Shown here: one piece after another, positions 1-64,000 of the stretch
How positions within the stretch are numbered: the stretch's first letter is position 1
How the letters are laid out: each line of letters begins with the position of its first letter
Source of the DNA: a virus
DNA length: 64,000 bases
Virus genome (UHGV): UHGV-0209617
Reading direction: 5' to 3' (one strand)
Made by a program: the position numbers and the translations under genes
The notes under the pieces: model-generated
Told to the model about the DNA's origin: nothing
The model's database searches: none
What the model saw: only the letters and a program-made list of their open reading frames with translations

Positions 1-267
1 AAGGATATGAACCTGCCTACCAAGGAACTTATGAAGCTGACATTGGAAAAAAGAATAGCTCATGGAGGCCACCCGGTGCTTAGATGGATGATGGATAACA
101 TCTTCATAAAAACGGATCCGGCGGGAAATATAAAGCCGGACAAAGAAAAATCCACAGAGAAGATTGACGGTGTGGTAGCAACCATAATGGCACTGGACCG
201 AGCAATCCGCTGTGGATTGGATGATGATGAAAGCGTGTATGATGAACGTGGGATATTACTGTTGTAA
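1..267 (+). CDS. Phage terminase large subunit, C-terminal end (gene continues upstream of the window)
   Basis: Frame is open from nt 1; the last ~85 aa (KELMKLTLEK...DRAIRCGL...RGILL) closely match the C-terminus of the intact terL at 38563-40170. Confidence 0.7.
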   Translation, partial: KDMNLPTKELMKLTLEKRIAHGGHPVLRWMMDNIFIKTDPAGNIKPDKEKSTEKIDGVVATIMALDRAIRCGLDDDESVYDERGILLL

Positions 268-639
268 GGGTGGCATATCTGAAAGAGAAACCTTAGCATA
301 AGCACCATTCTTTTTATCTTCTGGATGTGGTTCAAGTCCAATCACTGTAATAGCTTTATGGTCAGGTCCATACACCCAATACATACGCATGGCGCGGCTT
401 GTTTTGTTTTCTAAATAAGATTGCCATACTTTCATTCCATATCTTTTTGTAAGATCAGATATTTCATGGGTGTTCAAACTAGGATAAAATTGGTTTTCCG
501 AGAGCAGCTTCATGGTTTTACCCCATTTTTTATAGAGTTGAACGTCTGACTTTGATATTGTGCCTTCAGCATTTGATTTTTTGAGTCTGGTCCATAAAGC
601 AAGTATTTCAGGAATACCCAAGTGAATAGAAAATTTCAT
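256..639 (-). CDS. Putative toxin of a two-gene toxin-antitoxin-like module (RelE/ParE-like C-terminal region; family uncertain)
   Basis: About 127 aa from ATG at 639; C-terminal MRMYWVYGPDHKAITVIGLEPHPE resembles the RelE/ParE-type core; 4-nt gap to the upstream small ORF. Confidence 0.35.
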   Translation of the reverse strand: MKFSIHLGIPEILALWTRLKKSNAEGTISKSDVQLYKKWGKTMKLLSENQFYPSLNTHEISDLTKRYGMKVWQSYLENKTSRAMRMYWVYGPDHKAITVIGLEPHPEDKKNGAYAKVSLSDMPPLQQ

Positions 640-643
640 AATA

Positions 644-889
644 TCAGAACTCCGATAAATCAATTGCTTCAGAAACATTTCCCACAGTTATATTTTTTAC
701 AGCATTATCCATCATTTTTAGGGTATTTGCGGATATTTCTGCAGGAACCACAAGCTCACGAGGTTCAAGAAGAATGAAGCCATTATCATATTCCTTAACA
801 TTGTAGTACTCATGAGAGGCACCTCTTAATGTAAGGCGTTTTTTGGCATCAAGATGTGCATTATAGTTTGTTCTTATAGCAGCTTCCAT
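644..889 (-). CDS. Putative antitoxin partner (small protein directly upstream of the toxin-like ORF)
   Basis: 81-aa ORF, same strand, immediately upstream of 256-639; classic antitoxin-toxin order. Confidence 0.35.
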   Translation of the reverse strand: MEAAIRTNYNAHLDAKKRLTLRGASHEYYNVKEYDNGFILLEPRELVVPAEISANTLKMMDNAVKNITVGNVSEAIDLSEF

Positions 890-985
890 AATTTTTACCT
901 CCGTTCATAATGGTGGGATTTCCCACTGTTGTATATATCTATTTTAAACTAAAAAGAAATTTTTTTCAAGAGTAAAATGTAGAGA

Positions 986-1203
986 AACGAATAGTTCATG
1001 GAGGCCACCCGGTGCTTAGATGGATGATGGATAATATTTTCATAAAAACGGATCCAGCGGGAAATATAAAACCGGACAAAGAAAAATCCACAGAGAAGAT
1101 TAACGGTGTGGTAGCAACCATAATGGCGCTAGACCGTGCAATCCGCTGTGGATTGGATAATAGTGAAAGTGTTTATGATGAGCGTGGAATATTACTTATC
1201 TGA
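986..1203 (+). pseudogene. Duplicated 3' fragment of the terminase large subunit gene (no 5' body)
   Basis: About 216 bp at roughly 90% identity to 52-267; translation MLRWMMDNIFIKTDPAGNIKPDKEKSTEKINGVVATIMALDRAIRCGL matches the terL C-terminus. Confidence 0.7.
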
Positions 1204-1587
1204 AAAAGAATGATGCTCAGATGGGTTCATATAAAGGGTAGCCGTTTTGACACCATATTTCTTTACGGTGCATCGTTCTTTCTGGGAAGTGTATCCAAGT
1301 ACATACTTGAACACATAGCCCATTAAAGCACCCATGCACTGGCTTTCACTAGGAGAAAATTTAAAGTCGGGTGCTGGATTCATGGTTCGTTCATATATCA
1401 GAAGAAGTGATTTTACCGGGGGAATCTCAAGGTCATTGGCAAATACAATGTTTCCCATATGTACTGGATTAGCAATTGTGTTAATACAGAAATTCCACAA
1501 AGCACCAGAATTAACAAAAGGGGTTGCAGTTTTATAGGTAGTAGAGAAATCGGAATTGATTGCTTTTATAATTTCGCTGGTATTCAT
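1192..1587 (-). CDS. Hypothetical protein (131 aa)
   Basis: ORF in the intergenic space between the terL fragment and the portal fragment; no recognisable motif. Confidence 0.4.
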   Translation of the reverse strand: MNTSEIIKAINSDFSTTYKTATPFVNSGALWNFCINTIANPVHMGNIVFANDLEIPPVKSLLLIYERTMNPAPDFKFSPSESQCMGALMGYVFKYVLGYTSQKERCTVKKYGVKTATLYMNPSEHHSFSDK

Positions 1588-1720
1588 ATTAAAACCTCAT
1601 AAAAATATAACAGACAAAATATTGATGGTTTTATTATAAGCGTTTACATTGCCATTGTCAATAGTGAACATACAAAAAAATAATGGTTTAATAAGATTGA
1701 TATAAAGGAGGCATCAGCCT

Positions 1721-2212
1721 ATGAATTTCTTTTCTAAACTGTTCCGTTCAGGGGACAAGCCGACAAATTTTTTATCTACCCATTGGCCGTTCCTTTGGGG
1801 GCAGACCATATCAGGGCGGTCGGTAAATGACAGAACCGCTATGCAGGTTACAGCTGTTTATGCCTGTGTCAGAATTCTGGCAGAAGCTATAGCTGGGTTG
1901 CCGCTTAATGTGTATCAGTACCGCCCAGATGGTAGCAAGGAAAAACTTTACAGCCATCCGCTTTACCATCTTCTGCATGATGAGCCAAATCCTGAAATGA
2001 CCAGCTTCATTTTTAGGGAAACCATGATGAGCCATCTTCTGCTCCATGGTAATGCCTATGCCCAGATTATTCGTAATGGCAGGGGAGAGGTTGTGGCTTT
2101 GTACCCATTGCTTCCAAACAAGATGGATGTGAGCCGGGATAACTCTGGAAGACTTTACTACACCTACACCAGAAATTCTGACGAGCCAAATGGCAGACAG
2201 AATTATGTTTGA
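1721..2212 (+). pseudogene. Truncated phage portal protein gene (N-terminal 163 codons only)
   Basis: MNFFSKLFRSGDKPTNF...MQVTAVYACVRILAEAIAGLPL...HDEPNPEMTSFIFRET aligns with the N-terminus of the 425-aa portal at 40890-42167 and ends prematurely. Confidence 0.75.
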
Positions 2213-2543
2213 ACCACATAATACCAGTGCTATCTTCTCTGAAGTTGTATTAGCACGTTTTGCTTTTGTTTTATGGGTAGCCCCAACAGCAATTAATAGA
2301 GAACTTTTTATACATCCAGTGAGTGAGGCGTTATGCATCTATTTCATATATAGCCAATATTCAAGATAAATATCTACTGCTTCAGCGGCAGATACTTTAG
2401 TTGGTTGTACGGCAATAGAACAGCCAATAAAACTGCAATAGTAAGAAGAAAAATAGTAAAAATTTTTTTCGATGTAATCATCTAAAAAAGTATATTATCT
2501 GTCATTTGGAATACTTATTCATTAGAAGAATGTTTTCAGAAAA

Positions 2544-3044
2544 TCAATCTAGATACTGGCTGAGGTCAGCATAATAAGCTGACTTCCAGAATAATCTTTT
2601 CAGAAATCCGTTGTCCCATTTCACCATGCTTTTGGTAATATTTTCTCCTGTTTTTTGAAGAACAACGCTGTCAAGCATTATTATCCTTGTATTATTCATG
2701 CTTAATGTGCGGAATTTGTAAATTGCAGGAGTTACCTTGGCGGGAGAACCATCAGGGTTGGCACCACCGCCAGTGTTATATACCAAGCAACCGACTATTG
2801 CATAATCGCCATCAATGTAGTAATTGCAACTGGATGGATCAATATAATATGCACTTGATTCGCTGGCTCCTACCATTGGGTACTTACCATAAAGCATACG
2901 ATCGGGGTGTTCTTCCTCATTCATAGGGATAATTCCCCAAGGCTTCAGTAAATCGTGGTTTGAATTGGTGATGTTGTAAGAAGCAAAGCATACATTTGCT
3001 ACAAGGGATAGCATTAACATAGTGATAAATAAGATTTTTTTCAT
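2544..3044 (-). CDS. Secreted hypothetical protein (N-terminal signal peptide)
   Basis: ATG at 3044 gives MKKILFITMLMLSLVANVCFA..., a signal-peptide-like N-terminus; SD-like GAGGAGA upstream on the minus strand. Confidence 0.6.
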   Translation of the reverse strand: MKKILFITMLMLSLVANVCFASYNITNSNHDLLKPWGIIPMNEEEHPDRMLYGKYPMVGASESSAYYIDPSSCNYYIDGDYAIVGCLVYNTGGGANPDGSPAKVTPAIYKFRTLSMNNTRIIMLDSVVLQKTGENITKSMVKWDNGFLKRLFWKSAYYADLSQYLD

Positions 3045-3780
3045 ATCAGTATTATCTCCTCTCATATAATGGTTATTTGTGGTTATAGTAACACAACATA
3101 TTACTGTTTTCACTTTATAGGAAAGTTCTAGATTCTTTATCGTGATAAAGGCTCTAGAATAATAAAATATGACACAGCAAACAGAAGAATTAGTCAAATA
3201 ATTCTTCAAAAGGATCATCTTCGTTTAAAAAGTAGTCCATGTCTAGAATATCTTCATCTGTCATTTGTTGAATTTCTTTTTTGCTGAAGCCCTCTGGTAG
3301 ACGTTTTAGGTATTTTTTCGTATTTCTGCTACATTTTTTGGATTCATTTTATCCCTCCTCACTATTATATATTAACAAGTGGGGAGGGATTTTTCCAGTT
3401 AGAATTAAATCCTCTCTTTTCTTTGAGATAAAATTCAACAAATGGAATATTGTGATGTTCGTGGTATAGGGCGATCATCTTCATTGATGTACGGCAGTGG
3501 GGACAAGATAGTGGATCATAGCCAAATGATACCATTATTCGACAACGCCATGATTCTAGAGATCGCATATAGTTTTGCTGTTCTGGAAAATTTAAAAGAG
3601 TAGTATATAAAGGTGGTATGTAATTATGAACAGGGAAGAAATAAAAAAGGCAGCTGGGAAAGATATTGGGTGCCTTATTTTTTTGCAGGAGATTTGGGAT
3701 TTATGTAGAATAATTAAGATAGGATAGTAGATACATAGGTAAATAAAACTAAGGCTATAGGTATGGGAGGAAATGAGAAT

Positions 3781-4326
3781 ATGTATAAAAGAATATTCAT
3801 AATGATTATCGTGTTGCAGGCACTTTTTATAGGGGTATGCTCTGCCAATTCGGGCAGATTAGCAGACATTGGAGCAGAAGTATTTAAAGAAAGAATAGCT
3901 GCAGTCTCATCTTGTCGAGTGACGGAATTTGTCATTAGTACCCCAACAGGTGTTATAGCAAATTCGCGTCCAGAAACAACGGAGTATGAGTTCCGCATTT
4001 TCAATACCTCAGACAATATGGTACTTTTTGATGTATATGTGAATCAAGAAGGGTATATTGACAGTATAGTAATAAGTGGCCCATTCGCTAATCAAACAAA
4101 TCGTAAATTTTTATCCGATCTTGTAGTTAAATCAATGCTTGTTATTGGCTTGAGTTATGATGAGATGAGGTGGTTAGTTAACAATGGTAGTAATCAAAGT
4201 AGGCTATACGAAGGTAGGGTATATTCTGAAAAATTACTTAGGGATGTTTATTACTCTTTATGCATAGAATCAAACGGTTTTTGTATAAATACCATAGACA
4301 AAGTGTCGTTTAAAGATAGGTTGTAA
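3781..4326 (+). CDS. Secreted protein, paralog family member 1 (unknown function)
   Basis: MYKRIFIMIIVLQALFIGVCSANSGRLADIGAEVF signal-peptide-like N-terminus; conserved VYVNQEGYIDSI and GRDVYY motifs shared with 7393-7959 and 8061-8633; GGGAGG upstream. Confidence 0.7.
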   Translation: MYKRIFIMIIVLQALFIGVCSANSGRLADIGAEVFKERIAAVSSCRVTEFVISTPTGVIANSRPETTEYEFRIFNTSDNMVLFDVYVNQEGYIDSIVISGPFANQTNRKFLSDLVVKSMLVIGLSYDEMRWLVNNGSNQSRLYEGRVYSEKLLRDVYYSLCIESNGFCINTIDKVSFKDRL

Positions 4327-4441
4327 TAAGGAGAGATGTTTTTAAGATAATAAGCTAGTAGGATGTGTAGAATACTATAAAATAGGTTAACGGATACATC
4401 GGTAAATAAAATTAAGGTTATATGTATGGTGGCCAGATGAT

Positions 4442-4740
4442 ATGATAAAAAGAGTATTTTTTACGTTTATCGTGCTGCAGATATTTTTATAGGTCCGTGC
4501 TATGCAAGTTCAGACAGATTAGCAGATATTGGAGCGGAGTTATTTAAAGAAAGAATTGTAGAAGATATACCTTTCAAGGTTGCAGATTTCAAAATAACAA
4601 ATGAAGCGACCGTTGCTAGAGAACAGCCACATATGGCTGGTGACTCTAAATACGAATTTATGGCAGTGCAGAATCAAAATGTAATGCTTATGATTGATGT
4701 TTATGTGAACCGAGAAGGTTACATAGATAGTATTATTAAC
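4442..4740 (+). pseudogene. Frameshifted and 3'-truncated copy of the secreted paralog family (closest to 8061-8633)
   Basis: Near-identical DNA to the 5' part of 8061-8633 but with one T missing in a T-run (5 T vs 6 T), giving a stop after 16 codons; homology ends near 4740 where the 536-aa ORF begins. Confidence 0.7.
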
Positions 4741-4754
4741 TGTGGGGAAAATAT

Positions 4755-6365
4755 ATGGATGAGAAGAATTTTATCAGATATGGGGAGAAAGCTATAGAAT
4801 ACCTACATATGGGAGATGAACAAGGTTTTTTTGAGGCCTTGGGGGTTATTAAACATGTTGGAAATAAAGACTACGCTAATATGCTAACATCACTCTATTT
4901 TTATAAGAAAAAGCAGTTTAGAAAATGTATGGACTGTTTAGAAAAAATAGCAGAATGCAAAAACGATAATTTGAAGGAGATGTTAACGGTATGGTATTGG
5001 GATTTTAAAATATGTTGTTTGGCAGAGCAAAAAAAGTTTTCTGAAATATCGAGTATTTTTTGTGAAGATAAAGGACTGTTTAGCGAAGATGATGAGATCA
5101 TAATGCAATATTCAAGCTACGTATATGCTAGATATCTTGCAATAAAAAGTGGATTTCAAAAAGATAAAAACACTGTATATTATCCTGGAATTTTGGGTAA
5201 GAATGTTATTCGTACAGAAGATCAGTTTATGTCTGTTATTTACAGAGAATTAGGTCGAGATTTACTAGATATACATTTAAATTATCATGCTCTTTTACAA
5301 TTGAAGAAGGCAAATGTTGAAAAGAACATTTGTAGGGAAATGAAGGAAAAATTGTTAGTCAAGGTACAATATATCTGTGATTTAGGTGACCAGAAATATT
5401 ATGCATTAACACCGCAAGTTGTTAAATACATGGAGTATATTACAAATATCATTACCAATGAAAAAAATTTAAATGAGGATAAACTTAATGATTTGATTAT
5501 TTCTTTATTTTCAGACGAAATTTTAATCCAAGATATAGACAATTGGTTATTTATGGTTGATTTATTTTCTGTAACGGCAGATAATGAAAAATTTATTAAT
5601 TTCTTTAGATGTTATGATCAATTTATACTTAAATGTCTAAGTAGAGATAATGAGATCGTAGCAAAAAAATTAATATGGATGTGTAATGACGAGAGATTTT
5701 CCTCATTAAAATATGAACATACAACCTTTAAAGATTATTGGGAACATAAGATTGAGCTGTATATGCCTGGGTTTATTGCAAATAGTAGAGTTTATTCATG
5801 TGATAAATATATTCTTGATAATTTATCAGAAAAGAGTAAATGGGCATATGAAGCAGCAATATGGCAGTATGAAAATGTTATGGAATATGGCAGTGAATAT
5901 ATGGATGCTGGTTTGTTGAGTCTAGCGTTTATGAGAGTGCTAGAAACAGAATTGAATGCTAGAGTAATAGCGCCTTTATCAAAAGCTATAAGTGAAGATA
6001 CAAAGGGAAAAGCTTTACTAGACAAATTATTAGTTGGGGCTAATAGTTACCATTATAAGTTTTTGAAAAAAACGAATAAGGGAGCTACATTAGGTCAAAT
6101 CGGGCATTTTCTTGAGGGAATTCGGAAAAAAAGTATCGCAGAATATTCCTGTTTTTATAATATTTTATGTAATAGCTTATTGAGTATTTCTGGAAAAGAG
6201 GCCATAGATGCAGGGATATTCGAAGAAATGACTAGCCAAAAACTAATTGATAAGTATAGAAATCCACCTGCACATTCTAAATATCTTCAAAAGTCAGAAG
6301 CAGTAAAGGGAAAACTATTTGTAGAAGATAGTTTGAGAAAACTATTTACATATATTAACCGATAA
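4755..6365 (+). CDS. Hypothetical protein, 536 aa, unknown function, no signal peptide
   Basis: Long uninterrupted AT-rich ORF beginning where the paralog pseudogene homology stops; no P-loop, nuclease or other recognisable motif. Confidence 0.65.
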   Translation: MDEKNFIRYGEKAIEYLHMGDEQGFFEALGVIKHVGNKDYANMLTSLYFYKKKQFRKCMDCLEKIAECKNDNLKEMLTVWYWDFKICCLAEQKKFSEISSIFCEDKGLFSEDDEIIMQYSSYVYARYLAIKSGFQKDKNTVYYPGILGKNVIRTEDQFMSVIYRELGRDLLDIHLNYHALLQLKKANVEKNICREMKEKLLVKVQYICDLGDQKYYALTPQVVKYMEYITNIITNEKNLNEDKLNDLIISLFSDEILIQDIDNWLFMVDLFSVTADNEKFINFFRCYDQFILKCLSRDNEIVAKKLIWMCNDERFSSLKYEHTTFKDYWEHKIELYMPGFIANSRVYSCDKYILDNLSEKSKWAYEAAIWQYENVMEYGSEYMDAGLLSLAFMRVLETELNARVIAPLSKAISEDTKGKALLDKLLVGANSYHYKFLKKTNKGATLGQIGHFLEGIRKKSIAEYSCFYNILCNSLLSISGKEAIDAGIFEEMTSQKLIDKYRNPPAHSKYLQKSEAVKGKLFVEDSLRKLFTYINR

Positions 6366-6519
6366 TGTATTTTTGTTATTCATATCAAAAATAAGAAAAC
6401 ATAGATAATATTTACAGAATATATAGTTTATTAAATGAACTATATAATACGACGCAATTAAAATATGTACTGGGTTGATTAACAATTTTATTTCAAAGTG
6501 ATGATAGGAGTGTTTAAAG

Positions 6520-7197
6520 TTGAGGAGAATATTTTCATATTTTTTAGCATTAATAATCATGTTATCGGCTACCACAGGAATGGCTGCTGATGACAGATGG
6601 GTATGTATAGAAGATGATGGTATAGGTCAATTCTATTTAGATTCCAAGACAACGTCATATGATTCAGCAGCAAATACAGTAAAGTTCTGGGTTAAATACG
6701 AAGAGAATTCCAAAATCGTAAATATGGATTACTATTTGGTGGATATCAGTAACACAAAATATGGTATTATGCGTTCAGCATTTTATCAAAATAAAACATA
6801 TCCGGAGATAAAGAATTATGAAAATGTGGTACCGCAAAATCCGATTTGGCCAGATGATATTATAGAGAAGGCAGCTAACATGGTATGTGATAATAACAAC
6901 GCTAAGCATATGTATCCTAGTGGTGTCGACAGGTGGCATTGGCTGTATTCCACTGAGCAGTGCACATACAATTATGCTCCTGGTATGGTAGTTGTAGATA
7001 AAGAAAAACGCACAGTGACAGTGTGGACGCAATCTGTATACCCGGAGCATGGAATTGGTGGTGTAACACGGTGGGTATGTTATTTTAATGAAAATATGGT
7101 GGAGCACACTAATAGCAGAGGTGTATATAAGCAGTATGTCTTGCCAGATACATTAGAGGAAGCTGTCTGGGAAAAAGCTGAGCCATATATGAAGTAA
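6520..7197 (+). CDS. Secreted hypothetical protein (TTG start, signal peptide)
   Basis: TTG preceded by AGGAG at 9-nt spacing; N-terminus RRIFSYFLALIIMLSATTGMAADD is signal-peptide-like. Confidence 0.55.
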   Translation: MRRIFSYFLALIIMLSATTGMAADDRWVCIEDDGIGQFYLDSKTTSYDSAANTVKFWVKYEENSKIVNMDYYLVDISNTKYGIMRSAFYQNKTYPEIKNYENVVPQNPIWPDDIIEKAANMVCDNNNAKHMYPSGVDRWHWLYSTEQCTYNYAPGMVVVDKEKRTVTVWTQSVYPEHGIGGVTRWVCYFNENMVEHTNSRGVYKQYVLPDTLEEAVWEKAEPYMK

Positions 7198-7392
7198 ATT
7201 ATTTATTTCATATATGGCCTATAGGTTAGAATTAAGGTCTAACTTTTTGAGGTTGGTACAACATAGGGGGAAATCTTTGCTGTCTTATTTTTTGTGCATG
7301 AAATTAGGAATTTATGTGGAATACTATAAAATATGTCAATAGATACATCAGTAAATAAGACTAAGGTTATAAGTATGGGAGGGGACCATAAT

Positions 7393-7959
7393 ATGCTTAA
7401 AAGAATATTCATAATGATTATCGTGTTGCAGGCATTTTTTATAGGGGTATGCTCTGCCAATTCGGGCAGATTAGCAGATATTGGAGCAGAAGTATTTAGA
7501 GGAAAAATGGTGGAGAGTACGAATTCTTTTGTGAGTGGATTAGAAATTAAAAAGCTATCAGGAGGAATGGCAAAGCTATATCCAGGAACAACATTATATA
7601 CATTTTTTATGTTTGATAATTTGAATACAGATAAAGTTGTCAGTGTTTCGGTATTTGTAAATCAAGAAGGTTATATTGATGCTATAGGCGTAGCTGGCTC
7701 AGGAGCAAGTGAAAGCAGTAGAGCGTTTTCGACAAATATTGTGGAAGAGTCTATGAGGGCTATTGGTTTAAGTAATGATGACATTAACTGCTTGACAACT
7801 AAAGGTATACAAGGGAAAAAATATCAAGGGGTAGTTTTTTCTGAAAATATGGGTAGAGACGTTTATTATACATTTTGGATGGGACCTAATGCTGTCCATT
7901 CAAGTATTATAGATAGAATGTCTTATACGAATAGGGGTAATTTGTTTAGAGCAAGTTAG
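7393..7959 (+). CDS. Secreted protein, paralog family member 2
   Basis: MLKRIFIMIIVLQAFFIGVCSANSGRLADIGAEVF...FVNQEGYIDAI...GRDVYY; conserved ~70-nt upstream leader shared with the copy at 3781. Confidence 0.7.
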   Translation: MLKRIFIMIIVLQAFFIGVCSANSGRLADIGAEVFRGKMVESTNSFVSGLEIKKLSGGMAKLYPGTTLYTFFMFDNLNTDKVVSVSVFVNQEGYIDAIGVAGSGASESSRAFSTNIVEESMRAIGLSNDDINCLTTKGIQGKKYQGVVFSENMGRDVYYTFWMGPNAVHSSIIDRMSYTNRGNLFRAS

Positions 7960-8060
7960 TAAAATATACACAAAATGTATGTCACGGCTATGTATAGCTT
8001 AAGGGAGATAGGTATAAAGAAATAAATTTTTGAGTATATTTATGTAAAGGGGAAGATGAT

Positions 8061-8633
8061 ATGATAAAAAGAATATTTTTTACGTTTATCGTGCTGCAGA
8101 TATTTTTTATAGGGCCATGCTATGCAAGTTCAGACAGATTAGCAGATATTGGAGCGGAGTTATTTAAAGAAAGAATTGTAGAAGATATACCTTTTGAGGT
8201 TACAGATTTCAAAATAGCAAATGAAGCGTCCGTTGCTAGAGAACAGCCACATATGGCTTGTGACTCTAAATACGAATTTATGGCAGTGCAGAATCAAAAT
8301 GTAATGCTTATGATTGATGTTTATGTAAACCGAGAAGGTTACATAGATAGTATTATTATATGTGGGCCATCCGTCGAAAAAAGAAATAGCAAGTTTTTAA
8401 CACTCGTATTAGCAGAGTCTATGAAGGCTATAGGATTAAATATGGATGAGATAATGTGGTTATGTTCTAAAGGTTCAATATCAGGAAATACATATGAGGG
8501 GAGTGTTTTTTCTACAGGAATGGGAAGAACTGTCTATTATAGTATGAGTTTAACATCGGATGGCTTTGGTATTAATAGAATCGATAGAATGTCTTTAACA
8601 GATAGGTTTACAAGATCAATGTTAGCTAACTAA
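8061..8633 (+). CDS. Secreted protein, paralog family member 3
   Basis: MIKRIFFTFIVLQIFFIGPCYASSDRLADIGAELF...VYVNREGYIDSI...GRTVYY; SD-like AAAGGGGAAG upstream. Confidence 0.7.
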   Translation: MIKRIFFTFIVLQIFFIGPCYASSDRLADIGAELFKERIVEDIPFEVTDFKIANEASVAREQPHMACDSKYEFMAVQNQNVMLMIDVYVNREGYIDSIIICGPSVEKRNSKFLTLVLAESMKAIGLNMDEIMWLCSKGSISGNTYEGSVFSTGMGRTVYYSMSLTSDGFGINRIDRMSLTDRFTRSMLAN

Positions 8634-8702
8634 GTTTAGATGATTGGCCTTTGGTTTGTGTTTTAGGTTGTTTACTAATAATTTTGCGTGTTAAATGGCA
8701 AT

Positions 8703-8736
8703 AAGGCAGCAGGGAAAATATCCTTGCTGCTTTATT
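8703..8736 (+). terminator. Rho-independent terminator candidate after paralog 3
   Basis: Imperfect hairpin GGCAGCAGGG / CCTTGCTGC followed by a T-rich run. Confidence 0.45.
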
Positions 8737-8988
8737 GTAGACAATTAAACAGAATGGCTAAGGAAAATAGATATTAATTCATTTTTACAGAACGTATGTA
8801 GATATGAGAGGTAGGCAGAAATGAACTTTCTTTTTTATGGGAAATTTGGGATAAATTTGTGTGATTTGCTCCAGTATTTTTCATTTTCATACTTTTTCAA
8901 AGCTTATTATGGTACAATATTATAAATAGATAATGCCTTAACTTATACTTTGAAGTGTTAATTGCTAGCTGAAATGGGTGTGATATAA

Positions 8989-9231
8989 ATGAGCGTTGTA
9001 GTAAAAAAAATAGGTGATATGTCTGTAAAAGTAATCAGTGCAGACGATATTGCTTCAATCCGCCGGGAAATAAGTAGTAGAGATATGGAAATGGATAAAA
9101 GAGCTGTTGTAGCCGTAAATTCAGCTATAAATAGGGCGCAGGTATGTAATAAGCCTATAGCTAAATATGATTTGGCAAGTGGAAGGGCATATTTAGAATA
9201 TGCTGATGGGAGTAGGGATTATGTCAACTAA
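8989..9231 (+). CDS. Hypothetical small protein (80 aa) overlapping the start of the zeta-like kinase pseudogene
   Basis: ORF with an extended -10-like TGgTACAAT upstream; its 3' end overlaps the ATG at 9221 by 11 nt. Confidence 0.5.
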   Translation: MSVVVKKIGDMSVKVISADDIASIRREISSRDMEMDKRAVVAVNSAINRAQVCNKPIAKYDLASGRAYLEYADGSRDYVN

Positions 9232-9773
9232 GAAGCAGATGATATTGGTGTTAGTTGGTTCCAATGGCTCTGGAAAAAGTACTATTACCAAATTCTTTGA
9301 TGTTGTTGGCGAATATACTAATGCTGATGATATTGTAGCAGCCACTGGAATGGATAATCTTGCTGCAGCACGAATGGCTGATGAAAAATGTATTCTGCTA
9401 TAAAAGAAAAACGGGATTTTACCTTTGAAACGGTACTATCTTCAGAGTATAAGTTTGATATATTAAATAAGGCTAAAGCAGAGGGTATTTTATTAAGTGT
9501 GTATTTGTATTGACCGTGAATCCCTACATAAATGTAGCTAGAGTGCAGATGCGTGTAGCTAATGGTGGTCATTTTGTGGAAAAAGATAAGATTTTATCAA
9601 GATACTATAAATCATTGACAAATATAAAGAAACTGTTAGAAATATGTGATATTATGCATGTTTATGATAATACCGTTACCCCAACGCGTATCATACGAAA
9701 GCATAAGGATGATATTTCTACTTTTGCTAGTGAAATATGGAGCGAAGAGCAGATTCTAAAACTTATGTATTAA
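9221..9773 (+). pseudogene. Zeta-toxin-like P-loop kinase gene disrupted by at least two frame changes
   Basis: Walker A LVGSNGSGKST in the first segment, ...RDFTFETVLSSEYKFDILNKAKAEGILLSVYLY in a second frame, ...RVQMRVANGGHFVEKDKILSRYY in a third; stops at 9403 and about 9511. Confidence 0.55.
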
Positions 9774-9815
9774 GATGGTTTATGTGTTTGTATTTGTGTA
9801 AAAATAAGTGAGGAT

Positions 9816-10085
9816 ATGATTTATCCATTTATGACATTGGAAGATGATACAGAAATTACTAATTCTGAAATGCAGGCAAATGGTGAGGTAAAGGTGTATG
9901 TTGAAACACCAGATGAAAAGGATTGTTTCCATAGTATGATATGTTATCTTCCTGATTATCGTGTTGAAAAGGTAGAGGGGTATTCAGAAGAAGTGGAAAA
10001 GTATCTTGATTTTATTCGCAAGGCTGCGAATCTTATCCTTGAATTTTCTCAGGAAGGTGGATTTAACCATGCCAAAGCTGTTTAA
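9816..10085 (+). CDS. Hypothetical protein (89 aa)
   Basis: ORF only; no recognisable motif. Confidence 0.4.
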   Translation: MIYPFMTLEDDTEITNSEMQANGEVKVYVETPDEKDCFHSMICYLPDYRVEKVEGYSEEVEKYLDFIRKAANLILEFSQEGGFNHAKAV

Positions 10086-10380
10086 GATTGGTTGCCTCAT
10101 ATTCCAGATACATTAAGAAACATTATGCGTATTTTTAGCAATGGGGCAGAATAGGGCATAACGGGGCATTTTAGAGCATTTCAGGAAAGGAAAATGGCAT
10201 GAATAAGATTTTGTTTATCTGCCACGGCAGCGTATAAGGATAGAGTCGATAAACCGCATGGCTACGGGACTTTTGCAACGGTTAAATGATATTCATATAC
10301 TGAAAGCATACCGTTTATGCTGGGTCTTGTATATTCTATTGTGAAACGGTTACATTGAATTATTAAACGATACATATACA

Positions 10381-10399
10381 TTAACGATTTAATCGTTAA
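10381..10399. promoter_or_regulatory. Perfect 9-1-9 palindrome TTAACGATT-T-AATCGTTAA (operator-like)
   Basis: Read directly; lies just upstream of a hairpin plus T-run. Confidence 0.4.
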
Positions 10400-10411
10400 A
10401 TAATACCTTTG

Positions 10412-10439
10412 AGACTCCCGGCTGTGCCTGGGAGTTTTT
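10412..10439 (+). terminator. Rho-independent terminator candidate
   Basis: ACTCCC...GGGAGT stem followed by TTTTT. Confidence 0.45.
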
Positions 10440-10488
10440 CAATATAGGAGAAGGCGAATTTACTTCATAGGAAATGTTCTTATAGCTG

Positions 10489-10517
10489 TTGCCGTTGTAC
10501 TATTGACTTGCTATAAT
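10489..10517 (+). promoter_or_regulatory. Sigma-A-type promoter candidate (TTGCCG, 17-bp spacer, extended -10 TGcTATAAT)
   Basis: Hexamer spacing and extended -10 read directly; 49 nt upstream of the ATG at 10566. Confidence 0.5.
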
Positions 10518-10565
10518 TTAATAAATGACAATATTAATTTAATGAAGATACGGAGATTTGAGCAT

Positions 10566-11384
10566 ATGGAAAAGAATCTTGATGAGGCTGTTAAATGGTT
10601 GCGTAAGGCAGCAGAGCTTGGGCATAAGGATGCAATGGTAAAGCTGGGCGAGCTACTCAGTGGTACAGAGGAGCCATTGACAAAACTATTGGAAAAATCA
10701 TATATGGAAGGCTATGCAGATGGCAAAAATGGCAAGGCTAATAAATATTTCAAGGAAGCATATATTAAATCTACTATGGATAGAGCAGGTTTTGTTAATG
10801 TTAAGGTTGGAGATATAATCACATTTGGCAATTATTGGCAGGATAAAGATAAGTCAGCTGGTAAGCAGCCAGTAGAGTGGCAGGTGCTTGATGTCAAGGA
10901 TGGCAAGGCATTAGTTATTAGTAAATATGGTTTAATAAATCATAAATATAATAAAGAATGGACGGATGTTACATGGGAAACATGTACCTTGAGAAAATGG
11001 CTGAATGATACCTTTATTAAGGATATTTTCTCCGCAGAGGAAATGAAGGCTGTTATGTTATCAGATGTTAGTGCAGATAAAAATCCTAATTATAACACAA
11101 ATCAGGGAAATGACACTAAGGATAAATTGTTCCTGCTGAGTATAAAGGAAGTGGAGCAATATTTTGTTAGTGATGAAAAAAGACTGTGTAAGCCAACAGA
11201 ATATGCAGTTAACAACGGAGCTTATGAGAATAACCGTGGGCATAGTTGGTGGTGGCTACGCTCTGCTGGTGGCTATAGTAGCGATGCGGCGTATGTGGTC
11301 AGTTATGGCTGCGTCTACTACAGTGGCCGTAGTGTGTTCAGCGACGATGGTTCTGTGCGCCCAGCTTTTTGGCTAAATCTTTAG
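10566..11384 (+). CDS. Sel1-like repeat plus DUF6273-like domain protein
   Basis: N-terminal DEAVKWLRKAAELGHKDAMVKLGELL is Sel1/TPR-like; C-terminal W-rich block (WQVLDV...WETCTLRKWLN...WWWLRSAGGYS...VRPAFWLNL) is typical of the DUF6273 pattern as I recall it; start chosen at the ATG with a GGAG upstream. Confidence 0.6.
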   Translation: MEKNLDEAVKWLRKAAELGHKDAMVKLGELLSGTEEPLTKLLEKSYMEGYADGKNGKANKYFKEAYIKSTMDRAGFVNVKVGDIITFGNYWQDKDKSAGKQPVEWQVLDVKDGKALVISKYGLINHKYNKEWTDVTWETCTLRKWLNDTFIKDIFSAEEMKAVMLSDVSADKNPNYNTNQGNDTKDKLFLLSIKEVEQYFVSDEKRLCKPTEYAVNNGAYENNRGHSWWWLRSAGGYSSDAAYVVSYGCVYYSGRSVFSDDGSVRPAFWLNL

Positions 11385-11680
11385 TCTAAAATCTTCAAAT
11401 CTATGAATACGATAAGTGAAAAGTAGAAAAATAAAACAGGTAATTTACCTGCGAAGCAGGGGTGAAATTTTTTAGGAGTATAGGCTGTGAAAAAAAGGTT
11501 AGCGAAACTTTTGTAAGCAGATTGCAGAATTTAAGTTTATCAGCCATAGAAAATCTGTATAGAGCCAATGATATATTTGTGCAGCGTGGCAATTTGAGTG
11601 CCTTGGAACTGACAGGCACTTTTAATGATAAATAGTAATGTTAAATAGCTGTATTATAAAGACAGCTAGAAACAATTTTT

Positions 11681-11735
11681 CAGCGGGGTAACATACTCAA
11701 TAGGAAGCAAGAGTATGTTGCTCCGCTGATTTTTT
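11681..11735 (+). terminator. Long hairpin plus T-run (terminator or small-RNA 3' end)
   Basis: CAGCGGGGTAACATACTC / GAGTATGTTGCTCCGCTG, about 15 of 18 bp paired, followed by TTTTTT. Confidence 0.45.
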
Positions 11736-12357
11736 AGTTTAGGTTGAGTATGTAGAACTGCTATTGGCAGGGGTGGGTATGTAGGGACAATGTGGTTCTG
11801 AAATAGTGAACATATCGAAGCTGAAAGGTACGTGGATATTGAGGTTAGGTAGATATGTTCAGTGCGAGCAGGTTGAATAGATATGAAAAGAAAATGCCCC
11901 AGACCGTGGTATTCCACTTCCTACAATAATTCAGTATGGCAGTGCCGTAACCGCTATTCAGCCGTGAAATGCAAGACCATGAATATCTATGACAAGCTGC
12001 TGTTTATGTCCTGCACGATGTGGCAAAGGACATACGGACAGCAATAGTGGAATTCGCAGCAGATGTGGTCAGTGCTGACAGGCTGGCAGCCATTGAACGC
12101 TACATAGAGAACTTTGAAAGCATGAGTGCCTGGAAGATGCTTTCCAATGCAGATGACCTGTAATTCGTGATGAACATGGTTCTGGTCAAAACGGATAGGC
12201 GCATTGAGGTGATATGGTTGGACGGTGGTGTGGATGGATATGAAATTCCGAGGTATACACCGAAGGGGGGATAGAATGATTAGGTGTCTTTTTAGCATTG
12301 TAAAAGTAATTACATTTACAATGCTAAAAAGATGTAGAAAATATTTTGTAATAGGGA

Positions 12358-12386
12358 TTGTAATTACAGCTTAAATATGCTAAAAT
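12358..12386 (+). promoter_or_regulatory. Promoter candidate for the R-M operon (TTGTAA, 17 bp, TAAAAT) overlapped by palindrome TGTAATTACA; second GTAATTAC palindrome at 12306-12313
   Basis: Hexamers and palindromes read directly; the palindrome overlaps the -35. Confidence 0.4.
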
Positions 12387-12631
12387 ATAAGATGAAAGAC
12401 TATATGGAAATGGAGGAACTACAGTTGAGCGAAATGAAAAGAAAAATGCCTATGGAACATTTGAATATTGGTGAGTTCAACCGTGGGCAATCTTCAAAAC
12501 TAATCCGTAACTTGGTGGAAAAAGATAATGCTGCATTTATACAAAAAAATGGGAAGCCAATAGCCGTTGTTATCTCCTATGAACGATACGAGAGACTGCT
12601 TGAGTCTGGCATTGATATCAATGAGTTCTGA
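12377..12631 (+). CDS. Phd/YefM-fold small protein, first gene of the R-M operon (candidate controller); true start may be the in-frame TTG at 12425 or ATG at 12434-12452
   Basis: NIGEFNRGQSSKLIRNLVEKDNAAFIQKNGKPIAVVISYERYERLLE matches the Phd/YefM N-terminal pattern; ends 11 nt before the methyltransferase ORF; no toxin partner follows. Confidence 0.55.
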   Translation: MLKYKMKDYMEMEELQLSEMKRKMPMEHLNIGEFNRGQSSKLIRNLVEKDNAAFIQKNGKPIAVVISYERYERLLESGIDINEF

Positions 12632-12642
12632 GTATTCAAAAC

Positions 12643-14298
12643 ATGATTAAGGAGGTAACGGAGATGGTTGCGAAAAATTATGGTGTTGTTTACACACCGA
12701 ATAGACTGGCTGAGTTCGCAGCAGAACTTTTATATAGAGAGGCAGCAGAAACTAATACAGAAATAAAGTCGGTATTGGATCCTGCGTGTGGCGAATGCGC
12801 ATTGCTATGTGCTGCAAAGAAATATTTGAATGGTAATGTGAAATATTTGGGAATTGATGTCGATAAAGAAGCAATAATGAATGTTGAGGATGATTTTGAA
12901 ATTCTTTATAATGATTCAATTCTTCCGCGAAATGTAAAAAAACAGACGGCAGAATATTGGAAGAGCAAGATGCCAGTAATATCTGCTATAATTGCAAATC
13001 CACCGTGGAGTTCCGAAAAAATATATGTGCGAGAAGAATTGCAGAGTGCCGGTTTCTCGTTGACCACAGGACAATATGATAGCTTTGTGCTATTTATTGA
13101 GTTGGCATATAATCTGCTTGATGATGGAGGATACTTTTCGTTTATTATCCCCGATTCGTTATTTGATGCACAAAACGAAAAACTAAGAAGATTTTTGACT
13201 GAAAAGATGCAAATCAAAGTGATTGCCAGACTTGGAGAGAAGATTTTTGAAGAAGTGAATAGAGCAACTACTGTTATTGTTTGCAGAAAAGAAAAGCCAG
13301 TCAAAGATTCTGTCACCCACTGTTTCAGACTTACTACGGAAGAAAGAAGAAAGTTTTTGAATTCGAATCAGAGTTTGTTAAACTTTTACAACGAAGATGT
13401 GCATGATGTGTTGCAGGGGCGATTTGCTGAAAACGCTGCCTGTAACTTTGACGTTGATACGCGCACTGATGAAGAGGCATTGTTGGCTAAAATTAAGAAG
13501 CAGTCTATAAGTTGGGAGGATATATTCATTTTTGGTCGAGGTGTTGAGATATCCAAAACAGGAAAGGTCGTATTTTGTCCTTCGTGTGGTTATGCCCAAG
13601 GGTATAAAAAATCACAAATGGCTGAAGGAAAAAAAGAATGTACGAACTGTGGCAGTGAGATATCGGTTACTACGGCAAGTGTTCAAAATGTTATTTCACA
13701 AAGTCAAACGCCACAGACTGTTCAGATATATGTTGGAGAGAATGTTCGGAGATATGGAATAACAGGAGAATGCTATATCAAACCCAACATTCCCGGAATC
13801 AATTATAAAAATCGTGCGATGTACAACCCACCAAAACTGTTGGTGAGAAAGACTGGACTTGGAATATATGCATCGATTGATTATACGGGAAGCATGACAA
13901 GTCAGGCTGTATATATTTTGAAATTTAAAAACAGTCAACATAAGGCTCCGTTGGAATATTATCTGGCATTGCTTAACTCACGAGTGGTCTACTATTTTTA
14001 TTTGAAAGTATATGGAGAAAATGAATGGAAGTCCCATCCGTACTTTACGAAACAGATTATTTATTCTCTGCCTATTAGAGAATATGAGGATAGTGAGTTA
14101 GATAAACAGATCATTAAAGTGGCATCGGAATTGGCGCATAAATATGAATATGTCAAGGATGTTCAGCTTGAGAAGTTGGTAATGAAAAAGTATGGTCTGT
14201 CAGAGACCGAAAGCAATATGGTTTATGGTGAGATGAATCGTCTGCCTGACTTGAGTGCGATTAACAATATGAAAGTTGAGGTGGAAGCGAATGTATAG
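12643..14298 (+). CDS. N6-adenine DNA methyltransferase, gamma-class order (motif I then NPPW), with zinc ribbon and C-terminal recognition domain; probable start ATG at 12664
   Basis: VLDPACGECALL (motif I-like), IIANPPWS (motif IV), CPSCG...CTNCG zinc ribbon; AAGGAGGT 8 nt before the ATG at 12664. Confidence 0.85.
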   Translation: MIKEVTEMVAKNYGVVYTPNRLAEFAAELLYREAAETNTEIKSVLDPACGECALLCAAKKYLNGNVKYLGIDVDKEAIMNVEDDFEILYNDSILPRNVKKQTAEYWKSKMPVISAIIANPPWSSEKIYVREELQSAGFSLTTGQYDSFVLFIELAYNLLDDGGYFSFIIPDSLFDAQNEKLRRFLTEKMQIKVIARLGEKIFEEVNRATTVIVCRKEKPVKDSVTHCFRLTTEERRKFLNSNQSLLNFYNEDVHDVLQGRFAENAACNFDVDTRTDEEALLAKIKKQSISWEDIFIFGRGVEISKTGKVVFCPSCGYAQGYKKSQMAEGKKECTNCGSEISVTTASVQNVISQSQTPQTVQIYVGENVRRYGITGECYIKPNIPGINYKNRAMYNPPKLLVRKTGLGIYASIDYTGSMTSQAVYILKFKNSQHKAPLEYYLALLNSRVVYYFYLKVYGENEWKSHPYFTKQIIYSLPIREYEDSELDKQIIKVASELAHKYEYVKDVQLEKLVMKKYGLSETESNMVYGEMNRLPDLSAINNMKVEVEANV

Positions 14299-15349
14299 AT
14301 ATATAGGAAACAAATCAAAGCTGACTCCATACATTCTTGATAGGGTGGAACAGCTTATTGGAAAAACAGGAATTGTTGCTGACATTATGGCTGGAACAGG
14401 AACTGTGGCATTAGAATTGAGAAAAGCAGGTTATTCGGTTATCGCATCTGATGTAATGACCTATTCGTACCATCATTTGATGGTTAATCTTTGCTTAGAT
14501 TCAGCTCCTTCTTTTTCTGGGCTTGTGAATCATGGAGCAATAGGCAAGAATGAGGTGGATGCATATGGTGCAATCCTGACTTATTTAAATTGCATTGAAC
14601 CCAAAGAAGGTTTTTTCTTCAAGGAATTTTCTCCGGGTGGAACACCGCAGAATGGTTGCGACCCGAGAAAATATTTCACTACGGAAAATGCAAAGAAAAT
14701 TGATGCGATTAGAGAAAAAATAAATGAGTGGATTGATAATGGATATGTGAGCAAAGCTGAAGAATCGCTTTTAAAACATACTCTTATTATGGCAGTAAAC
14801 GAGGTTGCCAATATATCTGGAACTTACGGATATTTTTTGGCTGATTTCAAAAAGAATGCCAATGCACAGATTGATTTAAAACCTGTGGAATTTTGTTCTG
14901 TGAATTCAACTGGTCACATGGTAAAATTGGGATTTGCTGAAAATTTAGCTGCAACAATTACAGTTGATTTGTGCTACATCGACCCTCCGTATATGAAGAG
15001 ACAGTATGCTGCGAATTATCATATTCTGGAAACCATTGCACGAGGAGATTTCCCTGATGCTGTTGGTAAAAGTGGCTTGCGTGACTGGTGGGAGCAGCAC
15101 TCTAAATTGTGTACCAAAACACGAGGATTACAATCGTTTGAAAAGATATTAGGTGATATGCATTGCCCGAAATTTCTGATTAGCTACAGTGAGGATGGTT
15201 TGTTTACGCTGGGGCAATTAGAAGAATGTTTTAGCAAGTTTGGAACTGTTGACGTTCAAGAAATTGATTACAATCGATTTAGAAGCAATGATAGCAAGTT
15301 GCCTAAAAAACTGAAGGAATATTTGATTTCTATAGAAAGGCAGGTATAA
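14291..15349 (+). CDS. D12-class (Dam-like, alpha-order) N6-adenine DNA methyltransferase
   Basis: RYIGNKSKL N-terminal motif, ADIMAGTGTV (motif I), CYIDPPYM (motif IV); ATG overlaps the upstream stop (ATGTATAG). Confidence 0.85.
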   Translation: MYRYIGNKSKLTPYILDRVEQLIGKTGIVADIMAGTGTVALELRKAGYSVIASDVMTYSYHHLMVNLCLDSAPSFSGLVNHGAIGKNEVDAYGAILTYLNCIEPKEGFFFKEFSPGGTPQNGCDPRKYFTTENAKKIDAIREKINEWIDNGYVSKAEESLLKHTLIMAVNEVANISGTYGYFLADFKKNANAQIDLKPVEFCSVNSTGHMVKLGFAENLAATITVDLCYIDPPYMKRQYAANYHILETIARGDFPDAVGKSGLRDWWEQHSKLCTKTRGLQSFEKILGDMHCPKFLISYSEDGLFTLGQLEECFSKFGTVDVQEIDYNRFRSNDSKLPKKLKEYLISIERQV

Positions 15350-15353
15350 GTGA

Positions 15354-17024
15354 ATGGAGTGCATTGAAAGAATATTTTACAGAAAGATTAATCCTTCTGA
15401 TTTCAAAAAGTTGTATGATATTGACAAACCAGAAGGTGGCGGTGGTCAGACATACTTGGAAGCCGCTGGTATTTCAAATGAAAAAATCGTTGATTTCCTT
15501 TCCTATGCGGAGGTTACAAACAGTCCTTTGCCAGATGAAACAAGGTCTGTTTATACATTCAATGCCTATGTTTTGGGCGATTCAAAGGGTAAATGTTCGT
15601 TTGTAGAATTTGCACCTCGCAAAGGAAGAAATAACTATCGTATAAGCCGTCAGAACATGAAATATAAACATCCGGCATGGAGTTTGGATAATGGATTTCC
15701 CGAACCATCAAAAGGTGATGATGGCGAATACACATCTGCAGGCGATTTTGTGGGAATCATTGATAATCTTGTTATTCTTATCATAAGAACTACAAATCGG
15801 CGTTATTATGCAGGTTTTGTAAATATAGCGACAATGCCAGAGAACTGGCCACACAATATTGGCTTAGAGGGCATTTTTAGTGGTGAACGCAGAGATGTAC
15901 TAAAAATGGATGCGTATAAACTACAGTTTGTTAATGATGCCTGTAATCCATTCGGTGATTATGTCCCAACAATCGAAGAATGTAATCGAGCGACTACTGG
16001 TTGCAATGTGCTTTTGTACGGAGTTCCCGGAGCAGGAAAGAGTTGGACAATTGAACACGAATATTGTGCCGATGAAGGGTGTATGGAGCGATTGGTTTTC
16101 CATCCGGATTATATGTATTCGGATTTCGTTGGACAAATTTTGCCTGTAGTAAGGGACGATGACAAGGTTCGTTATGAGTTTACGCCGGGTCCGTTTACCA
16201 AATTATTAAAAAAAGCATATTGGAATACAGAACAGTCTTTTTACCTTATAATAGAAGAAATAAATCGTGGTAATGCACCAGCGATATTCGGTGAAATATT
16301 TCAGCTTTTGGATAGAAAAGATGAAGACGAAATAGATGAAAATAGGGAGATTCTCTACAAAAAAGGCACAAGTGAGTATGGAATAACAAATGCCAATATT
16401 GCACGAATCGTTTATGGCGATGAAAACCATAAGGTTCGAATTCCTGCAAATATGTCTATTTTGGGTACAATGAATACTTCTGACCAAAATGTTTTTACAT
16501 TAGACACAGCATTTCAGAGAAGATGGATTATGAGAATGATTCCGAATTCATTTGATAACCATAAGTTCGCAGACAAGAAGATTTTGGATACTGATATTTC
16601 CTGGAGACAGTTCTGTGAAGCAATTAATGAGGAAATTTTGCGTAGAAACAACATCACATCTTCTGAGGATAAGCGACTTGGGGCATATTTTATCTCGGCT
16701 TCGGATTTGGAGATGAAACCAATCACAGACGGGATGAGCGAAAAAGAAAAAATCCAAGTGGAGCATAGCAACAGCAGATTTGCAGAAAAAGTATTGAAAT
16801 ATTTATGGGATGATGCTTTCAAATTTTCCCATCAAGATACATTTAACACAAGACAGTTTGGTAGTCTTGAAAAAGTTATCGAAGGCTTTATGAATCCTGC
16901 CAAGCCTAAAAATGAGCGTTTTCGTGTATTCAATGAGAACCTTCGTAAAATGATTTTGGATGGAGTAACAGCAGAATCAAACGAGGTTTCTGATGATGAC
17001 AGCGAAGGCTCACAGGAATCTTAA
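15354..17024 (+). CDS. McrB-like AAA+ GTPase restriction subunit with an N-terminal domain of about 200 aa that I cannot assign
   Basis: LLYGVPGAGKSW (Walker A), LIIEEINRGNAPAIFGEIFQLLDR (McrB-type IDEINRAN-like motif), ILGTMNTSDQN (NTxD-type motif). Confidence 0.85.
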   Translation: MECIERIFYRKINPSDFKKLYDIDKPEGGGGQTYLEAAGISNEKIVDFLSYAEVTNSPLPDETRSVYTFNAYVLGDSKGKCSFVEFAPRKGRNNYRISRQNMKYKHPAWSLDNGFPEPSKGDDGEYTSAGDFVGIIDNLVILIIRTTNRRYYAGFVNIATMPENWPHNIGLEGIFSGERRDVLKMDAYKLQFVNDACNPFGDYVPTIEECNRATTGCNVLLYGVPGAGKSWTIEHEYCADEGCMERLVFHPDYMYSDFVGQILPVVRDDDKVRYEFTPGPFTKLLKKAYWNTEQSFYLIIEEINRGNAPAIFGEIFQLLDRKDEDEIDENREILYKKGTSEYGITNANIARIVYGDENHKVRIPANMSILGTMNTSDQNVFTLDTAFQRRWIMRMIPNSFDNHKFADKKILDTDISWRQFCEAINEEILRRNNITSSEDKRLGAYFISASDLEMKPITDGMSEKEKIQVEHSNSRFAEKVLKYLWDDAFKFSHQDTFNTRQFGSLEKVIEGFMNPAKPKNERFRVFNENLRKMILDGVTAESNEVSDDDSEGSQES

Positions 17025-17040
17025 AGCGAGGTGAGCGACA

Positions 17041-18321
17041 TTGGATTTAGGCTTAAACTTAAAAGTTAAATGTCATGTGAATAAAAATGGTGATGGCGAT
17101 AGGTTTGTCGGGATTAAGGCTGATGCTAATCAAGCAATGGTCTATTTTCCAATGGGGTATCGCCTGCCAGACAATGAAGAAGATATTAGGGATGATATTC
17201 TAAAATTGATTTCTGTATTAGCTGAGTTTACGGATTCAAAAGACAAGGTATTGGCTATGCAGAAATTTGAAGCACCACAGTCTGTGAATTTTCCAATCAA
17301 TGCCTATATGAATATTATCCGATACTATTTGGAACAACGTTCATATTACACAGAAAAGGATCCTATTCTAAAGACGAGTGACAGAGGAAAAATCGACTTT
17401 GCAGCATCTTTGCGTAGAAATGTTAGCTTTTTTCAAGAAGATGGAACTCCGTTTTTTGATAAATATACAGTAAAAGGGTCAACTCCTAATGATAAAAATT
17501 TAATAACTATGATTCACAAATACTGTGTGCATGAAAGTTTTGCTCAGATGGGTTGGCTGTTTATGCCGGATGTCCCACAAGATCCACATATTGAACGAAA
17601 CATTCCGCTTTTCCTCAGTGTACTGAAGAAAAAATTGGCAGTCACGCATCTTGAAAAGGATATTCTGCTATTTGAAGCAATGATTTCTATGCTGGAATAT
17701 TTGGATGAGAAAAGTGACGATAAACAATACTATTTTGGAACAGATAGATTTGAATATGTGTGGGAAAAACTGATAGATGCAGTGTTTGGCATAAAAGAAA
17801 AGAATGATTATTTTCCACGAACCTCTTGGAAACTAAACTATGGTGACCAACGAAGAAATTATGCATTAGAGCCGGACACCATAATGCTTTGTAATGGAAA
17901 AATCTATGTCATTGATGCAAAGTATTATAGATACGGTGTAACCGGTACACCTTCGCATTTGCCGGAATCATCATCTATCAACAAGCAGATTACATATGGT
18001 GAGTACATATATAATCATAAGAAATTTAAGGATGTATATGGTGATGATGTTCCTGTGTATAACGCATTCCTTATGCCGTATAACAAACAGGATAATCCAT
18101 TTCATATCAATGAGTATTTCGCCAATATTGGTGAGGCTGATAGTGACTGGAAATATGGCAATCATAATTATGAACGGGTGCAAGGAATTGTAGTTGATAT
18201 TCGTTTCTTGATGAACAATTACTATGGTTCGCACAAGAGTAAAATTATTAAGATGGCGAAGCTCATCGAGGAAGCCCTGCAGGAAAATGCAGATACGCTT
18301 CCAGAAGAAAAGACTGAATAA
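17041..18321 (+). CDS. McrC-like PD-(D/E)xK nuclease subunit (TTG start)
   Basis: ALEPDTIMLCNGKIYVIDAKYY gives PD...D-x-K; position immediately after the McrB-like gene; GAGGTGA 7 nt before the TTG. Confidence 0.75.
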   Translation: MDLGLNLKVKCHVNKNGDGDRFVGIKADANQAMVYFPMGYRLPDNEEDIRDDILKLISVLAEFTDSKDKVLAMQKFEAPQSVNFPINAYMNIIRYYLEQRSYYTEKDPILKTSDRGKIDFAASLRRNVSFFQEDGTPFFDKYTVKGSTPNDKNLITMIHKYCVHESFAQMGWLFMPDVPQDPHIERNIPLFLSVLKKKLAVTHLEKDILLFEAMISMLEYLDEKSDDKQYYFGTDRFEYVWEKLIDAVFGIKEKNDYFPRTSWKLNYGDQRRNYALEPDTIMLCNGKIYVIDAKYYRYGVTGTPSHLPESSSINKQITYGEYIYNHKKFKDVYGDDVPVYNAFLMPYNKQDNPFHINEYFANIGEADSDWKYGNHNYERVQGIVVDIRFLMNNYYGSHKSKIIKMAKLIEEALQENADTLPEEKTE

Positions 18322-18362
18322 AAAATCCGCAAGCAGTGATTATGCTGTTTGCGGATTTTTTA
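18321..18362. terminator. Bidirectional rho-independent terminator between the R-M operon and the convergent CGNR gene
   Basis: A-run, ATCCGCAAGCAG / CTGTTTGCGGAT stem, then TTTTTT. Confidence 0.65.
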
Positions 18363-19544
18363 TTTGCCCTTTTGAACTTTGATGCGATGGGAACGTTGAT
18401 TATTTGCGTTTCTACAGTTACTGCAACAATATTTATTTCTACTATTGGATGTCTTTACTAAGAAATATTTATGGCAAGAAGGATTGGCACACTTTCTATA
18501 TATTTCAGATCCGGGTTTCATGTAGAAAATAGAAAAATATAATGCAGAAAGCAATGATGGTGCCTTCCACGACGGTTCCAGTGAATTGGGACTGTAGAAA
18601 GGTTTTATACTTCTGGTATTATGATTTATTTCCCCACTTAAAACGAGTCGTGCGATAAGAGTAGCAGCCTCTTTTAATGGACTGTTAAATTTGCTGAAAT
18701 CTGGACTACTATAGTATTCAATGCCGCCCTCGAAAGTTACAGCTTTTATTACACCAACAGAATGCATATAGTGAAACAGGAATTCAACCATTAGTCGGAG
18801 CTTCTTGGATTGAATATTGTTATTCTTGTAAGCAATAGTAACCTGGCGATACAGCGTATCATTAATTCCAGGATAATCGTATGTAAATGTTTCTCCGTTT
18901 GAAATATCATCATATTCATCAGCATTTAATTCATATGAAGGAGCATAAATCATGTCTTTTACGGTAATAGATTCTGTTTCAGAGGATTGCTGTAGTGAAT
19001 CGATAGAGGCTTGATTTCTGATGCTATCATGAAATGGATGCCGATAGGTTGAATAAGTAATTCGTGCAGTGCCATTAAGCGTAACTTGTGTCCCAAGAAG
19101 CAAATACAAAGTTAAATGTAGAATCTGTTCATAATCAAGTGATGGTTTTTCCACTGCGGCCATAAGGAGAACTGTAGCCTTTATTCGATTCAAGACTTCT
19201 ACAAGCGCTACTATATCAATTTCCGTTCCTTCGGGCGAAATAGGAAGTAGATAACCATGTTCCTCGAAAAAACCAAGGACCTTTTTTACATTGGTTGCCG
19301 GAAGCGATATCAGAGAACCGAGAACATTTTTATTTTGAAGTGAACCGTGTGGAGTCGTTAAACATAAACCTCGGCTTCCGCTAAAGGCATAATTTATAAT
19401 TTCATCATTCACGGGATAGACTGTTAATATTTTATGCGCCTGCCCGTCCGTCTTTAAGACTTCTTCTATTCTAAATGTACATTTTTTGCAACTCAAAGAA
19501 AAATAATCGTTGCTAAGATTGAAAAAATTGTCTAACTCAGTCAT
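18360..19544 (-). CDS. Protein with C-terminal CGNR-type zinc finger; N-terminal ~340 aa unassigned
   Basis: C-terminus CANPSCHKYFLVKTSNSRNKYCCSNCRNANNQRSHRIK fits the CGNR zinc-finger pattern (C-x2-C ... C-x2-C-R). Confidence 0.65.
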   Translation of the reverse strand: MTELDNFFNLSNDYFSLSCKKCTFRIEEVLKTDGQAHKILTVYPVNDEIINYAFSGSRGLCLTTPHGSLQNKNVLGSLISLPATNVKKVLGFFEEHGYLLPISPEGTEIDIVALVEVLNRIKATVLLMAAVEKPSLDYEQILHLTLYLLLGTQVTLNGTARITYSTYRHPFHDSIRNQASIDSLQQSSETESITVKDMIYAPSYELNADEYDDISNGETFTYDYPGINDTLYRQVTIAYKNNNIQSKKLRLMVEFLFHYMHSVGVIKAVTFEGGIEYYSSPDFSKFNSPLKEAATLIARLVLSGEINHNTRSIKPFYSPNSLEPSWKAPSLLSALYFSIFYMKPGSEIYRKCANPSCHKYFLVKTSNSRNKYCCSNCRNANNQRSHRIKVQKGK

Positions 19545-19978
19545 AAAAAACTACTCCATATTTCCTTGCCCCTCGTAGAAGGGTCTTTTTTTATGTCGAA
19601 AAGTAAGTGATTACATAAGTAATAATGTAATTATAACGCTTACTATTGCTTGTTTCAAGCTAGTATAGTAATGAAATACACAGAAAGTAAGTGATTATAT
19701 CAGAAATTTACTTACTATACTGAAATTCTTATACTTAAAGACAGTGAAGGACAACCAAACTTTATATACAGCGGAGGTGTTTTTCACATCCCTGTTTCAA
19801 TGTTCATCGCCTGATCAGCGATGCCCAGAGCGGAGAAACGGACACAAGTAAATATCAGTCAACCCACTGGGACGGTTGGCCAGCTAAGAAATGAGGATTT
19901 CATTCTTATGGCCAATTATTATGGGAAGTTCAGTGTGGGTCCTCATTTCGGTTTTCAGACCGAAGGAGGGTCTACACG

Positions 19979-20488
19979 ATGGACAAATTTGAAAATCTAC
20001 AGACAAGCAACGAGAAGCAGTATTACATTCCTTTGGAAGTAACCGCAGAAACTATCAGAGATTTTGGCATCAACCCTAAAGATGTGGTATGGACGAGAAT
20101 CGGGAACAAGCCTAAAAAGGTTGTTATGATTCCCGTAACCGAGGAGCAGTACAAAACATTTATGCGTCCTCTGTGGCGTGAGGACAAGCGTCAGCAAAGA
20201 CAGGAGCCGATGGCATCGCTGGATAAGATGTACGAAAAAACCGAGTACGAAGCGGCTGATACCGACTCTGACCTTGAAGCGAATATTATGAAGAAAATGC
20301 TGATTGATGAGCTTCACAAGGCACTGGATGAACTGGAAGAAATCGACCGCACCATTATGAAGATGTACAGCAATAACCATAGCGAAGCCGAAATCGGACA
20401 GACTATCGGTATGAGCCAGAAGGGTGTTAATAAACGTAAGCACAAGGTGCTGCTGAAACTTAACACCAGATTGAAAGACTTCAGATAA
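19979..20488 (+). CDS. Sigma-70 region-4-like HTH protein (putative phage transcription factor)
   Basis: C-terminal EIGQTIGMSQKGVNKRKHKVLLKL HTH; GAAGGAGGG SD. Confidence 0.65.
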   Translation: MDKFENLQTSNEKQYYIPLEVTAETIRDFGINPKDVVWTRIGNKPKKVVMIPVTEEQYKTFMRPLWREDKRQQRQEPMASLDKMYEKTEYEAADTDSDLEANIMKKMLIDELHKALDELEEIDRTIMKMYSNNHSEAEIGQTIGMSQKGVNKRKHKVLLKLNTRLKDFR

Positions 20489-20502
20489 GGGATAATACCC
20501 TG

Positions 20503-20541
20503 CCTGCTCTGCCACAGCATTATCCGGTGGAGCAGGTTTTT
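20503..20541 (+). terminator. Rho-independent terminator candidate
   Basis: CCTGCTC ... GAGCAGG stem then TTTTT, 15 nt after the stop. Confidence 0.5.
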
Positions 20542-20562
20542 ATATTGTTTTCAAAAAATAGT

Positions 20563-20629
20563 GGTTCTTAAAACAACCGTATATGTCCTTTCACTCTCAG
20601 AGGGGCAAACAAGGCACCTCGGAAAGGAC
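20563..20629 (+). promoter_or_regulatory. Conserved leader element copy 1 (GGTTCTTAAAAC ... GTCCTTTCACTCTCAGAGGGG ... GAAAGGAC)
   Basis: Same blocks recur at 25507-25571; TCCTTTC and GAAAGGA can pair as a stem. Confidence 0.45.
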
Positions 20630-20807
20630 GGTGTCAAACGATGACAACCAGATGTAGAACAGGCACGAGGGGCTGCGGCAGTCAGGAACTCGACCGAGAG
20701 TTATCTGATGCGCTTATCGCAATCAGTGTCGTGTCAAAAAGAATCGCTGACCGTATTACAGCAGTCAGCGGCAGAGAAAAAAAAGAATATGGAAGGAGGA
20801 AGCCTAA

Positions 20808-21170
20808 ATGGGAAAGATGAACGAGTTGTCTATGCTCACAGAGGAACTTCGCAAATGTGGTGAAACGCTTATCAGCATTTCAGAGGAATTGGCGGGTATG
20901 TTCAGCGGCTCTGCGGAAGAAAAGCAGCCTGTCAAAAAGAGTGCTGCTAAGAATAAAGCCGCCGAGGCGACGAAGCCAGAAGCGCCGAAGAAAAAGGCTC
21001 TCACGCTGGAAGATGTCCGTGCCGTGTGTGCAGACAAATCCCGCAGTGGTTTTACGGCAGAAGTCAAAGCAATCCTGAATAAGCACGGTGTGGAAAAGCT
21101 GTCGGAGGTTAATCCAGCAGAATATAAGGCACTGCTTGCTGAAGTGGAGGTGCTGGGAAATGCCGGATAA
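20808..21170 (+). CDS. Hypothetical phage protein (120 aa, lysine- and alanine-rich middle)
   Basis: ORF with GAAGGAGG SD. Confidence 0.55.
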   Translation: MGKMNELSMLTEELRKCGETLISISEELAGMFSGSAEEKQPVKKSAAKNKAAEATKPEAPKKKALTLEDVRAVCADKSRSGFTAEVKAILNKHGVEKLSEVNPAEYKALLAEVEVLGNAG

Positions 21171-22332
21171 ACAGAAGGTGAATTGCACCGCAGGTGCAAG
21201 AGAGGCTGGCCTGGGCCACGCAGTTTTATCAGCATCATCCAGTCACCGCTGGCTTGCCTGCCCTCCTTCGGCTTTGCTTTGTGCGAAAGTCGGAGATACC
21301 ATAAGCGAGTTTGCTATGCAGGGTACCGATGCCCACAGCCTTTGCGAACATAAGGTGAAAACAGCATTGGGGCAGCAGTCGAAAGACCCTACAGAGAATT
21401 TAACGTTCTTTGACGAGGAGATGGCAGACTGTTCCGATATGTATGCTCAGTATGTGATGGAGCAGCTTGGGGCGGCAAAGGAAAAGTGCAAAGACCCAAT
21501 CGTTCTGATTGAACAGCGTCTTGATTTTTCCAAGTGGGTACCGCAGGGGTTCGGCACCGGGGACTGTGTCATTGTAGCTGATGAAACGCTGACAATCATT
21601 GACATGAAATACGGAGTCGGGATTCTTGTTTACGCAGAGAAAAATCCGCAAATGATGTGTTACGCATTGGGAGCTTTGGCGCTGTTTGATGGGATTTACG
21701 ATATAACACAGGTATCAATGACAATCTTCCAGCCGCGAAGAGACAATGTCAGCACATACACCATTTCTAAAGTAGAACTTCTGAAATGGGCGGATGAGGT
21801 GCTTGCTCCGACCGCACAGCTTGCAGCCAAGGGAGAAGGAGAATACAAGGCCGGAGACCACTGCCAGTTCTGCAAGGTCAAAGCCAAGTGTCGCAAAAGA
21901 GCCGAATACAACCTGGAACTTGCCCGTTATGATTTTGAAATGCCTTCCACCCTTGAAGACGATGAGATTGAGGCCATTTTAGAAAAAGCAGACGCGCTGG
22001 TATCCTGGGCGGGCGATGTCAAGGAATATGCATTGCAGCAGGCAGTCAGCGGCAAGCAGTGGAAAGACTGGAAGATTGTCGAAGGACGCTCCAACAGGAA
22101 GTATGTAAATGAAACAGCCGTGGCAGATACGGTCAAGGATGCAGGTTATGACCCGTTTGAACATAAGGTTCTGGGGATTACCGCAATGACCAAACTACTC
22201 GGCAAGGCAAAATTTGAAGAATTGCTCTCCGGGTTTATTGAAAAAACACAGGGCAAGCCAACATTGGTACCTATGTCGGACAAACGTCCGGCAATGAATA
22301 CAGCAGCTAACGATTTTAAGGAGGACAACTAA
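21160..22332 (+). CDS. DUF2800-type PD-(D/E)xK nuclease (Cas4/RecB-like, with Cys cluster)
   Basis: SASSSHRWLACP N-terminal motif, IIDMKYG, C-terminal CQFCKVKAKC cysteine cluster. Confidence 0.75.
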   Translation: MPDKQKVNCTAGAREAGLGHAVLSASSSHRWLACPPSALLCAKVGDTISEFAMQGTDAHSLCEHKVKTALGQQSKDPTENLTFFDEEMADCSDMYAQYVMEQLGAAKEKCKDPIVLIEQRLDFSKWVPQGFGTGDCVIVADETLTIIDMKYGVGILVYAEKNPQMMCYALGALALFDGIYDITQVSMTIFQPRRDNVSTYTISKVELLKWADEVLAPTAQLAAKGEGEYKAGDHCQFCKVKAKCRKRAEYNLELARYDFEMPSTLEDDEIEAILEKADALVSWAGDVKEYALQQAVSGKQWKDWKIVEGRSNRKYVNETAVADTVKDAGYDPFEHKVLGITAMTKLLGKAKFEELLSGFIEKTQGKPTLVPMSDKRPAMNTAANDFKEDN

Positions 22333-22333
22333 T

Positions 22334-22900
22334 ATGTCAAAGAATTACACAAATCCTACCAAGGTAATCACAGGAGTCAATACTCGTTGGTCTTACGCAA
22401 ATGTGTGGGATCCGAAATCCATCAACGGCGGTGCACCGAAGTACAGCGTGAGCCTTATCATTCCGAAGTCTGATACCGCAACGGTAAACAAGATAAAGGC
22501 AGCTATCCAGTCTGCTTATGAAGAGGGCGAATCCAAGCTGAAGGGCAATGGCAAGAGTGTACCTGCTCTTTCCATTATTAAGACCCCTCTTCGTGATGGT
22601 GATTTGGAGCGTCCGGATGATGTAGCGTATGCAGGCTGTTACTTCGTCAATGCCAACTCTGCAACTGCTCCCGGTATTGTTGACGCAGAACGTCAGCCGA
22701 TTCTTGACCGCAGTGAGGTATACAGCGGTGTGTATGGCCGTGCATCCATCAACTTCTATGCCTTCAATTCCAATGGGAATAAGGGTATCGCCTGCGGTCT
22801 TAATAACCTGCAGAAGATCCGTGATGGTGAGCCTCTTGGTGGAAAGAGCCGTGCCGAGGACGATTTTGCTACCGATGCAGATGAAGATTTTCTCGCATAA
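22334..22900 (+). CDS. DUF2815-type phage protein (SSB-like, usually partnered with DUF2800 and DNA polymerase)
   Basis: Size, position and sequence character fit my recollection of this family; AAGGAGGA SD. Confidence 0.6.
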   Translation: MSKNYTNPTKVITGVNTRWSYANVWDPKSINGGAPKYSVSLIIPKSDTATVNKIKAAIQSAYEEGESKLKGNGKSVPALSIIKTPLRDGDLERPDDVAYAGCYFVNANSATAPGIVDAERQPILDRSEVYSGVYGRASINFYAFNSNGNKGIACGLNNLQKIRDGEPLGGKSRAEDDFATDADEDFLA

Positions 22901-23127
22901 GGAGGACGGCTTATTATGACAACCATTCAGAGTATGATGCTGTGTGTTTCGGTGCCGTGATGGGAACTTTCATTGCAGATGTGGGGTTTCTCATCAAGTG
23001 TGTCATTGACAAGCACAAGGAGAAAAAGAGTAAGAAAAAAGAAGAGTCTGCTGATAAGGCAGAGTAAATGACAGCGGGCGGCGTAGGTGTATTCTTCGCC
23101 GCCTTGCTTATATGAAGGAGTGACAAT

Positions 23128-25119
23128 ATGGGAAAAATACAAACATTGTCCTTGGACTTGGAGACTTATTCTGATGTGGATTTGCAGAAGTGCGGGGTCT
23201 ATAAATATGCCCAGTCTCCTAATTTTGAAATTCTGCTATTTGGTGTATCCGTAAATGGCGGTGCGGTTGTGGTCTATGACCTGGCACAGGGCGATACCGT
23301 GCCGATTGAAATTATCAAAGCACTGACCGATGAAACCGTAACCAAATGGGCATATAATGCGGCTTTCGAGAGAATCTGTTTGTCAGTGTGGCTGCAGAGA
23401 AACTACCCGGAATATTTTTGCAGTTACAGCATCAATGAGGATACTGTCGGGGATTATCTGGATCCTTCTGCCTGGAAATGCTCCATGATATGGGCGGCAT
23501 ACATGGGACTGCCGTTATCCCTTGCGGGAGCCGGCACGGTGTTGGGATTGGAGGAACAGAAACTCAAGGAGGGCAAAGACCTTATAAGGTATTTCTGTGT
23601 TCCCTGCAAGCCGACCAAAGTGAACGGCGGCAGGACACGCAATCTGCCGGAGCATGATATGGAGAAATGGAATACCTTCGTTTTATATAACAAGCGAGAT
23701 GTGGAAGTGGAGACGTCCATACAGGACAAACTAAAAAAATTCCCTGTGCCGGATTTTGTGTGGGATGAGTACCACCTCGACCAGGAAATCAACGACCGTG
23801 GGATTGCTCTTGATATGGCGGTAGTGGAGAATGCCATTGCTTTTGATGCAAAATCCAAGGCGGAACTGGCAGAGAAAATGCAGGAACTGACTGACCTTGA
23901 TAACCCAAACTCCGTGGTACAGATGAAGCAGTGGCTATTGGATAACGGTTTGGAGATGGACAGCCTTGGAAAAAAGAAAGTAGCACAGGCGATAAAAACT
24001 GCTCCGAAGGAACTGGCGGAGGTTCTGCAGCTGCGACAACAATTATCCAAGTCCTCCGTAAAAAAGTATCAGGCAATGCAGAATGCTGTCTGTGAGGATG
24101 GCAGAGCCAGAGGGATGTTTCAGTTTTACGGGGCAAACAGAAGCGGCAGATGGGCAGGCAGAATGATACAGCTGCAAAATCTGCCTCAGAACCATATGCC
24201 GGATTTGGAACAGGCACGAGGACTGGTGAAGTCTGGTAATTACGCAGCGATGGAACTCTTATATGATGATATCCCCGATACTCTATCGCAGCTTATCCGC
24301 ACTGCCTTTGTGCCGAGACCGGGTATGAAATTTGTCGTGGCGGACTTCTCGGCAATTGAAGCAAGGGTGCTGTCGCATCTTGCAAAAGAAAACTGGCGAA
24401 CAGAAGTCTTTGCAAATAACAGGGATATTTATTGTGCATCGGCATCAGCCATGTTCGGTGTTCCTGTGGAAAAACATGGTGTCAACGGAAACCTCCGTCA
24501 AAAGGGCAAAATTGCTGAATTGGCTCTGGGCTACGGCGGTTCAGTCGGTGCTTTGAAAGCAATGGGTGCCATTGATATGGGACTTTCCGAAGAGGAATTA
24601 CAGCCACTGGTGGATTCTTGGAGAGCCGCCAACCCTAACATTGTGAAGTTCTGGTGGGAGGTTGACCGATGTGTCAAGGAAACTGTGAAAAAGAGAGTGC
24701 CGACCGAAACGCATGGCATCCGTTTTATCTATCAGAGCGGGATGCTTTTTATCAAGCTCCCTTCCGGCAGACAGCTTTCCTATGTGAAGCCTCGCATGGG
24801 AGAAAACCGTTTTGGCGGTGAGTCCGTAACCTATGAAGGTGTCGGAGGTACAAAGAAATGGGAACGCATCGAAAGTTATGGTCCAAAGTTTGTGGAAAAT
24901 ATCGTGCAGGCAATCAGCAGGGACATTTTGGCGCATTCCATGAGAACCTTGTCGCACTGCTTTATCTGCGGTCATGTGCATGATGAATTGATTATTGAGT
25001 GTAGTATGGGAGTTTCCCTTGATGCCGTGTGTGAACAGATGGGCAGGACTCCGGCCTGGATACCGGGTCTGCTTCTCCGTGCAGATGGGTACGAATGCAG
25101 CTTCTATAAAAAAGATTAA
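23128..25119 (+). CDS. Family A DNA polymerase (phage type, with 3'-5' exonuclease domain)
   Basis: LSLDLETYS (exo I), DFSAIEARV (motif A), RQKGKIAELALGYGG (motif B), VHDELIIE (motif C). Confidence 0.9.
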   Translation: MGKIQTLSLDLETYSDVDLQKCGVYKYAQSPNFEILLFGVSVNGGAVVVYDLAQGDTVPIEIIKALTDETVTKWAYNAAFERICLSVWLQRNYPEYFCSYSINEDTVGDYLDPSAWKCSMIWAAYMGLPLSLAGAGTVLGLEEQKLKEGKDLIRYFCVPCKPTKVNGGRTRNLPEHDMEKWNTFVLYNKRDVEVETSIQDKLKKFPVPDFVWDEYHLDQEINDRGIALDMAVVENAIAFDAKSKAELAEKMQELTDLDNPNSVVQMKQWLLDNGLEMDSLGKKKVAQAIKTAPKELAEVLQLRQQLSKSSVKKYQAMQNAVCEDGRARGMFQFYGANRSGRWAGRMIQLQNLPQNHMPDLEQARGLVKSGNYAAMELLYDDIPDTLSQLIRTAFVPRPGMKFVVADFSAIEARVLSHLAKENWRTEVFANNRDIYCASASAMFGVPVEKHGVNGNLRQKGKIAELALGYGGSVGALKAMGAIDMGLSEEELQPLVDSWRAANPNIVKFWWEVDRCVKETVKKRVPTETHGIRFIYQSGMLFIKLPSGRQLSYVKPRMGENRFGGESVTYEGVGGTKKWERIESYGPKFVENIVQAISRDILAHSMRTLSHCFICGHVHDELIIECSMGVSLDAVCEQMGRTPAWIPGLLLRADGYECSFYKKD

Positions 25120-25131
25120 AGCATAAAAAAT

Positions 25132-25157
25132 GGAGAGACGAAATAAATCGTCTCTCC
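25132..25157. terminator. Perfect 9-bp hairpin GGAGAGACG-AAATAAAT-CGTCTCTCC with an A-run on its 5' side
   Basis: Read directly; no T-run on the plus strand, so it is oriented to stop leftward transcription or to act as a structured site. Confidence 0.4.
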
Positions 25158-25506
25158 TGAAAGTCCAATCGGTTTGAGCATCTGTGAGAGGCTTGATTGG
25201 TTCTGTCAAATCCCAAAATGCAAGGAGAGCCGGATTTCTCTGACTCTCTCAAGTATGTATCCTTGAATACATACCCCAATTAGTGTCCATATTATACAGC
25301 TTCCGTTCGAAATATGCAAGACCTAAATGAAATTTTTCAAGGCAGACATTCGTGCTGATAAATCCGGATGAATGACGATTGCTGCTACTGCGGGATTGAC
25401 GGATATTTTATAGTCATCTGTGATTTTCTCAAATTCTCGAATGAAGGCCTTTATTTCGGTTTTGGCATATGTAGCAATTTTAAGAGCAAAAAAAGATTAA
25501 AAATAC

Positions 25507-25571
25507 GGTTCTTAAAACGCAGGGTTTTGTCCTTTCACTATCAGAGGGCAAGACCCTACTTTTATGAAAGG
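25507..25571 (+). promoter_or_regulatory. Conserved leader element copy 2; 3' arm overlaps the SD of the Rha gene
   Basis: GGTTCTTAAAAC ... GTCCTTTCACTATCAGAGGG ... GAAAGG; CCTTTCA can pair with TGAAAGG, which includes the SD. Confidence 0.45.
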
Positions 25572-25581
25572 CGGTATTTTT

Positions 25582-26247
25582 ATGAAAGAATTGATACCCA
25601 AAGACGAATACGGCATCTTTGCCGATGCACATGACACCGCAAGAGTAGACAGCTTGTTTGTAGCGGAGTTTTTTGAGAAGAACCATAAAGAGGTGCTGCG
25701 AGATATCCGCAAAATCACTGACCCCACATCCGGGTTAAGTGAAGAATTCCGACAGCGCAATTTTGCGCCGTCCTCATACACCAACAACCAGAATAAAAAG
25801 CAGCCGTGCTACTGCATGACTCGTGATGGATTCACAATGTTGGCAATGGGATATACCGGGCAAAAGGCAATGAAGTTCAAAGAACTGTACATTCACAGAT
25901 TTAATGAGATGGATGCTTTTATTAAGAACCTGGTATCTGCAAGACAGGAGTTTCCTCTTCTGACTGAAAATATCAAACTGCTCCATGACAAGCCGAAGCC
26001 TTACCACTTCAGCAATGAGTGCGATATGTTAAACCGCATCGTGCTTGGTATGACGGCAAAGCAGTTCAGACTTGCCAATAACATCGAAAAAGGCAAAAGT
26101 ATCAGACCGTATCTGACCAAAGAACAAATTGAGATGCTGGAAATCCTGCAGAAAGTTGATGTGGGTCTGCTCGTAGCATTCCCTGCTTACGAAGACAGAA
26201 AACGCCATCTTGAATGGTACAAAACCAAATTAGAGGAGGACAAATAA
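25582..26247 (+). CDS. Rha family phage regulatory protein
   Basis: DTARVDSLFVAEFFEKNHKEVLRDIRKI matches the Rha N-terminal domain. Confidence 0.8.
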   Translation: MKELIPKDEYGIFADAHDTARVDSLFVAEFFEKNHKEVLRDIRKITDPTSGLSEEFRQRNFAPSSYTNNQNKKQPCYCMTRDGFTMLAMGYTGQKAMKFKELYIHRFNEMDAFIKNLVSARQEFPLLTENIKLLHDKPKPYHFSNECDMLNRIVLGMTAKQFRLANNIEKGKSIRPYLTKEQIEMLEILQKVDVGLLVAFPAYEDRKRHLEWYKTKLEEDK

Positions 26248-26249
26248 AG

Positions 26250-26474
26250 ATGTTTTATGTGAAAGAACAGCTGAATGATGCGATGGAGGTTTCCATTGAA
26301 ATTAACGATGAGAATGTATTCTGCCGCTGCCCGTCCTGCGGGTCTGAGGTACAGGTTGACCTGGCAAAGGTATTTTCCGATGGTGACGGTGATCTGTTTG
26401 GCACATCGGTACTTTGCGACAGCTGCAGCAGAAAAATGATGGGAGGAAAGCCTTGTGGGAGTGAACAGGTATAA
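26250..26474 (+). CDS. Small zinc-ribbon protein
   Basis: CRCPSCG...CDSC four-cysteine ribbon; GAGGAGGA SD. Confidence 0.55.
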   Translation: MFYVKEQLNDAMEVSIEINDENVFCRCPSCGSEVQVDLAKVFSDGDGDLFGTSVLCDSCSRKMMGGKPCGSEQV

Positions 26475-26886
26475 CAGCGAGGGTTATCCTGCTCCGACCA
26501 CCTATGTGGCACTCACTTCCATCGAAAAAGAAACGAAAGCGGCAAGAGCGTACAGACCGATTGTGTATGTATGCTCTCCGTTTTCCGGAGATATTGCCGG
26601 GAACATTGCAAATGCACGAAAGTACAGTCGATTTGCTGTAGAGCAGGGGTATATCCCCATTGCTCCGCATTTGCTGTTTCCGCAGTTTCTTAATGATAAC
26701 GATTTAAGGTCACGTGAGCTGGGGCTTCATTTTGGAAATGTGCTGATGAGCCATTGCAGCGAGGTTTGGGTGTTCGGAGAAATTGTATCAGCCGGAATGG
26801 ATGCTGAAATCAGGAGAGCCAAAAGAAAAAATTACAGGCTGCGCTACTTTGGCAGTGATTTGAAGGAGGTTACAGAAAATGCGTGA
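26455..26886 (+). CDS. DUF4406-like (nucleoside 2-deoxyribosyltransferase-like) phage protein, GTG start
   Basis: RPIVYVCSPFSGD...GYIPIAPHLLF...CSEVWVFGE pattern; family name recalled with moderate certainty. Confidence 0.5.
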   Translation: MGVNRYNSEGYPAPTTYVALTSIEKETKAARAYRPIVYVCSPFSGDIAGNIANARKYSRFAVEQGYIPIAPHLLFPQFLNDNDLRSRELGLHFGNVLMSHCSEVWVFGEIVSAGMDAEIRRAKRKNYRLRYFGSDLKEVTENA

Positions 26887-29209
26887 TTTGAGTATTGCCT
26901 ATGGGAACGGCAGGACGGCAAAATTCTGGTCGAATAAAACGATTCGATTTGATGAATTATGTGACCGCCTGCGCAGTCCTATTTATACTTCGGAAACGGC
27001 AGAGGAATATCCGAAACTGCCCAAAGGTCAGCGTGATGATATCAAGGACAAAGGCGGATTTGTTGCCGGACATTTGCGTGATAACCGCAGACAGGCAAAT
27101 AAAGTGGTGTGCCGTTCTATGTTGGTGTATGACCTTGACAGCATCGAAGCAGAGTTTTTGAAGGACATCGGCAGCAAAATTTCCAACAAGGGATGCTATT
27201 ACACTACCCACAGCCATACCCCGGAGCATCCGAGGGCGAGAATGATTATTCCGGTCAGCCGTGATATGTCTCCGGATGAGTTCAATGCGGCTGCAAGATA
27301 TTATGCCCAAGATAACGGCTTTATCAGTATGCTTGATCCGTGTTCGTTTTCTCCACATCAGCTGATGTATTGGCCGACCTGTTCGTCCAATGGAGAATAC
27401 CTCTTTGACACAATAGACGGTGGCTGGCTTGACCCAGATACGATTTTTGCGAAGCATCCTAATTGGAGAGATTGTTCGCTGCTTCCTACCACACCGAAGG
27501 AGAGTAAGGCATCCGACCATAATGTAAAACAGCAGAAAGACCCGCTTGAAAAAGAGGGGGTGGTCGGTCTGTTCAACCGTGTTTATTTCCCTATCAGCAC
27601 GGCAATTGATGAGTTCCTTCAAGGTGTATATGAGCCGACCGCAGATACCTCCGGCAGATATGATTTTATCCCCGGCGAGGGTTCTGCGGGTGTTGTAATT
27701 TATGATGATAAATTCTCCTACAGCCACCATGCAACTGACCCTGCAGGCGGTAAACTGTGCAATGCCTTTGACCTTGTCCGCCTTCATAAATTCAGTGAGG
27801 ACGATGAGAAAAAATCCTATAAGCAGATGTGCGAGTTTGCCATGACCCTTGATAAAGTCAAACTGCAGGATCTTGAGGAAAAGAAACAAAGGGCAGCAGA
27901 TGATTTTTCGGAGAATGCCAACTGGCAGACCAAACTTCGCTATATGCCAAGAAGCAAGTGCCTGGAAAACAGCGTGTGGAATCTGATGCTGATATTAAAC
28001 AATGACCCGGATTTTGCAAATATTGCCTTCAATGAACTGGTAGGCAGAGTGCAGATTACGGGTGCCATTCCGTGGACAAGACCCAGTGACAATAAGTTCT
28101 GGAGGGATGCGGATACAGCACAGCTGAAGGCACTCATTGACATTCGTTATGAAACTTTCTCAAGCAGAAACCATGATGTGGCTTTTACTAAGGTGGTTGA
28201 GGACAGACATTTCAATCCCCTTCGTGATTGGCTTGACGCATTGCCAGAATGGGATGGTGTGGTAAGGCTTGAAAATCTGTATATCGATTTTCTTGGTGCG
28301 AATAACACGGTATATGTTAAGGCTGCGACCAGAAAATCCTTTGTGGCGGCTGTAGCGAGAATTTACGAGCCGGGTACAAAGTTTGATTCGGTTGTTGTAT
28401 TGGTGGGTCCGCAGGGCTGTGGTAAGTCTACGATTTTTGCAAGGATGGGAAATGAGTATTATTCCGACAGCTTGAATCTGACGGATATGAAGGACAAGAG
28501 CGGTGCGGAGAAACTGCAGGGATACTGGATTTTGGAACTAGGCGAACTGGCAGGACTCAAAAAAGCGGATGTTGAGGTAGTGAAAGCCTTTGTCAGCCGT
28601 ACCGATGATATTTACCGCCCTTCCTATGGTAGAACGATTGAAAGCCACCCAAGGCAGTGCATTATTGTGGGGACAACAAACTCGGAGTCCGGCTTTCTGC
28701 GTGATATTACGGGAAACCGCAGATTCTGGCCTATTAAGGTCACAGGTGTCAGCAAAAGAAAATCATGGGATATGACTGATGAAGAAGTCCTGCAAATGTG
28801 GGCGGAGGCAAAGTACCTGTATGGGCAGGGCGAGCCTTTGTATCTGAATTCGCAGGAAAGCAGTGAAGCATTGAGCGAACAGATTGATGCAATGGAAAGC
28901 GATGAGCGCCAGGGCATAGTCGAGGAGTACTTAAATACACTTCTGCCGGATAACTGGAACAGCATGGATCTGTATGAGAGAAGGAATTTTCTGACAGACA
29001 GCGCTTCGGCAAAGGGTACGGTACAAAGAAAGACCGTAAGCAATGCGGAAATATGGAGCGAGTGTTTTTGCAGAAACTTGTCCGACCTCAAGCCCTCTGA
29101 CTCCTATGCGATAGCTGCCCTTATGACCAAAGTGGACGGTTGGCAGAGAACCGACAAAATCAGAAAGCTTGCCATCTATGGAAGGCAGAGGATTTACGAG
29201 AGGTTGTGA
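26879..29209 (+). CDS. VirE-family (virulence-associated protein E) phage primase/helicase-like P-loop NTPase
   Basis: VLVGPQGCGKST Walker A; 776 aa; position in the replication module. Confidence 0.8.
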   Translation: MRDLSIAYGNGRTAKFWSNKTIRFDELCDRLRSPIYTSETAEEYPKLPKGQRDDIKDKGGFVAGHLRDNRRQANKVVCRSMLVYDLDSIEAEFLKDIGSKISNKGCYYTTHSHTPEHPRARMIIPVSRDMSPDEFNAAARYYAQDNGFISMLDPCSFSPHQLMYWPTCSSNGEYLFDTIDGGWLDPDTIFAKHPNWRDCSLLPTTPKESKASDHNVKQQKDPLEKEGVVGLFNRVYFPISTAIDEFLQGVYEPTADTSGRYDFIPGEGSAGVVIYDDKFSYSHHATDPAGGKLCNAFDLVRLHKFSEDDEKKSYKQMCEFAMTLDKVKLQDLEEKKQRAADDFSENANWQTKLRYMPRSKCLENSVWNLMLILNNDPDFANIAFNELVGRVQITGAIPWTRPSDNKFWRDADTAQLKALIDIRYETFSSRNHDVAFTKVVEDRHFNPLRDWLDALPEWDGVVRLENLYIDFLGANNTVYVKAATRKSFVAAVARIYEPGTKFDSVVVLVGPQGCGKSTIFARMGNEYYSDSLNLTDMKDKSGAEKLQGYWILELGELAGLKKADVEVVKAFVSRTDDIYRPSYGRTIESHPRQCIIVGTTNSESGFLRDITGNRRFWPIKVTGVSKRKSWDMTDEEVLQMWAEAKYLYGQGEPLYLNSQESSEALSEQIDAMESDERQGIVEEYLNTLLPDNWNSMDLYERRNFLTDSASAKGTVQRKTVSNAEIWSECFCRNLSDLKPSDSYAIAALMTKVDGWQRTDKIRKLAIYGRQRIYERL

Positions 29210-29430
29210 TTCTATCCTCTTGTGTTTCCAGCAGAAGTTGTGAACCGTAAAAAAGCCATTAAAACAGGCACTTCCAAGCACCAACTGACACAAGTATCAC
29301 AAGAATTTCTATATTAAATGAAATCTATTATATAGAGAATATCGTAAGCGTGTATACGCACATACACACGTATAGGATTTTTCCGAAACTGTTGTGTCAG
29401 TTGTGTCTTGTGAATTTTAGGAGGAATGGA

Positions 29431-29715
29431 ATGCGAGAAAAAACGATTGAACAGAAACTTGTAACGGCAGTAAAAAAGCATGGCGGGATTTGTCCGAAGT
29501 TTGTATCTCCCGGCTTCGATGGAATGCCAGACCGTTTATTGCTTTTACCACATGGCAGGTTTGCCTTTGTGGAAGTCAAAGCACCGGGAGAAAAACCAAG
29601 ACCACTGCAATTGGCAAGACACCGACTCCTTCACCGTTTGGGACTTATGGTATATGTCCTGGACAGCGAAGGACAGATTGGGGGGATAATAGATGAAATT
29701 ATCAATTCAATGTGA
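29431..29715 (+). CDS. VRR-NUC domain nuclease
   Basis: GICPKFVSPGFDGMPDRLLLLPHGRFAFVEVKAPGEK has the PD...E-x-K core. Confidence 0.7.
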   Translation: MREKTIEQKLVTAVKKHGGICPKFVSPGFDGMPDRLLLLPHGRFAFVEVKAPGEKPRPLQLARHRLLHRLGLMVYVLDSEGQIGGIIDEIINSM

Positions 29716-30202
29716 TTGGTGCGGGAAAGAATTTGTAAGAGATTCTTCCAAATTGAAAGGTAAAAAGCATCACTTTTGTTGCAGACAGTGTCTTGCCGAT
29801 TTTAGCAATAAGGCAAAGAATCCTAGTGGGTATGCCTCCTTGAAGGACTTTACAAATATCAGCAAAAATATGACACAGATTAATGAGCGTATGAATCCAA
29901 GCAGGATGATGAAGAAAACGAGAAAAAAACTGAGAGAGGCTCATCTTGGAAAAGGAGAATGCACTGGGTATTCAAAAATCTACAGTAGGCTTGCACATCG
30001 TGTAATTGCAGAGAAAATGTTAGGCAGACCACTTAAACCAGAGGAAGTAGTGCATCACAGGGATGGAAACAGGTATAACAATATTCCAGAAAACTTGGTC
30101 GTGTTCCCTTCGGTTAGTGAGCATTCAAGATTTCATAACGAGTTTAGATGGTTTCTGCGAGAGTTGGAGAGATTGGAGATGGAGAATGTTGAAACGAAGT
30201 GA
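29693..30202 (+). CDS. HNH endonuclease
   Basis: CxxC pairs and VVHHRDGNRYNNIPENL. Confidence 0.75.
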   Translation: MKLSIQCDWCGKEFVRDSSKLKGKKHHFCCRQCLADFSNKAKNPSGYASLKDFTNISKNMTQINERMNPSRMMKKTRKKLREAHLGKGECTGYSKIYSRLAHRVIAEKMLGRPLKPEEVVHHRDGNRYNNIPENLVVFPSVSEHSRFHNEFRWFLRELERLEMENVETK

Positions 30203-31568
30203 CCTGCATTATTATCAATCATATTGTGTGGAATACATTAAGCAAAATCACACTGCTGCAGTTTTATTGGATTGTGGATTAGGAAAAACTTCAATAACTT
30301 TGACGGCTCTTGCCGATTTGCTGTTTGACAGCTTCGAGATTCATAAGGTTTTGGTTATCGCACCTCTTCGAGTGGCTTCTGTAACATGGAGCGCGGAGAT
30401 TGAAAAATGGGAGCATTTGAAAATTCTAAAGTATTCCGTGGCAGTGGGTACCGAAGCAGAAAGGCTGGCGGCACTGAATGCACAGGCAGATATTTATATC
30501 ATAAACCGAGAAAACGTGCAGTGGCTGATTGAGAAAAGTGGTATTCCCTTTGATTTTGATATGCTTGTTGTCGATGAACTGTCAAGTTTCAAGAACCACC
30601 AGTCCAAGCGATTCAAGGCACTGATGAAGGTAAGACCAAAAGTAAAAAGAGCCGTGGGTCTGACAGGTACTCCTTTCAGCAACGGTTTAATGGATTTATT
30701 CGCAGAATTTAAACTGCTGGATATGGGAGCAAGGCTTGGCAGATTTATCGGTCAATACCGAAATGCCTACTTCTCCCCGGATAAGCGAAACGGTCAGATT
30801 ATTTACAGTTATAAGCCACTGCCGGATGCTGAACAGCAGATTTATGAGAAAATCTCCGATATTACGATTTCCATGAAATCCACGGACCATTTGAAAATGC
30901 CGGAGCTGATCAACACGCAGTATGAAGTGGTGCTTTCCAACAAGGAGCAGGAAAAGTACGAGGAGCTTAAAAAGGATCTGGTGCTGCAGCTTCCAAACGG
31001 AGAAATCACAGCCGCCAATGCTGCAAGTCTTACCGGAAAACTGTCACAGATGGCAAATGGTGCGGTGTATGGGGATGATGAGAAAGTTCTGGAGATACAC
31101 GAAAAGAAGCTGGATGCTTTGGAGGATATCATTGAAGCCGCAAATGGGAAACCGATACTGGTGGCATATTGGTTTAAGCACGATTTGGAACGCATCTGCA
31201 GACGGCTGGAGGAACTGAAGGTGGAGTATGCCAGAATATCTTCTCCCGGCAGTATCGAAATGTGGAACAGAGGTGAGTTTGCAGTAGGTCTTATCCATCC
31301 CGCATCAGCTGGTCACGGCTTGAATTTGCAGGCTGGAGGAAGTACACTGATATGGTATGGCTTAACCTGGAGCCTTGAACTTTACCAGCAGACCAATGCG
31401 AGGCTCTATCGCCAGGGACAGAAGGATACGGTGGTCATTCAGCACATCGTGGCTGAAGGCACCATTGATGAAAGAGTCCTTGCTGCTCTTGAAGCAAAGG
31501 ATAAAACACAGTCAGCACTCATGGATGCCGTGAAAGCTGAACTTGGAGGTGATGGCTGTGTCGGATAA
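30186..31568 (+). CDS. SNF2-family helicase
   Basis: LDCGLGKTS (motif I), VVDELSSF (motif II), QTNARLYRQGQ (motif VI). Confidence 0.85.
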   Translation: MLKRSDLHYYQSYCVEYIKQNHTAAVLLDCGLGKTSITLTALADLLFDSFEIHKVLVIAPLRVASVTWSAEIEKWEHLKILKYSVAVGTEAERLAALNAQADIYIINRENVQWLIEKSGIPFDFDMLVVDELSSFKNHQSKRFKALMKVRPKVKRAVGLTGTPFSNGLMDLFAEFKLLDMGARLGRFIGQYRNAYFSPDKRNGQIIYSYKPLPDAEQQIYEKISDITISMKSTDHLKMPELINTQYEVVLSNKEQEKYEELKKDLVLQLPNGEITAANAASLTGKLSQMANGAVYGDDEKVLEIHEKKLDALEDIIEAANGKPILVAYWFKHDLERICRRLEELKVEYARISSPGSIEMWNRGEFAVGLIHPASAGHGLNLQAGGSTLIWYGLTWSLELYQQTNARLYRQGQKDTVVIQHIVAEGTIDERVLAALEAKDKTQSALMDAVKAELGGDGCVG

Positions 31569-31782
31569 AGGTATAGAAAATCTCCGTAATGCTATCATCC
31601 TTCAGGCAGTAAATGATTTGAAGAGAGCGTACAGAAACCTAAAGAGGAATCCAGACAGCGTACAGCTGAAGGCTGCTGCAGAATACGAGGAGAGGTTCTT
31701 CAGTTCCAAATGGTACAAGACCCTTACCACGATTGATGGCAGTATGGTGGTAGCCCATGTAAGAGAGGAGGCAGGCTTATGA
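31558..31782 (+). CDS. Hypothetical small phage protein (probable GTG start)
   Basis: ORF overlapping the SNF2 3' end; GGAGGTGA upstream. Confidence 0.45.
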   Translation: MSDKGIENLRNAIILQAVNDLKRAYRNLKRNPDSVQLKAAAEYEERFFSSKWYKTLTTIDGSMVVAHVREEAGL

Positions 31783-32222
31783 CAGCAAAAGAATACTTGA
31801 GTCAGGCATTCCTGCTGAACGAACAGATAAACACAAAGCTTGAGCAGGTCAGTGCCTTGAGGCATCTTGCCACAAAGACCTGCACACCTATAAACGATAT
31901 GCCGGGTTCTCCAACAAAGCGTGTTGATGGAATGGAGGAAACCATAATCAAGATGGTTACCTTAGAGAATGAAATCAATGCAGACATCGATAAGCTGGTG
32001 GATTTGAAGGTTGAAATAACACGGCTCATCAACAAGGTGAGCAAGGTTGAATGCAGACTGCTCCTGGAGAAAAGATATCTCTGCATGGAAGCATGGGAGG
32101 TTATAGCAGCGGGGCTTAATTACAACCTGAGGTATATCCACAAACTGCACAGCAAAGCATTATCTTCTTTTGATGAAGTCATGGCAGAATATAAAGTAGA
32201 CACCAAAGGGCACTATTTGTGA
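31779..32222 (+). CDS. Putative late-gene transcriptional activator (sigma-region-4-like HTH; ArpU/RinA-type position)
   Basis: Small protein just upstream of HNH, terS and terL with an HTH-like C-terminus. Confidence 0.5.
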   Translation: MTAKEYLSQAFLLNEQINTKLEQVSALRHLATKTCTPINDMPGSPTKRVDGMEETIIKMVTLENEINADIDKLVDLKVEITRLINKVSKVECRLLLEKRYLCMEAWEVIAAGLNYNLRYIHKLHSKALSSFDEVMAEYKVDTKGHYL

Positions 32223-32325
32223 CTGCCAAACTATAGTATAATGTAAACTGTGAAAAGAATATAATCATAGAGCCATTGGAGAGCAATCTTCGATGGCTTT
32301 TCTTATGCCCGAAAGAGGTGAAGCC

Positions 32326-32697
32326 ATGCCAAGGAAACCAAAGCGTCCCTGCAGATACAGCGGATGCCCGAAGCTGACAGAAGGATACTATTGCGATGAA
32401 CATCAGAAGCTAATGGACAGGCAGTACGATAAATACCGCCGCCCGGCTGAAGCCAAGAAAAGGTATGGCTATCAGTGGAGAAAGATAAGAGCTGCGGTAC
32501 TGGCAAGAGAGCCGTTCTGTCTGGAGTGCCGAAAGGCTGGAAGAATAACCAAGGCCACAGAGGTGCATCATGCTGTGCCATTAGACCACGGCGGTACCAA
32601 CGAGGATAGTAATTTGATACCGCTCTGCAAGCCGTGTCACTCCCGCATAACTGTGGAGATGGGGGATAGATGGCATAAGAAAAAGCTGCCCATATGA
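32326..32697 (+). CDS. HNH endonuclease (packaging-associated)
   Basis: CxxC...EVHHAVPLDHGG...CKPCH; AGGTGA SD. Confidence 0.8.
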   Translation: MPRKPKRPCRYSGCPKLTEGYYCDEHQKLMDRQYDKYRRPAEAKKRYGYQWRKIRAAVLAREPFCLECRKAGRITKATEVHHAVPLDHGGTNEDSNLIPLCKPCHSRITVEMGDRWHKKKLPI

Positions 32698-32778
32698 GCA
32701 GCTTAAAATAAATCGGAATGGCTTCCTGTGCGAGATAGAAAGAGCATTAAATCATTACCATCAATTCGATAGATGATA

Positions 32779-33060
32779 TTAAGCATCACCTAATACCTCG
32801 TTGCGTAATTCCTTGAATGAAGAATAACGTTTATACTTTTCCGGATTAGCTTTCATTGTATAGTATTCATTCATGGCATCGAGTGTTTCCGGATTAGGTA
32901 CTGAACGCTTGATGTCGAAGGGAATGCGCTGTTCACGAACAGCCTGCCGAAGGAATATTGTGACAGCTGTAGTCAAATCCATACCAAGGTCTGAAAAAAG
33001 ACTTTGTGCATTGAGCTTCAACTGAGGGTCTAATGCTATGTTTGTACTTACTTTAGCCAT
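32779..33060 (-). CDS. RelB/DinJ-family antitoxin-like protein with no adjacent toxin gene
   Basis: MAKVSTNIALDPQLKLNAQSLFSDLGMDLTTAVTIFLRQAVREQRIPFDI matches the RelB/DinJ fold; strong SD AGGAGGTG; opposite strand to all neighbours. Confidence 0.7.
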   Translation of the reverse strand: MAKVSTNIALDPQLKLNAQSLFSDLGMDLTTAVTIFLRQAVREQRIPFDIKRSVPNPETLDAMNEYYTMKANPEKYKRYSSFKELRNEVLGDA

Positions 33061-33119
33061 ATCTATGCACCTCCTATTAAGGTTAATTGTAGCATAATAT
33101 GTGCAAAAAGAAAGCATGA

Positions 33120-33129
33120 CATGCGCATG
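33120..33129. promoter_or_regulatory. Perfect palindrome CATGCGCATG upstream of the DinJ-like gene (operator candidate)
   Basis: Read directly, about 60 nt upstream of the minus-strand ATG. Confidence 0.35.
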
Positions 33130-33252
33130 ATAAGCATAAAAATAACGGGAGGGGGTGTCTGATTCTCTACAGATGTACAAATGTAGACCGGGGGGCTCCC
33201 TTCACGCGCAAAAAAGGCGATTTCAAAAGGGTAAAAGAAGGGAGGAGTTGGA

Positions 33253-33804
33253 TTGCCAACAAAATCCAACAACACCGGCGGCCGTGGAGGTAAAAGACTA
33301 GGTGCCGGACGCAAGAAAAAAGCACTGGCAGACAAGCTGGAAACAAATAATCCAGGTGGCCGCCCGCTGGTGGTTTTAGACATACCAGAATTTGAAGGAA
33401 TGGATATGCCACCGCCCAGGGAATTTCTATCCGCCCAGCAGCGTGATGGAAGTGACCTGCAAGCAAATGAGATATATGAGGAAACATGGGAGTGGCTGAA
33501 GAAAATCGGCATGGCAGGAAAGGTAAGCAAGCAGCTTCTTGAACGCTATGCAATGTGCGCTGCCCGCTGGGTGCAGTGCGAGGAAATGACCAGCCGAATG
33601 GGTATGCTTTCTAAGCACCCTACAACGGGAAAACCTATCCCAAGTCCATTCATAAACATCGGGATAAACTACATGAATCAGGCTAACAGGCTGTGGGGAG
33701 AAATCTTCCAGCTTGTTAAGGAGAACTGCTCGACAGGCTATGAGGGAGCCAATCCAACAGACGATGTGATGGAGCGGCTGCTCAGAGCAAGGAGCGGAAG
33801 GTAA
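33253..33804 (+). CDS. Phage terminase small subunit (P27-like), TTG start
   Basis: Basic glycine-rich N-terminus NTGGRGGKRLGAGRKKK and position before terL; GGAGGAG SD. Confidence 0.75.
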   Translation: MPTKSNNTGGRGGKRLGAGRKKKALADKLETNNPGGRPLVVLDIPEFEGMDMPPPREFLSAQQRDGSDLQANEIYEETWEWLKKIGMAGKVSKQLLERYAMCAARWVQCEEMTSRMGMLSKHPTTGKPIPSPFINIGINYMNQANRLWGEIFQLVKENCSTGYEGANPTDDVMERLLRARSGR

Positions 33805-33849
33805 TATGCTAGTGCAGAATTGTACTGGCTATTTTTTATGGAGGCAGCA

Positions 33850-35127
33850 ATGGCGAATACAGAACGATTTGAAAAAGTACATATAGACAAGCTGGTGCCC
33901 TATGCCAGAAATGCCAGGACACACAGCAAGGAGCAGGTCATGGAACTGAGAGCGTCCTTAAGGGAGTTCGGATTCGTTACTCCCGTCCTGGTAGATGAAA
34001 ACTATACAATCCTCGCGGGGCACGGACGTGTCAGGGCTGCAAAGGAAGAAGGCATTACCGAGGTGCCATGTGTATTTGCGAACCAGCTGACGGATGCACA
34101 GAAGAAAGCCTATATCCTAGCAGATAACCGTCTTGCGCTTAATGCGGGATGGGATAACGAGATGCTGGCAGTTGAACTGGCTGATCTGCAGGGCGAGGCT
34201 TTTGATATCGGCCTTTTGGGATTTGATGACAAGGAGCTGGAGAAGCTCCTTGGCAATAACGATGAGGCAGAGGATGATGATTTCGATGTTGATGCCGAAC
34301 TTCAAAAACCATGCTTCAGCCGCCCAGGAGATATCTGGAAACTCGGCAGGCACAAGGTTATCTGTGGTGACAGCACTGACCCGAATGTTTACACTTCTCT
34401 TCTTGGAGATGTGAAAGTAAACCTAGTCTGCACTGACCCGCCGTATTTTGTAGCCTTCGAGAATAAATCAGGGAAAATCCAGAATGACAATCTGGGTGAT
34501 GAGGAAGGATATAAATTCCTCAAATCCGCTATGGATAATTTCCATAATGCTATGGCAAAGGATGCCAGCATTTATGTGTTTTATGCTACATCCAAAGCCA
34601 GGGTATTCCATGATGCTTTTGAGGATGCAGGGTTTAAGGTTGGAGCAGGACTTGTCTGGAAGAAGGATCGCCTGGTGCTGACCCGCACGGATTGGAAGTA
34701 CATCCATGAGCCAATTATCTTCGGCTGGCGTAAGGACGGAAAGCATATCTGGTACGGAGATCAGAAGCAGACTACTGTATTTGAGTTTTCCCGTATCAAG
34801 GATTCTGGCAAGGATGGATACGGTCATCCTACCAGCAAGCCTGTACCTCTCATTGCTTATCTCATTAAGCAGTGCACCCAGACTAACGGTATTGTGCTGG
34901 ATGGCTTCTTGGGTTCTGCCAGCACCCTTATTGCCTGTGAGCAGCTTGAAAGAAACTGTTATGGCGTAGAGCTTGAGCCGAAGTTCGTGGATGTGGCTGT
35001 AAACAGATACATCGCAGCCCATGATGGCTCCGCCCAGGATGTTGTCCTTATCCGAGATGGAAAAGAATACAGCTACGAAGAGTCCCAAGCGATGATGGAG
35101 GATAGTGCTGAAAATGACGAACAATAA
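33850..35127 (+). CDS. ParB-like nuclease domain fused to a DNA methyltransferase (N6-adenine or N4-cytosine)
   Basis: N-terminal ParB-N pattern (VPYARNARTHSKEQV...GHGRVRAAKEEG); C-terminal LVCTDPPYF and HPTSKPVPL methyltransferase motifs. Confidence 0.85.
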   Translation: MANTERFEKVHIDKLVPYARNARTHSKEQVMELRASLREFGFVTPVLVDENYTILAGHGRVRAAKEEGITEVPCVFANQLTDAQKKAYILADNRLALNAGWDNEMLAVELADLQGEAFDIGLLGFDDKELEKLLGNNDEAEDDDFDVDAELQKPCFSRPGDIWKLGRHKVICGDSTDPNVYTSLLGDVKVNLVCTDPPYFVAFENKSGKIQNDNLGDEEGYKFLKSAMDNFHNAMAKDASIYVFYATSKARVFHDAFEDAGFKVGAGLVWKKDRLVLTRTDWKYIHEPIIFGWRKDGKHIWYGDQKQTTVFEFSRIKDSGKDGYGHPTSKPVPLIAYLIKQCTQTNGIVLDGFLGSASTLIACEQLERNCYGVELEPKFVDVAVNRYIAAHDGSAQDVVLIRDGKEYSYEESQAMMEDSAENDEQ

Positions 35128-35246
35128 CGGAGTCGATACTTTAATCGTTTAAAGTCGAGCCACTAGCTGGTGTGAAAGTCAAAGTATACAGTATCTTCTG
35201 CCCTAAGAGAGAAAAAGCCGCCCGCAGGCGGCAGGGAGAAGATGAG

Positions 35247-35420
35247 TTATTCTCCGTAGAGAATGAACTTCACATAAGCGGCACGGTCTTCCTCAATGAA
35301 GCATACCAGCTCGTAGTAGTGGCTTTCAAAGGCCAGCCGCTGTACATAATTGGTATCAAGCATATTGGTCTTGCCGGTGTCCCTGATTGCCAGAATCTGT
35401 TCCTTGATTTTCTCTGTCAT
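35247..35420 (-). CDS. DUF5049-like small protein
   Basis: MTEKIKEQILAIRDTGKTNMLDTNYVQRLAFESHYYELVCFIEEDRAAYVKFILYGE; SD AAAGGAGG on the minus strand. Confidence 0.65.
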   Translation of the reverse strand: MTEKIKEQILAIRDTGKTNMLDTNYVQRLAFESHYYELVCFIEEDRAAYVKFILYGE

Positions 35421-35596
35421 TGAAATGACCTCCTTTGTTTTTGGTATGTACATATATCACTCTAAAGAGGACAAATAGCAAGTCATTTCTTTGGAATATG
35501 TAATAAATATTTTTACAAAAAATATCTACAAAACCCTTGCTATTACTGGCGTTTAGAGTGATTAATGTAGTACCGAAATTAAAGGAGGCAAACAAA

Positions 35597-36298
35597 ATGA
35601 TTTACAAGCTGAAAATGGAAAACGGCACCCGCAAGGAGCTGGCAAAGGAAATCGGAAAGATTATCGCCCAGGAAGCAAAGTACATGGGAGTTCCAAGCTG
35701 CGGCTACAGGATCGGGGACATGGTCTTGGATAAGGATTGGAACCTTGAGGTTCCGGATGGCATGGATGCGCGGGAGCTTCTGATGGCACTAACAGACCTT
35801 GGCTTCTACGAGCCGAAGGAAGAAATACCCGCAAAGACAGAAGAAGAGCCAACACAGGCGGCCACAGCCCCTCTTACGGGTCTTGTGGTAAAGATTCCGC
35901 TGAGTGCCATGACCACGGAAGCAATCATAAACCTTACGGATTTGCTTATCGCAAAGGACAAGCTGCTCTGCCACGCATTTGGCATAGAAAGCCTTGACCT
36001 TATCCGAAACGAGGAGAACATAGAGTTCAGATGGTTTGAAGGGATGGATATCGGAGCGGAGGAAGCCAATGCTTACATGACCTTTATTTCCAAGCTCTGC
36101 GATTTGGCAAGAACCCTCAAGAGGGTAAACGGTAAGGAAAAAGAAGTGCCGAATGAGAAATACGCCTTCAGATGTTTCCTGCTGAGACTTGGCTTTGTCG
36201 GCAAGGAATACAAGGAGCAGAGAAAAATCCTTTTAAGTAAGCTCAGCGGTTCATCCGCATTCAGGGATGGGAGGAAAAAAGATGAAGTATCCGAATAA
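35597..36298 (+). CDS. Protein whose C-terminal ~100 aa are homologous to the C-terminal region of the adjacent amidoligase; lacks the amidoligase N-terminal catalytic part
   Basis: IEFRWFEGMDIGAEEANAYMTF...NEKYAFRCFLLRLGFVGKEYKEQRKILLSKLSGSSAFR versus VEFRLFNSTLHAGELKAYIQF...[38 protein letters not shown]. Confidence 0.7.
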   Translation: MIYKLKMENGTRKELAKEIGKIIAQEAKYMGVPSCGYRIGDMVLDKDWNLEVPDGMDARELLMALTDLGFYEPKEEIPAKTEEEPTQAATAPLTGLVVKIPLSAMTTEAIINLTDLLIAKDKLLCHAFGIESLDLIRNEENIEFRWFEGMDIGAEEANAYMTFISKLCDLARTLKRVNGKEKEVPNEKYAFRCFLLRLGFVGKEYKEQRKILLSKLSGSSAFRDGRKKDEVSE

Positions 36299-36500
36299 GG
36301 AATTGCTGGAAAGTCTCAGAAAGGAATACCCAAATGGGTGCAGGGTGGAGCTGGTGCAGATGGATGATGCACAGGCACCGCCGCCCGGCACGAAGGGAAC
36401 GGTAAAGCACGTGGATGATATCGGCACCATCCATATCAGCTGGGATACCGGCTCAGGACTTGGGGCGGTTTACGGTGAAGATATCATCAGAAAGGTCTAA
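36282..36500 (+). CDS. DUF4314-like small phage protein
   Basis: MKYPNKELLESLRKEYPNGCRVELVQMDD...GTKGTVKHVDDIGTIHISWDTGSGLGAVYGEDIIRKV. Confidence 0.6.
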   Translation: MKYPNKELLESLRKEYPNGCRVELVQMDDAQAPPPGTKGTVKHVDDIGTIHISWDTGSGLGAVYGEDIIRKV

Positions 36501-36575
36501 TGGAAAGGCGGGGATAAAACCCCGCCAGCCCAGTAAAATAGTGTAAAAATAATCCATAAATCTCGCATAAATGAC

Positions 36576-36604
36576 TTGATAATAATACAGATGTACGGTA
36601 ATAT
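36576..36604 (+). promoter_or_regulatory. Near-consensus sigma-A promoter (TTGATA, 17 bp, TAATAT) upstream of the amidoligase gene
   Basis: Hexamers and spacing read directly; the same architecture and flanking sequence recur at 38144-38172. Confidence 0.6.
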
Positions 36605-36653
36605 ACACACAACAAAAGGGAACACCCCACCAAGAGAAAGCGAGGAAAACAAA

Positions 36654-37541
36654 ATGGATTTAAGAGCACAGACCTTCGGAGTAGAGATTGAGATGACCGG
36701 CCTTACAAGAAACAGGGCCGCAAAGGTAATCGCCGCATACTTCGGAACGGAGGCAACCTACTTCGGAGGCGGATACGATGAGCACCACGCAAAGGACAGC
36801 AAGGGCAGAATCTGGAAGGCCATGAGCGATTCAAGCATCAGGGCAGAAAAGAAGGACGGCTCCTACGCAAGCGACCTTTACAAGACCGAGGTGGTAACCC
36901 CAATCCTCAGATACGAGGACATTGAAGACCTACAGGAAATCCTGAGAAAGCTCAGAAAGGCAGGGGCGATGGTAAACAGCAGCACAGGGATTCACATCCA
37001 CATCGGAGCGGAGAATTTCACCCCGGCTACCCTTTGCAACCTTCTGAAGAACATCCGAAGCAAGGAGGACATTCTTTACAGAGCCATTCAGGTCAAGGAA
37101 AACCGCGCAAGGTACTGCAGAAAAACAAACCAGAAGCTCATCGAGATGATTGAGGCACACCGCCCCAAGACAAAGGAGCAGCTTGCAGACCTTTGGTATG
37201 CAGAAGCACCATACGGAAGAAACAGGCATTACAACGACAGCAGATACCACGGACTTAACCTCCACGCATACTTCACTAAGGGAACGGTCGAGTTCAGGCT
37301 TTTCAACAGCACCCTCCACGCAGGCGAATTGAAAGCCTACATACAGTTCTGCATGGCGGTTACAGCAAAGGCCATAAACACCAAGAAGGCAAGCGCGAAG
37401 CCAAGCATCAGCGACAACGAAAAATACACTTTCAGATGCTGGCTCCTCCGCCTGGGCCTTAACGGAGAAGAATTCAAGACCTGCAGAACCCACCTTTTGA
37501 AGCACCTCGAAGGAAACAGCGCCTGGAGGCACCTTTCCTAA
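36654..37541 (+). CDS. Amidoligase-family enzyme (phage-associated amidoligase)
   Basis: N-terminal FGVEIEMTG and overall pattern consistent with the Amidoligase_2 family; GGCT-like gene follows. Confidence 0.7.
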   Translation: MDLRAQTFGVEIEMTGLTRNRAAKVIAAYFGTEATYFGGGYDEHHAKDSKGRIWKAMSDSSIRAEKKDGSYASDLYKTEVVTPILRYEDIEDLQEILRKLRKAGAMVNSSTGIHIHIGAENFTPATLCNLLKNIRSKEDILYRAIQVKENRARYCRKTNQKLIEMIEAHRPKTKEQLADLWYAEAPYGRNRHYNDSRYHGLNLHAYFTKGTVEFRLFNSTLHAGELKAYIQFCMAVTAKAINTKKASAKPSISDNEKYTFRCWLLRLGLNGEEFKTCRTHLLKHLEGNSAWRHLS

Positions 37542-37638
37542 AACAAACCGGCCTACCAGCCCCGAAAGGGGCCTTTCGGTGGTAGAAGCACCTAGCTTCT
37601 GAATAAACCGATTTGCTTTAGGAAGGGAGTCTTCAACA

Positions 37639-38097
37639 ATGAAAAGAAAAATCTATCTGGCCTACGGAAGCAACATGAGCCTTTTGCAGATGTACCACCG
37701 TTGCCCTGATGCAGAACCGATTGGCAAGGGCATCATCAAGGATTACCGCCTGATGTTTAAGGGAAGTAAGAGTGGCAACTATGCGACCATCGAATACGAG
37801 GAAGGACGGCAGGTGCCTGTGGTAGCCTGGGCAATCAGTGAAAGGGATGAAAAATGCCTTGACCGCTATGAAGGATTTCCGAGCTTTTATGTGAAGGACA
37901 CCATCGCATTTGAATATATCGGTGATCGCCCAGGAAGAAGGATGAAGGATGAGGGCATGGTTTATGTGATGCCGCCAGATGAGACTGTTCTGGGGCTTCC
38001 AAGTGGTCACTACATGGATGTCCTTCTTGAAGGCTACCATCGCTTCGGATTTAATTCCAGAATCCTTTGGGAAGCCTACGAATACAGCGATGAGTGA
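37639..38097 (+). CDS. Gamma-glutamylcyclotransferase-like (GGCT/AIG2-like) protein
   Basis: N-terminal YLAYGSNMS motif typical of the GGCT fold; GGAAGGGAG SD. Confidence 0.75.
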   Translation: MKRKIYLAYGSNMSLLQMYHRCPDAEPIGKGIIKDYRLMFKGSKSGNYATIEYEEGRQVPVVAWAISERDEKCLDRYEGFPSFYVKDTIAFEYIGDRPGRRMKDEGMVYVMPPDETVLGLPSGHYMDVLLEGYHRFGFNSRILWEAYEYSDE

Positions 38098-38143
38098 GCC
38101 GATAAAGTATACAAAAATATCCTCCGAATGTGTGAAGTATAAC

Positions 38144-38172
38144 TTGATATAAGTACGAATGTACGGTAATAT
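38144..38172 (+). promoter_or_regulatory. Second copy of the TTGATA-17-TAATAT promoter, upstream of an unlisted small ORF
   Basis: Identical -35 and -10 and near-identical spacer and downstream sequence (GTACGGTAATATACACACAAC) to the copy at 36576. Confidence 0.6.
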
Positions 38173-38220
38173 ACACACAACGAAAGGGGAACAGCCCTAA
38201 AGCAAAAGGAGGAAACCACA

Positions 38221-38400
38221 ATGACAAAGAAGGAAAGCGCAAGGATTTTAGAGATTGCAAAGAAGTACATTTACGCAATCGAAGTGAGAGGGAGCCTTGA
38301 GATGATGCAGTCCGACAGCGATGACTTCATCGAAACCTCGGTCGGCAGCATCGAGGCAGCCCTTGAAGCGGCCTACAGAGCAGGCAAGGCCGCAAGATAA
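38221..38400 (+). CDS. Small protein (59 aa), just below the ORF-track length cutoff
   Basis: ATG preceded by AAAGGAGGAAACCACA; MTKKESARILEIAKKYIYAIEVRGSLEMMQSDSDDFIETSVGSIEAALEAAYRAGKAAR; its own promoter upstream and hairpin downstream. Confidence 0.55.
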   Translation: MTKKESARILEIAKKYIYAIEVRGSLEMMQSDSDDFIETSVGSIEAALEAAYRAGKAAR

Positions 38401-38562
38401 CAAAGAAAAGCCGGAAGGACCTCGGAAGGGGGCCTTTTGGTCGTGGTAGCATAAATAGACTTTACAAGTTCCCAACTACACCATGTTAAAGTATCGGCTC
38501 CGATGGGAGCTTCATATCTAACCGCCTCTGGGCGGATTTTTTTATGTCTGGAAGTGAGAGAA

Positions 38563-40170
38563 ATGGCAATAAGGAAACTGAAAAAATACATACCGACAAA
38601 ATTCATGTCTGAAGACAGCCATTATGATAAGGGGGCGGCTGACTATGCCGTAGCATTTATTGAAGCCTTATGCCATACCAAGGGAACTTGGGCAGGTAAG
38701 CCTTTTGAGCTAATCGATTGGCAGGAACAGATTATTCGTGACCTTTTTGGTATCCTAAAGCCAAATGGATATAGGCAGTTTAATACAGCCTATGTTGAAA
38801 TACCCAAAAAGCAAGGAAAATCTGAGCTGGCAGCGGCCGTTGCAATCCTTTTAACCTGCGGTGATGGTGAGGAACGTGCGGAGGTTTATGGCTGTGCTGC
38901 AGACCGGCAACAGGCATCCATTGTTTTTGATGTTGCTGCGGATATGGTCAGTATGTGTCCTGCTTTAGCCAAGCGCGTAAAAATACAGAAATCTATGAAG
39001 CGCATGATATATCTTCCTACGAACAGCTTCTACCAGGTGCTTTCGGCAGAGGCCTATTCAAAGCATGGCTTCAATATCCATGGTGTTATCTTTGATGAGC
39101 TTCATACCCAGCCAGACCGCAAGCTGTATGATGTAATGACCAAAGGCTCCGGCGATGCAAGAATGCAGCCGATGTATTTTAATATAACTACAGCAGGGAC
39201 GGATACTCATTCCATATGCTACGAAATACATCAGAAGGCAAAGGATATTATTGCTGGGCGGAAGATTGATACAACCTTCTATCCTGTGATTTATGGTGCG
39301 GATGAAGGAGAGGATTGGACTTCTCCAGAAGTGTGGAAGAAGGCAAATCCGTCTCTTGGCATTACTGTTGGCATGGATAAGGTTGAAGTTGCTTGTGAGT
39401 CTGCAAGGCAGAATCCAGGGGAAGAAAATGCTTTTCGCCAACTTCGTCTTAACCAATGGGTAAAGCAGTCGGTTCGTTGGATGCCTATGGAAAAATGGGA
39501 TGAGTGCAGCTTCAAAGTTAACCCTGATGACCTAGAAGGACGCGTATGCTATGGAGGTCTTGACCTATCCAGCACCACAGATATAACAGCCTTTGTATTG
39601 GTGTTTCCTCCGGAGGATGAGGAGGATAAATATCATATACTGCCTTATTTCTGGATACCGGAGGAAACAATGGATCTTCGTGTAAAGCGTGACCATGTGC
39701 CCTATGATATCTGGCATAAGCAGGGATTCCTTGAAACCACCGAAGGCAATGTAGTCCACTATGGCTACATCGAGAAATTCATTGAATCCCTCGGTGAAAA
39801 ATATAATATCCGTGAGATTGCCTTTGATAGATGGGGTGCGACACAGATGGTGCAGAATCTTGAGGGCATGGGATTTACTGTTGTTCCCTTTGGACAAGGT
39901 TACAAGGATATGAGTCCGCCAACCAAGGAGCTGATGAAGCTGACCCTTGAAAAGAAACTGGCTCATGGCGGTCATCCAGTTCTGAGGTGGATGGCAGACA
40001 ATATCTTCATCCGAAGGGATCCCGCTGGGAACATCAAGGCAGACAAAGAAAAGTCCACAGAGAAGATTGACGGTGTCATAGCCACCATAATGGGGCTGGA
40101 CAGAGCAATTCGCTGTGGATTGAATTCTGGAGATTCCGTTTATGATGGGCGAGGAATTTTGTTAATATAA
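38563..40170 (+). CDS. Phage terminase large subunit (intact)
   Basis: 536-aa ORF; nuclease-domain C-terminus matches the fragments at 1-267 and 986-1203; preceded by CCGCC/GGCGG hairpin plus T-run at 38523-38543. Confidence 0.9.
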   Translation: MAIRKLKKYIPTKFMSEDSHYDKGAADYAVAFIEALCHTKGTWAGKPFELIDWQEQIIRDLFGILKPNGYRQFNTAYVEIPKKQGKSELAAAVAILLTCGDGEERAEVYGCAADRQQASIVFDVAADMVSMCPALAKRVKIQKSMKRMIYLPTNSFYQVLSAEAYSKHGFNIHGVIFDELHTQPDRKLYDVMTKGSGDARMQPMYFNITTAGTDTHSICYEIHQKAKDIIAGRKIDTTFYPVIYGADEGEDWTSPEVWKKANPSLGITVGMDKVEVACESARQNPGEENAFRQLRLNQWVKQSVRWMPMEKWDECSFKVNPDDLEGRVCYGGLDLSSTTDITAFVLVFPPEDEEDKYHILPYFWIPEETMDLRVKRDHVPYDIWHKQGFLETTEGNVVHYGYIEKFIESLGEKYNIREIAFDRWGATQMVQNLEGMGFTVVPFGQGYKDMSPPTKELMKLTLEKKLAHGGHPVLRWMADNIFIRRDPAGNIKADKEKSTEKIDGVIATIMGLDRAIRCGLNSGDSVYDGRGILLI

Positions 40171-40178
40171 ATTATAGG

Positions 40179-40207
40179 TTGAATATATCCTAGAGATGGT
40201 ATATAAT
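40179..40207 (+). promoter_or_regulatory. Promoter candidate for Phd-Doc (TTGAAT, 17 bp, TATAAT)
   Basis: Hexamers and spacing read directly. Confidence 0.5.
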
Positions 40208-40230
40208 AGCCATGAAAGGAGATGATACCT

Positions 40231-40473
40231 ATGATGGTTGATACTAATAATCTTGTTTCAATAACTGAGGCAAACCAGAATTTTTCAAAGGTCGCTCGTA
40301 TGGTAGATGAGTCAGGTTCTGTTGTAATCCTAAAAAATAATGTACCTAAATATTTAGTAGTTAATTTTGATGTGGCTGATAGCGTGGATTATACTTCAGA
40401 TGAAGAGCTGCTCATGGTATCAGATAAATTTATGAAGAAAAATAAAAAGGCGTATGAGGTATTGGCAAAATGA
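40231..40473 (+). CDS. phd: Phd/YefM-family antitoxin
   Basis: VSITEANQNFSKVARMVDESGSVVILKNNVPKYLVV; stop overlaps the Doc start (ATGA). Confidence 0.8.
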   Translation: MMVDTNNLVSITEANQNFSKVARMVDESGSVVILKNNVPKYLVVNFDVADSVDYTSDEELLMVSDKFMKKNKKAYEVLAK

Positions 40474-40844
40474 AGCGAATATCTAAACGTCAGGTATTAT
40501 TGCTGCATAATAAGCTGATAGAGGAAAGTGGCGGCTCTGATGGTATCAGGGAAGATGGACTCTTGGAATCAGCTTTGAATGCGCCTTACCATGAGTTTGC
40601 AGGTTTTTCAAACTATCCCACGATAGAAGAAAAAGCTGCCAGGCTCGGTTATGGTATAATCAAGAACCATCCATTTGTTGATGGGAATAAAAGAATTGGT
40701 ACCCATATTATGCTTCTGCTTTTGTATATCAATGGTGTTGAGTTGGTATATGAACAGGAGGAGCTGATAGACATAATTCTACAAGTTGCATCAGGACAAG
40801 CTGATTATGAAGAGTTATATGCTTGGGTTTTAGATCATGAATAA
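40470..40844 (+). CDS. doc: Doc (death-on-curing) Fic-family toxin
   Basis: Fic motif HPFVDGNKRIG. Confidence 0.85.
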   Translation: MKRISKRQVLLLHNKLIEESGGSDGIREDGLLESALNAPYHEFAGFSNYPTIEEKAARLGYGIIKNHPFVDGNKRIGTHIMLLLLYINGVELVYEQEELIDIILQVASGQADYEELYAWVLDHE

Positions 40845-40889
40845 CAAGGGTGTTGCCGTAATGGTAACGCCTATTTTTATGGAGGAAAA

Positions 40890-42167
40890 ATGAATATATT
40901 TACAAAACTTTTCAAGTCGAGGGATAAGCCGACCAACTATCTGGGCGGTTTATCCTTTTTATTTGGTCAGACTGCAGCCGGTAAGCCGGTTAATGAGAAG
41001 TCTGCCATGCAGGTAACAGCAGTTTATGCCTGTGTCAGAATTTTGGCAGAATCCATAGCAGGGCTGCCGCTTCATGTGTATAGGTACAATTCGGGTGGCG
41101 GCAAGGAAATGGTGACAGACCATAATCTGTACCGCATCCTGCATGATGAGCCTAATCCGGATATGACAAGCTTCATATTTAGGGAAACACTGATGAGCCA
41201 TCTTCTCTTGTGGGGTAATGCCTATGCACAGATTATTCGTGATCATGCTGGCAGGATGATAGGGCTGTATCCTTTACTTCCAGATAAGGTAGAGGTAGAT
41301 AGGGACAGCAGCACCGGTGAAATCTTCTATACCTATACCAAAAGCACAGACGAAAATCCGAACTTCAAGCAGGGCGGACAGATAAGGCTTAACAAGAATG
41401 CTGTACTTCATATTCCAGGTCTTGGCTTTGATGGACTTGTAGGATATAGTCCTATTGCCATGGCGAAAAATGCTGTAGGTATTGCTCTTGCCACCGAAGA
41501 ATATGGTGCTACCTTCTTTGCTAACGGTGCAACACCGGGCGGTATCTTAGAGCACCCTGGTGTGGTAAAAGACCCAGAACGTCTACGTCAGAGCTGGCAG
41601 AGTCAGTTTGGGCAGAAGAACAGCCACAGGGTAGCTGTGCTGGAAGAAGGCATGACCTTTCACCAGATGACCATACCGCCAGAAGAAGCACAGTTCCTGG
41701 AAACAAGGAAGTTTCAGATTGATGAGATTGCCCGTATTTTCAGGGTACCGCCACACATGGTAGGTGACCTTGAAAAATCCAGCTTCTCTAATATTGAGCA
41801 GCAGAGCCTTGAGTTTGTGAAATACACACTGAACCCTTGGGTTATCCGCTGGGAGCAGGCCCTTCAGAAAGCACTCCTTACAGATAAGGAAAAGGGCGAG
41901 TATTTCGTAAAGTTCAACGTGGATGGACTTCTCCGTGGTGACTACCAGAGCCGTATGAACGGCTACGCCATTGGGCGGCAGAATGGCTGGTTTTCAGCCA
42001 ATGACATCAGGGAAATGGAGAACCTAAATCCAATACCTGATGAAGAAGGTGGAAATCTCTATCTTATTAATGGCAATATGACAAAATTAAAGGATGCTGG
42101 CCTTTTTGCCGGTCAGCAGAAAGGAAAAGAAAATGAAGAGAAAGTTTTGGAACTGGGTGCGAAATGA
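40890..42167 (+). CDS. Phage portal protein (HK97-like)
   Basis: 425 aa; position after terL; homolog of the fragment at 1721-2212. Confidence 0.85.
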   Translation: MNIFTKLFKSRDKPTNYLGGLSFLFGQTAAGKPVNEKSAMQVTAVYACVRILAESIAGLPLHVYRYNSGGGKEMVTDHNLYRILHDEPNPDMTSFIFRETLMSHLLLWGNAYAQIIRDHAGRMIGLYPLLPDKVEVDRDSSTGEIFYTYTKSTDENPNFKQGGQIRLNKNAVLHIPGLGFDGLVGYSPIAMAKNAVGIALATEEYGATFFANGATPGGILEHPGVVKDPERLRQSWQSQFGQKNSHRVAVLEEGMTFHQMTIPPEEAQFLETRKFQIDEIARIFRVPPHMVGDLEKSSFSNIEQQSLEFVKYTLNPWVIRWEQALQKALLTDKEKGEYFVKFNVDGLLRGDYQSRMNGYAIGRQNGWFSANDIREMENLNPIPDEEGGNLYLINGNMTKLKDAGLFAGQQKGKENEEKVLELGAK

Positions 42168-42846
42168 TGAAACCCAGGAGCGTATTCTTATGTTAAACGG
42201 TCAGATTTCCGATGAGACCTGGTTTGGTGACGAGGTAACTCCGGGACTGTTTCGTGATGAGCTTAATGCTGGTGATGGTGATGTTACTGTATGGATTAAC
42301 AGTCCAGGTGGTGACTGCTTTGCAGCCGCCCAGATTTACAATATGCTTATGAATTACAAGGGCAATGTAAATGTAAAGATTGATGGTCTTGCAGCGTCAG
42401 CGGCTTCCGTCATTGCCATGGCAGGCACTACCGTAGAAATGAGTCCTGTGGCCATGATGATGATTCATAATCCTATGACAGCAGCTATCGGTGACAGCAG
42501 GGAAATGCAGAAAGCCATCGAGATGCTGAGTGAGGTTAAGGAAAGTATTATCAATGCCTATAACCTTAAATCTGGTATGTCCAGAAATAAGCTATCTAAA
42601 CTGATGGATGCCGAAACTTGGATGAATGCCAAAAAGGCAGTGGAGCTAGGCCTAGCAGATAGTATCATGTTTTCAGATAAAGAAGCAGATGAAGATGATG
42701 AAAGGATAGAAGCTATGCTGTTTAGTCGGGCGGCGGTAAATAACTCGCTGATGGATAAGCTCAGAAGCAAGTTTACAGAAAACAAAATTGAAAATAAAGT
42801 TGATGCAGGGCAGCTTCAAAAGAGGCTGTCTTTAATTATGCACTGA
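42133..42846 (+). CDS. ClpP-like prohead maturation protease
   Basis: WINSPGGDCFAAAQIYNML and GLAASAASVIAMAG fit the ClpP-type serine protease pattern. Confidence 0.8.
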   Translation: MKRKFWNWVRNDETQERILMLNGQISDETWFGDEVTPGLFRDELNAGDGDVTVWINSPGGDCFAAAQIYNMLMNYKGNVNVKIDGLAASAASVIAMAGTTVEMSPVAMMMIHNPMTAAIGDSREMQKAIEMLSEVKESIINAYNLKSGMSRNKLSKLMDAETWMNAKKAVELGLADSIMFSDKEADEDDERIEAMLFSRAAVNNSLMDKLRSKFTENKIENKVDAGQLQKRLSLIMH

Positions 42847-42859
42847 GGAGGAATTTACA

Positions 42860-44056
42860 ATGGATAAGATTACAGAACTTCGTGAAAAAAGAGTAAAGGC
42901 ATGGGAGGATGCCAAGGCATTTCTTGATTCCCATACCGATGCAGATGGCAAGATGTCTGTTGAAGATGCAGCCGCCTATGACAAGATGGAAGCAGATATG
43001 GTGGAGCTGGGTAAGTCCATCGAGCGCTTTGAAAAGCAGGCGGCTATGGATAAGGCCATGGCTCAGCCTGTGGCAAAGCCTATAATGAATCAACCTACTA
43101 AGGATACTGCCGTAAAGATTGGCAGAGCTAGTGATGAGTATCGGGAAGCTATGCTGGCAGCTCTCCGTTCCAACTTTCAGAAGGTAAGCAATGTGCTTAT
43201 GGAGGGAACTGACACAGCTGGCGGTTATCTTGTTCCTGTGGAATATGACCGCCGCCTGGTGGATGTGCTGACTGAGGAGAACATTATGCGTGGCCTTGCT
43301 ACCAAGATTACTACCTCTGGTGAGCACAAAATTAATATCGCAGCTACTAAGCCTGCTGCCTCCTGGATTGAGGAAGGGGCGGCTATCAGCTTTGGTGATG
43401 CAACCTTTGACCAGATCATGATGGATGCCTATAAGCTGCATATCGCCATCAAGATTACCGAGGAGCTTCTTTATGATAATGCTTTTAATCTTGAAAGCTA
43501 CATTATTGAGCAGTTTGGTAAGGCTATGGCAAATGCCGAGGAGGATGCCTTCTTAAATGGTGATGGTAAGGGTAAGCCTACCGGTCTTTTTCATGCTACC
43601 CTGGGCGGTCAGTATAACTGCACTACAGCAACTGCAAATATTTCAGCTGATGATGTGATTAACCTTATCTACACCTTGAAGCGACCATACCGCCGTAACG
43701 CTTCCTTCATTACTAATGACCAGACCATTGCGGCCCTTCGTAAGCTGAAGGACAATAATGGTGCGTATATCTGGCAGCCAGCACTTACAGCAGGTGAGCC
43801 TGACCGTATCTTTGGCTATGCCATTCATACCTCGCAGTTTGCACCGGTGGCAGCTGCTGGAAAGCCTGTCATGTCTTTCGGTGATTACAGCTACTACAAT
43901 ATCGGTGATCGCGGTCCTCGTTCCCTGCAGCAGCTCCGTGAGCTCTTTGCGGGCAACGGCATGGTGGGTTATCTCATGAAGGAGCGTGTGGATGGCCGTC
44001 TGATTCTGCCGGAGGCAGTTCAGATTCTGAAAATGAAGGGGACAGCCTCTTCTTGA
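42860..44056 (+). CDS. Major capsid protein (HK97-like)
   Basis: 398 aa immediately after the protease; typical module order. Confidence 0.8.
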   Translation: MDKITELREKRVKAWEDAKAFLDSHTDADGKMSVEDAAAYDKMEADMVELGKSIERFEKQAAMDKAMAQPVAKPIMNQPTKDTAVKIGRASDEYREAMLAALRSNFQKVSNVLMEGTDTAGGYLVPVEYDRRLVDVLTEENIMRGLATKITTSGEHKINIAATKPAASWIEEGAAISFGDATFDQIMMDAYKLHIAIKITEELLYDNAFNLESYIIEQFGKAMANAEEDAFLNGDGKGKPTGLFHATLGGQYNCTTATANISADDVINLIYTLKRPYRRNASFITNDQTIAALRKLKDNNGAYIWQPALTAGEPDRIFGYAIHTSQFAPVAAAGKPVMSFGDYSYYNIGDRGPRSLQQLRELFAGNGMVGYLMKERVDGRLILPEAVQILKMKGTASS

Positions 44057-44069
44057 TGGGGTGATGTAA

Positions 44070-44348
44070 ATGCTGGTAACACTTGAGGAAATGAAGAACT
44101 ACCTACGGGTAGATTCGGAGGAGGACGATGTGCTTATTACCAGCCTTCTCATGACAGCGGAAAGCCTGTGCAGGGATATACTGAGGATTCAGGATGTGGC
44201 AGTCTTGGCGGATTCAGCTGAAACGCTAAAGACTGCCATTTTATATGCTGTGAGCTATATGTATGAGCATAGGGAAGAGGCAGACCATAAGGAGCTGGTG
44301 CTTACCCTGCGCTCACTGCTGTTTGGTATAAGAGAGGAGCAGTTCTAA
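44070..44348 (+). CDS. Head-tail connector (gp6-like)
   Basis: LEEMKNYLRVDSEEDDVLITSLLMTAESL pattern. Confidence 0.7.
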   Translation: MLVTLEEMKNYLRVDSEEDDVLITSLLMTAESLCRDILRIQDVAVLADSAETLKTAILYAVSYMYEHREEADHKELVLTLRSLLFGIREEQF

Positions 44349-44662
44349 TGAGGGTTTCAAGGCTTGATAAAAGAGTCGGCATCTATAAGCCTGTGTCAGA
44401 AGCTGATGAGTATGGCGGCAGGAACGAGTCCTTTGAGCTGGAATGTTACCGCTGGGCGGAGTTCCTGCGGCCTAACTTCTCCAGCCGTACCCTTGAAGGT
44501 GACGGAAGGGCGGAGATTATTACTCAGGGTATAAGGCTTAGAAACACAGATGCTGAGACCGGATGGCAGGTTCATCACAAGGGTCACATCTATGAGGTGC
44601 TTCATGTTGATGAGTCAGCCAAGGGTGAAATAATCCTTACTACATCGGAGGTGAACCGCTGA
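44348..44662 (+). CDS. Head closure / head-tail adaptor protein
   Basis: Size and position; translational coupling. Confidence 0.6.
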   Translation: MRVSRLDKRVGIYKPVSEADEYGGRNESFELECYRWAEFLRPNFSSRTLEGDGRAEIITQGIRLRNTDAETGWQVHHKGHIYEVLHVDESAKGEIILTTSEVNR

Positions 44663-45108
44663 TGGCCAGAAGTTTCTGGGTAAATACCAATAAGAGCCAG
44701 GCTATAAGCTCTGCTATACGGGATATAGATAAGTTTCAGGATAAGACACAGCGGAATATAAAGGATGCCATAGCAGACAGCACTAGAGCTGTAAAGGATG
44801 CGGCTGTATCAAGGGTCAGGGTGCATAGCGGTAAGCTTAAGAAATCTATCGGTATGAAGCTGAGTGAAAAGGAAACCACAGGCTTTGTATCAGCCAATGC
44901 TCCCCATGCCCATCTGGTAGAGTTTGGGGTATCTGCTGCTCTCGTCATGCCGAAGAATAAGAAGGCCATAAAGATTGGTGACAGGCTAGTGCATCATGCC
45001 ATTGTGCCTGAGCGAAAGGCCAAGCCTTTCATGAGGCCTGCTGCTGACAGTGAAAAAGCAAACCTTGAGAAAAGGATTGTGGAGGCGATAAAGGATGAGC
45101 GTCATTAA
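44662..45108 (+). CDS. HK97 gp10-like tail component
   Basis: RVHSGKLKKSIGMKL...PHAHLVEFG pattern. Confidence 0.6.
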   Translation: MARSFWVNTNKSQAISSAIRDIDKFQDKTQRNIKDAIADSTRAVKDAAVSRVRVHSGKLKKSIGMKLSEKETTGFVSANAPHAHLVEFGVSAALVMPKNKKAIKIGDRLVHHAIVPERKAKPFMRPAADSEKANLEKRIVEAIKDERH

Positions 45109-45511
45109 GACCAGGGTTCCTATACTGGCTTTTCATAAGGCGGTATATAAGCTTTTGTCTGAAGGGCAGACCACATCCGTATATGATGATGTGCTGCCTA
45201 AATCAAAGCCGCCCTATGTGACAATAGGAGCCATAAACATAAAGCCCAACGGCAGCAAGGACAAAGCAATATATGATGCAAGCGTACAGCTTCATATATG
45301 GTCCAGCTACCAGGGCAAGCGTGAAATAAACAGTATCATGAATGACATTTCTACAGTGCTCTCTTATGCGAAACTGAGCCTGGAGGATGGATTCCAGCTT
45401 ATTTCACAGGATGTAGATTTCTATGAGGTCTATTCCGAGGAGGAATACGGCTATCATGGAGTAATAACAGTGATTGCAAGAATACAGGATATGGAGTGTG
45501 AAAGACTATGA
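45095..45511 (+). CDS. Tail completion/terminator-like protein
   Basis: Position between gp10-like and major tail genes. Confidence 0.5.
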   Translation: MSVIKTRVPILAFHKAVYKLLSEGQTTSVYDDVLPKSKPPYVTIGAINIKPNGSKDKAIYDASVQLHIWSSYQGKREINSIMNDISTVLSYAKLSLEDGFQLISQDVDFYEVYSEEEYGYHGVITVIARIQDMECERL

Positions 45512-45990
45512 GTACTACTTTAGATAACATTACCCTTCCGCAGAATCCAGATGTAAGTGCGGCAGAGGTAGGCAAGGATTTTCTTTTGTATATAAATACT
45601 GGGACTGAGGCAGTTCCTGAGTGGCAGATGATTGGCGGTCAGCGAAACAGCGGTCTTACCCGTCAGGCTGAAACTATTGATGTGTCCCACAAGACCAGTG
45701 GTGGCTGGAGTGCTACCAAGGCAGGTCTTCGCTCCTGGAGCATCTCTCTTGATGGGCTGGTGCTTCTGCAGGACATCGGTGTCCGAGCAGTATCCCTTGC
45801 TTTTGAGGATGGCAAGGATGTTCATATCAAGCTGGAATATCCGGATAGCTCCTACCGAACCGGTTGGGCATCTGTGACAGAATTCAGCCTGGATAATCCG
45901 CATGATGGTGCGGCCACTATTTCTGGCACTTTATCTGGTAATGGTGCGCTTTCTGCACTTACAAAAGATAGTATTGGAGGTGGCATCTGA
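45508..45990 (+). CDS. Major tail protein
   Basis: 160 aa; position immediately before the chaperone pair. Confidence 0.65.
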   Translation: MSTTLDNITLPQNPDVSAAEVGKDFLLYINTGTEAVPEWQMIGGQRNSGLTRQAETIDVSHKTSGGWSATKAGLRSWSISLDGLVLLQDIGVRAVSLAFEDGKDVHIKLEYPDSSYRTGWASVTEFSLDNPHDGAATISGTLSGNGALSALTKDSIGGGI

Positions 45991-46328
45991 TGATTAAGTC
46001 AGTGACTGTAACAATAAATGGAAAGCCTCAGAGCATGGCTTTCAACATCAAGCGTCTGGCAAGGTTTGAGCAGTATATCGGTAAGAGTCTGTTTTTTGTA
46101 ATGAGTAGTGGCGGTATCCTAAAATCCATGGATATCAACTTTACCGTAGCTGGCATTGCAACCGCCCTGGATAAGGAAATGACTATGGAGGAGGCAGCTG
46201 ATCTGGTGCAGGCTCACTGCGATGGCGGCGGTCTTTTGGATGACCTTAATGATGGCATCTACAGAGCTATCATTGCATCCGGTCTATTCGTGAAGAATGA
46301 GGATTCAGCCAGCCAGGGAAACGACTGA
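45990..46328 (+). CDS. Tail assembly chaperone (short form)
   Basis: Position before the tape measure gene; overlapping -1 frame open to 46648. Confidence 0.7.
   Translation: MIKSVTVTINGKPQSMAFNIKRLARFEQYIGKSLFFVMSSGGILKSMDINFTVAGIATALDKEMTMEEAADLVQAHCDGGGLLDDLNDGIYRAIIASGLFVKNEDSASQGND
46316..46322 (+). promoter_or_regulatory. Slippery heptamer G_GGA_AAC for a programmed -1 frameshift producing the long chaperone form (45990-46648)
   Basis: X_XXY_YYZ heptamer in the 0 frame, 4 nt before the stop; the -1 frame is open from 46301 to 46648. Confidence 0.6.
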
Positions 46329-46871
46329 ACTCCTTTGCTGAGTGGGTAGAGTATGCCGAAGGTTATGCTTACGGCATACTCGCACTTAAGCCAAGGGAGC
46401 TTGATGAAATAACGCCTGGAGAGTTTTATAAGATGCTGAAGGGCTACGAGGAACGGCAGGAAGTACACAATACTACCACAGCCTATTTCGTGACTAATCT
46501 TATGAACCTCTTTGGTAAATCACTTAAATCCAGTATGACAGTAGAGAAGCTCATGAAGCCGCTTCTCGGAACAAAGAAGAAATCCCCATCAGACAGGAAA
46601 GCTGATGAGGAATATCTACGGACATTATTCAACTTGGCGAAGAAGTAATATCTTCTTTTGGTGGTGCAGGTTGTACGGTGGTTTTACGGATACCTTCGAC
46701 AACCTGTTCTTTAGCATCCATAAGGGCTTCGTTTAACCCTTCGAGAATGGCTTCTGCAGGTGCAGATATTTTTTAACCCATAATTCTCGGCCTCCTTTAT
46801 GGTAAGCACTGCTGATATAGATATTATGCTTGGTTAATTGTAGTAAGTCAACAAATTATGGAGGGATTAGT

Positions 46872-49800
46872 GTGTCGGTAATTTCAAATTTAATGGTTAA
46901 GATCGGTGCAGATTCCTCCGGTCTTAAAAAAGGGCTGGCAGAAGCCGGCAATCAGATAAAAACATCATTCAATACGGCGCCCGTTGAAGCATTCAGCACC
47001 CAGGTGGATGCTTCAAGGAAAACTGTCGAGGGTCTTATCGGAAAGATGAAAGGCTTTGCCGTTCTTGCTGCCGGCGGTTTTGGTATGACTGCCATGATTA
47101 AGGGCATTGCTGAAGCAGGAGATAACTCCTATCGCCTCGCACAGCGTATGCACATAACTGCAGCAGAGGCAGGTGCCTTATCCAGAATCATGAGCATAAC
47201 GGGCGGTGATGTAAACTCCCTCTCCGGTGCCATGATGCGTCTAGATAAATCCTTTTCGTCTGCATCCACGGATGGAGAGCAGACAAGGGCAATCCTTGAT
47301 GCGGTTGGAGTAAGCCTTACCAATCAGAAGGGACAGCTTCTTCCGATAAACGAACAGCTGAAGAACTTGGCGGCTGGATATAAGAAAGCAACGGATGCTG
47401 GCTACGGTCAGGAGTTTATCATGAACACCCTGGGCGTAAAGGGTATGGCTCTTGTATCTACCCTGGAGCAGTACAATGAGGCTGCTGAAGCTGCAGGAAA
47501 GGTAAAGACTGTAGGCCTTGACCCGAAGGCTATGCATGAGCTTAATATGCAGCTGAAGATCATGCAGATGGAAAGCGGTCAGATACAGAATGCCCTTGTG
47601 ATGGGATTTGCACCCGTGGTGCAGGAGTTTCTGCCAGGAATTATGACAGGGCTTCAGACAACGGCCTTATTCCTTCGTGAAAATAAGACTGAGATTGCTG
47701 CCCTTACCAAGGCGGCAGTTGAGTTCTACCTTACCATGAAGGCAATAAGCCTTGTTACTACAGCTGGTGCCAATGTACTGAATTTCTGGAAATCCATAAG
47801 CATGGCTGCCAAGGAAAGTGCGGTCGTTCAGGAAGCAGTATCAGCAGAACTTACAGCAAAGCAGATATCCCAGATAAACAAGGTGGTGGCAAAGTCCAAT
47901 CAGGGCTATGCCAAGATGCAGGTTGATGCAATTAAGGCCGCCCAGAAGCAAGGGATGGCTTCTGAAGAAGCAAGGGCTAAGCTTGAAAAAGACCTGCTTG
48001 CAATTCAACTTGAGGCAGAAAAGACTGCAGCCTTCATAACAAGAAGCTTTACGGCACACTTTATGGAGGTAAATGCAGCGGCTAATGCCATGGCTGCGGG
48101 AACTGCTGAATCCATGACTGCTATGGGGGCGGCTGGGGTTAAGGCAACTACTGCCCAGACCATGGCAACAGCAGAGCTTACGGCAGCTCATGCAGCAGAA
48201 GGAGCTGCGGCATTAAGGGCTGGCGAGAGCAATGTGGCTGCCAGTGCTATGGCAACAAAGGCCACTGTATCACAGACTGTTGCAACAGGTGAGCTTACCG
48301 TTGCTACGGTAGCGTCTGGAAATGCTGCAGCCGTGGCAGGAGCAAAGACAGTTTCCTTTACAGCAGGGGCATTGAAGGGAATCAAGGCACTGCAGGCAGG
48401 AGTTCTTGCTCTGACTGGCGGCTGGCTTGGCCTTGCAGCTGCCATTGCCTATGCCGGATACTGCCTTTATGAGTATCAGAGCGAGAAGATCGCAGAGGAA
48501 AAAGCACATACCTATACTGTTGATGGCCAGCAGTATGAAGAAAAGAATGGCTATTTCTATACCAAGGACAGGGTGAATCCTGATTGGGAGCCAAGCCCTT
48601 ATGATGAGTTTGATGATACTGCCATCATCAAGGGCGGTGAGCTGGTAACAGACAATGACCTCAATGAAAAGCTACAGGCAGCATGGTGGGAACGCCATAA
48701 GGATGACCCGGATTATAAGGCACATCTTGAGCAGGAGGCTGCCGAGACAAAGATGCGTGAGGCAGACAGCAAGCTGGCCGAACTAATGCAGAACCTTAAT
48801 GTAGGAACAGAAAGCGGCTCTAAGGCTCCAGTAAAGGAGCCTGTTACTTATGAGGTGGCTGTGCCAGTAGGTGAGGATGTTGTTGCGGCCGCTATGTATC
48901 ATGTTGGAGAGTCCTGGGGTGAAAATACCTGCTCCATCTTTGCGTCCAAGATGCTGGAAGAGGCAGGTATAACAGGACTATCAGATCCAAACGGGGATAA
49001 TATGGCAGCAAAAGCAGGAGCAGCCTATCACGATGTGAATGATGGTTACCAGCCGAAAGCTGGTGATGTCATTGAGTGGGGCGGTCATGTCGGTATTTAT
49101 GATGGAAATGGCGGATATATTGCATCCAACACAAAGACAGGAGTTCATCATGGCTCCATGGATGAAGCTGAAAGCTGGTTCGGACCGGTGCAGGGTTATA
49201 TCAGCACAGCAGAGTACACTGGGAACAAGACGGTGCTCAAGAACATGGATAGTGAAGCCAAGGCTGTGGAAGATGCCACCGCCAAGCTGAATAAGGCTAA
49301 AGAGGATGCCAAGAAATTATTCTCATCCATGGAATCCGAGATTCAGCGTGAGACAGGCACAGAATACAGCTATGGCATGAACCAGATTGAAGCCAATATC
49401 CGCAAAAAGCAGGTGGAAATTAATCAGCTGAAGGAGTCTGGGGTAGATACCGGTATGCTTGAAAAGGAGCTTCAGGACTATGAGACAGTGCTTAAATCCA
49501 AGATTATAGATAACTGGGAAAAAGCAAACGAGGAAATAAAGGGTTCTACCGCTGTAACCCTGGCAGAGGTAAAGAAAAACTACATCCAGGCAGCAGACGA
49601 AGAGTACAAGGTTACTCTTCAGAAGCTTGCCAGGGAGAGGGAGGAAAAGGAAAAAGAGCTGCTTCGGGATAAGGAGGATGCAGAAAGCCGCCTTGCTATA
49701 GATGAGTGGTATGCAGCTGAATCCTTGAAAGCTATGGAAACAAGGAATAAGAACATACGGGCAAGCTACAGCAAACTGATTTCAGATCTGGAAGAGACTG

Positions 49801-50579
49801 GTGATATAGATGCCCTGCAGGATTTTCTAGGTTCTAATGATGCGCAGGATATGATGTATCTTGAAGGACAGCAGAATCTTGCCAGAGCCTATGTGGATAT
49901 TTGGAAGGAAGCCCATAAAACCACCGAGGATATGGTGGCTGACCTTGCTGTAAGCGTCAACAGCTCAATGGCTGACAGCCTTAAAAGCTTCATTACTGGC
50001 TCAAAGACTGCAATGGATGTGGTGCATGACCTTGGCAGAACCATCATGAACACAATAGCTGAAATCGTAGCCAAGAAAGCTGCCACCCAGATTGTTACCT
50101 CCATGTTTGGAGGATTCTTCAAGGATGGCGGTGAGCTGCCAGGATTTGCTTCGGGAGGCTCTATTGCCGGCGGATATATCAGCGGTGCGGGGACGGGTAA
50201 AAGCGACAGCATAGTTGCGTATCTTGAGAGAAGCGGTCAGTTCGTAAGGCTCTCTGATGGAGAGTTCGTCATGACTGCCGAGGCTACAAGGAAGAACCGC
50301 CCAATGCTTGAAGCCATGAACGCAGGTGCCTATGCTAATGGTGGCTTCATAACAGCTCCGGGAGTAAGACCAGCCTATGCCGGTTCATATTCTGTTGGAA
50401 GCAATCAGCCGGCTGGTGGTGTCATAGTAAACATTACAAATAACTCCGACAGCAGGGTTGAAGCAAGACAGGCAGGATTTGACTCGCAGGCCCAGCGTTA
50501 TATTTTGGATATTGTGATAGACGGAGCACAGAGAAATGTAAACGGTTTTGGAAATAATCTTAAAGCAGTGATGGGGTGA
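46872..50579 (+). CDS. Tape measure protein with embedded CHAP/NlpC-P60-like peptidoglycan hydrolase domain (GTG start)
   Basis: 1236 aa, Ala/Gln-rich coiled-coil-like segments; ENTCSIFASKML...GDVIEWGGHVGIYDG Cys/His hydrolase-like block. Confidence 0.8.
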   Translation: MSVISNLMVKIGADSSGLKKGLAEAGNQIKTSFNTAPVEAFSTQVDASRKTVEGLIGKMKGFAVLAAGGFGMTAMIKGIAEAGDNSYRLAQRMHITAAEAGALSRIMSITGGDVNSLSGAMMRLDKSFSSASTDGEQTRAILDAVGVSLTNQKGQLLPINEQLKNLAAGYKKATDAGYGQEFIMNTLGVKGMALVSTLEQYNEAAEAAGKVKTVGLDPKAMHELNMQLKIMQMESGQIQNALVMGFAPVVQEFLPGIMTGLQTTALFLRENKTEIAALTKAAVEFYLTMKAISLVTTAGANVLNFWKSISMAAKESAVVQEAVSAELTAKQISQINKVVAKSNQGYAKMQVDAIKAAQKQGMASEEARAKLEKDLLAIQLEAEKTAAFITRSFTAHFMEVNAAANAMAAGTAESMTAMGAAGVKATTAQTMATAELTAAHAAEGAAALRAGESNVAASAMATKATVSQTVATGELTVATVASGNAAAVAGAKTVSFTAGALKGIKALQAGVLALTGGWLGLAAAIAYAGYCLYEYQSEKIAEEKAHTYTVDGQQYEEKNGYFYTKDRVNPDWEPSPYDEFDDTAIIKGGELVTDNDLNEKLQAAWWERHKDDPDYKAHLEQEAAETKMREADSKLAELMQNLNVGTESGSKAPVKEPVTYEVAVPVGEDVVAAAMYHVGESWGENTCSIFASKMLEEAGITGLSDPNGDNMAAKAGAAYHDVNDGYQPKAGDVIEWGGHVGIYDGNGGYIASNTKTGVHHGSMDEAESWFGPVQGYISTAEYTGNKTVLKNMDSEAKAVEDATAKLNKAKEDAKKLFSSMESEIQRETGTEYSYGMNQIEANIRKKQVEINQLKESGVDTGMLEKELQDYETVLKSKIIDNWEKANEEIKGSTAVTLAEVKKNYIQAADEEYKVTLQKLAREREEKEKELLRDKEDAESRLAIDEWYAAESLKAMETRNKNIRASYSKLISDLEETGDIDALQDFLGSNDAQDMMYLEGQQNLARAYVDIWKEAHKTTEDMVADLAVSVNSSMADSLKSFITGSKTAMDVVHDLGRTIMNTIAEIVAKKAATQIVTSMFGGFFKDGGELPGFASGGSIAGGYISGAGTGKSDSIVAYLERSGQFVRLSDGEFVMTAEATRKNRPMLEAMNAGAYANGGFITAPGVRPAYAGSYSVGSNQPAGGVIVNITNNSDSRVEARQAGFDSQAQRYILDIVIDGAQRNVNGFGNNLKAVMG

Positions 50580-50583
50580 TTGT

Positions 50584-50943
50584 ATGCTTGTTTTTCCGGA
50601 TATTGAACCTAATATATCCTCTGCCAATGGCTGCGGAGACAGCTATAAGATGTCTATAAAAGACAGTACCGTTTCAACGGTGACAGATGGAAACTATAAA
50701 ATGACCAGACCACGCACGACCAGGATGCTGGCTGCGTGGTCTTTTTCCTGGGTGGCCTTATCTGAGGATGAGTTCAGGAAAATAGAGGACTTCTTCCGAA
50801 AGGTGGGTACCTTCCAGAAGTTCCTCTTTAATAATCCCATGGATGGCAAGGAATACACTGTGAGATTTTCCGAGCCACTTACAGATTGGCAGTATGTTCA
50901 TCCCTATGGCTGGCAGGGAAAGCTCAGTTTTGAGGAGGTGTAA
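50584..50943 (+). CDS. Minor tail protein (lambda gpM-like position)
   Basis: Position and size after the tape measure gene. Confidence 0.5.
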   Translation: MLVFPDIEPNISSANGCGDSYKMSIKDSTVSTVTDGNYKMTRPRTTRMLAAWSFSWVALSEDEFRKIEDFFRKVGTFQKFLFNNPMDGKEYTVRFSEPLTDWQYVHPYGWQGKLSFEEV

Positions 50944-50946
50944 GCC

Positions 50947-51531
50947 ATGCAGGTATGGTCACAGGCGGCAACCCTTGAAAAGAACAGCCTATCTTCGGAT
51001 ACACCGTTTCTTCTTCTGGTTGAGGTCATATCCAAGGAGATGTCAGAGCCGATATATCTGGTCAGAAATACAGAGAATATCGTATGGCGTGGAAAGGAAT
51101 GGACGGCCTTTCCCATAGAGGTGGAATCATCCTCCGAGGATGGAAAGACAATACCGTACATAAACATCAAGGTCAGCAACTGCGGAGGCATGATAGGTGC
51201 CTACCTTCAAAGGTATAACGGCCTTGTGGATTCCGAGATAAGGATTTATGTGGTACTTGCTAGCAATCTGCGATCTGAGTCAGCTGAGTTTGAGCTGGAC
51301 TTTCTTATAACCGAGGCAAAGTACACCGAGGACTGGATAACCTTTGTCCTGGGGGCAAGTGCAGAGCTGGTATCAAGATTTCCCACATTCCGCTATAACA
51401 AGAATTTCTGTCCTTTTATCTGCGGAGATGTGCGGTGCGGCTATGTGGGAAATGAAAGCTGTGTTAATACCCTGGATTCATGTAAGATTCCAGGAAGATT
51501 TGGCGGGGAGCCAGGGATGGTGAGTGCATGA
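50947..51531 (+). CDS. Minor tail protein L-like, with C-terminal cysteine cluster
   Basis: C-terminal FCPFICGDVRCGYVGNESC...C cluster, as in gpL-type tail tip proteins. Confidence 0.6.
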   Translation: MQVWSQAATLEKNSLSSDTPFLLLVEVISKEMSEPIYLVRNTENIVWRGKEWTAFPIEVESSSEDGKTIPYINIKVSNCGGMIGAYLQRYNGLVDSEIRIYVVLASNLRSESAEFELDFLITEAKYTEDWITFVLGASAELVSRFPTFRYNKNFCPFICGDVRCGYVGNESCVNTLDSCKIPGRFGGEPGMVSA

Positions 51532-51911
51532 TGTACAGTGATTTGATTGGTGTGCCATTTGAAGATGGCGGCAGGAACAAAAATGGTATGGACTGCTGGG
51601 GTCTTGTGATGGAGTGCTTTTTCCGTAAGGGAATAGTTCTGCCGGAATATGGTATATCTGCAGAGGAGCTTCTAAGAATTTCAGACAAAATGGCATCTGA
51701 AGAATCCAAATGGGAAAAGCTCACTGAACCGACAGACGGATGCCTTGTGCTTATCCGCACTGCTGAAGGTGCATGGGCAAACCATGTGGGAATCTATATC
51801 GGGGATGGCAGGTTCATCCATGCATATCCCGCAGCAGGGGTATGCATTTCTAAAATCTCTCGCTGGAAGAGTCACATTGTAGGTTTTTATTATCCGAAGG
51901 AGGGCGGCTGA
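51528..51911 (+). CDS. NlpC/P60-family tail-associated peptidase (gpK-like)
   Basis: DCWGLVMECF...H...GDGRFIHA Cys/His pattern. Confidence 0.7.
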   Translation: MMYSDLIGVPFEDGGRNKNGMDCWGLVMECFFRKGIVLPEYGISAEELLRISDKMASEESKWEKLTEPTDGCLVLIRTAEGAWANHVGIYIGDGRFIHAYPAAGVCISKISRWKSHIVGFYYPKEGG

Positions 51912-54900
51912 TGGTAAAGGTCATAATAATTGAAAATCCATTCGAGCCGCATATCCATGATGCATATGAGGTTCTATATACCGGTAAATCCTTGGAAAGC
52001 TACACATCCCTTGAAAGCAGGGATGTGTTCATCAACGGTCATAAGGCTGAAGATATAGCTATTCCAGCAGACGAGGACTGTATCATTTCCATTCCACACA
52101 TAGCAGGAGGCGGTGTAGGAAAGATTCTAGGCTTTGTGGCTATGGTAGCACTTACTGTGGTTACAGGTGGTATTGCTGCTAATGGTCTTACTGGCTTTCT
52201 TGGGCTTACCGTAAAGGGAGCGACCCTTGCCAGCTGTCTTATCTCAGGCGCTGTGATGTATCTGGGCGGCAGGCTCATAAATGCAGTGTTTCCGCAGGGG
52301 GCAGCTACCCAAAGTATTGGAGGATACAGCGAAGGACAGAAGACTCAGACCTATGGCTGGGATCTTCCGACAGTAGCAACAAGAGAAGGCGGCATCATAG
52401 GAGAAACCTATGGCACCTGCATTCCACAGCCCCAGCTCTTGGAGGAGCACGTTGAAACAATCGGTGGAAAGCAGTACCTTAATCTTCTATATTGCGGCGG
52501 TTATGGTGAAGTGGACAACATAACGGATATGCGGATTGATTCTACTCCCATTGACTGCTTTTCAAATGTACAGATAGAAAAGAGGTTTGGCACCAATGAC
52601 CAGAAGCCAATCTCCTTCTTTGACGATACTCCGACCGACCAGGGCGTGAGCCTTCTATTAGACCTCAATAAGCCAATCATCCGTACCACGGATTCCATCA
52701 AGGCATCAGCTCTTGAGGTAACTTTGGAGTGGCCTAATGGACTATACCATCTGAACAATGATGGCAACTATGAAAGTGCCAGCATCGTATGCAGGATAGA
52801 TTACAGGCTTCGCGGGGATGAAGCATGGATTTACCATAATTCCTATACGGTCAGCAACTCATCAGCGGATGCCTTCAGGCGTTCCTTCAAGTGGAAGGTA
52901 TCAAAGGCAGGGCAGTATGATGTAAAGCTGGTGCTTACAACAAAGCCATCTGGCTCAAGGTATATGACCTACACCAGCTGGTCTATCCTGACCTCATATA
53001 ATTCTGGCATTTACAGCAGGCCCAATAAGGTGCTTATTGGCCTTCGCATCCTGGCAACGAATCAGCTGTCGGGCGGAGTTCCTAACCTTACCTGGAAACA
53101 GACACGAAGCAGGGTGTATGTCTATAATCCGCATCTTAAATGCTATGAGATTAAGCCTGCCGACAATCCAATCTGGGCGGCATATGATATCCTTCATGGC
53201 TGCAGGTATCTGAAGAATATCAACACAGGAAGCTTTGAGTATGTGGTGGACGGATGTGCTCATGAGAGACTTGATGCCTATTACGATGAGTGGCTAAGTG
53301 CAGCAGCTTATGCTGATGAAGAAATAGTAAACCATGATGGCGAAAAGGAAAGACGCTTCAAGTTTGATGCGTTCTATGATACCGCCCAGAAACGCTATGA
53401 TGCAGCAGTCAAGGCTGCGGCAGTAGGACACAGTAACATAATAATCCATGGCTGTAACTACGGCATCACAGTGGATAGGCCGGGTATCATAACCCAGGTG
53501 TTCAGCGAAGGGAGAACCACAAAATCCTCTGTGATAGGCTCATTCTTAAGCAGGAGCGAAAGAGCCAGGTCTGTAGAGATTACCTATAATGATGAAAACA
53601 ATGACTACAAGAATACTCAGTTCACCCTGAGAAGTGCCTTGTATGACAGGGATATGGAGCAGGATAATACCGCTCAGCTTACTCTCTTTGGTGTGAGCCG
53701 AAGAAGCCAGGCATACCGTGAGGGTATCATGGCCCTGGCTGCATCAGAAAGACAGCTACAGACAATCGAGCTATCTACGGACATAAATGGCATTACGGCA
53801 GAATACGGGGATATCGTTGGTTACTCACACAGTATCAGCAGAATTGGCATCGCATCCGGCAGGATCGTAAGTGCCACTAAAAACACAGTGAAGCTGGATA
53901 AGAGCGTAACCATGGATGAGGGCAGAACCTATGAAATCTATCTTCAGACACGGAAGGATGAGCTTATACATAGGCTGGTCAAGACCGAGGAGGGCACAAC
54001 TGACCTTCTTACTGTGATGCTGCCGTTTGACACTGCTGTATCTGAATACGACTGCTATTCCTTTGGTGAGGCTGAAAGGGCAGTAAAGCCTTTCCGCATT
54101 GTGGGAGCAGAGCGTGACGGAGATTTTCTGGTGAAGCTGAAGCTCATAGAATATGACGAGGCAGTCTATGCTACCGAAATGGACTATAGTAAATATCCAA
54201 GGATTGACTACACATCATCCGATAGCTTTACCACAGATAACATAACCCTTACGGAAGATACCTATGTGCAAAAAGACGGTACTGTGGTATCTGCTATAGA
54301 TATCGAGTGGGAAAGCCAGTCGGTGTATCAGTCCTCCTTGGATGGCTACAGCGTTGAGATAACGGATATGGAGACTGATACCACAGAGGAGTTCATCGTA
54401 AGCGGTCTGTCTTACAGATACTCTGGGGTAAAGGCAGGAAATACCTATAAGGTAAGGGTGCGGCCTGTGGTTCATGGCAACCGCATCAACGGAAGGTCAG
54501 CATCCATAACCATCACGGGAAAGGTTACGCCACCAGGGGATGTGGCTTATATGTCACTTGTAGAGGTGGATGGCAAAATCCTCGTAACAATCCAGCAGGT
54601 GGCAGAGCCGGATATTGACCACTATGAGCTTAGGCTTGGCAGCAGCTGGGATAATTCCTTTAAGGTATGTGATTTTTCAGGAAGTCCTGTAACTGTCCAG
54701 CCAAGTATGAACGGCACCTGCACATACTTTGTAAAGGCAGTGGATACCTCTGGTAATAAGTCGGAAAATGCCTGCAGGCAGATCATAAACATCAGCAGCA
54801 TCACGGCAAACAATGTAATCCTTGAAAGAAACTTTGATATTCATGACTTTGCTGACTGGGACAATTTTTATGAGCATAGGGGAGCTTTGCTGATGGCAAG

Positions 54901-55603
54901 CAGAGAAAGAATCACTGACTTTGAGTATTTCTGGGAAATCTTCGACCAGCTTACCTATCTTGATGGTTCGGTGTATCTTCCGCTTATTGATTTAGGGGAA
55001 AACATCATAGATACTGACTGCTACTACATAGACAGCAAGGGAATCATCCATCAGCAGAATCTACGGCGCATAAGGGATTTTAAGTATTTTTCCGAGCTAT
55101 TCGAGAAGGATGACCGCCTTGCGGCTCCCGTATCCCTGGACAGTACATTCTTAAGGATTGCCATTGATGGTGATAACAGCAGTGATGTACTGAAGGCAGT
55201 GGAGTATCGGACAAGCATTGATGGATATACCTTCAGCAATTGGATAGCCGCATCCCAGACAGCCTTCAAGGGAAGGTTCGTGCAGATAAGGATTAATCTC
55301 AGCAGCATATCCGGTCATACCCAAGGATACATTAAATCAGTATGTGTCAGCATAGATGTGCCAGATACGGAGGTAATCCTTGAAAATGTACTCCTTAATG
55401 CGGGAGATAACTACATTCGGTATAATCACCGCTTCATGGAAAAGCCATCCTCGGTTGCCGTTTTTACGGCAGATGATAACGGCATGGCTGCAACATGGCA
55501 GATTACGGATTATGACAGGGATGGAGTACACCTTACCATATTCAATGCAAAAGGTGAAAGCTGTAGTGGTAAATTAATAAGAGCCATGGTTCGTGGCTAC
55601 TAA
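51911..55603 (+). CDS. Host-specificity (gpJ-like) tail tip protein
   Basis: 1230 aa immediately after the gpK-like gene. Confidence 0.7.
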   Translation: MVKVIIIENPFEPHIHDAYEVLYTGKSLESYTSLESRDVFINGHKAEDIAIPADEDCIISIPHIAGGGVGKILGFVAMVALTVVTGGIAANGLTGFLGLTVKGATLASCLISGAVMYLGGRLINAVFPQGAATQSIGGYSEGQKTQTYGWDLPTVATREGGIIGETYGTCIPQPQLLEEHVETIGGKQYLNLLYCGGYGEVDNITDMRIDSTPIDCFSNVQIEKRFGTNDQKPISFFDDTPTDQGVSLLLDLNKPIIRTTDSIKASALEVTLEWPNGLYHLNNDGNYESASIVCRIDYRLRGDEAWIYHNSYTVSNSSADAFRRSFKWKVSKAGQYDVKLVLTTKPSGSRYMTYTSWSILTSYNSGIYSRPNKVLIGLRILATNQLSGGVPNLTWKQTRSRVYVYNPHLKCYEIKPADNPIWAAYDILHGCRYLKNINTGSFEYVVDGCAHERLDAYYDEWLSAAAYADEEIVNHDGEKERRFKFDAFYDTAQKRYDAAVKAAAVGHSNIIIHGCNYGITVDRPGIITQVFSEGRTTKSSVIGSFLSRSERARSVEITYNDENNDYKNTQFTLRSALYDRDMEQDNTAQLTLFGVSRRSQAYREGIMALAASERQLQTIELSTDINGITAEYGDIVGYSHSISRIGIASGRIVSATKNTVKLDKSVTMDEGRTYEIYLQTRKDELIHRLVKTEEGTTDLLTVMLPFDTAVSEYDCYSFGEAERAVKPFRIVGAERDGDFLVKLKLIEYDEAVYATEMDYSKYPRIDYTSSDSFTTDNITLTEDTYVQKDGTVVSAIDIEWESQSVYQSSLDGYSVEITDMETDTTEEFIVSGLSYRYSGVKAGNTYKVRVRPVVHGNRINGRSASITITGKVTPPGDVAYMSLVEVDGKILVTIQQVAEPDIDHYELRLGSSWDNSFKVCDFSGSPVTVQPSMNGTCTYFVKAVDTSGNKSENACRQIINISSITANNVILERNFDIHDFADWDNFYEHRGALLMASRERITDFEYFWEIFDQLTYLDGSVYLPLIDLGENIIDTDCYYIDSKGIIHQQNLRRIRDFKYFSELFEKDDRLAAPVSLDSTFLRIAIDGDNSSDVLKAVEYRTSIDGYTFSNWIAASQTAFKGRFVQIRINLSSISGHTQGYIKSVCVSIDVPDTEVILENVLLNAGDNYIRYNHRFMEKPSSVAVFTADDNGMAATWQITDYDRDGVHLTIFNAKGESCSGKLIRAMVRGY

Positions 55604-55617
55604 GGAGGTAGAGATGA

Positions 55618-57972
55618 ATGATAAAGTTTTACGATAGCATGGGAGCCGCCCAGGGCATATCCGTCCTGTCGGACCTGGTGGATGCCTGTGACTTCTGGCA
55701 AAATGGCAAAGAGATTAAGTCGGGCAGTATTGCAAGAAGCTCAACGGACAGCCTTATTTATGCTGAGTGCATTGCAGGAGGCATAACAGGTGATGCAGAA
55801 CCCATCTGGGGGATAACAGATGGAACAGAGATAAACGATGGCAGCGTTAAATGGAAGGTGCATGATTTAAGAAAGGCACTTACTGCAGAAACGACTGACA
55901 GGTTCTCAGTTCCAAGGAAAATAAACGGCATAGAATTTGATGGCAGCAAGGATATAATCCTTCCGGCAGATTCCGTAGACGAGTCCACCTACATTGCAAA
56001 GGGACTGAAGGTTGGCGGTTTCTCTGGGAAGGATTTATTTATTTCCAGCGGTACGGCAAAGGTCAATGGCCGTACTGTAAACTTTGATGGTGGCAGCATT
56101 GAATTAGGGGAAAGGGAAACAGCCCTTGTTCATGTCACGGCAGAGGGGAAGCTGGGCAAGCGAAAGGCGGCATATCCAACGGAGTGGATTGATGACAATA
56201 CCATTGGCTTTTGGATTTTCAACAAGACAATAGCTGGTGATGCCGTGCCTAACATTGCTGTTGGAAAGTCAGCTGTAGCACAGAAAAATGACTTCATTCC
56301 ATACGGTGGCATTACATCGGTTGATGGTTGGGCGGATTATTCCCTGCAGACTGATGTGGCAACAGGTTATTTTGAGCTTCAGAATAACCTTGGCTTTATG
56401 ACGGGTGTTGTGCCATTTGAGTACAACATCCTTATAACACCAGATAAGATTGATGGCTCTACAGACTTCATTTTCAATTATGCAGGAAATGTTACGACCA
56501 TATACATCAACAGCAACGGCCTTCTTTACTGCGGTGGTCAGAACACTGGCTATATCTGCGAGACAGGGAGAACCTTCTTCCTGACCTATCAGTATGATGG
56601 CAGGATTGCCTATGTGTATATTGACGGAAGGCTTGTATTCCAGGTTACAGTAAATATCTCTCTTTCTCTGAATACCAGCCAGAACACAAGAATTGGCTGT
56701 GCCTATGATAAGTCGGATATGTTTCCGGCCACATTCCATTTCGTGGAGATCAGAAAAGCAATCCGTAAGCCGGAGGAGATTGCACATATATCAAATGAAC
56801 TGCTTTTGCCATGCTTCTATGAAAAGGGCAGTTCTACTTATCCTGTCATTCCATCTGAGTATACCAATTATGCCGAGTGGAAATTCGATGATGAGACACC
56901 GGATACTTTGAAGGAAACCAACGGTATCAATAGCGGTGTGGTCGGCAGTACTGTTACTCCCACACAGGAAGAAAGCCAGCTTGGACTTGGCAAGGCTATG
57001 CGTTTTACGGGAGCCAATACCTGCTATATGAGTATCGGCACCATTACAATCCCAGAGGAGTTTACCATCATAGCTGTAGCTAATCCATTCCAGCTCACTG
57101 GACTGAACCGAATCTTTGGCAACAAGATTGGTGCAAGCCAAACCTTCATGTTCTGCTCCTCACAGGATGGAACGCTTGGAGTGTCATTTTACACGGGAAA
57201 TCAGAACAGCAACTCATGGATTAACTCTGGCCTTAAGCCGAATGTGGGAATGGAAAACTTCATTGCTCTTAGGACTACCGCCAAGAATCACTATTTTAGA
57301 GTGAACAGGGAAACGGCAGTAAGGCAAAATGCTTATTGGAGAAAGCCGGTATCTACAGAATTTGCCATAGGTGCCTGCTATGACAATAACTATCCATTCA
57401 AGGGTACATTAGCCTATCTGCTCTTTGTGCCTAGAGCCTTGACTGATGCAGAAATAGAGGAAATGTATGACTGCCTTATGGTAAAGGGCAGGAAGAACAT
57501 CATTGATGATATGGTTCCCGCAGATGCCGCAGTTGTTGCCATGGCAAGGGCTGATGGGGAGTCTGTCATTGAGTATAACGATGCTGACTACAAGTTCGGC
57601 AGGCGAGAAGGCGCGGTTGGCGGCAATAGGAAGGTGTTCCTTGGCTATAAGTATTTCTCTGGCACATCGGTATTATCATGGGATAACCCATTCGGGACAA
57701 GCAGAGTGAAACGATACTTCACATGGGCATCTGATGCCAAGGGTACCAATGAGATTGAAGCCATGAAGATGGTCTATGTGTATAACACTGGCTGGGGAGG
57801 TCTGTGGCCATTCTCGGATTCTGACACAGGAAACGATGATATGAAGATTACCTGTTATGTTAGCACCGTCTATGGAGGTGTTGCTCTATACAACGGAGCA
57901 TGGAAATCCTCTGGCTATATTGGCTGCTATGTGGAGGTAATGGAAGATTATACGGGGGTTGATGGCAGATGA
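55618..57972 (+). CDS. Tail fiber / receptor-binding protein candidate
   Basis: 784 aa at the end of the tail module. Confidence 0.55.
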   Translation: MIKFYDSMGAAQGISVLSDLVDACDFWQNGKEIKSGSIARSSTDSLIYAECIAGGITGDAEPIWGITDGTEINDGSVKWKVHDLRKALTAETTDRFSVPRKINGIEFDGSKDIILPADSVDESTYIAKGLKVGGFSGKDLFISSGTAKVNGRTVNFDGGSIELGERETALVHVTAEGKLGKRKAAYPTEWIDDNTIGFWIFNKTIAGDAVPNIAVGKSAVAQKNDFIPYGGITSVDGWADYSLQTDVATGYFELQNNLGFMTGVVPFEYNILITPDKIDGSTDFIFNYAGNVTTIYINSNGLLYCGGQNTGYICETGRTFFLTYQYDGRIAYVYIDGRLVFQVTVNISLSLNTSQNTRIGCAYDKSDMFPATFHFVEIRKAIRKPEEIAHISNELLLPCFYEKGSSTYPVIPSEYTNYAEWKFDDETPDTLKETNGINSGVVGSTVTPTQEESQLGLGKAMRFTGANTCYMSIGTITIPEEFTIIAVANPFQLTGLNRIFGNKIGASQTFMFCSSQDGTLGVSFYTGNQNSNSWINSGLKPNVGMENFIALRTTAKNHYFRVNRETAVRQNAYWRKPVSTEFAIGACYDNNYPFKGTLAYLLFVPRALTDAEIEEMYDCLMVKGRKNIIDDMVPADAAVVAMARADGESVIEYNDADYKFGRREGAVGGNRKVFLGYKYFSGTSVLSWDNPFGTSRVKRYFTWASDAKGTNEIEAMKMVYVYNTGWGGLWPFSDSDTGNDDMKITCYVSTVYGGVALYNGAWKSSGYIGCYVEVMEDYTGVDGR

Positions 57973-58202
57973 TGTATTACAACAGAAAAACAGGAGACTT
58001 GAGCAGTGTTCCACCATGGGGCGCTGCTTTTTTACTGCCCAAAATCAGGAAGGCAAGATTTCCAGATTGGGAAGAAGTGGATGATGGCTTTGTTCCAAAG
58101 AATAAGAAGGTTGAGCTATCTGAGCCTGAAACCAGCAAGGCTGACATCGAGCTTGCTGAGGCTTTAATAGAAATCTACAGCATATTGGAGGAGAGAAAAT
58201 GA
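57969..58202 (+). CDS. Hypothetical small phage protein
   Basis: ORF translationally coupled to the fiber gene. Confidence 0.5.
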   Translation: MMYYNRKTGDLSSVPPWGAAFLLPKIRKARFPDWEEVDDGFVPKNKKVELSEPETSKADIELAEALIEIYSILEERK

Positions 58203-58357
58203 AGATTTACAAGTACAAGGCAAAGGCCTACGCAGTGCTGGTAAAGGCAGGAAGGTACATACTGTCTGAAGATCAGAGGGAGAACAAGAAGCAGGAGCTT
58301 GTACCAGAGGAGTATGCAGATCTTGTGGCAGAGATTCTTCTTGGAGGCGATAGCTGA
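58199..58357 (+). CDS. Small protein (52 aa), not in the ORF track
   Basis: ATG overlaps the upstream stop (ATGA), GGAGGAGAGAAA SD, and its stop overlaps the next ATG (ATGA). Confidence 0.5.
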   Translation: MKIYKYKAKAYAVLVKAGRYILSEDQRENKKQELVPEEYADLVAEILLGGDS

Positions 58358-58725
58358 TGGATGAGAGGGATGTAGTCATGCTTTACATCCAGGTTGGTGG
58401 TGCGTTACTTGTCAGTGCCATCACAGGCGTAATGGGTGCTCTGGTACGTGAGGTATGGGCGCTTAGAAAGGAACGACAGGAAAAAGCCATAGAGGAAGAA
58501 GCTGAACGGGGAAAACGCAGAAAGGCATTAAAGGCACTCTTGAAGTTTCAGCTTCATCGCTCCTGGCAGTATCACACCAGCAATGGCTTCATGCCAGCCA
58601 ACGAGATGAGCCTTCAGACAGAGCTGTATGAGGCTTATCACGATATGGGAGGTAACGGCACCGGGACAAAGCTCTATAACGAGATGATGGAGCTGCCACA
58701 TATCAAGCACACGGAGGTAAAGTAA
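58357..58725 (+). CDS. Membrane protein, holin-like (one N-terminal TM segment plus charged coiled region)
   Basis: VMLYIQVGGALLVSAITGVMGALV hydrophobic segment; GGAGG SD; in the lysis cassette. Confidence 0.5.
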   Translation: MDERDVVMLYIQVGGALLVSAITGVMGALVREVWALRKERQEKAIEEEAERGKRRKALKALLKFQLHRSWQYHTSNGFMPANEMSLQTELYEAYHDMGGNGTGTKLYNEMMELPHIKHTEVK

Positions 58726-59030
58726 TGAAGAACTTAATAGTACAGTTTTCTGCATGGGCGCAGGCCAACTGGCTTGCGCTTGTTATTTTTATGATTTTTT
58801 CCATGATGGCATTCCTGTGCATGGTCATGGGAAGCTGGCTTTATGGCTACTGGTCAAATGCTCTCTGCGGCACGAAGTTTGAACTTGGTAGCTGCTGGCA
58901 GGGAATCACTGTTGTTATCACGGGCCTTGGCGGTGTTGCAGCACTGGCCAAGGCTGCATGGACCAAGTATTCAACGGACAGCCAGTATAACAGCATGATG
59001 GGGAGTCATCCATACGAAAGGGGTAAGTGA
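58725..59030 (+). CDS. Holin (two predicted TM segments)
   Basis: Two hydrophobic stretches; immediately upstream of the endolysin. Confidence 0.6.
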   Translation: MKNLIVQFSAWAQANWLALVIFMIFSMMAFLCMVMGSWLYGYWSNALCGTKFELGSCWQGITVVITGLGGVAALAKAAWTKYSTDSQYNSMMGSHPYERGK

Positions 59031-59602
59031 TTATGATTAAGGGTATTGATGTATCGGAGAACAACGGCACTGTAGATTGGCAGGCAGTAAAGAATGCCGG
59101 GATTGAGTTTGCTATTGTAAGAAGCTCCTATGGTAAGACGGGAGTGGATGAGAAGTTCCTGGAAAATGTAAATGGTGCTCATGCAGTGGGGCTGAAGGTT
59201 GGTGCTTACCATTATGGCTATGGCCTGACTCCGGCTGATGCAGTGCTTGAAGCAAGGAACTGCCGTGAGGTAATTGATGAGGCAGGAGTGCTTCTGGAGC
59301 TTCCTGTTTTCTATGACATGGAAGATGCTGATGGCTATAAAGAAAGACACGGATTTTGGTTTGACCCAGAGAATGCCACAGGTATCTGCAGGGCATTCCT
59401 GGATAACATTGGCCTGAACTGTGGTGTATACGCATCATACAGCTGGCTTTGTGATTTGATTGACTGGCGCAGTCTCGGCTGCTCAGTCTGGAACGCAGAA
59501 TGGGGAGGTAGCGATGATATTGAAGGATATATGTGGCAGTTTACGGAAAAGCTTTATATCTCTGGTAAGCAGTTTGATGGAAACTATCTCTACAACTGGT
59601 AA
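59027..59602 (+). CDS. GH25-family lysozyme endolysin (muramidase)
   Basis: IKGIDVSENNGTVDWQAVKNAGIEFAIVR ... GAYHY pattern typical of GH25. Confidence 0.8.
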   Translation: MIMIKGIDVSENNGTVDWQAVKNAGIEFAIVRSSYGKTGVDEKFLENVNGAHAVGLKVGAYHYGYGLTPADAVLEARNCREVIDEAGVLLELPVFYDMEDADGYKERHGFWFDPENATGICRAFLDNIGLNCGVYASYSWLCDLIDWRSLGCSVWNAEWGGSDDIEGYMWQFTEKLYISGKQFDGNYLYNW

Positions 59603-59616
59603 GGCGGTGATGGGGC

Positions 59617-60036
59617 ATGAGAAAATCATTCTGGTTTGTGCTGCTGTTATTGCTCTTGTGTGTGCCGCAGCTTTCCTTTGCTGCAGAGAGGACATACCAA
59701 GTGACGGAGACAGAGCTGACGAGGTTAGAACAGAACTTGACGGAGCTATCCGAAATGAACAGCAAGCAATCAATGAACTTAGAACAGCAGAAGATACAGC
59801 TTCAGAACTCGGATTTGCAGTTGAAGCAGGCCGAAGAGAAGTACAGTCTGCTATCCAGTCAAATGAAGAACTTGGAGAAGGAAATGCTAGAGCAGCAGGA
59901 CTCATTAGAGAATGCCAGGAAATCCTTCGAACAGTTCGCCAAAGAGGAACAATTGAAGAGAGATAAGCTGAAGCGTGAAAAGAATATAGGATACTGGCTT
60001 GCAGGGATACTAGCTGTAGTATGTATTGCCAGATAA
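59617..60036 (+). CDS. Signal peptide + coiled-coil + C-terminal membrane anchor protein (unknown function)
   Basis: MRKSFWFVLLLLLLCVPQLSFAAE signal-like N-terminus; heptad-like Q/E/K/L-rich middle; hydrophobic C-terminus IGYWLAGILAVVCIAR. Confidence 0.6.
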   Translation: MRKSFWFVLLLLLLCVPQLSFAAERTYQVTETELTRLEQNLTELSEMNSKQSMNLEQQKIQLQNSDLQLKQAEEKYSLLSSQMKNLEKEMLEQQDSLENARKSFEQFAKEEQLKRDKLKREKNIGYWLAGILAVVCIAR

Positions 60037-60040
60037 GTGA

Positions 60041-60084
60041 AAAGCCCGATGTGGAGAAAAAATTTCTCTGCATCGGGCTTTTTC
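60041..60084 (+). terminator. Rho-independent terminator after the lysis cassette
   Basis: AGCCCGATG ... CATCGGGCT stem followed by TTTTT. Confidence 0.7.
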
Positions 60085-60174
60085 AGTTATTGGTCATATA
60101 CATAACGAGTAGCAAACGGCGCTAATAAACGTGCGTATATAAATTATAAAATAAGCACGAATGTTAAAATTATC

Positions 60175-60203
60175 TTTACAACTGTGCTTATTTAATTTAT
60201 AAT
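60175..60203 (+). promoter_or_regulatory. Consensus-like promoter for abiE (TTTACA, 17 bp, TATAAT) flanked by ATAAGCAC repeats
   Basis: Hexamers read directly; ATAAGCACG at 60151 and 60204 and its inverse GTGCTTAT at 60184 overlap the promoter. Confidence 0.6.
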
Positions 60204-60228
60204 ATAAGCACGGTTGGAGGTGATTGCC

Positions 60229-60810
60229 ATGAATGACATTGAAAAGCTTGTTGATGAGTCAGGAATGATTACAACTAGAGATATAGTGAAAAATAATCAG
60301 TCAAAAGTAGAATTTTACAATTACCTGAGAAAAAATGATTTTGAACAAGTATCGCGTGGTATATATGCTTCTAAGGATGCGTGGGTAGACCCATTATTGA
60401 TTGCGCATATGAGATGTCCTAAAGCGGTGATCTCTCATGATGTGGCACTTCATTATTATGGCTTGGTTGATAGAGAGCCTTCAGCTCCAACGCTTACTAT
60501 TTATTCTGGATACAACACAAGCAGGTTAAAAGAAGCAGGGTACAAGGTGTTTTTCGTGAAGAAGGAATACCTTGATGCTGGCAAAGAAGAGGTTGTAAAT
60601 TTTGATGGCAACATCATTCCTATGTATAACCTTGAAAGAACGATGTGTGACCTTGTCAGAAACAGAAGCAGCTTTGAGATTCAAGATTTCAATGCAGCTA
60701 TAAAAGCGTATGCCAGAAAAAAGGAAAAGAATCTTACAAGGCTATTTGAATATGCGAAAATGCTTAGGGTGGAAAAATTGATGCGGTCATATATGGAGGT
60801 GCTTTTGTAA
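60229..60810 (+). CDS. abiEi: AbiEi-family antitoxin / transcriptional regulator
   Basis: N-terminal DNA-binding-like region ending ...VSRGIYA; paired with a DUF1814-type nucleotidyltransferase; GGAGGTGA SD. Confidence 0.75.
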   Translation: MNDIEKLVDESGMITTRDIVKNNQSKVEFYNYLRKNDFEQVSRGIYASKDAWVDPLLIAHMRCPKAVISHDVALHYYGLVDREPSAPTLTIYSGYNTSRLKEAGYKVFFVKKEYLDAGKEEVVNFDGNIIPMYNLERTMCDLVRNRSSFEIQDFNAAIKAYARKKEKNLTRLFEYAKMLRVEKLMRSYMEVLL

Positions 60811-61664
60811 TGATCTTATCAGCTGCACAGGCAAGAGGCAGGATTAAGAATATTGTGGCAAAAAATGGTGCGGACCCAAGACTGCTTATGAGAATTTATA
60901 TGATGGAGAGATTTTTGGAACGAGTATCCCTTTCTGCATACAAGGATAATTTCATCATTAAGGGCGGAATGCTTATAACATCATTGGTTGGTATTTCCAT
61001 GCGGTCAACTATGGATATTGACACAACTGTAAAAGGCCAGGATGTAAGCATGGAAAATGCACAGCGTATTGTTAAAGAAATTGCTGACATTCAGATTGAT
61101 GATGGGGTTTCTTTTGTGATTAAAGATGTAGAAAACATAATGGATGAGATGGAATATCCAGGAATCAAATTTCACTTGGAAGTGTTATTAGACAAAATGG
61201 TTACGCCAATAAAGATTGATGTTTCTACGGGCGATGCAATTACACCCAGAGCGATTGAATATAATTACAAGCTTATGCTTGAAGATAGAGAAATCGGGCT
61301 GTGGAGCTATAATCTGGAAACAATCCTTGGGGAAAAATTACAGACGATACTTGTACGTGAACGTGCAAACACCAGAATGAGAGATTTCTATGATATATGT
61401 GTATTGGTAGAAATGTATGACAGTAAGATAAATACTGTCAATTTCAAAGCAGCATATGAGGCGACCTGTAGAAAAAGAGGGTCATTACACTTATTTGGTA
61501 ATGAAGGAAAAATACTGGATATAATAGCTGGTGAAAGTAAAATGATTGATAGATGGACAAATTATCAGAAGAAGTTTTCTTATGCATCTGATATCAGTTT
61601 TGAGAAAGCTATTCAGTGTGCAAAGGGGTTAATTTCATTCTTGAAAAATAGTACCGGAAAATAA
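60810..61664 (+). CDS. abiEii: AbiEii-family nucleotidyltransferase toxin (DUF1814-type)
   Basis: 284 aa directly coupled to the AbiEi gene; typical gene pair. Confidence 0.75.
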   Translation: MILSAAQARGRIKNIVAKNGADPRLLMRIYMMERFLERVSLSAYKDNFIIKGGMLITSLVGISMRSTMDIDTTVKGQDVSMENAQRIVKEIADIQIDDGVSFVIKDVENIMDEMEYPGIKFHLEVLLDKMVTPIKIDVSTGDAITPRAIEYNYKLMLEDREIGLWSYNLETILGEKLQTILVRERANTRMRDFYDICVLVEMYDSKINTVNFKAAYEATCRKRGSLHLFGNEGKILDIIAGESKMIDRWTNYQKKFSYASDISFEKAIQCAKGLISFLKNSTGK

Positions 61665-61697
61665 TATGTCAGCTTAATAGTATATGGAAATGTACGT

Positions 61698-61736
61698 CCC
61701 TATGTGGAACTTGAGGTTCTGCATAGGGTATTTTTT
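61698..61736 (+). terminator. Rho-independent terminator after abiEii
   Basis: CCCTATG ... CATAGGG stem followed by TTTTTT. Confidence 0.65.
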
Positions 61737-61892
61737 GTTATCGCTGGTTCTAAAAATGGTTCTTGTTGTCCTTGTACTGTTGAGGTGAAGAATCATGACG
61801 GATTTCCGTTCAAAGAGTGCATTTCTGTCATGGGACTGTTAAAGGGGTTCGATTTGCCCTGATTTGCCGCATATAAGTAGGAGGGATGCATC

Positions 61893-62270
61893 ATGACAGA
61901 AGTAGAGAAGAAAAGAATAAAGGAGCTTCATTATCAGGGGCTGGGATATCGGAAGATTGCTGCCGAACTTGGCATGTCCCCTAATACTGTGAAATATGTA
62001 ACCAAGAATCTGGTAGCTACGGATAATCATACCTGCAGGAACTGCGGCATCAAAGTTTTACAGACAGCAGGACGCAAGGAGAAGAAGTTCTGTTCAGATA
62101 AATGCCGTATGGATTGGTGGAACAGCCATCTCGATACTGTTAATCGCAAGGGATATAAGACCTTTACCTGTAAATGCTGCAGTAAGGAATTCATGGCTTA
62201 TGCCAGGACAGGCAGGAAATACTGCAGCCGGGAATGTTATTTCAAGGCTAGATATGGAGGTGCAAGATGA
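61893..62270 (+). CDS. HTH protein with C-terminal zinc-ribbon motifs (Tn916 orf7-like position)
   Basis: LHYQGLGYRKIAAELGMSPNTVKY HTH followed by several CxxC pairs. Confidence 0.6.
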   Translation: MTEVEKKRIKELHYQGLGYRKIAAELGMSPNTVKYVTKNLVATDNHTCRNCGIKVLQTAGRKEKKFCSDKCRMDWWNSHLDTVNRKGYKTFTCKCCSKEFMAYARTGRKYCSRECYFKARYGGAR

Positions 62271-62458
62271 GTACGCCGTTGAATGAAAAGTACACACTTA
62301 GTATAAAGGAATCCGCCAAGTATTTCGGTATTGGCATGAAAAGGCTGCGGCGGCTTGCAGAAGAACATATGGACACCTTTGCTATCCGCTGTGGCAACAA
62401 GTATCTCATCATCCGCACTGAGTTTGAAGCCTTTCTGAAGGATTCAGAAGAAATATAG
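62267..62458 (+). CDS. xis: Excisionase-family DNA-binding protein (Tn916 Xis-like)
   Basis: EKYTLSIKESAKYFGIGMKRLRRLAEEH resembles the Tn916 Xis N-terminus. Confidence 0.7.
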   Translation: MSTPLNEKYTLSIKESAKYFGIGMKRLRRLAEEHMDTFAIRCGNKYLIIRTEFEAFLKDSEEI

Positions 62459-62526
62459 CTTATATGCCAAATAGTAGTTGAATAATATCGCAAACAGAGT
62501 GATATATAGTGTCGGAGGTGATGAGC

Positions 62527-62751
62527 ATGCAGAAATCAGATCTTGGGGAACGGGAATACCTTAGCAAGAAGTATACTGCCGTCTTCTTCGGACTCAGTCC
62601 CAGGCGGCTTGAGCGATTCCTCAAAGCAGATGACTATGATTTTGTTGTGTATTATAAGAAAAGAACACTGATATTAAGGGAGGCCTTCAACAGATATCTC
62701 TGGAGGAATCCTGATGTAAGGGAGATGTTGAAACGTGGCAAGACGAGGTGA
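62527..62751 (+). CDS. Second excisionase-like HTH protein
   Basis: YLSKKYTAVFFGLSPRRLERFLK; start chosen at the ATG 8 nt after GGAGG. Confidence 0.55.
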   Translation: MQKSDLGEREYLSKKYTAVFFGLSPRRLERFLKADDYDFVVYYKKRTLILREAFNRYLWRNPDVREMLKRGKTR

Positions 62752-64000
62752 AGTAAGAAGGGATTCAAGGAACAGGCTGTTAAGGATAGGTGAATCCCAG
62801 CGTAAAGATGGCAAGTACATGTTCAAATACCATGTGGATGGCAGACCGTATTTCGTCACCAGCTGGAGACTGCTGCCTTCAGATAGGCAGCCAAAAGGTA
62901 CAAAGCCTACCCTTTCACTGAGGGAATTGGAAAAGAAGGTAGGAAGGGAAATCGACCTGCAGATGAGCCTTGAACTCAGGAACTGCACGGTTAAGGATTT
63001 GGTTGAGCGGTATTTGGCTACCAGGATTAATGCAAAGCCGAATACCAAGATGGGGTATAATACTGTAAAGAATGTACTGGAAAGTGAGCCCTTTTATCAT
63101 AGGAAGATAAAAACAATCAAGGTATCTGATGCAAAGATATTCCTCATCAAGTTGCAGGAAAATGGCAGGAAGGCCAGCACGGTGAAATGCATCAGAGGGG
63201 TTCTCCGCCCGGCTTTTCAGATGGCTGTAGATGATGATATGCTGGTCAAGAATCCTTTTGCTTTCGAGCTGGCAGGTGTCCTGGTAAATGACTCAGTCAC
63301 AAGGGAGGCTGTCAGCAGGAGGGAAATGAAAAAGTTCTTGCAGTTTGTCAGGAACGATGATTGCTACTGCAAATACTATGAGGCAGTACATATACTGTTC
63401 CATACGGGAATGCGAATATCTGAATTCTGCGGTCTGACGATAAATGACCTTGATATGGAGAACAGAATCATAGATATAAACCATCAGCTGGTGCGTGTGG
63501 GAATGAAGCTGATAATACAGACCACAAAGACCAACGCAGGCACCAGAAGGATTCCGATGTCTGAGGATGTATATGAAATGTTCAAGAGCATATTGGCTAA
63601 CAGGCCAACAGGCATAGATGAGAAAGCCGTTGATGGGTATAAGGGGTTCCTCTACCTTGATAATGCCGGACTGCCACTTGTGGCAATGCACTGGTCAAAC
63701 AGGTTCAGGCATATGGTCGGGCGCTACAATGACATTTACAAAGAACAGATGCCTAAAATCACTCCTCACGTCTGCCGCCATACCTACTGCAGCAACATGG
63801 CAAAATCGGGAATGCATCCAAAGATCCTGCAGTACCTTATGGGGCATTCGGACATTGGTGTGACGCTCAATACATATACCCACTTAGGGCTTGAGGACGC
63901 CCAGGGCGAGATGGACAGACTGAAGGATGCCCAACAGGAGATTGACAAGGGCAAGGTAAGGGAACTGCCACCAACCAAGGCTCAATTCAAAGTAGTATAA
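62735..64000 (+). CDS. int: Tyrosine site-specific integrase (Tn916 Int-like), GTG start, stop codon at the window end
   Basis: N-terminal RRDSRNRLLRIGESQRKDGKYMFKY resembles the Tn916 Int arm-binding domain; C-terminal ...HVCRHTYCSNMAKSG...LMGHSDIGVTLNTYTH carries the recombinase R...H-x-x-R...Y region. Confidence 0.85.
   Translation: MARRGEVRRDSRNRLLRIGESQRKDGKYMFKYHVDGRPYFVTSWRLLPSDRQPKGTKPTLSLRELEKKVGREIDLQMSLELRNCTVKDLVERYLATRINAKPNTKMGYNTVKNVLESEPFYHRKIKTIKVSDAKIFLIKLQENGRKASTVKCIRGVLRPAFQMAVDDDMLVKNPFAFELAGVLVNDSVTREAVSRREMKKFLQFVRNDDCYCKYYEAVHILFHTGMRISEFCGLTINDLDMENRIIDINHQLVRVGMKLIIQTTKTNAGTRRIPMSEDVYEMFKSILANRPTGIDEKAVDGYKGFLYLDNAGLPLVAMHWSNRFRHMVGRYNDIYKEQMPKITPHVCRHTYCSNMAKSGMHPKILQYLMGHSDIGVTLNTYTHLGLEDAQGEMDRLKDAQQEIDKGKVRELPPTKAQFKVV

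Follow-up and report, generated by a model that had tools for sequence, protein, structure and literature searches.

A dual-coding pair of coiled-coil membrane proteins at the end of a prophage lysis cassette is a candidate spanin-like device of phages infecting diderm Firmicutes

The window, a stretch of 64,000 nucleotides from the virus genome UHGV-0209617, contains a prophage lysis cassette in which the last genes are two overlapping reading frames, referred to here as A and B. All features of the cassette described below lie on the plus strand. A putative holin of 101 amino acids with two hydrophobic segments (58725..59030) lies outside the A/B pair, matches phrog_28789, a family of unknown function (E 3e-34), and overlaps the start of the endolysin gene by 4 nt. 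In related loci the gene at this position belongs to Phage_holin_4_1, a different family from that in the window. The endolysin (59027..59602, 191 aa) consists of a single GH25 muramidase domain (Pfam PF01183, E 9.2e-23) with no wall-binding domain, and also matches PHROG endolysin families with E-values down to 5e-34. A Shine-Dalgarno-like element, AAGGCGGTG, read from the sequence at 59601..59609, precedes the starts of A and B; no promoter-like site was found between the endolysin and the pair. The late/lysis operon is closed by an intrinsic terminator at 60040..60084, a long stem followed by UUUUU, that was detected by folding and overlooked by a simple pattern scan. The region 60034-60095 folds with -33.6 kcal/mol (z -9.67), and none of 200 shuffles is equally stable. 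After the terminator, an AbiEi/AbiEii pair at 60214-61664, near the prophage end, has its own promoter match (11/12).

Gene A (59617..60036) encodes 139 amino acids from an ATG start, in the +1 frame relative to B, and begins 15 nt past the endolysin stop codon (59600-59602). Residues 1-22 (MRKSFWFVLLLLLLCVPQLSFA, then AE; nt 59617-59682) form a Sec-type signal peptide, in which the n-region is basic, the h-region is rich in Leu, the c-region contains a Pro and small residues occupy positions -3 and -1. Of 126 A family members, 107 have a comparable (-3,-1) site, at a median of 3 residues ahead of a conserved Tyr, and the signal looks cleavable and of the SPase I type. A lipobox-like motif is present in only 3 of the 126 members; the window itself has LLLC at residue 15, but Cys15 is Ser in most relatives, and A was rejected as a lipoprotein. 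The mature N-terminus is conserved (Y27-x-[IV]-T-E-x-E-L-T-x-L-E-x-N-L) and is followed by a coiled coil of 12 unbroken heptads with a best period of 3.5 (residues about 30-118, nt 59704-59970). The heptad power of the family profile is reached by 0 of 2000 shuffles, while the corresponding fraction is 0.0035 for the window sequence alone. Mature A, of ∼117 aa, is predicted to be a single helix with pLDDT >90 and is neither short nor Pro-rich nor unstructured; the AlphaFold2 model is one continuous helix with pLDDT 91-96 over residues 40-120.

At the C-terminus of A, residues 124-138 (IGYWLAGILAVVCIA, nt 59986-60030) are hydrophobic and precede a terminal Arg. This putative anchor lies within the final 70 nt of the gene, which are free of overlap with B, and it is conserved. 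Across the family, the uncharged C-terminal run spans 12-16 residues and is weakly hydrophobic (median Kyte-Doolittle 1.9), with a cluster of net charge +4 before it and one K/R after it. The topology of A is uncertain because this segment is short and the basic cluster lies on the predicted periplasmic side, contrary to the positive-inside rule.

Gene B (59610..59966, 118 aa) occupies the -1 frame relative to A, a frame that is open with a start codon in all relatives examined. It starts 7 nt upstream of A, and 97% of its length is overlapped by A. Near its N-terminus B has the basic residue K5; a transmembrane helix (residues 6-25, nt 59625-59684) comes next, and a short linker connects it to a long amphipathic helix (residues 34-117). 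A basic N-terminal region with ∼20 hydrophobic residues is common to all B relatives, the AlphaFold2 model contains helices at 3-26 and 34-117, and the heptad periodicity of B is matched by 0 of 2000 shuffles. Based on the positive-inside rule, B would be a type II inner-membrane protein (N-in, C-out) with a long periplasmic helix. Its architecture is that of an Rz-like i-spanin, and B is the more Rz-like of the two partners.

In most lineages, A and B begin at tandem out-of-frame starts, ATGNATG, behind one ribosome-binding site. The overlap begins at B codon 2-6, and most relatives have GGAGG or GAGG located 4-6 nt before the B ATG and 8-10 nt before the A ATG. A single ribosome-binding site would yield both proteins. 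A similar arrangement is known from lambda S105/S107, in which two starts a few nt apart behind one ribosome-binding site provide two lysis proteins per mRNA. In contrast with A and B, which are wholly different proteins, the lambda starts are in frame and their products differ by two residues.

Codon-level comparisons demonstrate that A and B are two real genes sharing ∼350 nt, with both frames kept open and protein-like by selection. When A is recoded synonymously, 7.4-9.9 stops are expected in frame B (P(0) <2e-4 per locus), and when B is so recoded, 4.5-9.1 stops are expected in frame A (P(0) <=0.002 per locus), whereas no stops are observed inside A or B at 11 diverse loci. The same -1 frame in 19 other genes of the window has one stop per 11.2 codons. 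Among complete viral loci, frame B is open for at least 73 codons in 74 of 74 (17 clusters at 50% identity). In the same 74 loci the third frame is stop-rich; its open runs have a median length of 7 codons and never exceed 14, which rules out a third overlapping gene. Divergence at the wobble positions of A is suppressed (0.243 versus 0.386 in the adjacent amidase gene at the same loci). For a locus scan the broad A alignment is too diverse, and a narrower alignment is usable. The hydrophobicity of the B transmembrane segment exceeds that of synonymous recodings of A (P <=0.002), as does the heptad periodicity of B (P <=0.021), and the heptad periodicity of A exceeds that of synonymous recodings of B (P <=0.011). 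The same nucleotides specify the heptad core residues of both proteins. A and B are conserved to the same degree, and gene callers have yielded proteins from both frames: databases contain 329 representative clusters of A and 221 B proteins.

Genes for coiled coils rich in Glu, Gln, Lys and Leu can yield long open alternative frames through skewed codon content, gene callers usually report one frame per locus, and an antisense ORF of 196 aa (59483-60073) is open in the window as well; that just a single frame is a genuine gene is nevertheless extremely improbable, given that chance openness is rejected in both directions at every locus tested, that openness in both frames persists across lineages down to ∼30% identity, that the start codon, hydrophobic N-terminus and heptad periodicity retained in each frame exceed the constraint from its counterpart, that the A anchor is conserved outside the overlap, and that the antisense ORF, rejected as a gene, is fully open in just 2 of 74 loci. 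The preliminary description of this locus reported an ORF after the endolysin with a signal-peptide-like N-terminus, a heptad-like middle, a hydrophobic C-terminus and a strong terminator behind it. Each of these features is confirmed here, and the single gene that it described is replaced by a dual-coding pair with B in the other frame.

Conserved synteny provides good support for a role of the pair at the end of the lysis cassette. The pair directly follows the endolysin in the window and in loci L001, L002 and L024-L036, and in 14 of the 17 family clusters the gene closest upstream encodes a peptidoglycan hydrolase. These hydrolases belong to at least six unrelated types, namely GH25, Amidase_2, Amidase_3, Glucosaminidase, M15_3 and M15_4. 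The gap from the endolysin stop codon to the pair is 7-14 nt; in L028 the B ATG overlaps the endolysin stop codon, and in L034 the B gene as called shares sequence with the endolysin 3' end. In the L037 subfamily, the pair lies two genes past an amidase and does not adjoin it. The A/B DNA is 82-84% identical between prophages that have tail genes of 71% identity and unrelated endolysins. The position relative to the endolysin is conserved, whereas the downstream cargo differs in every phage group.

The lysis cassette of the window has 94% nucleotide identity to a contig of an Anaerovibrio sp. MAG (locus L003), which points to an Anaerovibrio-like Negativicute as the probable host. A host is named for few family members only; these organism-named relatives are all in Negativicutes, with the closest in Anaerovibrio genomes and another in a Dialister MAG. 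The flanks of L034 and L036 contain a Firmicute-type L21-Prp-L27 operon beside an RND efflux pump, and no decisive outer-membrane marker. Veillonella, Dialister, Selenomonas and Anaerovibrio are diderm Firmicutes that are plentiful in the mouth, gut and rumen, and their outer membrane is tethered by OmpM. Negativicutes are diderm Firmicutes that lack LolA and LolB (PMC5007114). The locus had been described beforehand as noteworthy in the case of a host with an outer membrane, and the affiliation of the cassette and its named relatives bears this out.

Searches of Pfam, NCBIfam, PHROGs and PADLOC returned no match above the curated cut-off for A or B. Sub-threshold matches to DUF6746, DUF7201, TIGR04211 ('SH3 and anchor'), tropomyosin, ATP synthase b and the Lpp alanine zipper reflect a coiled coil with an anchor only and were discarded. 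No match was found in GenBank phages by blastn of the cassette or by tblastn of two divergent A proteins and one B, and a sequence search of the PDB returned nothing informative. The B model has no match among predicted viral structures, which is no surprise for a single helix. Among the matches of B with an annotated function, Rz-like spanin PHROGs prevail, with six Rz-like families, all weak; phrog_89 is matched in 11 of 27 members, and phrog_214 has a best E-value of 8.7e-6. Rz-like spanin PHROGs recur among the weak matches of A too, and such HMM matches may reflect just a hydrophobic N-terminus with a coiled coil. The literature searched contains nothing relevant on spanins or lysis in phages of Negativicutes and does not address escape from diderm Firmicutes.

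The position and architecture of the pair invite comparison with the known spanins. The lambda Rz/Rz1 genes (embedded) and the P2 LysB/LysC genes (overlapped) are likewise the last lysis-cassette genes of phages with an outer-membrane host, and Rz1 lies in the +1 frame of Rz as A does in the +1 frame of B. B resembles Rz in its transmembrane domain at the N-terminus and in its periplasmic domain, which is a helical coiled coil of similar size to that of Rz. Two-component spanins are required for disruption of the outer membrane, and without them cells end as spheres enclosed by it. The second product of the two-component spanins is an outer-membrane lipoprotein that is short or Pro-rich. In contrast, A is neither, has no lipobox, and combines a Sec signal, a 12-heptad coiled coil and a C-terminal anchor. 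Genes for o-spanins typically start at 0.4-0.5 of the i-spanin length, whereas A starts at the very beginning of B. Periplasmic Cys residues that form intermolecular disulfides have been proposed to be general for two-component spanins (PMC6139136). Such residues are not conserved in A/B, with an ectodomain Cys in 18 of 126 A members and, at the C-terminal tip of B, Cys in 63 and Ser in 54 of 119 members. The hosts differ as well, as those of A/B are without Lol.

The unimolecular spanin T1 gp11 shares with A an N-terminal export signal, a periplasmic domain, the last place in the cassette and a length of about 135 aa, and its C-terminal transmembrane segment would correspond to the putative C-terminal anchor of A. 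The two differ in that T1 gp11 has a lipoprotein signal, an outer-membrane anchor formed by acyl chains and a predicted beta-strand domain, whereas A has an SPase I-type signal and an all-helical ectodomain. A also differs in having an obligatorily co-encoded partner. Both o-spanins and u-spanins are defined by the lipobox, and the surveys that define them cover phages of Proteobacteria and similar hosts (PMC6139136; PMC12596118). A is neither an o-spanin nor a u-spanin because it has no lipobox and a helical ectodomain. A hidden o-spanin is rejected, as no lipobox ORF was found in or near the cassette in any frame; the sole lipobox ORF of the window in any frame lies 38 kb away at 20804-21004 on the minus strand. 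The spanin-like reading in the preliminary description holds with respect to the topology and the position in the lysis cassette, but not as a canonical spanin. Phages may also exchange spanins for other devices where their own biology or the envelope of the host calls for it, as with the phiKT gp28 'disruptin' and the mycobacteriophage LysB (10.1101/515445, PMC8309991). In contrast with A/B, these are a small cationic peptide (gp28) and an esterase (LysB), and neither is a membrane-anchored coiled coil or dual-coded.

Taken from sequence and predicted structure, the function that we modestly favor for A/B is that of a lipoprotein-independent, spanin-like device that disrupts the outer membrane. 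The N-terminus of B and the C-terminus of A would both anchor in the inner membrane, and the two proteins would form a rod ∼12-13 nm long. At the distal end of this rod, the mature N-terminus of A would come together with the C-terminus of B, these two being the best conserved segments. Following the action of the holin and the endolysin, the A/B complex would engage and disrupt the outer membrane, and thus perform the job of Rz/Rz1 in Proteobacteria phages, minus the lipoprotein. A device without a lipoprotein would be explained by the host, because the LolA/LolB pathway that could deliver a lipoprotein is absent from Negativicutes. Neither A nor B has an identifiable outer-membrane anchor, as A is without a lipobox and both have polar distal tips, and with both proteins predicted in the inner membrane the model leaves the contact with the outer membrane without explanation.

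The most durable alternative keeps the pair in the lysis cassette and gives it a regulatory role in lysis, whether as an antiholin, as a timing or holin-accessory factor, or through tethering or activating the endolysin. The synteny fits such a regulator equally, A and B are both predicted to be anchored at the site of holin action, tandem starts are known from holin/antiholin pairs such as S105/S107, and an outer-membrane anchor cannot be identified in the pair. We nonetheless consider it unlikely, as known antiholins resemble their holins or bind via small domains, and a periplasmic coiled coil of 12-13 nm has no obvious regulatory role. The combination of the pair with unrelated holins and six endolysin types argues against a specific partner. 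Moreover, the function-annotated PHROG matches are mostly to Rz-like spanins, with holin families matched in 7 of 74 A members and in no B member.

Two further alternatives are improbable. One is that A alone or A with B is a membrane protein expressed from the prophage for lysogenic conversion or superinfection exclusion, the latter having been raised in the preliminary description. The locus lies near the prophage end and adjoins the accessory AbiEi/AbiEii genes, secreted or anchored coiled-coil proteins are known among exclusion systems, and one B member weakly matches a superinfection-exclusion PHROG. However, the AbiE genes have their own promoter-like site whereas the pair has none before it, and the spacing to the endolysin stop codon is close, extending to overlap in L028. 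The pair stays with the endolysin while the downstream genes vary, and PADLOC provides just sub-threshold matches to the coiled-coil regions of SMC-like proteins, which is coiled-coil noise. Superinfection exclusion gained no support from these analyses.

The other is that A is a unimolecular spanin of reversed design with B as its helper, in which the N-terminal hydrophobic segment or the C-terminal anchor stays in the inner membrane, and the C-terminal helix, which is short, rich in Gly/Ala and flanked by cations, is set free to insert into the outer membrane, the thinner of the two. The short and weakly hydrophobic C-terminal run of A, with its flanking charges, is a marginal stop-transfer sequence that resembles releasable (SAR-like) or membrane-active cationic segments, and A shares with T1 gp11 the last place in its cassette (PMC6139136). 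We give this design little credence: it is pure inference, cleavage of the signal that looks cleavable in most members would remove the N-terminal anchor, and there is no known precedent for Sec-exported alpha-helical anchors that reach an outer membrane unaided. The conservation of B, equal to that of A, also weighs against it.

Within the favored reading of A/B as a spanin-like device, a broader proposal can be put forward tentatively, at slightly less than even chances. A/B may represent a third spanin class, a lipoprotein-independent complex of two long co-encoded coiled coils that fuses or disrupts the outer membrane, is co-initiated from out-of-frame tandem starts, and arose in phages whose diderm Firmicute hosts are unable to sort lipoproteins to the outer membrane. 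The conserved distal head of such a complex may dock on a host component, for example the coiled-coil stalk of OmpM. If this proposal is true, the class would also stand out by the unusual length of its dual-coding region, whose two products are both well-folded helical proteins and have their heptad registers matched.

The A/B family is a concrete and widespread candidate for the means by which phages escape from diderm Firmicutes. As gene callers report one frame per locus, half of the system is missing from every annotated genome. With ∼115 codons that encode two structured coiled coils at once, the family also provides a useful case for the study of overlapping-gene evolution.

ORF A (59617-60036, + strand) encodes a protein of 139 aa and starts 15 nt past the endolysin stop codon. 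Its N-terminus, MRKSFWFVLLLLLLCVPQLSFA/AE, contains n-, h- and c-regions as in a Sec signal peptide, and a (-3,-1) site is present in 107 of the 126 family members at a median of 3 residues ahead of a conserved Tyr. Residues ~30-118 form an unbroken heptad repeat with a best period of 3.5; the heptad power of the family profile is matched by none of 2000 shuffles, and that of the window sequence alone by a fraction of 0.0035. The AlphaFold2 model of A is a single helix with pLDDT 91-96 across residues 40-120. A hydrophobic stretch (residues 124-138) precedes the terminal Arg, and downstream of the stop codon lies a hairpin (-33.6 kcal/mol, z -9.7) followed by a U-tract. The signal peptide, heptads, hydrophobic C-terminus, terminator hairpin and directly upstream endolysin of the preliminary description are all confirmed.

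The best-conserved block of the A family is the mature N-terminus, Y-x-[IV]-T-E-x-E-L-T-x-L-E-x-N-L, and the coiled-coil middle is variable. A second conserved block (S-L-x-x-A-N-x-S-L-x-x-Y-x-K-E-E) is accompanied by a basic cluster, e.g. R-I-K-R-Q-R-N, which precedes an uncharged run of 12-16 aa and one K/R. Being short, with reversed charges on its flanks, the C-terminal segment may be unstable as a stop-transfer sequence. Lipobox-like motifs occur in just 3 of the 126 family members; Cys15 of the window protein, a rejected candidate, is Ser in most relatives.

Translation of homologous loci in all frames reveals a second gene, ORF B (59610-59966, + strand; 118 aa), which starts 7 nt upstream of A in the -1 frame relative to it. 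A therefore occupies the +1 frame of B and extends 70 nt beyond the B stop codon, and this unshared tail holds the C-terminal hydrophobic segment of A. The B sequence, MGHEK-IILVCAAVIALVCAAAFLCC-REDIPSDGDRADEVRTEL...LIRECQEILRTVRQRGTIEER, runs from a basic N-terminus through a transmembrane segment of 20 residues into a long helix, with helices at residues 3-26 and 34-117 in the AlphaFold2 model. In the B family, a start of the form M-x-x-K-K leads into the transmembrane segment, G-A-D-x-V-R-x-E-L is predicted to lie directly outside the membrane, and a variable helix ends in the conserved tip D-A-E-I-I-x-E-[CS]-Q-x-I-L-x-R-V-R-E-R-G. By its predicted topology and modeled fold, B has the structure that defines an i-spanin.

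The nucleotides of A residue j-2 are shared with B residue j, such that the same bases write the a/d core of A (L34, L37, L41, L44...) and the Ala/Val/Leu core of B (A36, V39, L43, A46...). In each of two conserved nucleotide blocks, the bases that encode the membrane-distal tip of one protein also encode the membrane-proximal part of its partner. The starts in most lineages read ATGNATG, with a single GGAGG or GAGG positioned 4-6 nt before B and 8-10 nt before A; the start region in the window is ATGGGGCATG.

Dual coding by A and B, together with their membership in the lysis cassette, is established computationally with high confidence. Synonymous recoding of 11 loci (5000 recodings per locus, with codons drawn from the phage genes of the window) gives 7.4-9.9 expected stops in frame B when A is recoded, with no stop-free recoding among the 5000 at any locus, and 4.5-9.1 in frame A when B is recoded (P(0) at most 0.002). 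The 11 loci contain no stop inside A or B, even with A proteins as divergent as ~30% identity. Stops occur once per 11.2 codons in the corresponding -1 frame of 19 other window genes, where the longest open run spans 90 codons; the probability of 115 open codons is 2e-5. The explanation that one gene is real and the second frame is open by accident is statistically excluded.

A family pattern retrieves 79 IMG/VR loci, 74 of them with a complete A (49 clusters at 90% identity, 27 at 70% and 17 at 50%). Frame B is open for at least 73 codons past the conserved Tyr in all 74 (median 84), and the third frame is open for 7 codons at the median and never for more than 14. Divergence is more even across codon positions in the A frame (0.175, 0.150 and 0.243) than in the adjoining amidase gene of the same loci (0.142, 0.110 and 0.386). 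The features of each protein are present without being forced by the other frame: N-terminal hydrophobicity (P at most 0.002) and heptad periodicity (P at most 0.021) of B exceed those of recodings, as do heptad periodicity (P at most 0.011) and signal-peptide hydrophobicity (P between 0 and 0.11) of A. A 196-aa antisense ORF (59483-60073, - strand) spans the entire region and is open in the window; serving as a negative control, it is fully open in just 2 of the 74 related loci and is therefore rejected as a gene and regarded as a by-product of doubly constrained sequence.

Public proteins have been called from both frames, though in separate records. At E below 1e-3, A matches 329 representative clusters, most of which (nearly all) are 130-160 aa long and align end to end, and B matches 221 proteins. 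Three database proteins (P0125, P0139 and P0173) and a MAG locus (L008:3075-3493) switch frame midway, from A to B or from B to A; in L008, a 1-nt indel is present, and the A-like frame has two stops and the B-like frame none. These switches are probably sequencing errors or decay, and may otherwise be frameshifted fusion products.

The cassette of the window consists of a putative two-TM holin (58725-59030, +), an overlapping single-domain GH25 endolysin of 191 aa (59027-59602, +; Pfam E 9e-23) and the pair. Across unrelated phage backbones the pair directly follows the endolysin, and in 14 of 17 family clusters its closest upstream neighbour encodes a peptidoglycan hydrolase. Six catalytic types are represented (GH25, Amidase_2, Amidase_3, Glucosaminidase, Peptidase_M15_3 and M15_4/VanY), all of 122-254 aa with the catalytic domain alone detected, a short format typical of endolysins from phages whose hosts have an outer membrane. 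The B ATG overlaps the endolysin stop codon in locus L028, and in L034 the B gene as called and the 3' end of the endolysin gene overlap. Relative to three prophages (L001, L002 and L004), the window has 71% nucleotide identity in tail genes, 82-84% in A/B DNA, and an unrelated holin and endolysin. The lysis module is mosaic in this comparison (window 49600-60000), with an Amidase_3 endolysin in the prophages in place of GH25. In the large subfamily of L017-L023 and L037, the pair lies two genes downstream of an Amidase_2, and the gene after it encodes a conserved Cys/Trp-rich membrane protein of 197 aa (Pfam DUF7338; e.g. L037:10423-11016).

Three small ORFs of 77, 52 and 122 aa (57969-58725, +) separate the tail-fibre gene from the putative holin; the largest product, of 122 aa, has a hydrophobic segment at its N-terminus, matches the function-unknown family phrog_4105 and may be a further cassette component. 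Genes downstream of the pair vary everywhere, with AbiE in the window and recombinases, Xis-Int or HicAB elsewhere. Right after the lysis terminator, an AbiEi-like antitoxin (198 aa; weak Pfam match) and an AbiEii toxin (284 aa; E 3e-37) at 60214-61664 (+) have their own sigma-70-like promoter match (11-of-12; 60175-60203) and resemble cargo for defence, lying between the lysis genes and the integrase. A putative tyrosine-type-integrase-like ORF (62735-64000, +) continues beyond the right end of the window, and small HTH genes (61893-62270, 62267-62458 and 62509-62751) lie ahead of it; the integration module of the prophage thus appears to lie downstream of the lysis genes, as in L024.

A contig of an Anaerovibrio sp. 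MAG (L003) matches the window cassette at 94% identity. The named relatives, Anaerovibrio lipolyticus, Anaerovibrio sp. JC8, an 'uncultured Veillonellaceae' MAG and Dialister micraerophilus, span two orders of Negativicutes, and no relatives are found among 50,697 GenBank phage records. In Negativicutes, OmpM tethers an LPS outer membrane and LolA and LolB are missing; these bacteria may send no lipoproteins to the outer membrane, as the authors suggest (PMC5007114). A Lol-sorted o-spanin or u-spanin would thus not be usable by such a phage, which would still have to breach the outer membrane after holin and endolysin action. No lipobox ORF is present near the cassette in any frame; the sole ORF of the window with a lipoprotein-type signal (20804-21004, -; 66 aa, MRAFFFGASGFVASAALFLAALFLTGC...) lies 38 kb away, antisense to + strand ORFs, and may be spurious.

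On balance, and with modest confidence, the best-supported function of the pair is that of a spanin-equivalent that disrupts the outer membrane, given its cassette-end position, +1 overlap, Rz architecture, long coiled coils and PHROG matches. Rz-like spanins dominate the function-annotated matches of B (six families, best E 8.7e-6) and recur among those of A; these weak matches may reflect architecture alone. Both proteins would be anchored in the inner membrane, B through its N-terminus and mature A through its C-terminus. If the anchors share one membrane, the helices would associate antiparallel, and the conserved tips would meet ~12-13 nm from it (~85 residues at 0.15 nm each) and engage the outer membrane or its tether. 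Neither protein has a recognisable outer-membrane anchor; the pair may alternatively regulate lysis instead of disrupting the outer membrane. Another alternative is a reversed unimolecular design in which the cationic, Gly/Ala-rich tail of A inserts into the outer membrane. A role in superinfection exclusion, which the preliminary description had placed beside spanins, or in lysogenic conversion is disfavoured because no promoter-like site precedes the pair, a terminator and then a strong promoter match follow it, its endolysin linkage is conserved, and PADLOC support is absent. The spanin comparison is partly supported, being upheld by position and weakened by the missing lipobox of A.

The pair shares with two-component spanins its place at the end of the cassette, an overlap in which the second gene occupies the +1 frame, Rz architecture in the first product (B) and, by prediction, long periplasmic coiled coils in both products. 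In contrast with o-spanins and u-spanins, A lacks the defining lipobox and has a different fold from both. No periplasmic cysteines are conserved in A or B, and the out-of-frame tandem start differs from described spanins. While o-spanin genes typically begin at 0.4-0.5 of the i-spanin length (PMC6139136), the A/B overlap runs from ~codon 2 to the end of B. A 2025 survey states that phages of Gram-positive hosts lack spanins and mentions neither Negativicutes nor diderm Firmicutes (PMC12596118). For Negativicutes phages, the searchable literature yielded no reports of spanins or of any other factor for outer-membrane lysis. The A/B pair resembles spanins by its position, its genetic logic and one half of its architecture, and lies outside every defined spanin class.

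Follow-up and report, generated by a model that had tools for sequence, protein, structure and literature searches.

In this work we have analysed the right end of a 64-kb stretch of viral DNA, referred to below as the window, which carries what is, to judge from its sequence, an ordinary but intact AbiE toxin–antitoxin or abortive-infection gene pair. Our overall explanation, which we hold with good confidence, is that an autonomous AbiE cassette was horizontally gained by a temperate Lachnospiraceae phage and constitutes a putative AbiEi-repressed toxin operon with a role in abortive infection. The identities of the genes, their intact motifs, the promoter, the terminators, the palindromes and their conservation, the sharp boundary of the cassette and its position in a prophage are directly established. 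The cassette comprises two palindromes, O1 and O2, the second of them lying over the promoter, followed by abiEi and abiEii, and it measures 1.54 kb. Both genes are on the same strand, with a single promoter upstream and a single terminator downstream, and so form a bicistronic operon in which the antitoxin comes first; they overlap by one base (TAATG).

The gene abiEi (60229-60810, + strand) codes for a predicted antitoxin and autorepressor of 193 aa, with an N-terminal winged helix-turn-helix and a C-terminal antitoxicity domain, and abiEii (60810-61664, + strand) codes for a DUF1814 nucleotidyltransferase of 284 aa, the predicted toxin. The preliminary description had named the two genes AbiEi and AbiEii, and the PADLOC, Pfam and PDB matches agree with that assignment. 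AbiEi matched the PADLOC AbiEi model at 6.6e-63 (residues 3-192) and the structure 6Y8Q at 1.3e-18 (residues 11-192 of 193, 29% identity); the Pfam AbiEi_4 model, which represents the winged helix-turn-helix, aligned with residues 4-47 at 18.7 bits, below its 25-bit cut-off. The alignments point to the two-domain architecture of AbiEi proteins. AbiEii matched Pfam PF08843 at 2.8e-37 (129.4 bits against a cut-off of 22.5, profile positions 1-237 of 238), the PADLOC model at 2.5e-93 and, over nearly its full length, the structure 9HLO_B at 6e-42 (32% identity). The NCBIfam models gave no match for either protein, a blastn search of 60041-61736 against 50,697 phage records returned none, and a scan of IMG/VR viral contigs for AbiEi found no relative. 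An RNA antitoxin or riboswitch was rejected because the matches to Rfam in 59500-62400 did not rise above chance level and were all far below the gathering scores.

The residues of AbiEii were judged against the mutational data of PMC3985639 and bioRxiv 10.64898/2026.01.19.700257. In the alignment with the Streptococcus agalactiae toxin, G52 and G53, D69 and D71, and D195 correspond to G50 and G51, D67 and D69, and D192, and nucleotidyltransferase motifs I (GG/GS), II (DxD) and IV (the D192 equivalent) are thus all present. Likewise, T67 corresponds to the phospho-acceptor T65, and R183 and R223 to R180 and R220, so that every catalytic and phospho-acceptor residue tested is kept. The antitoxin is less faithful in one loop: D81 of AbiEi aligns with the residue numbered D85 in the preprint (chain index 84), whereas R82 and E83 replace E86 and I87 of the same numbering, and two of the three important loop residues of the S. 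agalactiae protein are therefore not conserved.

How might such a pair act in a lysogen? For the steps proposed here we reason from homology with S. agalactiae AbiE and with MenAT systems. In S. agalactiae, AbiEi neutralises AbiEii through auto-phosphorylation of T65 (Arrowsmith et al. 2026, bioRxiv 10.64898/2026.01.19.700257). In the lysogen, AbiEi would contact AbiEii and lead it to auto-phosphorylate on T67, which would keep the nucleotidyltransferase off. An invading phage may then disturb the balance between AbiEi and AbiEii, and unphosphorylated AbiEii would add pyrimidine nucleotides to the 3' ends of tRNAs and bring translation to a halt, the outcome being an aborted infection or growth arrest. 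Protection of the lysogen against other phages is plausible. In the founding system, that of Lactococcus lactis, which by description is alike in being a two-gene AbiEi/AbiEii pair of a Firmicute on a mobile element, defence was shown against 936-type phages (as cited in PMC3985639 and bioRxiv 10.64898/2026.01.19.700257).

Could the cassette serve the prophage itself instead? On this account it would mainly be an addiction or stabilisation module: loss of the element would end the supply of AbiEi, AbiEii would arrest the cell, and defence would be secondary or absent. We regard this as a real though minor possibility. The S. agalactiae abiE genes with their native promoter stabilised pUC19 (PMC3985639), and when 32 coliphages were tried on E. 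coli, the same AbiE gave no protection (bioRxiv 10.64898/2026.01.19.700257). The position of the cassette fits as well, since it lies 2.3 kb from the end of the prophage and adjoins xis and int, and in another locus, L007, it again adjoins an integrase, a different one. However, abortive infection is proven for the AbiE of L. lactis (as cited in PMC3985639), locus L006 has the cassette in an apparently chromosomal context, and in a sister prophage, L011, the slot holds two PADLOC candidate defence genes beside the cassette, which is the signature of a defence hotspot. Addiction and defence are, moreover, not mutually exclusive.

A sigma-70-type promoter (60175-60203, + strand) precedes abiEi, with a -35 element TTTACA at 60175-60180, a 17-nt spacer and a -10 element TATAAT at 60198-60203; it matches 11 of 12 consensus positions and is the best promoter that our scan found in 59500-62300. 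Among related loci, the comparison covered ten from unrelated genomic contexts, and the group-A sequences number 11; in all 11 the -35 is invariant and the -10 is TATAAT or TACAAT. Between O1 and the -35 lies an A-rich segment, AATGTTAAAATTATC (60160-60174, + strand), in the position of an UP element; its part ATGTTAAAA is kept in most group-A loci, including L006, which has no O1, and we take the segment to be a candidate UP element. The ribosome-binding site GGAGG (60216-60220, + strand), read from the sequence, stands 8 nt before the ATG of abiEi, and GGAGGTGAT at this site is invariant in the alignment of related loci. A longer abiEi reading frame from TTG-60214 was considered, but this start is unlikely, since the ATG/GTG position is the one used in homologues and in gene calls from metagenomes.

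Intrinsic terminators bracket the unit. The upstream one (60040-60087, + strand), which ends the lysis-side transcript, consists of a hairpin at 60040-60082 followed by TTTTT, with inverted-repeat arms of 20 nt that are 90% complementary and a 3-nt loop, and it folds at -35.9 kcal/mol (z = -10.2). A simple terminator scan missed this hairpin, which was recovered by folding and repeat finding. It lies outside the conserved AbiE unit and is conserved in none of the related loci. The terminator of the operon (61698-61738, + strand) has a stem at 61698-61728 followed by TATTTTTTGT; its 14-pair stem contains 6 GC pairs and closes a 3-nt loop (-20.4 kcal/mol, z = -3.7), and it is common only to the sister prophage L011, in which homology extends as far as 61735. 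A promoter TTTACA-17-TATAAT with a terminator on either side of the pair had been proposed in the preliminary description, and all three hold, on the consensus score and the folding z values respectively. In the lysogen, the operon would be transcribed from its own promoter, and the strong upstream terminator would shield it from the late transcript of the phage.

It had also been proposed that one motif is repeated three times around the promoter in an operator-like manner. Three exact copies of ATAAGCAC are indeed found, at 60151 (+), 60184-60191 (-) and 60204 (+); the repeat unit, however, is not a triplet. Because a fourth half-site with one mismatch is present at 60130-60138 (-), the unit is a pair of palindromes: the four half-sites make up two 30-bp palindromes that lie 53 bp apart. 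O1 (60130-60159; CGTGCGTAT-N12-ATAAGCACG) falls at about -80 to -51 from the predicted start site. O2 (60183-60212; TGTGCTTAT-N12-ATAAGCACG), the candidate core operator, covers the spacer together with the -10 and the start site, which is predicted near 60210, and its arms extend to 18 nt (60179-60196 and 60199-60216). Although the 8-mer ATAAGCAC alone is not rare, with 9 matches in the window against 2.6 expected, the composite pattern GTGCKTAT-N12-ATAAGYAC with up to two mismatches occurs in the 64 kb only as O1 and O2; these give 4 strand-matches against 0.04 expected, a count reached in 0 of 100 shuffles. O1 was also considered as a second promoter, but the promoter scan makes no call there and the sequence at the -35 position (consensus GAAACA) is a poor match, for which reasons it is treated as an operator only.

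Comparison with the related loci shows that the sites belong to the cassette. In seven genome loci the homology starts at 60128, which is 2 bp before O1 (at 60131 in L005 and at 60161 in L006), and where the homologue is complete it ends at 61621-61664, the stop of abiEii; the flanks are unrelated. In every one of the 11 group-A sequences O2 keeps the position -45 relative to the start codon. O1 lies at -98/-99, 53-54 bp from O2, in eight of the 11; it is absent in L006 and L013 and has collapsed in L012. By this comparison O2 is universal among the group-A sequences and O1 is accessory. The promoter region (-55..-1) is 88% identical, against 60% at four-fold sites, and is the higher of the two in 54 of 55 pairs; the promoter hexamers and the ribosome-binding site, and not the half-sites, account for part of this noncoding conservation. 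In a clade whose AbiEi is 54% identical, a palindrome occupies the same promoter position with changed half-sites, GCTAAT...ATTAGC, in which GCTTAT has become GCTAAT. No DNA-binding protein other than AbiEi accompanies the palindromes from locus to locus. The operator-like reading thus gains support from sites that travel with the cassette, keep fixed distances and are conserved beyond synonymous positions, and a role of O1 and O2 as AbiEi operators is strongly supported by these sequence comparisons. O2, together with O1, is most likely where the antitoxin would switch the operon off. The winged helix-turn-helix of AbiEi would bind the half-sites of O2, covering the spacer, the -10 and the +1, and we propose that RNA polymerase is thereby occluded and the operon negatively autoregulated. 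O1 would offer two more half-sites, five helical turns upstream on the same face of the DNA, and probably strengthens or tunes repression through cooperative binding.

Do the palindromes perhaps serve another regulator, such as a phage repressor or a host factor, or are they simply the architecture of an AT-rich promoter? The region is AT-rich, the 8-mer occurs six times elsewhere in the window and O1 is dispensable in 3 of 11 loci, but the composite pattern is unique in the window and the sites move into unrelated genomes where AbiEi is the sole shared protein with a DNA-binding domain. In addition, in the 54% clade, where AbiEi has diverged, the half-sites have diverged with it but have stayed in place, and the architecture parallels the proven operators of S. 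agalactiae and Rv2827c (PMC3985639, PMC7319586). We therefore consider such a role very improbable.

The closest parallel to the proposed AbiEi operators is in AbiE of S. agalactiae V/R 2603 (PDB 6Y8Q, 9HLO). This system is likewise bicistronic with the antitoxin first, both proteins are homologous to ours over their full length, and the genes are driven by a sigma-70 promoter whose spacer is 17 nt and which is followed by a short leader. There, too, an inverted repeat in the same orientation lies over the promoter, with the related core TTGCTTTT where our sites have GTGCTTAT (PMC3985639), and the proven operator overlaps the region from the -35 to beyond +1 (Dy et al. 2014, PMC3985639). The two systems nevertheless differ in several respects. 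Identity is only 29% for AbiEi and 32% for AbiEii, the AbiEi loop reads D-R-E here and D-E-I there, and our copy is prophage-borne, unlike that of S. agalactiae. The cores are spaced by 12 bp here against about 29 bp in S. agalactiae (11-mers separated by N27), the left core, which contains the -35 there, falls in the spacer immediately after the -35 here, and a second palindrome, O1, stands 53 bp upstream where S. agalactiae has the single IR1-IR2 pair. As the half-site geometry differs, the stoichiometry and DNA bending described for S. agalactiae are not simply transferable.

The second parallel is Rv2827c-Rv2826c of Mycobacterium tuberculosis, an AbiEi-like antitoxin that autoregulates and a DUF1814 toxin (Beck et al. 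2020, PMC7319586). It also has four inverted-repeat elements in two pairs, the gene-proximal pair lying over the promoter (PMC7319586). Its repeats are 23 bp long, with gaps of 13 bp within and 4 bp between the pairs and a total of about 122 bp, and binding to the operator is negatively cooperative (PMC7319586); our layout has 9-bp cores, 12-bp gaps and a total of 83 bp. The mycobacterial genes are chromosomal and not phage-borne, and their proteins are too distant for detection by sequence here. Could O1 and O2 represent a third kind of AbiEi operator, which resembles neither the 49-bp pair found singly in S. agalactiae nor the M. tuberculosis set of four 23-bp repeats? It would consist of two phased palindromes that carry four half-sites, with a spacing of 53-54 bp (five helical turns) between the palindromes and of 12 bp between the cores, and on it AbiEi would build an ultrasensitive set-point that couples toxin release to other events. 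If this were so, four AbiEi protomers on one face of the DNA would wrap or loop the promoter to create the set-point, and since the cassette adjoins xis and int, the release of toxin would be coupled to the invader's shut-off of transcription and to loss of the prophage. We offer this as speculation and think it probably does not hold.

Loss of function of the cassette in this genome, with only a relic left, would agree with a Q77* allele of abiEii, which circulates in other copies of this prophage, and with the truncation of abiEii in locus L002. This has a very small probability in our estimate, as here both reading frames are full length with the tested catalytic residues intact, the promoter, ribosome-binding site and operators are consensus-like, and the regulatory region is under purifying selection. 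The circulation of Q77* means that the toxin is dispensable in at least some hosts. The Q77* alleles are also compatible with a cost of the toxin, which they do not prove.

That the cassette is cargo of the prophage, as the preliminary description had suggested, is supported by the surrounding genes. Structural and lysis genes lie upstream, ending with a GH25 endolysin (59027-59602, + strand; PF01183 at 9.2e-23) and a 139-aa protein with a signal peptide, a coiled coil and a transmembrane segment (59617-60036, + strand). Downstream follows the recombination module of the prophage, made up of an HTH-Zn protein (61893-62270, + strand), a Tn916-type Xis (62267-62458, + strand), an 80-aa protein, p80 (62509-62751, + strand), and a tyrosine integrase, Int, with a Tn916 DNA-binding domain (62735-64000, + strand); family matches of the module are PF09035 at 8.9e-13, PF02920 at 1.2e-23 and PF00589 at 1.9e-31. 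Between them the cassette forms a GC trough of 34-39% against 44-49% in the flanks and is an autonomous transcription unit of deviating base composition. The Tn916-type Xis and the Tn916 domain of the integrase might suggest that the AbiE pair is part of a Tn916-like integrative element of its own, adjoining the prophage. We regard this as very improbable, for in the related complete phage genome NatCom_9291 the same four-gene module, HTH-Zn gene included, directly follows the endolysin without AbiE, and in that of CHVD 5762 a shorter version of the module, with homologous Xis, p80 and Int genes, directly follows the lysis genes, again without AbiE. The HTH-Zn protein, moreover, belongs by its match at 8e-37 to the phage family phrog_2308, genes for conjugation or mobilisation are absent in between, host genes start about 600 bp past Int in L057, a copy of the same prophage, and in L011 the recombinase that comes after the same lysis genes and cassette is a different one. 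When the post-Int sequence of L057 was compared with the window for a direct att repeat, nothing beyond chance 11-14-mers emerged.

The GC trough, the order of the module in NatCom_9291 and CHVD 5762 and the host genes past Int support the view that a gut Lachnospiraceae prophage carries the cassette as cargo close to its right end, in a variable slot between the lysis genes and Xis/Int. AbiE-type genes have been reported before in prophage surveys (e.g. PMC11863486), and we see no essential difference from prophage morons and lysis-integrase defence hotspots, which likewise have their own promoter and terminator, an odd composition and no counterpart in related phages, and in which the content of the slot varies. 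In L011, whose endolysin and 139-aa genes are 92% identical in DNA to ours, the same slot holds PDC-S14 and PDC-S26 along with AbiE, and such slots are a place to seek more defence genes in gut prophages. Existing knowledge of AbiE systems is left unchanged by the locus. It is a clean, well-delimited case of an AbiE cassette that moves as a unit, operator included, among chromosomes, other mobile elements and a widespread gut Lachnospiraceae prophage, and it yields a precise map of a putative operator with four half-sites, a core O2 and an accessory O1. The natural variants, namely loci without O1, the locus with a collapsed O1 and the Q77* alleles, are ready-made controls for the tuning of AbiEi operators.

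The antitoxin gene abiEi (193 aa) and the toxin gene abiEii (60810-61664, 284 aa) both lie on the plus strand, and the stop codon of the first shares one base with the ATG of the second (TAATG). We place the abiEi start at ATG 60229 because GGAGG lies 8 nt upstream, the ATG or GTG starts of its homologues coincide with it and metagenome gene calls likewise give 193 aa. The preliminary description had named the pair AbiEi/AbiEii and this holds: the first protein matched PADLOC AbiEi (6.6e-63) and aligned end to end with S. agalactiae AbiEi (6Y8Q; 1.3e-18, 29% identity), and the second matched PADLOC AbiEii (2.5e-93), the whole of Pfam AbiEii (PF08843, 2.8e-37) and the toxin of the S. agalactiae AbiEi:AbiEii complex (9HLO_B; 6e-42, 32% identity). 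Residues 4-47 of AbiEi also resemble the Pfam wHTH model AbiEi_4, at a score below the cut-off, and an NCBIfam search gave no match for either protein. In an alignment to the chain residues, AbiEii retains every residue for which mutational importance was found in S. agalactiae (PMC3985639; bioRxiv 10.64898/2026.01.19.700257): G50 and G51 of motif I are G52 and G53 here, the phospho-acceptor T65 is T67, D67 and D69 of motif II are D69 and D71, R180 is R183, D192 of motif IV is D195 and R220 is R223. The toxin-contacting loop of AbiEi keeps its aspartate (D81), and the two residues that follow are changed relative to S. agalactiae.

The pair had also been described as bracketed by terminators and driven by its own promoter, and we recovered all these signals on the plus strand. 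Upstream lies a hairpin with a T-run (60040-60082), which folds at -35.9 kcal/mol (z = -10.2) and is separated from abiEi by a 145-bp AT-rich spacer; downstream, a stem at 61698-61728 is followed by TATTTTTTGT. The sigma-70-like promoter, TTTACA (60175-60180) and TATAAT (60198-60203) with a 17-nt spacer, matches at 11/12 positions and is the top-scoring site in a scan of 59500-62300. The three copies of ATAAGCAC noticed earlier around this promoter are exact, but there is a fourth, with one mismatch, on the minus strand at 60130-60138, and the true unit is a pair of palindromes. By itself the 8-mer is not very rare (9 copies in the window against 2.6 expected). Its four half-sites pair into two 30-bp palindromes whose starts are 53 bp apart, O1 (60130-60159, CGTGCGTAT-N12-ATAAGCACG) and O2 (60183-60212, TGTGCTTAT-N12-ATAAGCACG), and GTGCKTAT-N12-ATAAGYAC with up to two mismatches finds only these two in the 64 kb (0.04 expected; 0/100 shuffles). 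O2 begins 2 nt past the -35 hexamer, includes the -10 hexamer and ends over the predicted start site near 60210, so that a protein bound there would block access of RNA polymerase; O1 occupies about -80 to -51.

Are these palindromes the operators of AbiEi? Scanning one genome per species yielded eight AbiEi loci, seven in Lachnospiraceae MAGs (81-87% AbiEi identity) and one in a Catenibacterium MAG (54%), and a metagenome scan added 46. Among the 11 closely related sequences (group A), O2 stands exactly at -45 from the start codon in all 11, and O1 occurs in 8, at -98 or -99 and 53-54 bp from O2. The accessory palindrome is missing from L006 and L013, where homology begins at 60161 and 60175, and has collapsed in L012. 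Mean identity over the 55 bp that precede the start codon is 88%, against 60% at the four-fold degenerate sites of abiEi, with the upstream stretch ahead in 54 of 55 pairs; this conservation is partly owed to the promoter hexamers and the RBS, with the half-site cores among the invariant columns. The diverged loci with 54% AbiEi identity (about 35) carry a single palindrome with 24-nt arms, likewise placed round the -10 hexamer, its core being GCTAAT...ATTAGC rather than the GCTTAT...ATAAGC found here. The half-sites vary along with the AbiEi protein and their position stays fixed.

The palindromes also move with the genes. In blastn comparisons with the seven close genome loci, homology starts at 60128, two bases ahead of O1, in five of the seven (at 60131 in L005 and 60161 in L006) and in complete homologues runs to the end of abiEii (61621-61664). 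No match to 55000-64000 was found in these loci outside the cassette, and their flanks are mutually unrelated: L006 looks chromosomal, with genes for HtpG, an MFS transporter and another DUF6088/AbiEii pair; in L007 the cassette is followed, 700 bp on, by a tyrosine integrase; L004 encodes a DUF6017 protein and L002 AAA ATPases. From the sharp edges and unrelated flanks we infer that the mobile unit comprises O1, O2 with the promoter, abiEi and abiEii. AbiEi is the sole DNA-binding protein that travels with the palindromes. Their conservation, fixed position and co-movement with the cassette support the earlier reading of the repeats as putative AbiEi operators. The second DUF6088 and AbiEii pair of L006 (3103-4703) is unrelated and lies 4.3 kb upstream of the O1-less cassette. 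In the rumen MAG locus L002 (1085-1453), abiEii homology ends at residue 115, which leaves a truncated toxin gene beside an intact abiEi and both palindromes.

S. agalactiae AbiEi binds TGTTGCTTTTA-N27-TAAAAGCAACA, with arms extendable to 23 bp and 3 bp between them, in an operator that overlaps the -35 hexamer and extends beyond +1; binding was lost when the repeats were deleted or replaced (PMC3985639). M. tuberculosis Rv2827c binds four 23-bp repeats in two pairs with negative cooperativity (PMC7319586). Our sites resemble the former in orientation, in overlapping the promoter and in their core, which is related (GTGCTTAT against TTGCTTTT), and the latter in having two pairs of repeats. The geometry differs: the core gap here is 12 bp, about 21 bp centre to centre compared with about 38 bp in S. 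agalactiae, the array as a whole covers 83 bp and its upstream pair is dispensable. We regard these differences as cis-regulatory detail varying within a known scheme.

By analogy with S. agalactiae and MenAT, AbiEi would repress its own promoter at O2 with O1 assisting, and its binding to AbiEii would lead to auto-phosphorylation of T67 and silence the enzyme. Released AbiEii would extend tRNA 3' ends with pyrimidine nucleotides and stop translation, which in an infected lysogen might abort the infection. The S. agalactiae abiE locus stabilises a plasmid (PMC3985639), and it gave E. coli no protection against 32 coliphages (bioRxiv 10.64898/2026.01.19.700257). The locus belongs to a well-known family whose prophage setting has already been reported (e.g. 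PMC11863486); what is added here is an exact operator map, a sharp cassette boundary and natural variants, namely O1-less loci and a toxin nonsense allele in the same prophage. This allele, C229T (Q77*), occurs in other metagenomic copies of the prophage (L059:6582-7436 and L062:5173-6027, corresponding to window 60810-61664) and deprives the 204-aa remnant, which is recorded on 8 contigs, of the phospho-acceptor and of motifs I and II; these copies show no change in abiEi or in the 192-bp regulatory region.

That the pair is prophage cargo, as first proposed, is borne out by its surroundings. By PHROG matches, 19979-37541 holds a replication module (exonuclease, DNA polymerase, primase-helicase, helicase, methyltransferase) and 38503-55603 the structural genes (large terminase, portal, major head protein, tape measure, gpJ-like tail protein); a GH25 endolysin comes next (59027-59602). 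Four genes follow AbiE, for an HTH-Zn protein (phrog_2308, 8e-37), a Xis of the Tn916 type, a protein of 80 aa and a tyrosine integrase that has the Tn916 DNA-binding domain. Could these four be a separate Tn916-like element beside the prophage? We reject this, since the complete phage genome NatCom_9291 has all four directly 3' of its endolysin, and CHVD 5762 has the last three directly 3' of its lysis genes, both without AbiE (identity with the window's proteins: HTH-Zn 42%, in NatCom_9291 only; Xis 51-61%, 80-aa protein 33-39%, integrase 61-62%). An identical AbiEi protein occurs on at least 24 metagenome contigs, with the same gene arrangement in 8/8 places listed. On contigs reaching past the integrase, host genes (LMWPc, DUF896, carboxylase) begin about 600 bp beyond it, and GC content drops to 34-39% across the cassette, from 44-49% in the flanks. 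The 600 bp between integrase stop and first host gene, seen in the prophage copy L057 (9772-10400, just past window position 64000), contain a repeat of roughly 100 bp twice (…TTCACCCCA…GTGGGGTGAAAAATTTA…GAATAAAGGA…); comparing this stretch with the window gave no att-like match.

In the sister prophage L011, the same lysis genes (92% DNA identity) are followed by the PADLOC candidate defence genes PDC-S14 (5e-109) and PDC-S26 (3e-21), just before an AbiE cassette that corresponds to window 60121-61735 (94% identity), 3' of which a SHOCT protein and a large serine recombinase replace the Tn916-type module. This makes the junction of lysis and recombinase genes a variable defence slot, with AbiE among its occupants; in L011 (1705-3684 and 5659-7425) it is combined with a swap of recombinase modules. 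Between endolysin and terminator lies the gene of a 139-aa protein (59617-60036) of no assigned family, which is conserved in L011 and may assist lysis or be a further moron; it has a signal peptide at the N terminus, a membrane segment at the C terminus and a long coiled coil. Directly left of the replication genes, a four-gene LlaJI-type restriction-modification cluster (12643-18321) contains two methyltransferases, an REase subunit (PDLC03547, 1e-117) and a LlaJI endonuclease (PF09563, 2e-28), and two neighbouring amidoligase-family genes (phrog_2443) lie at 35537-37541, with the phage methyltransferase on one side and the terminase on the other.
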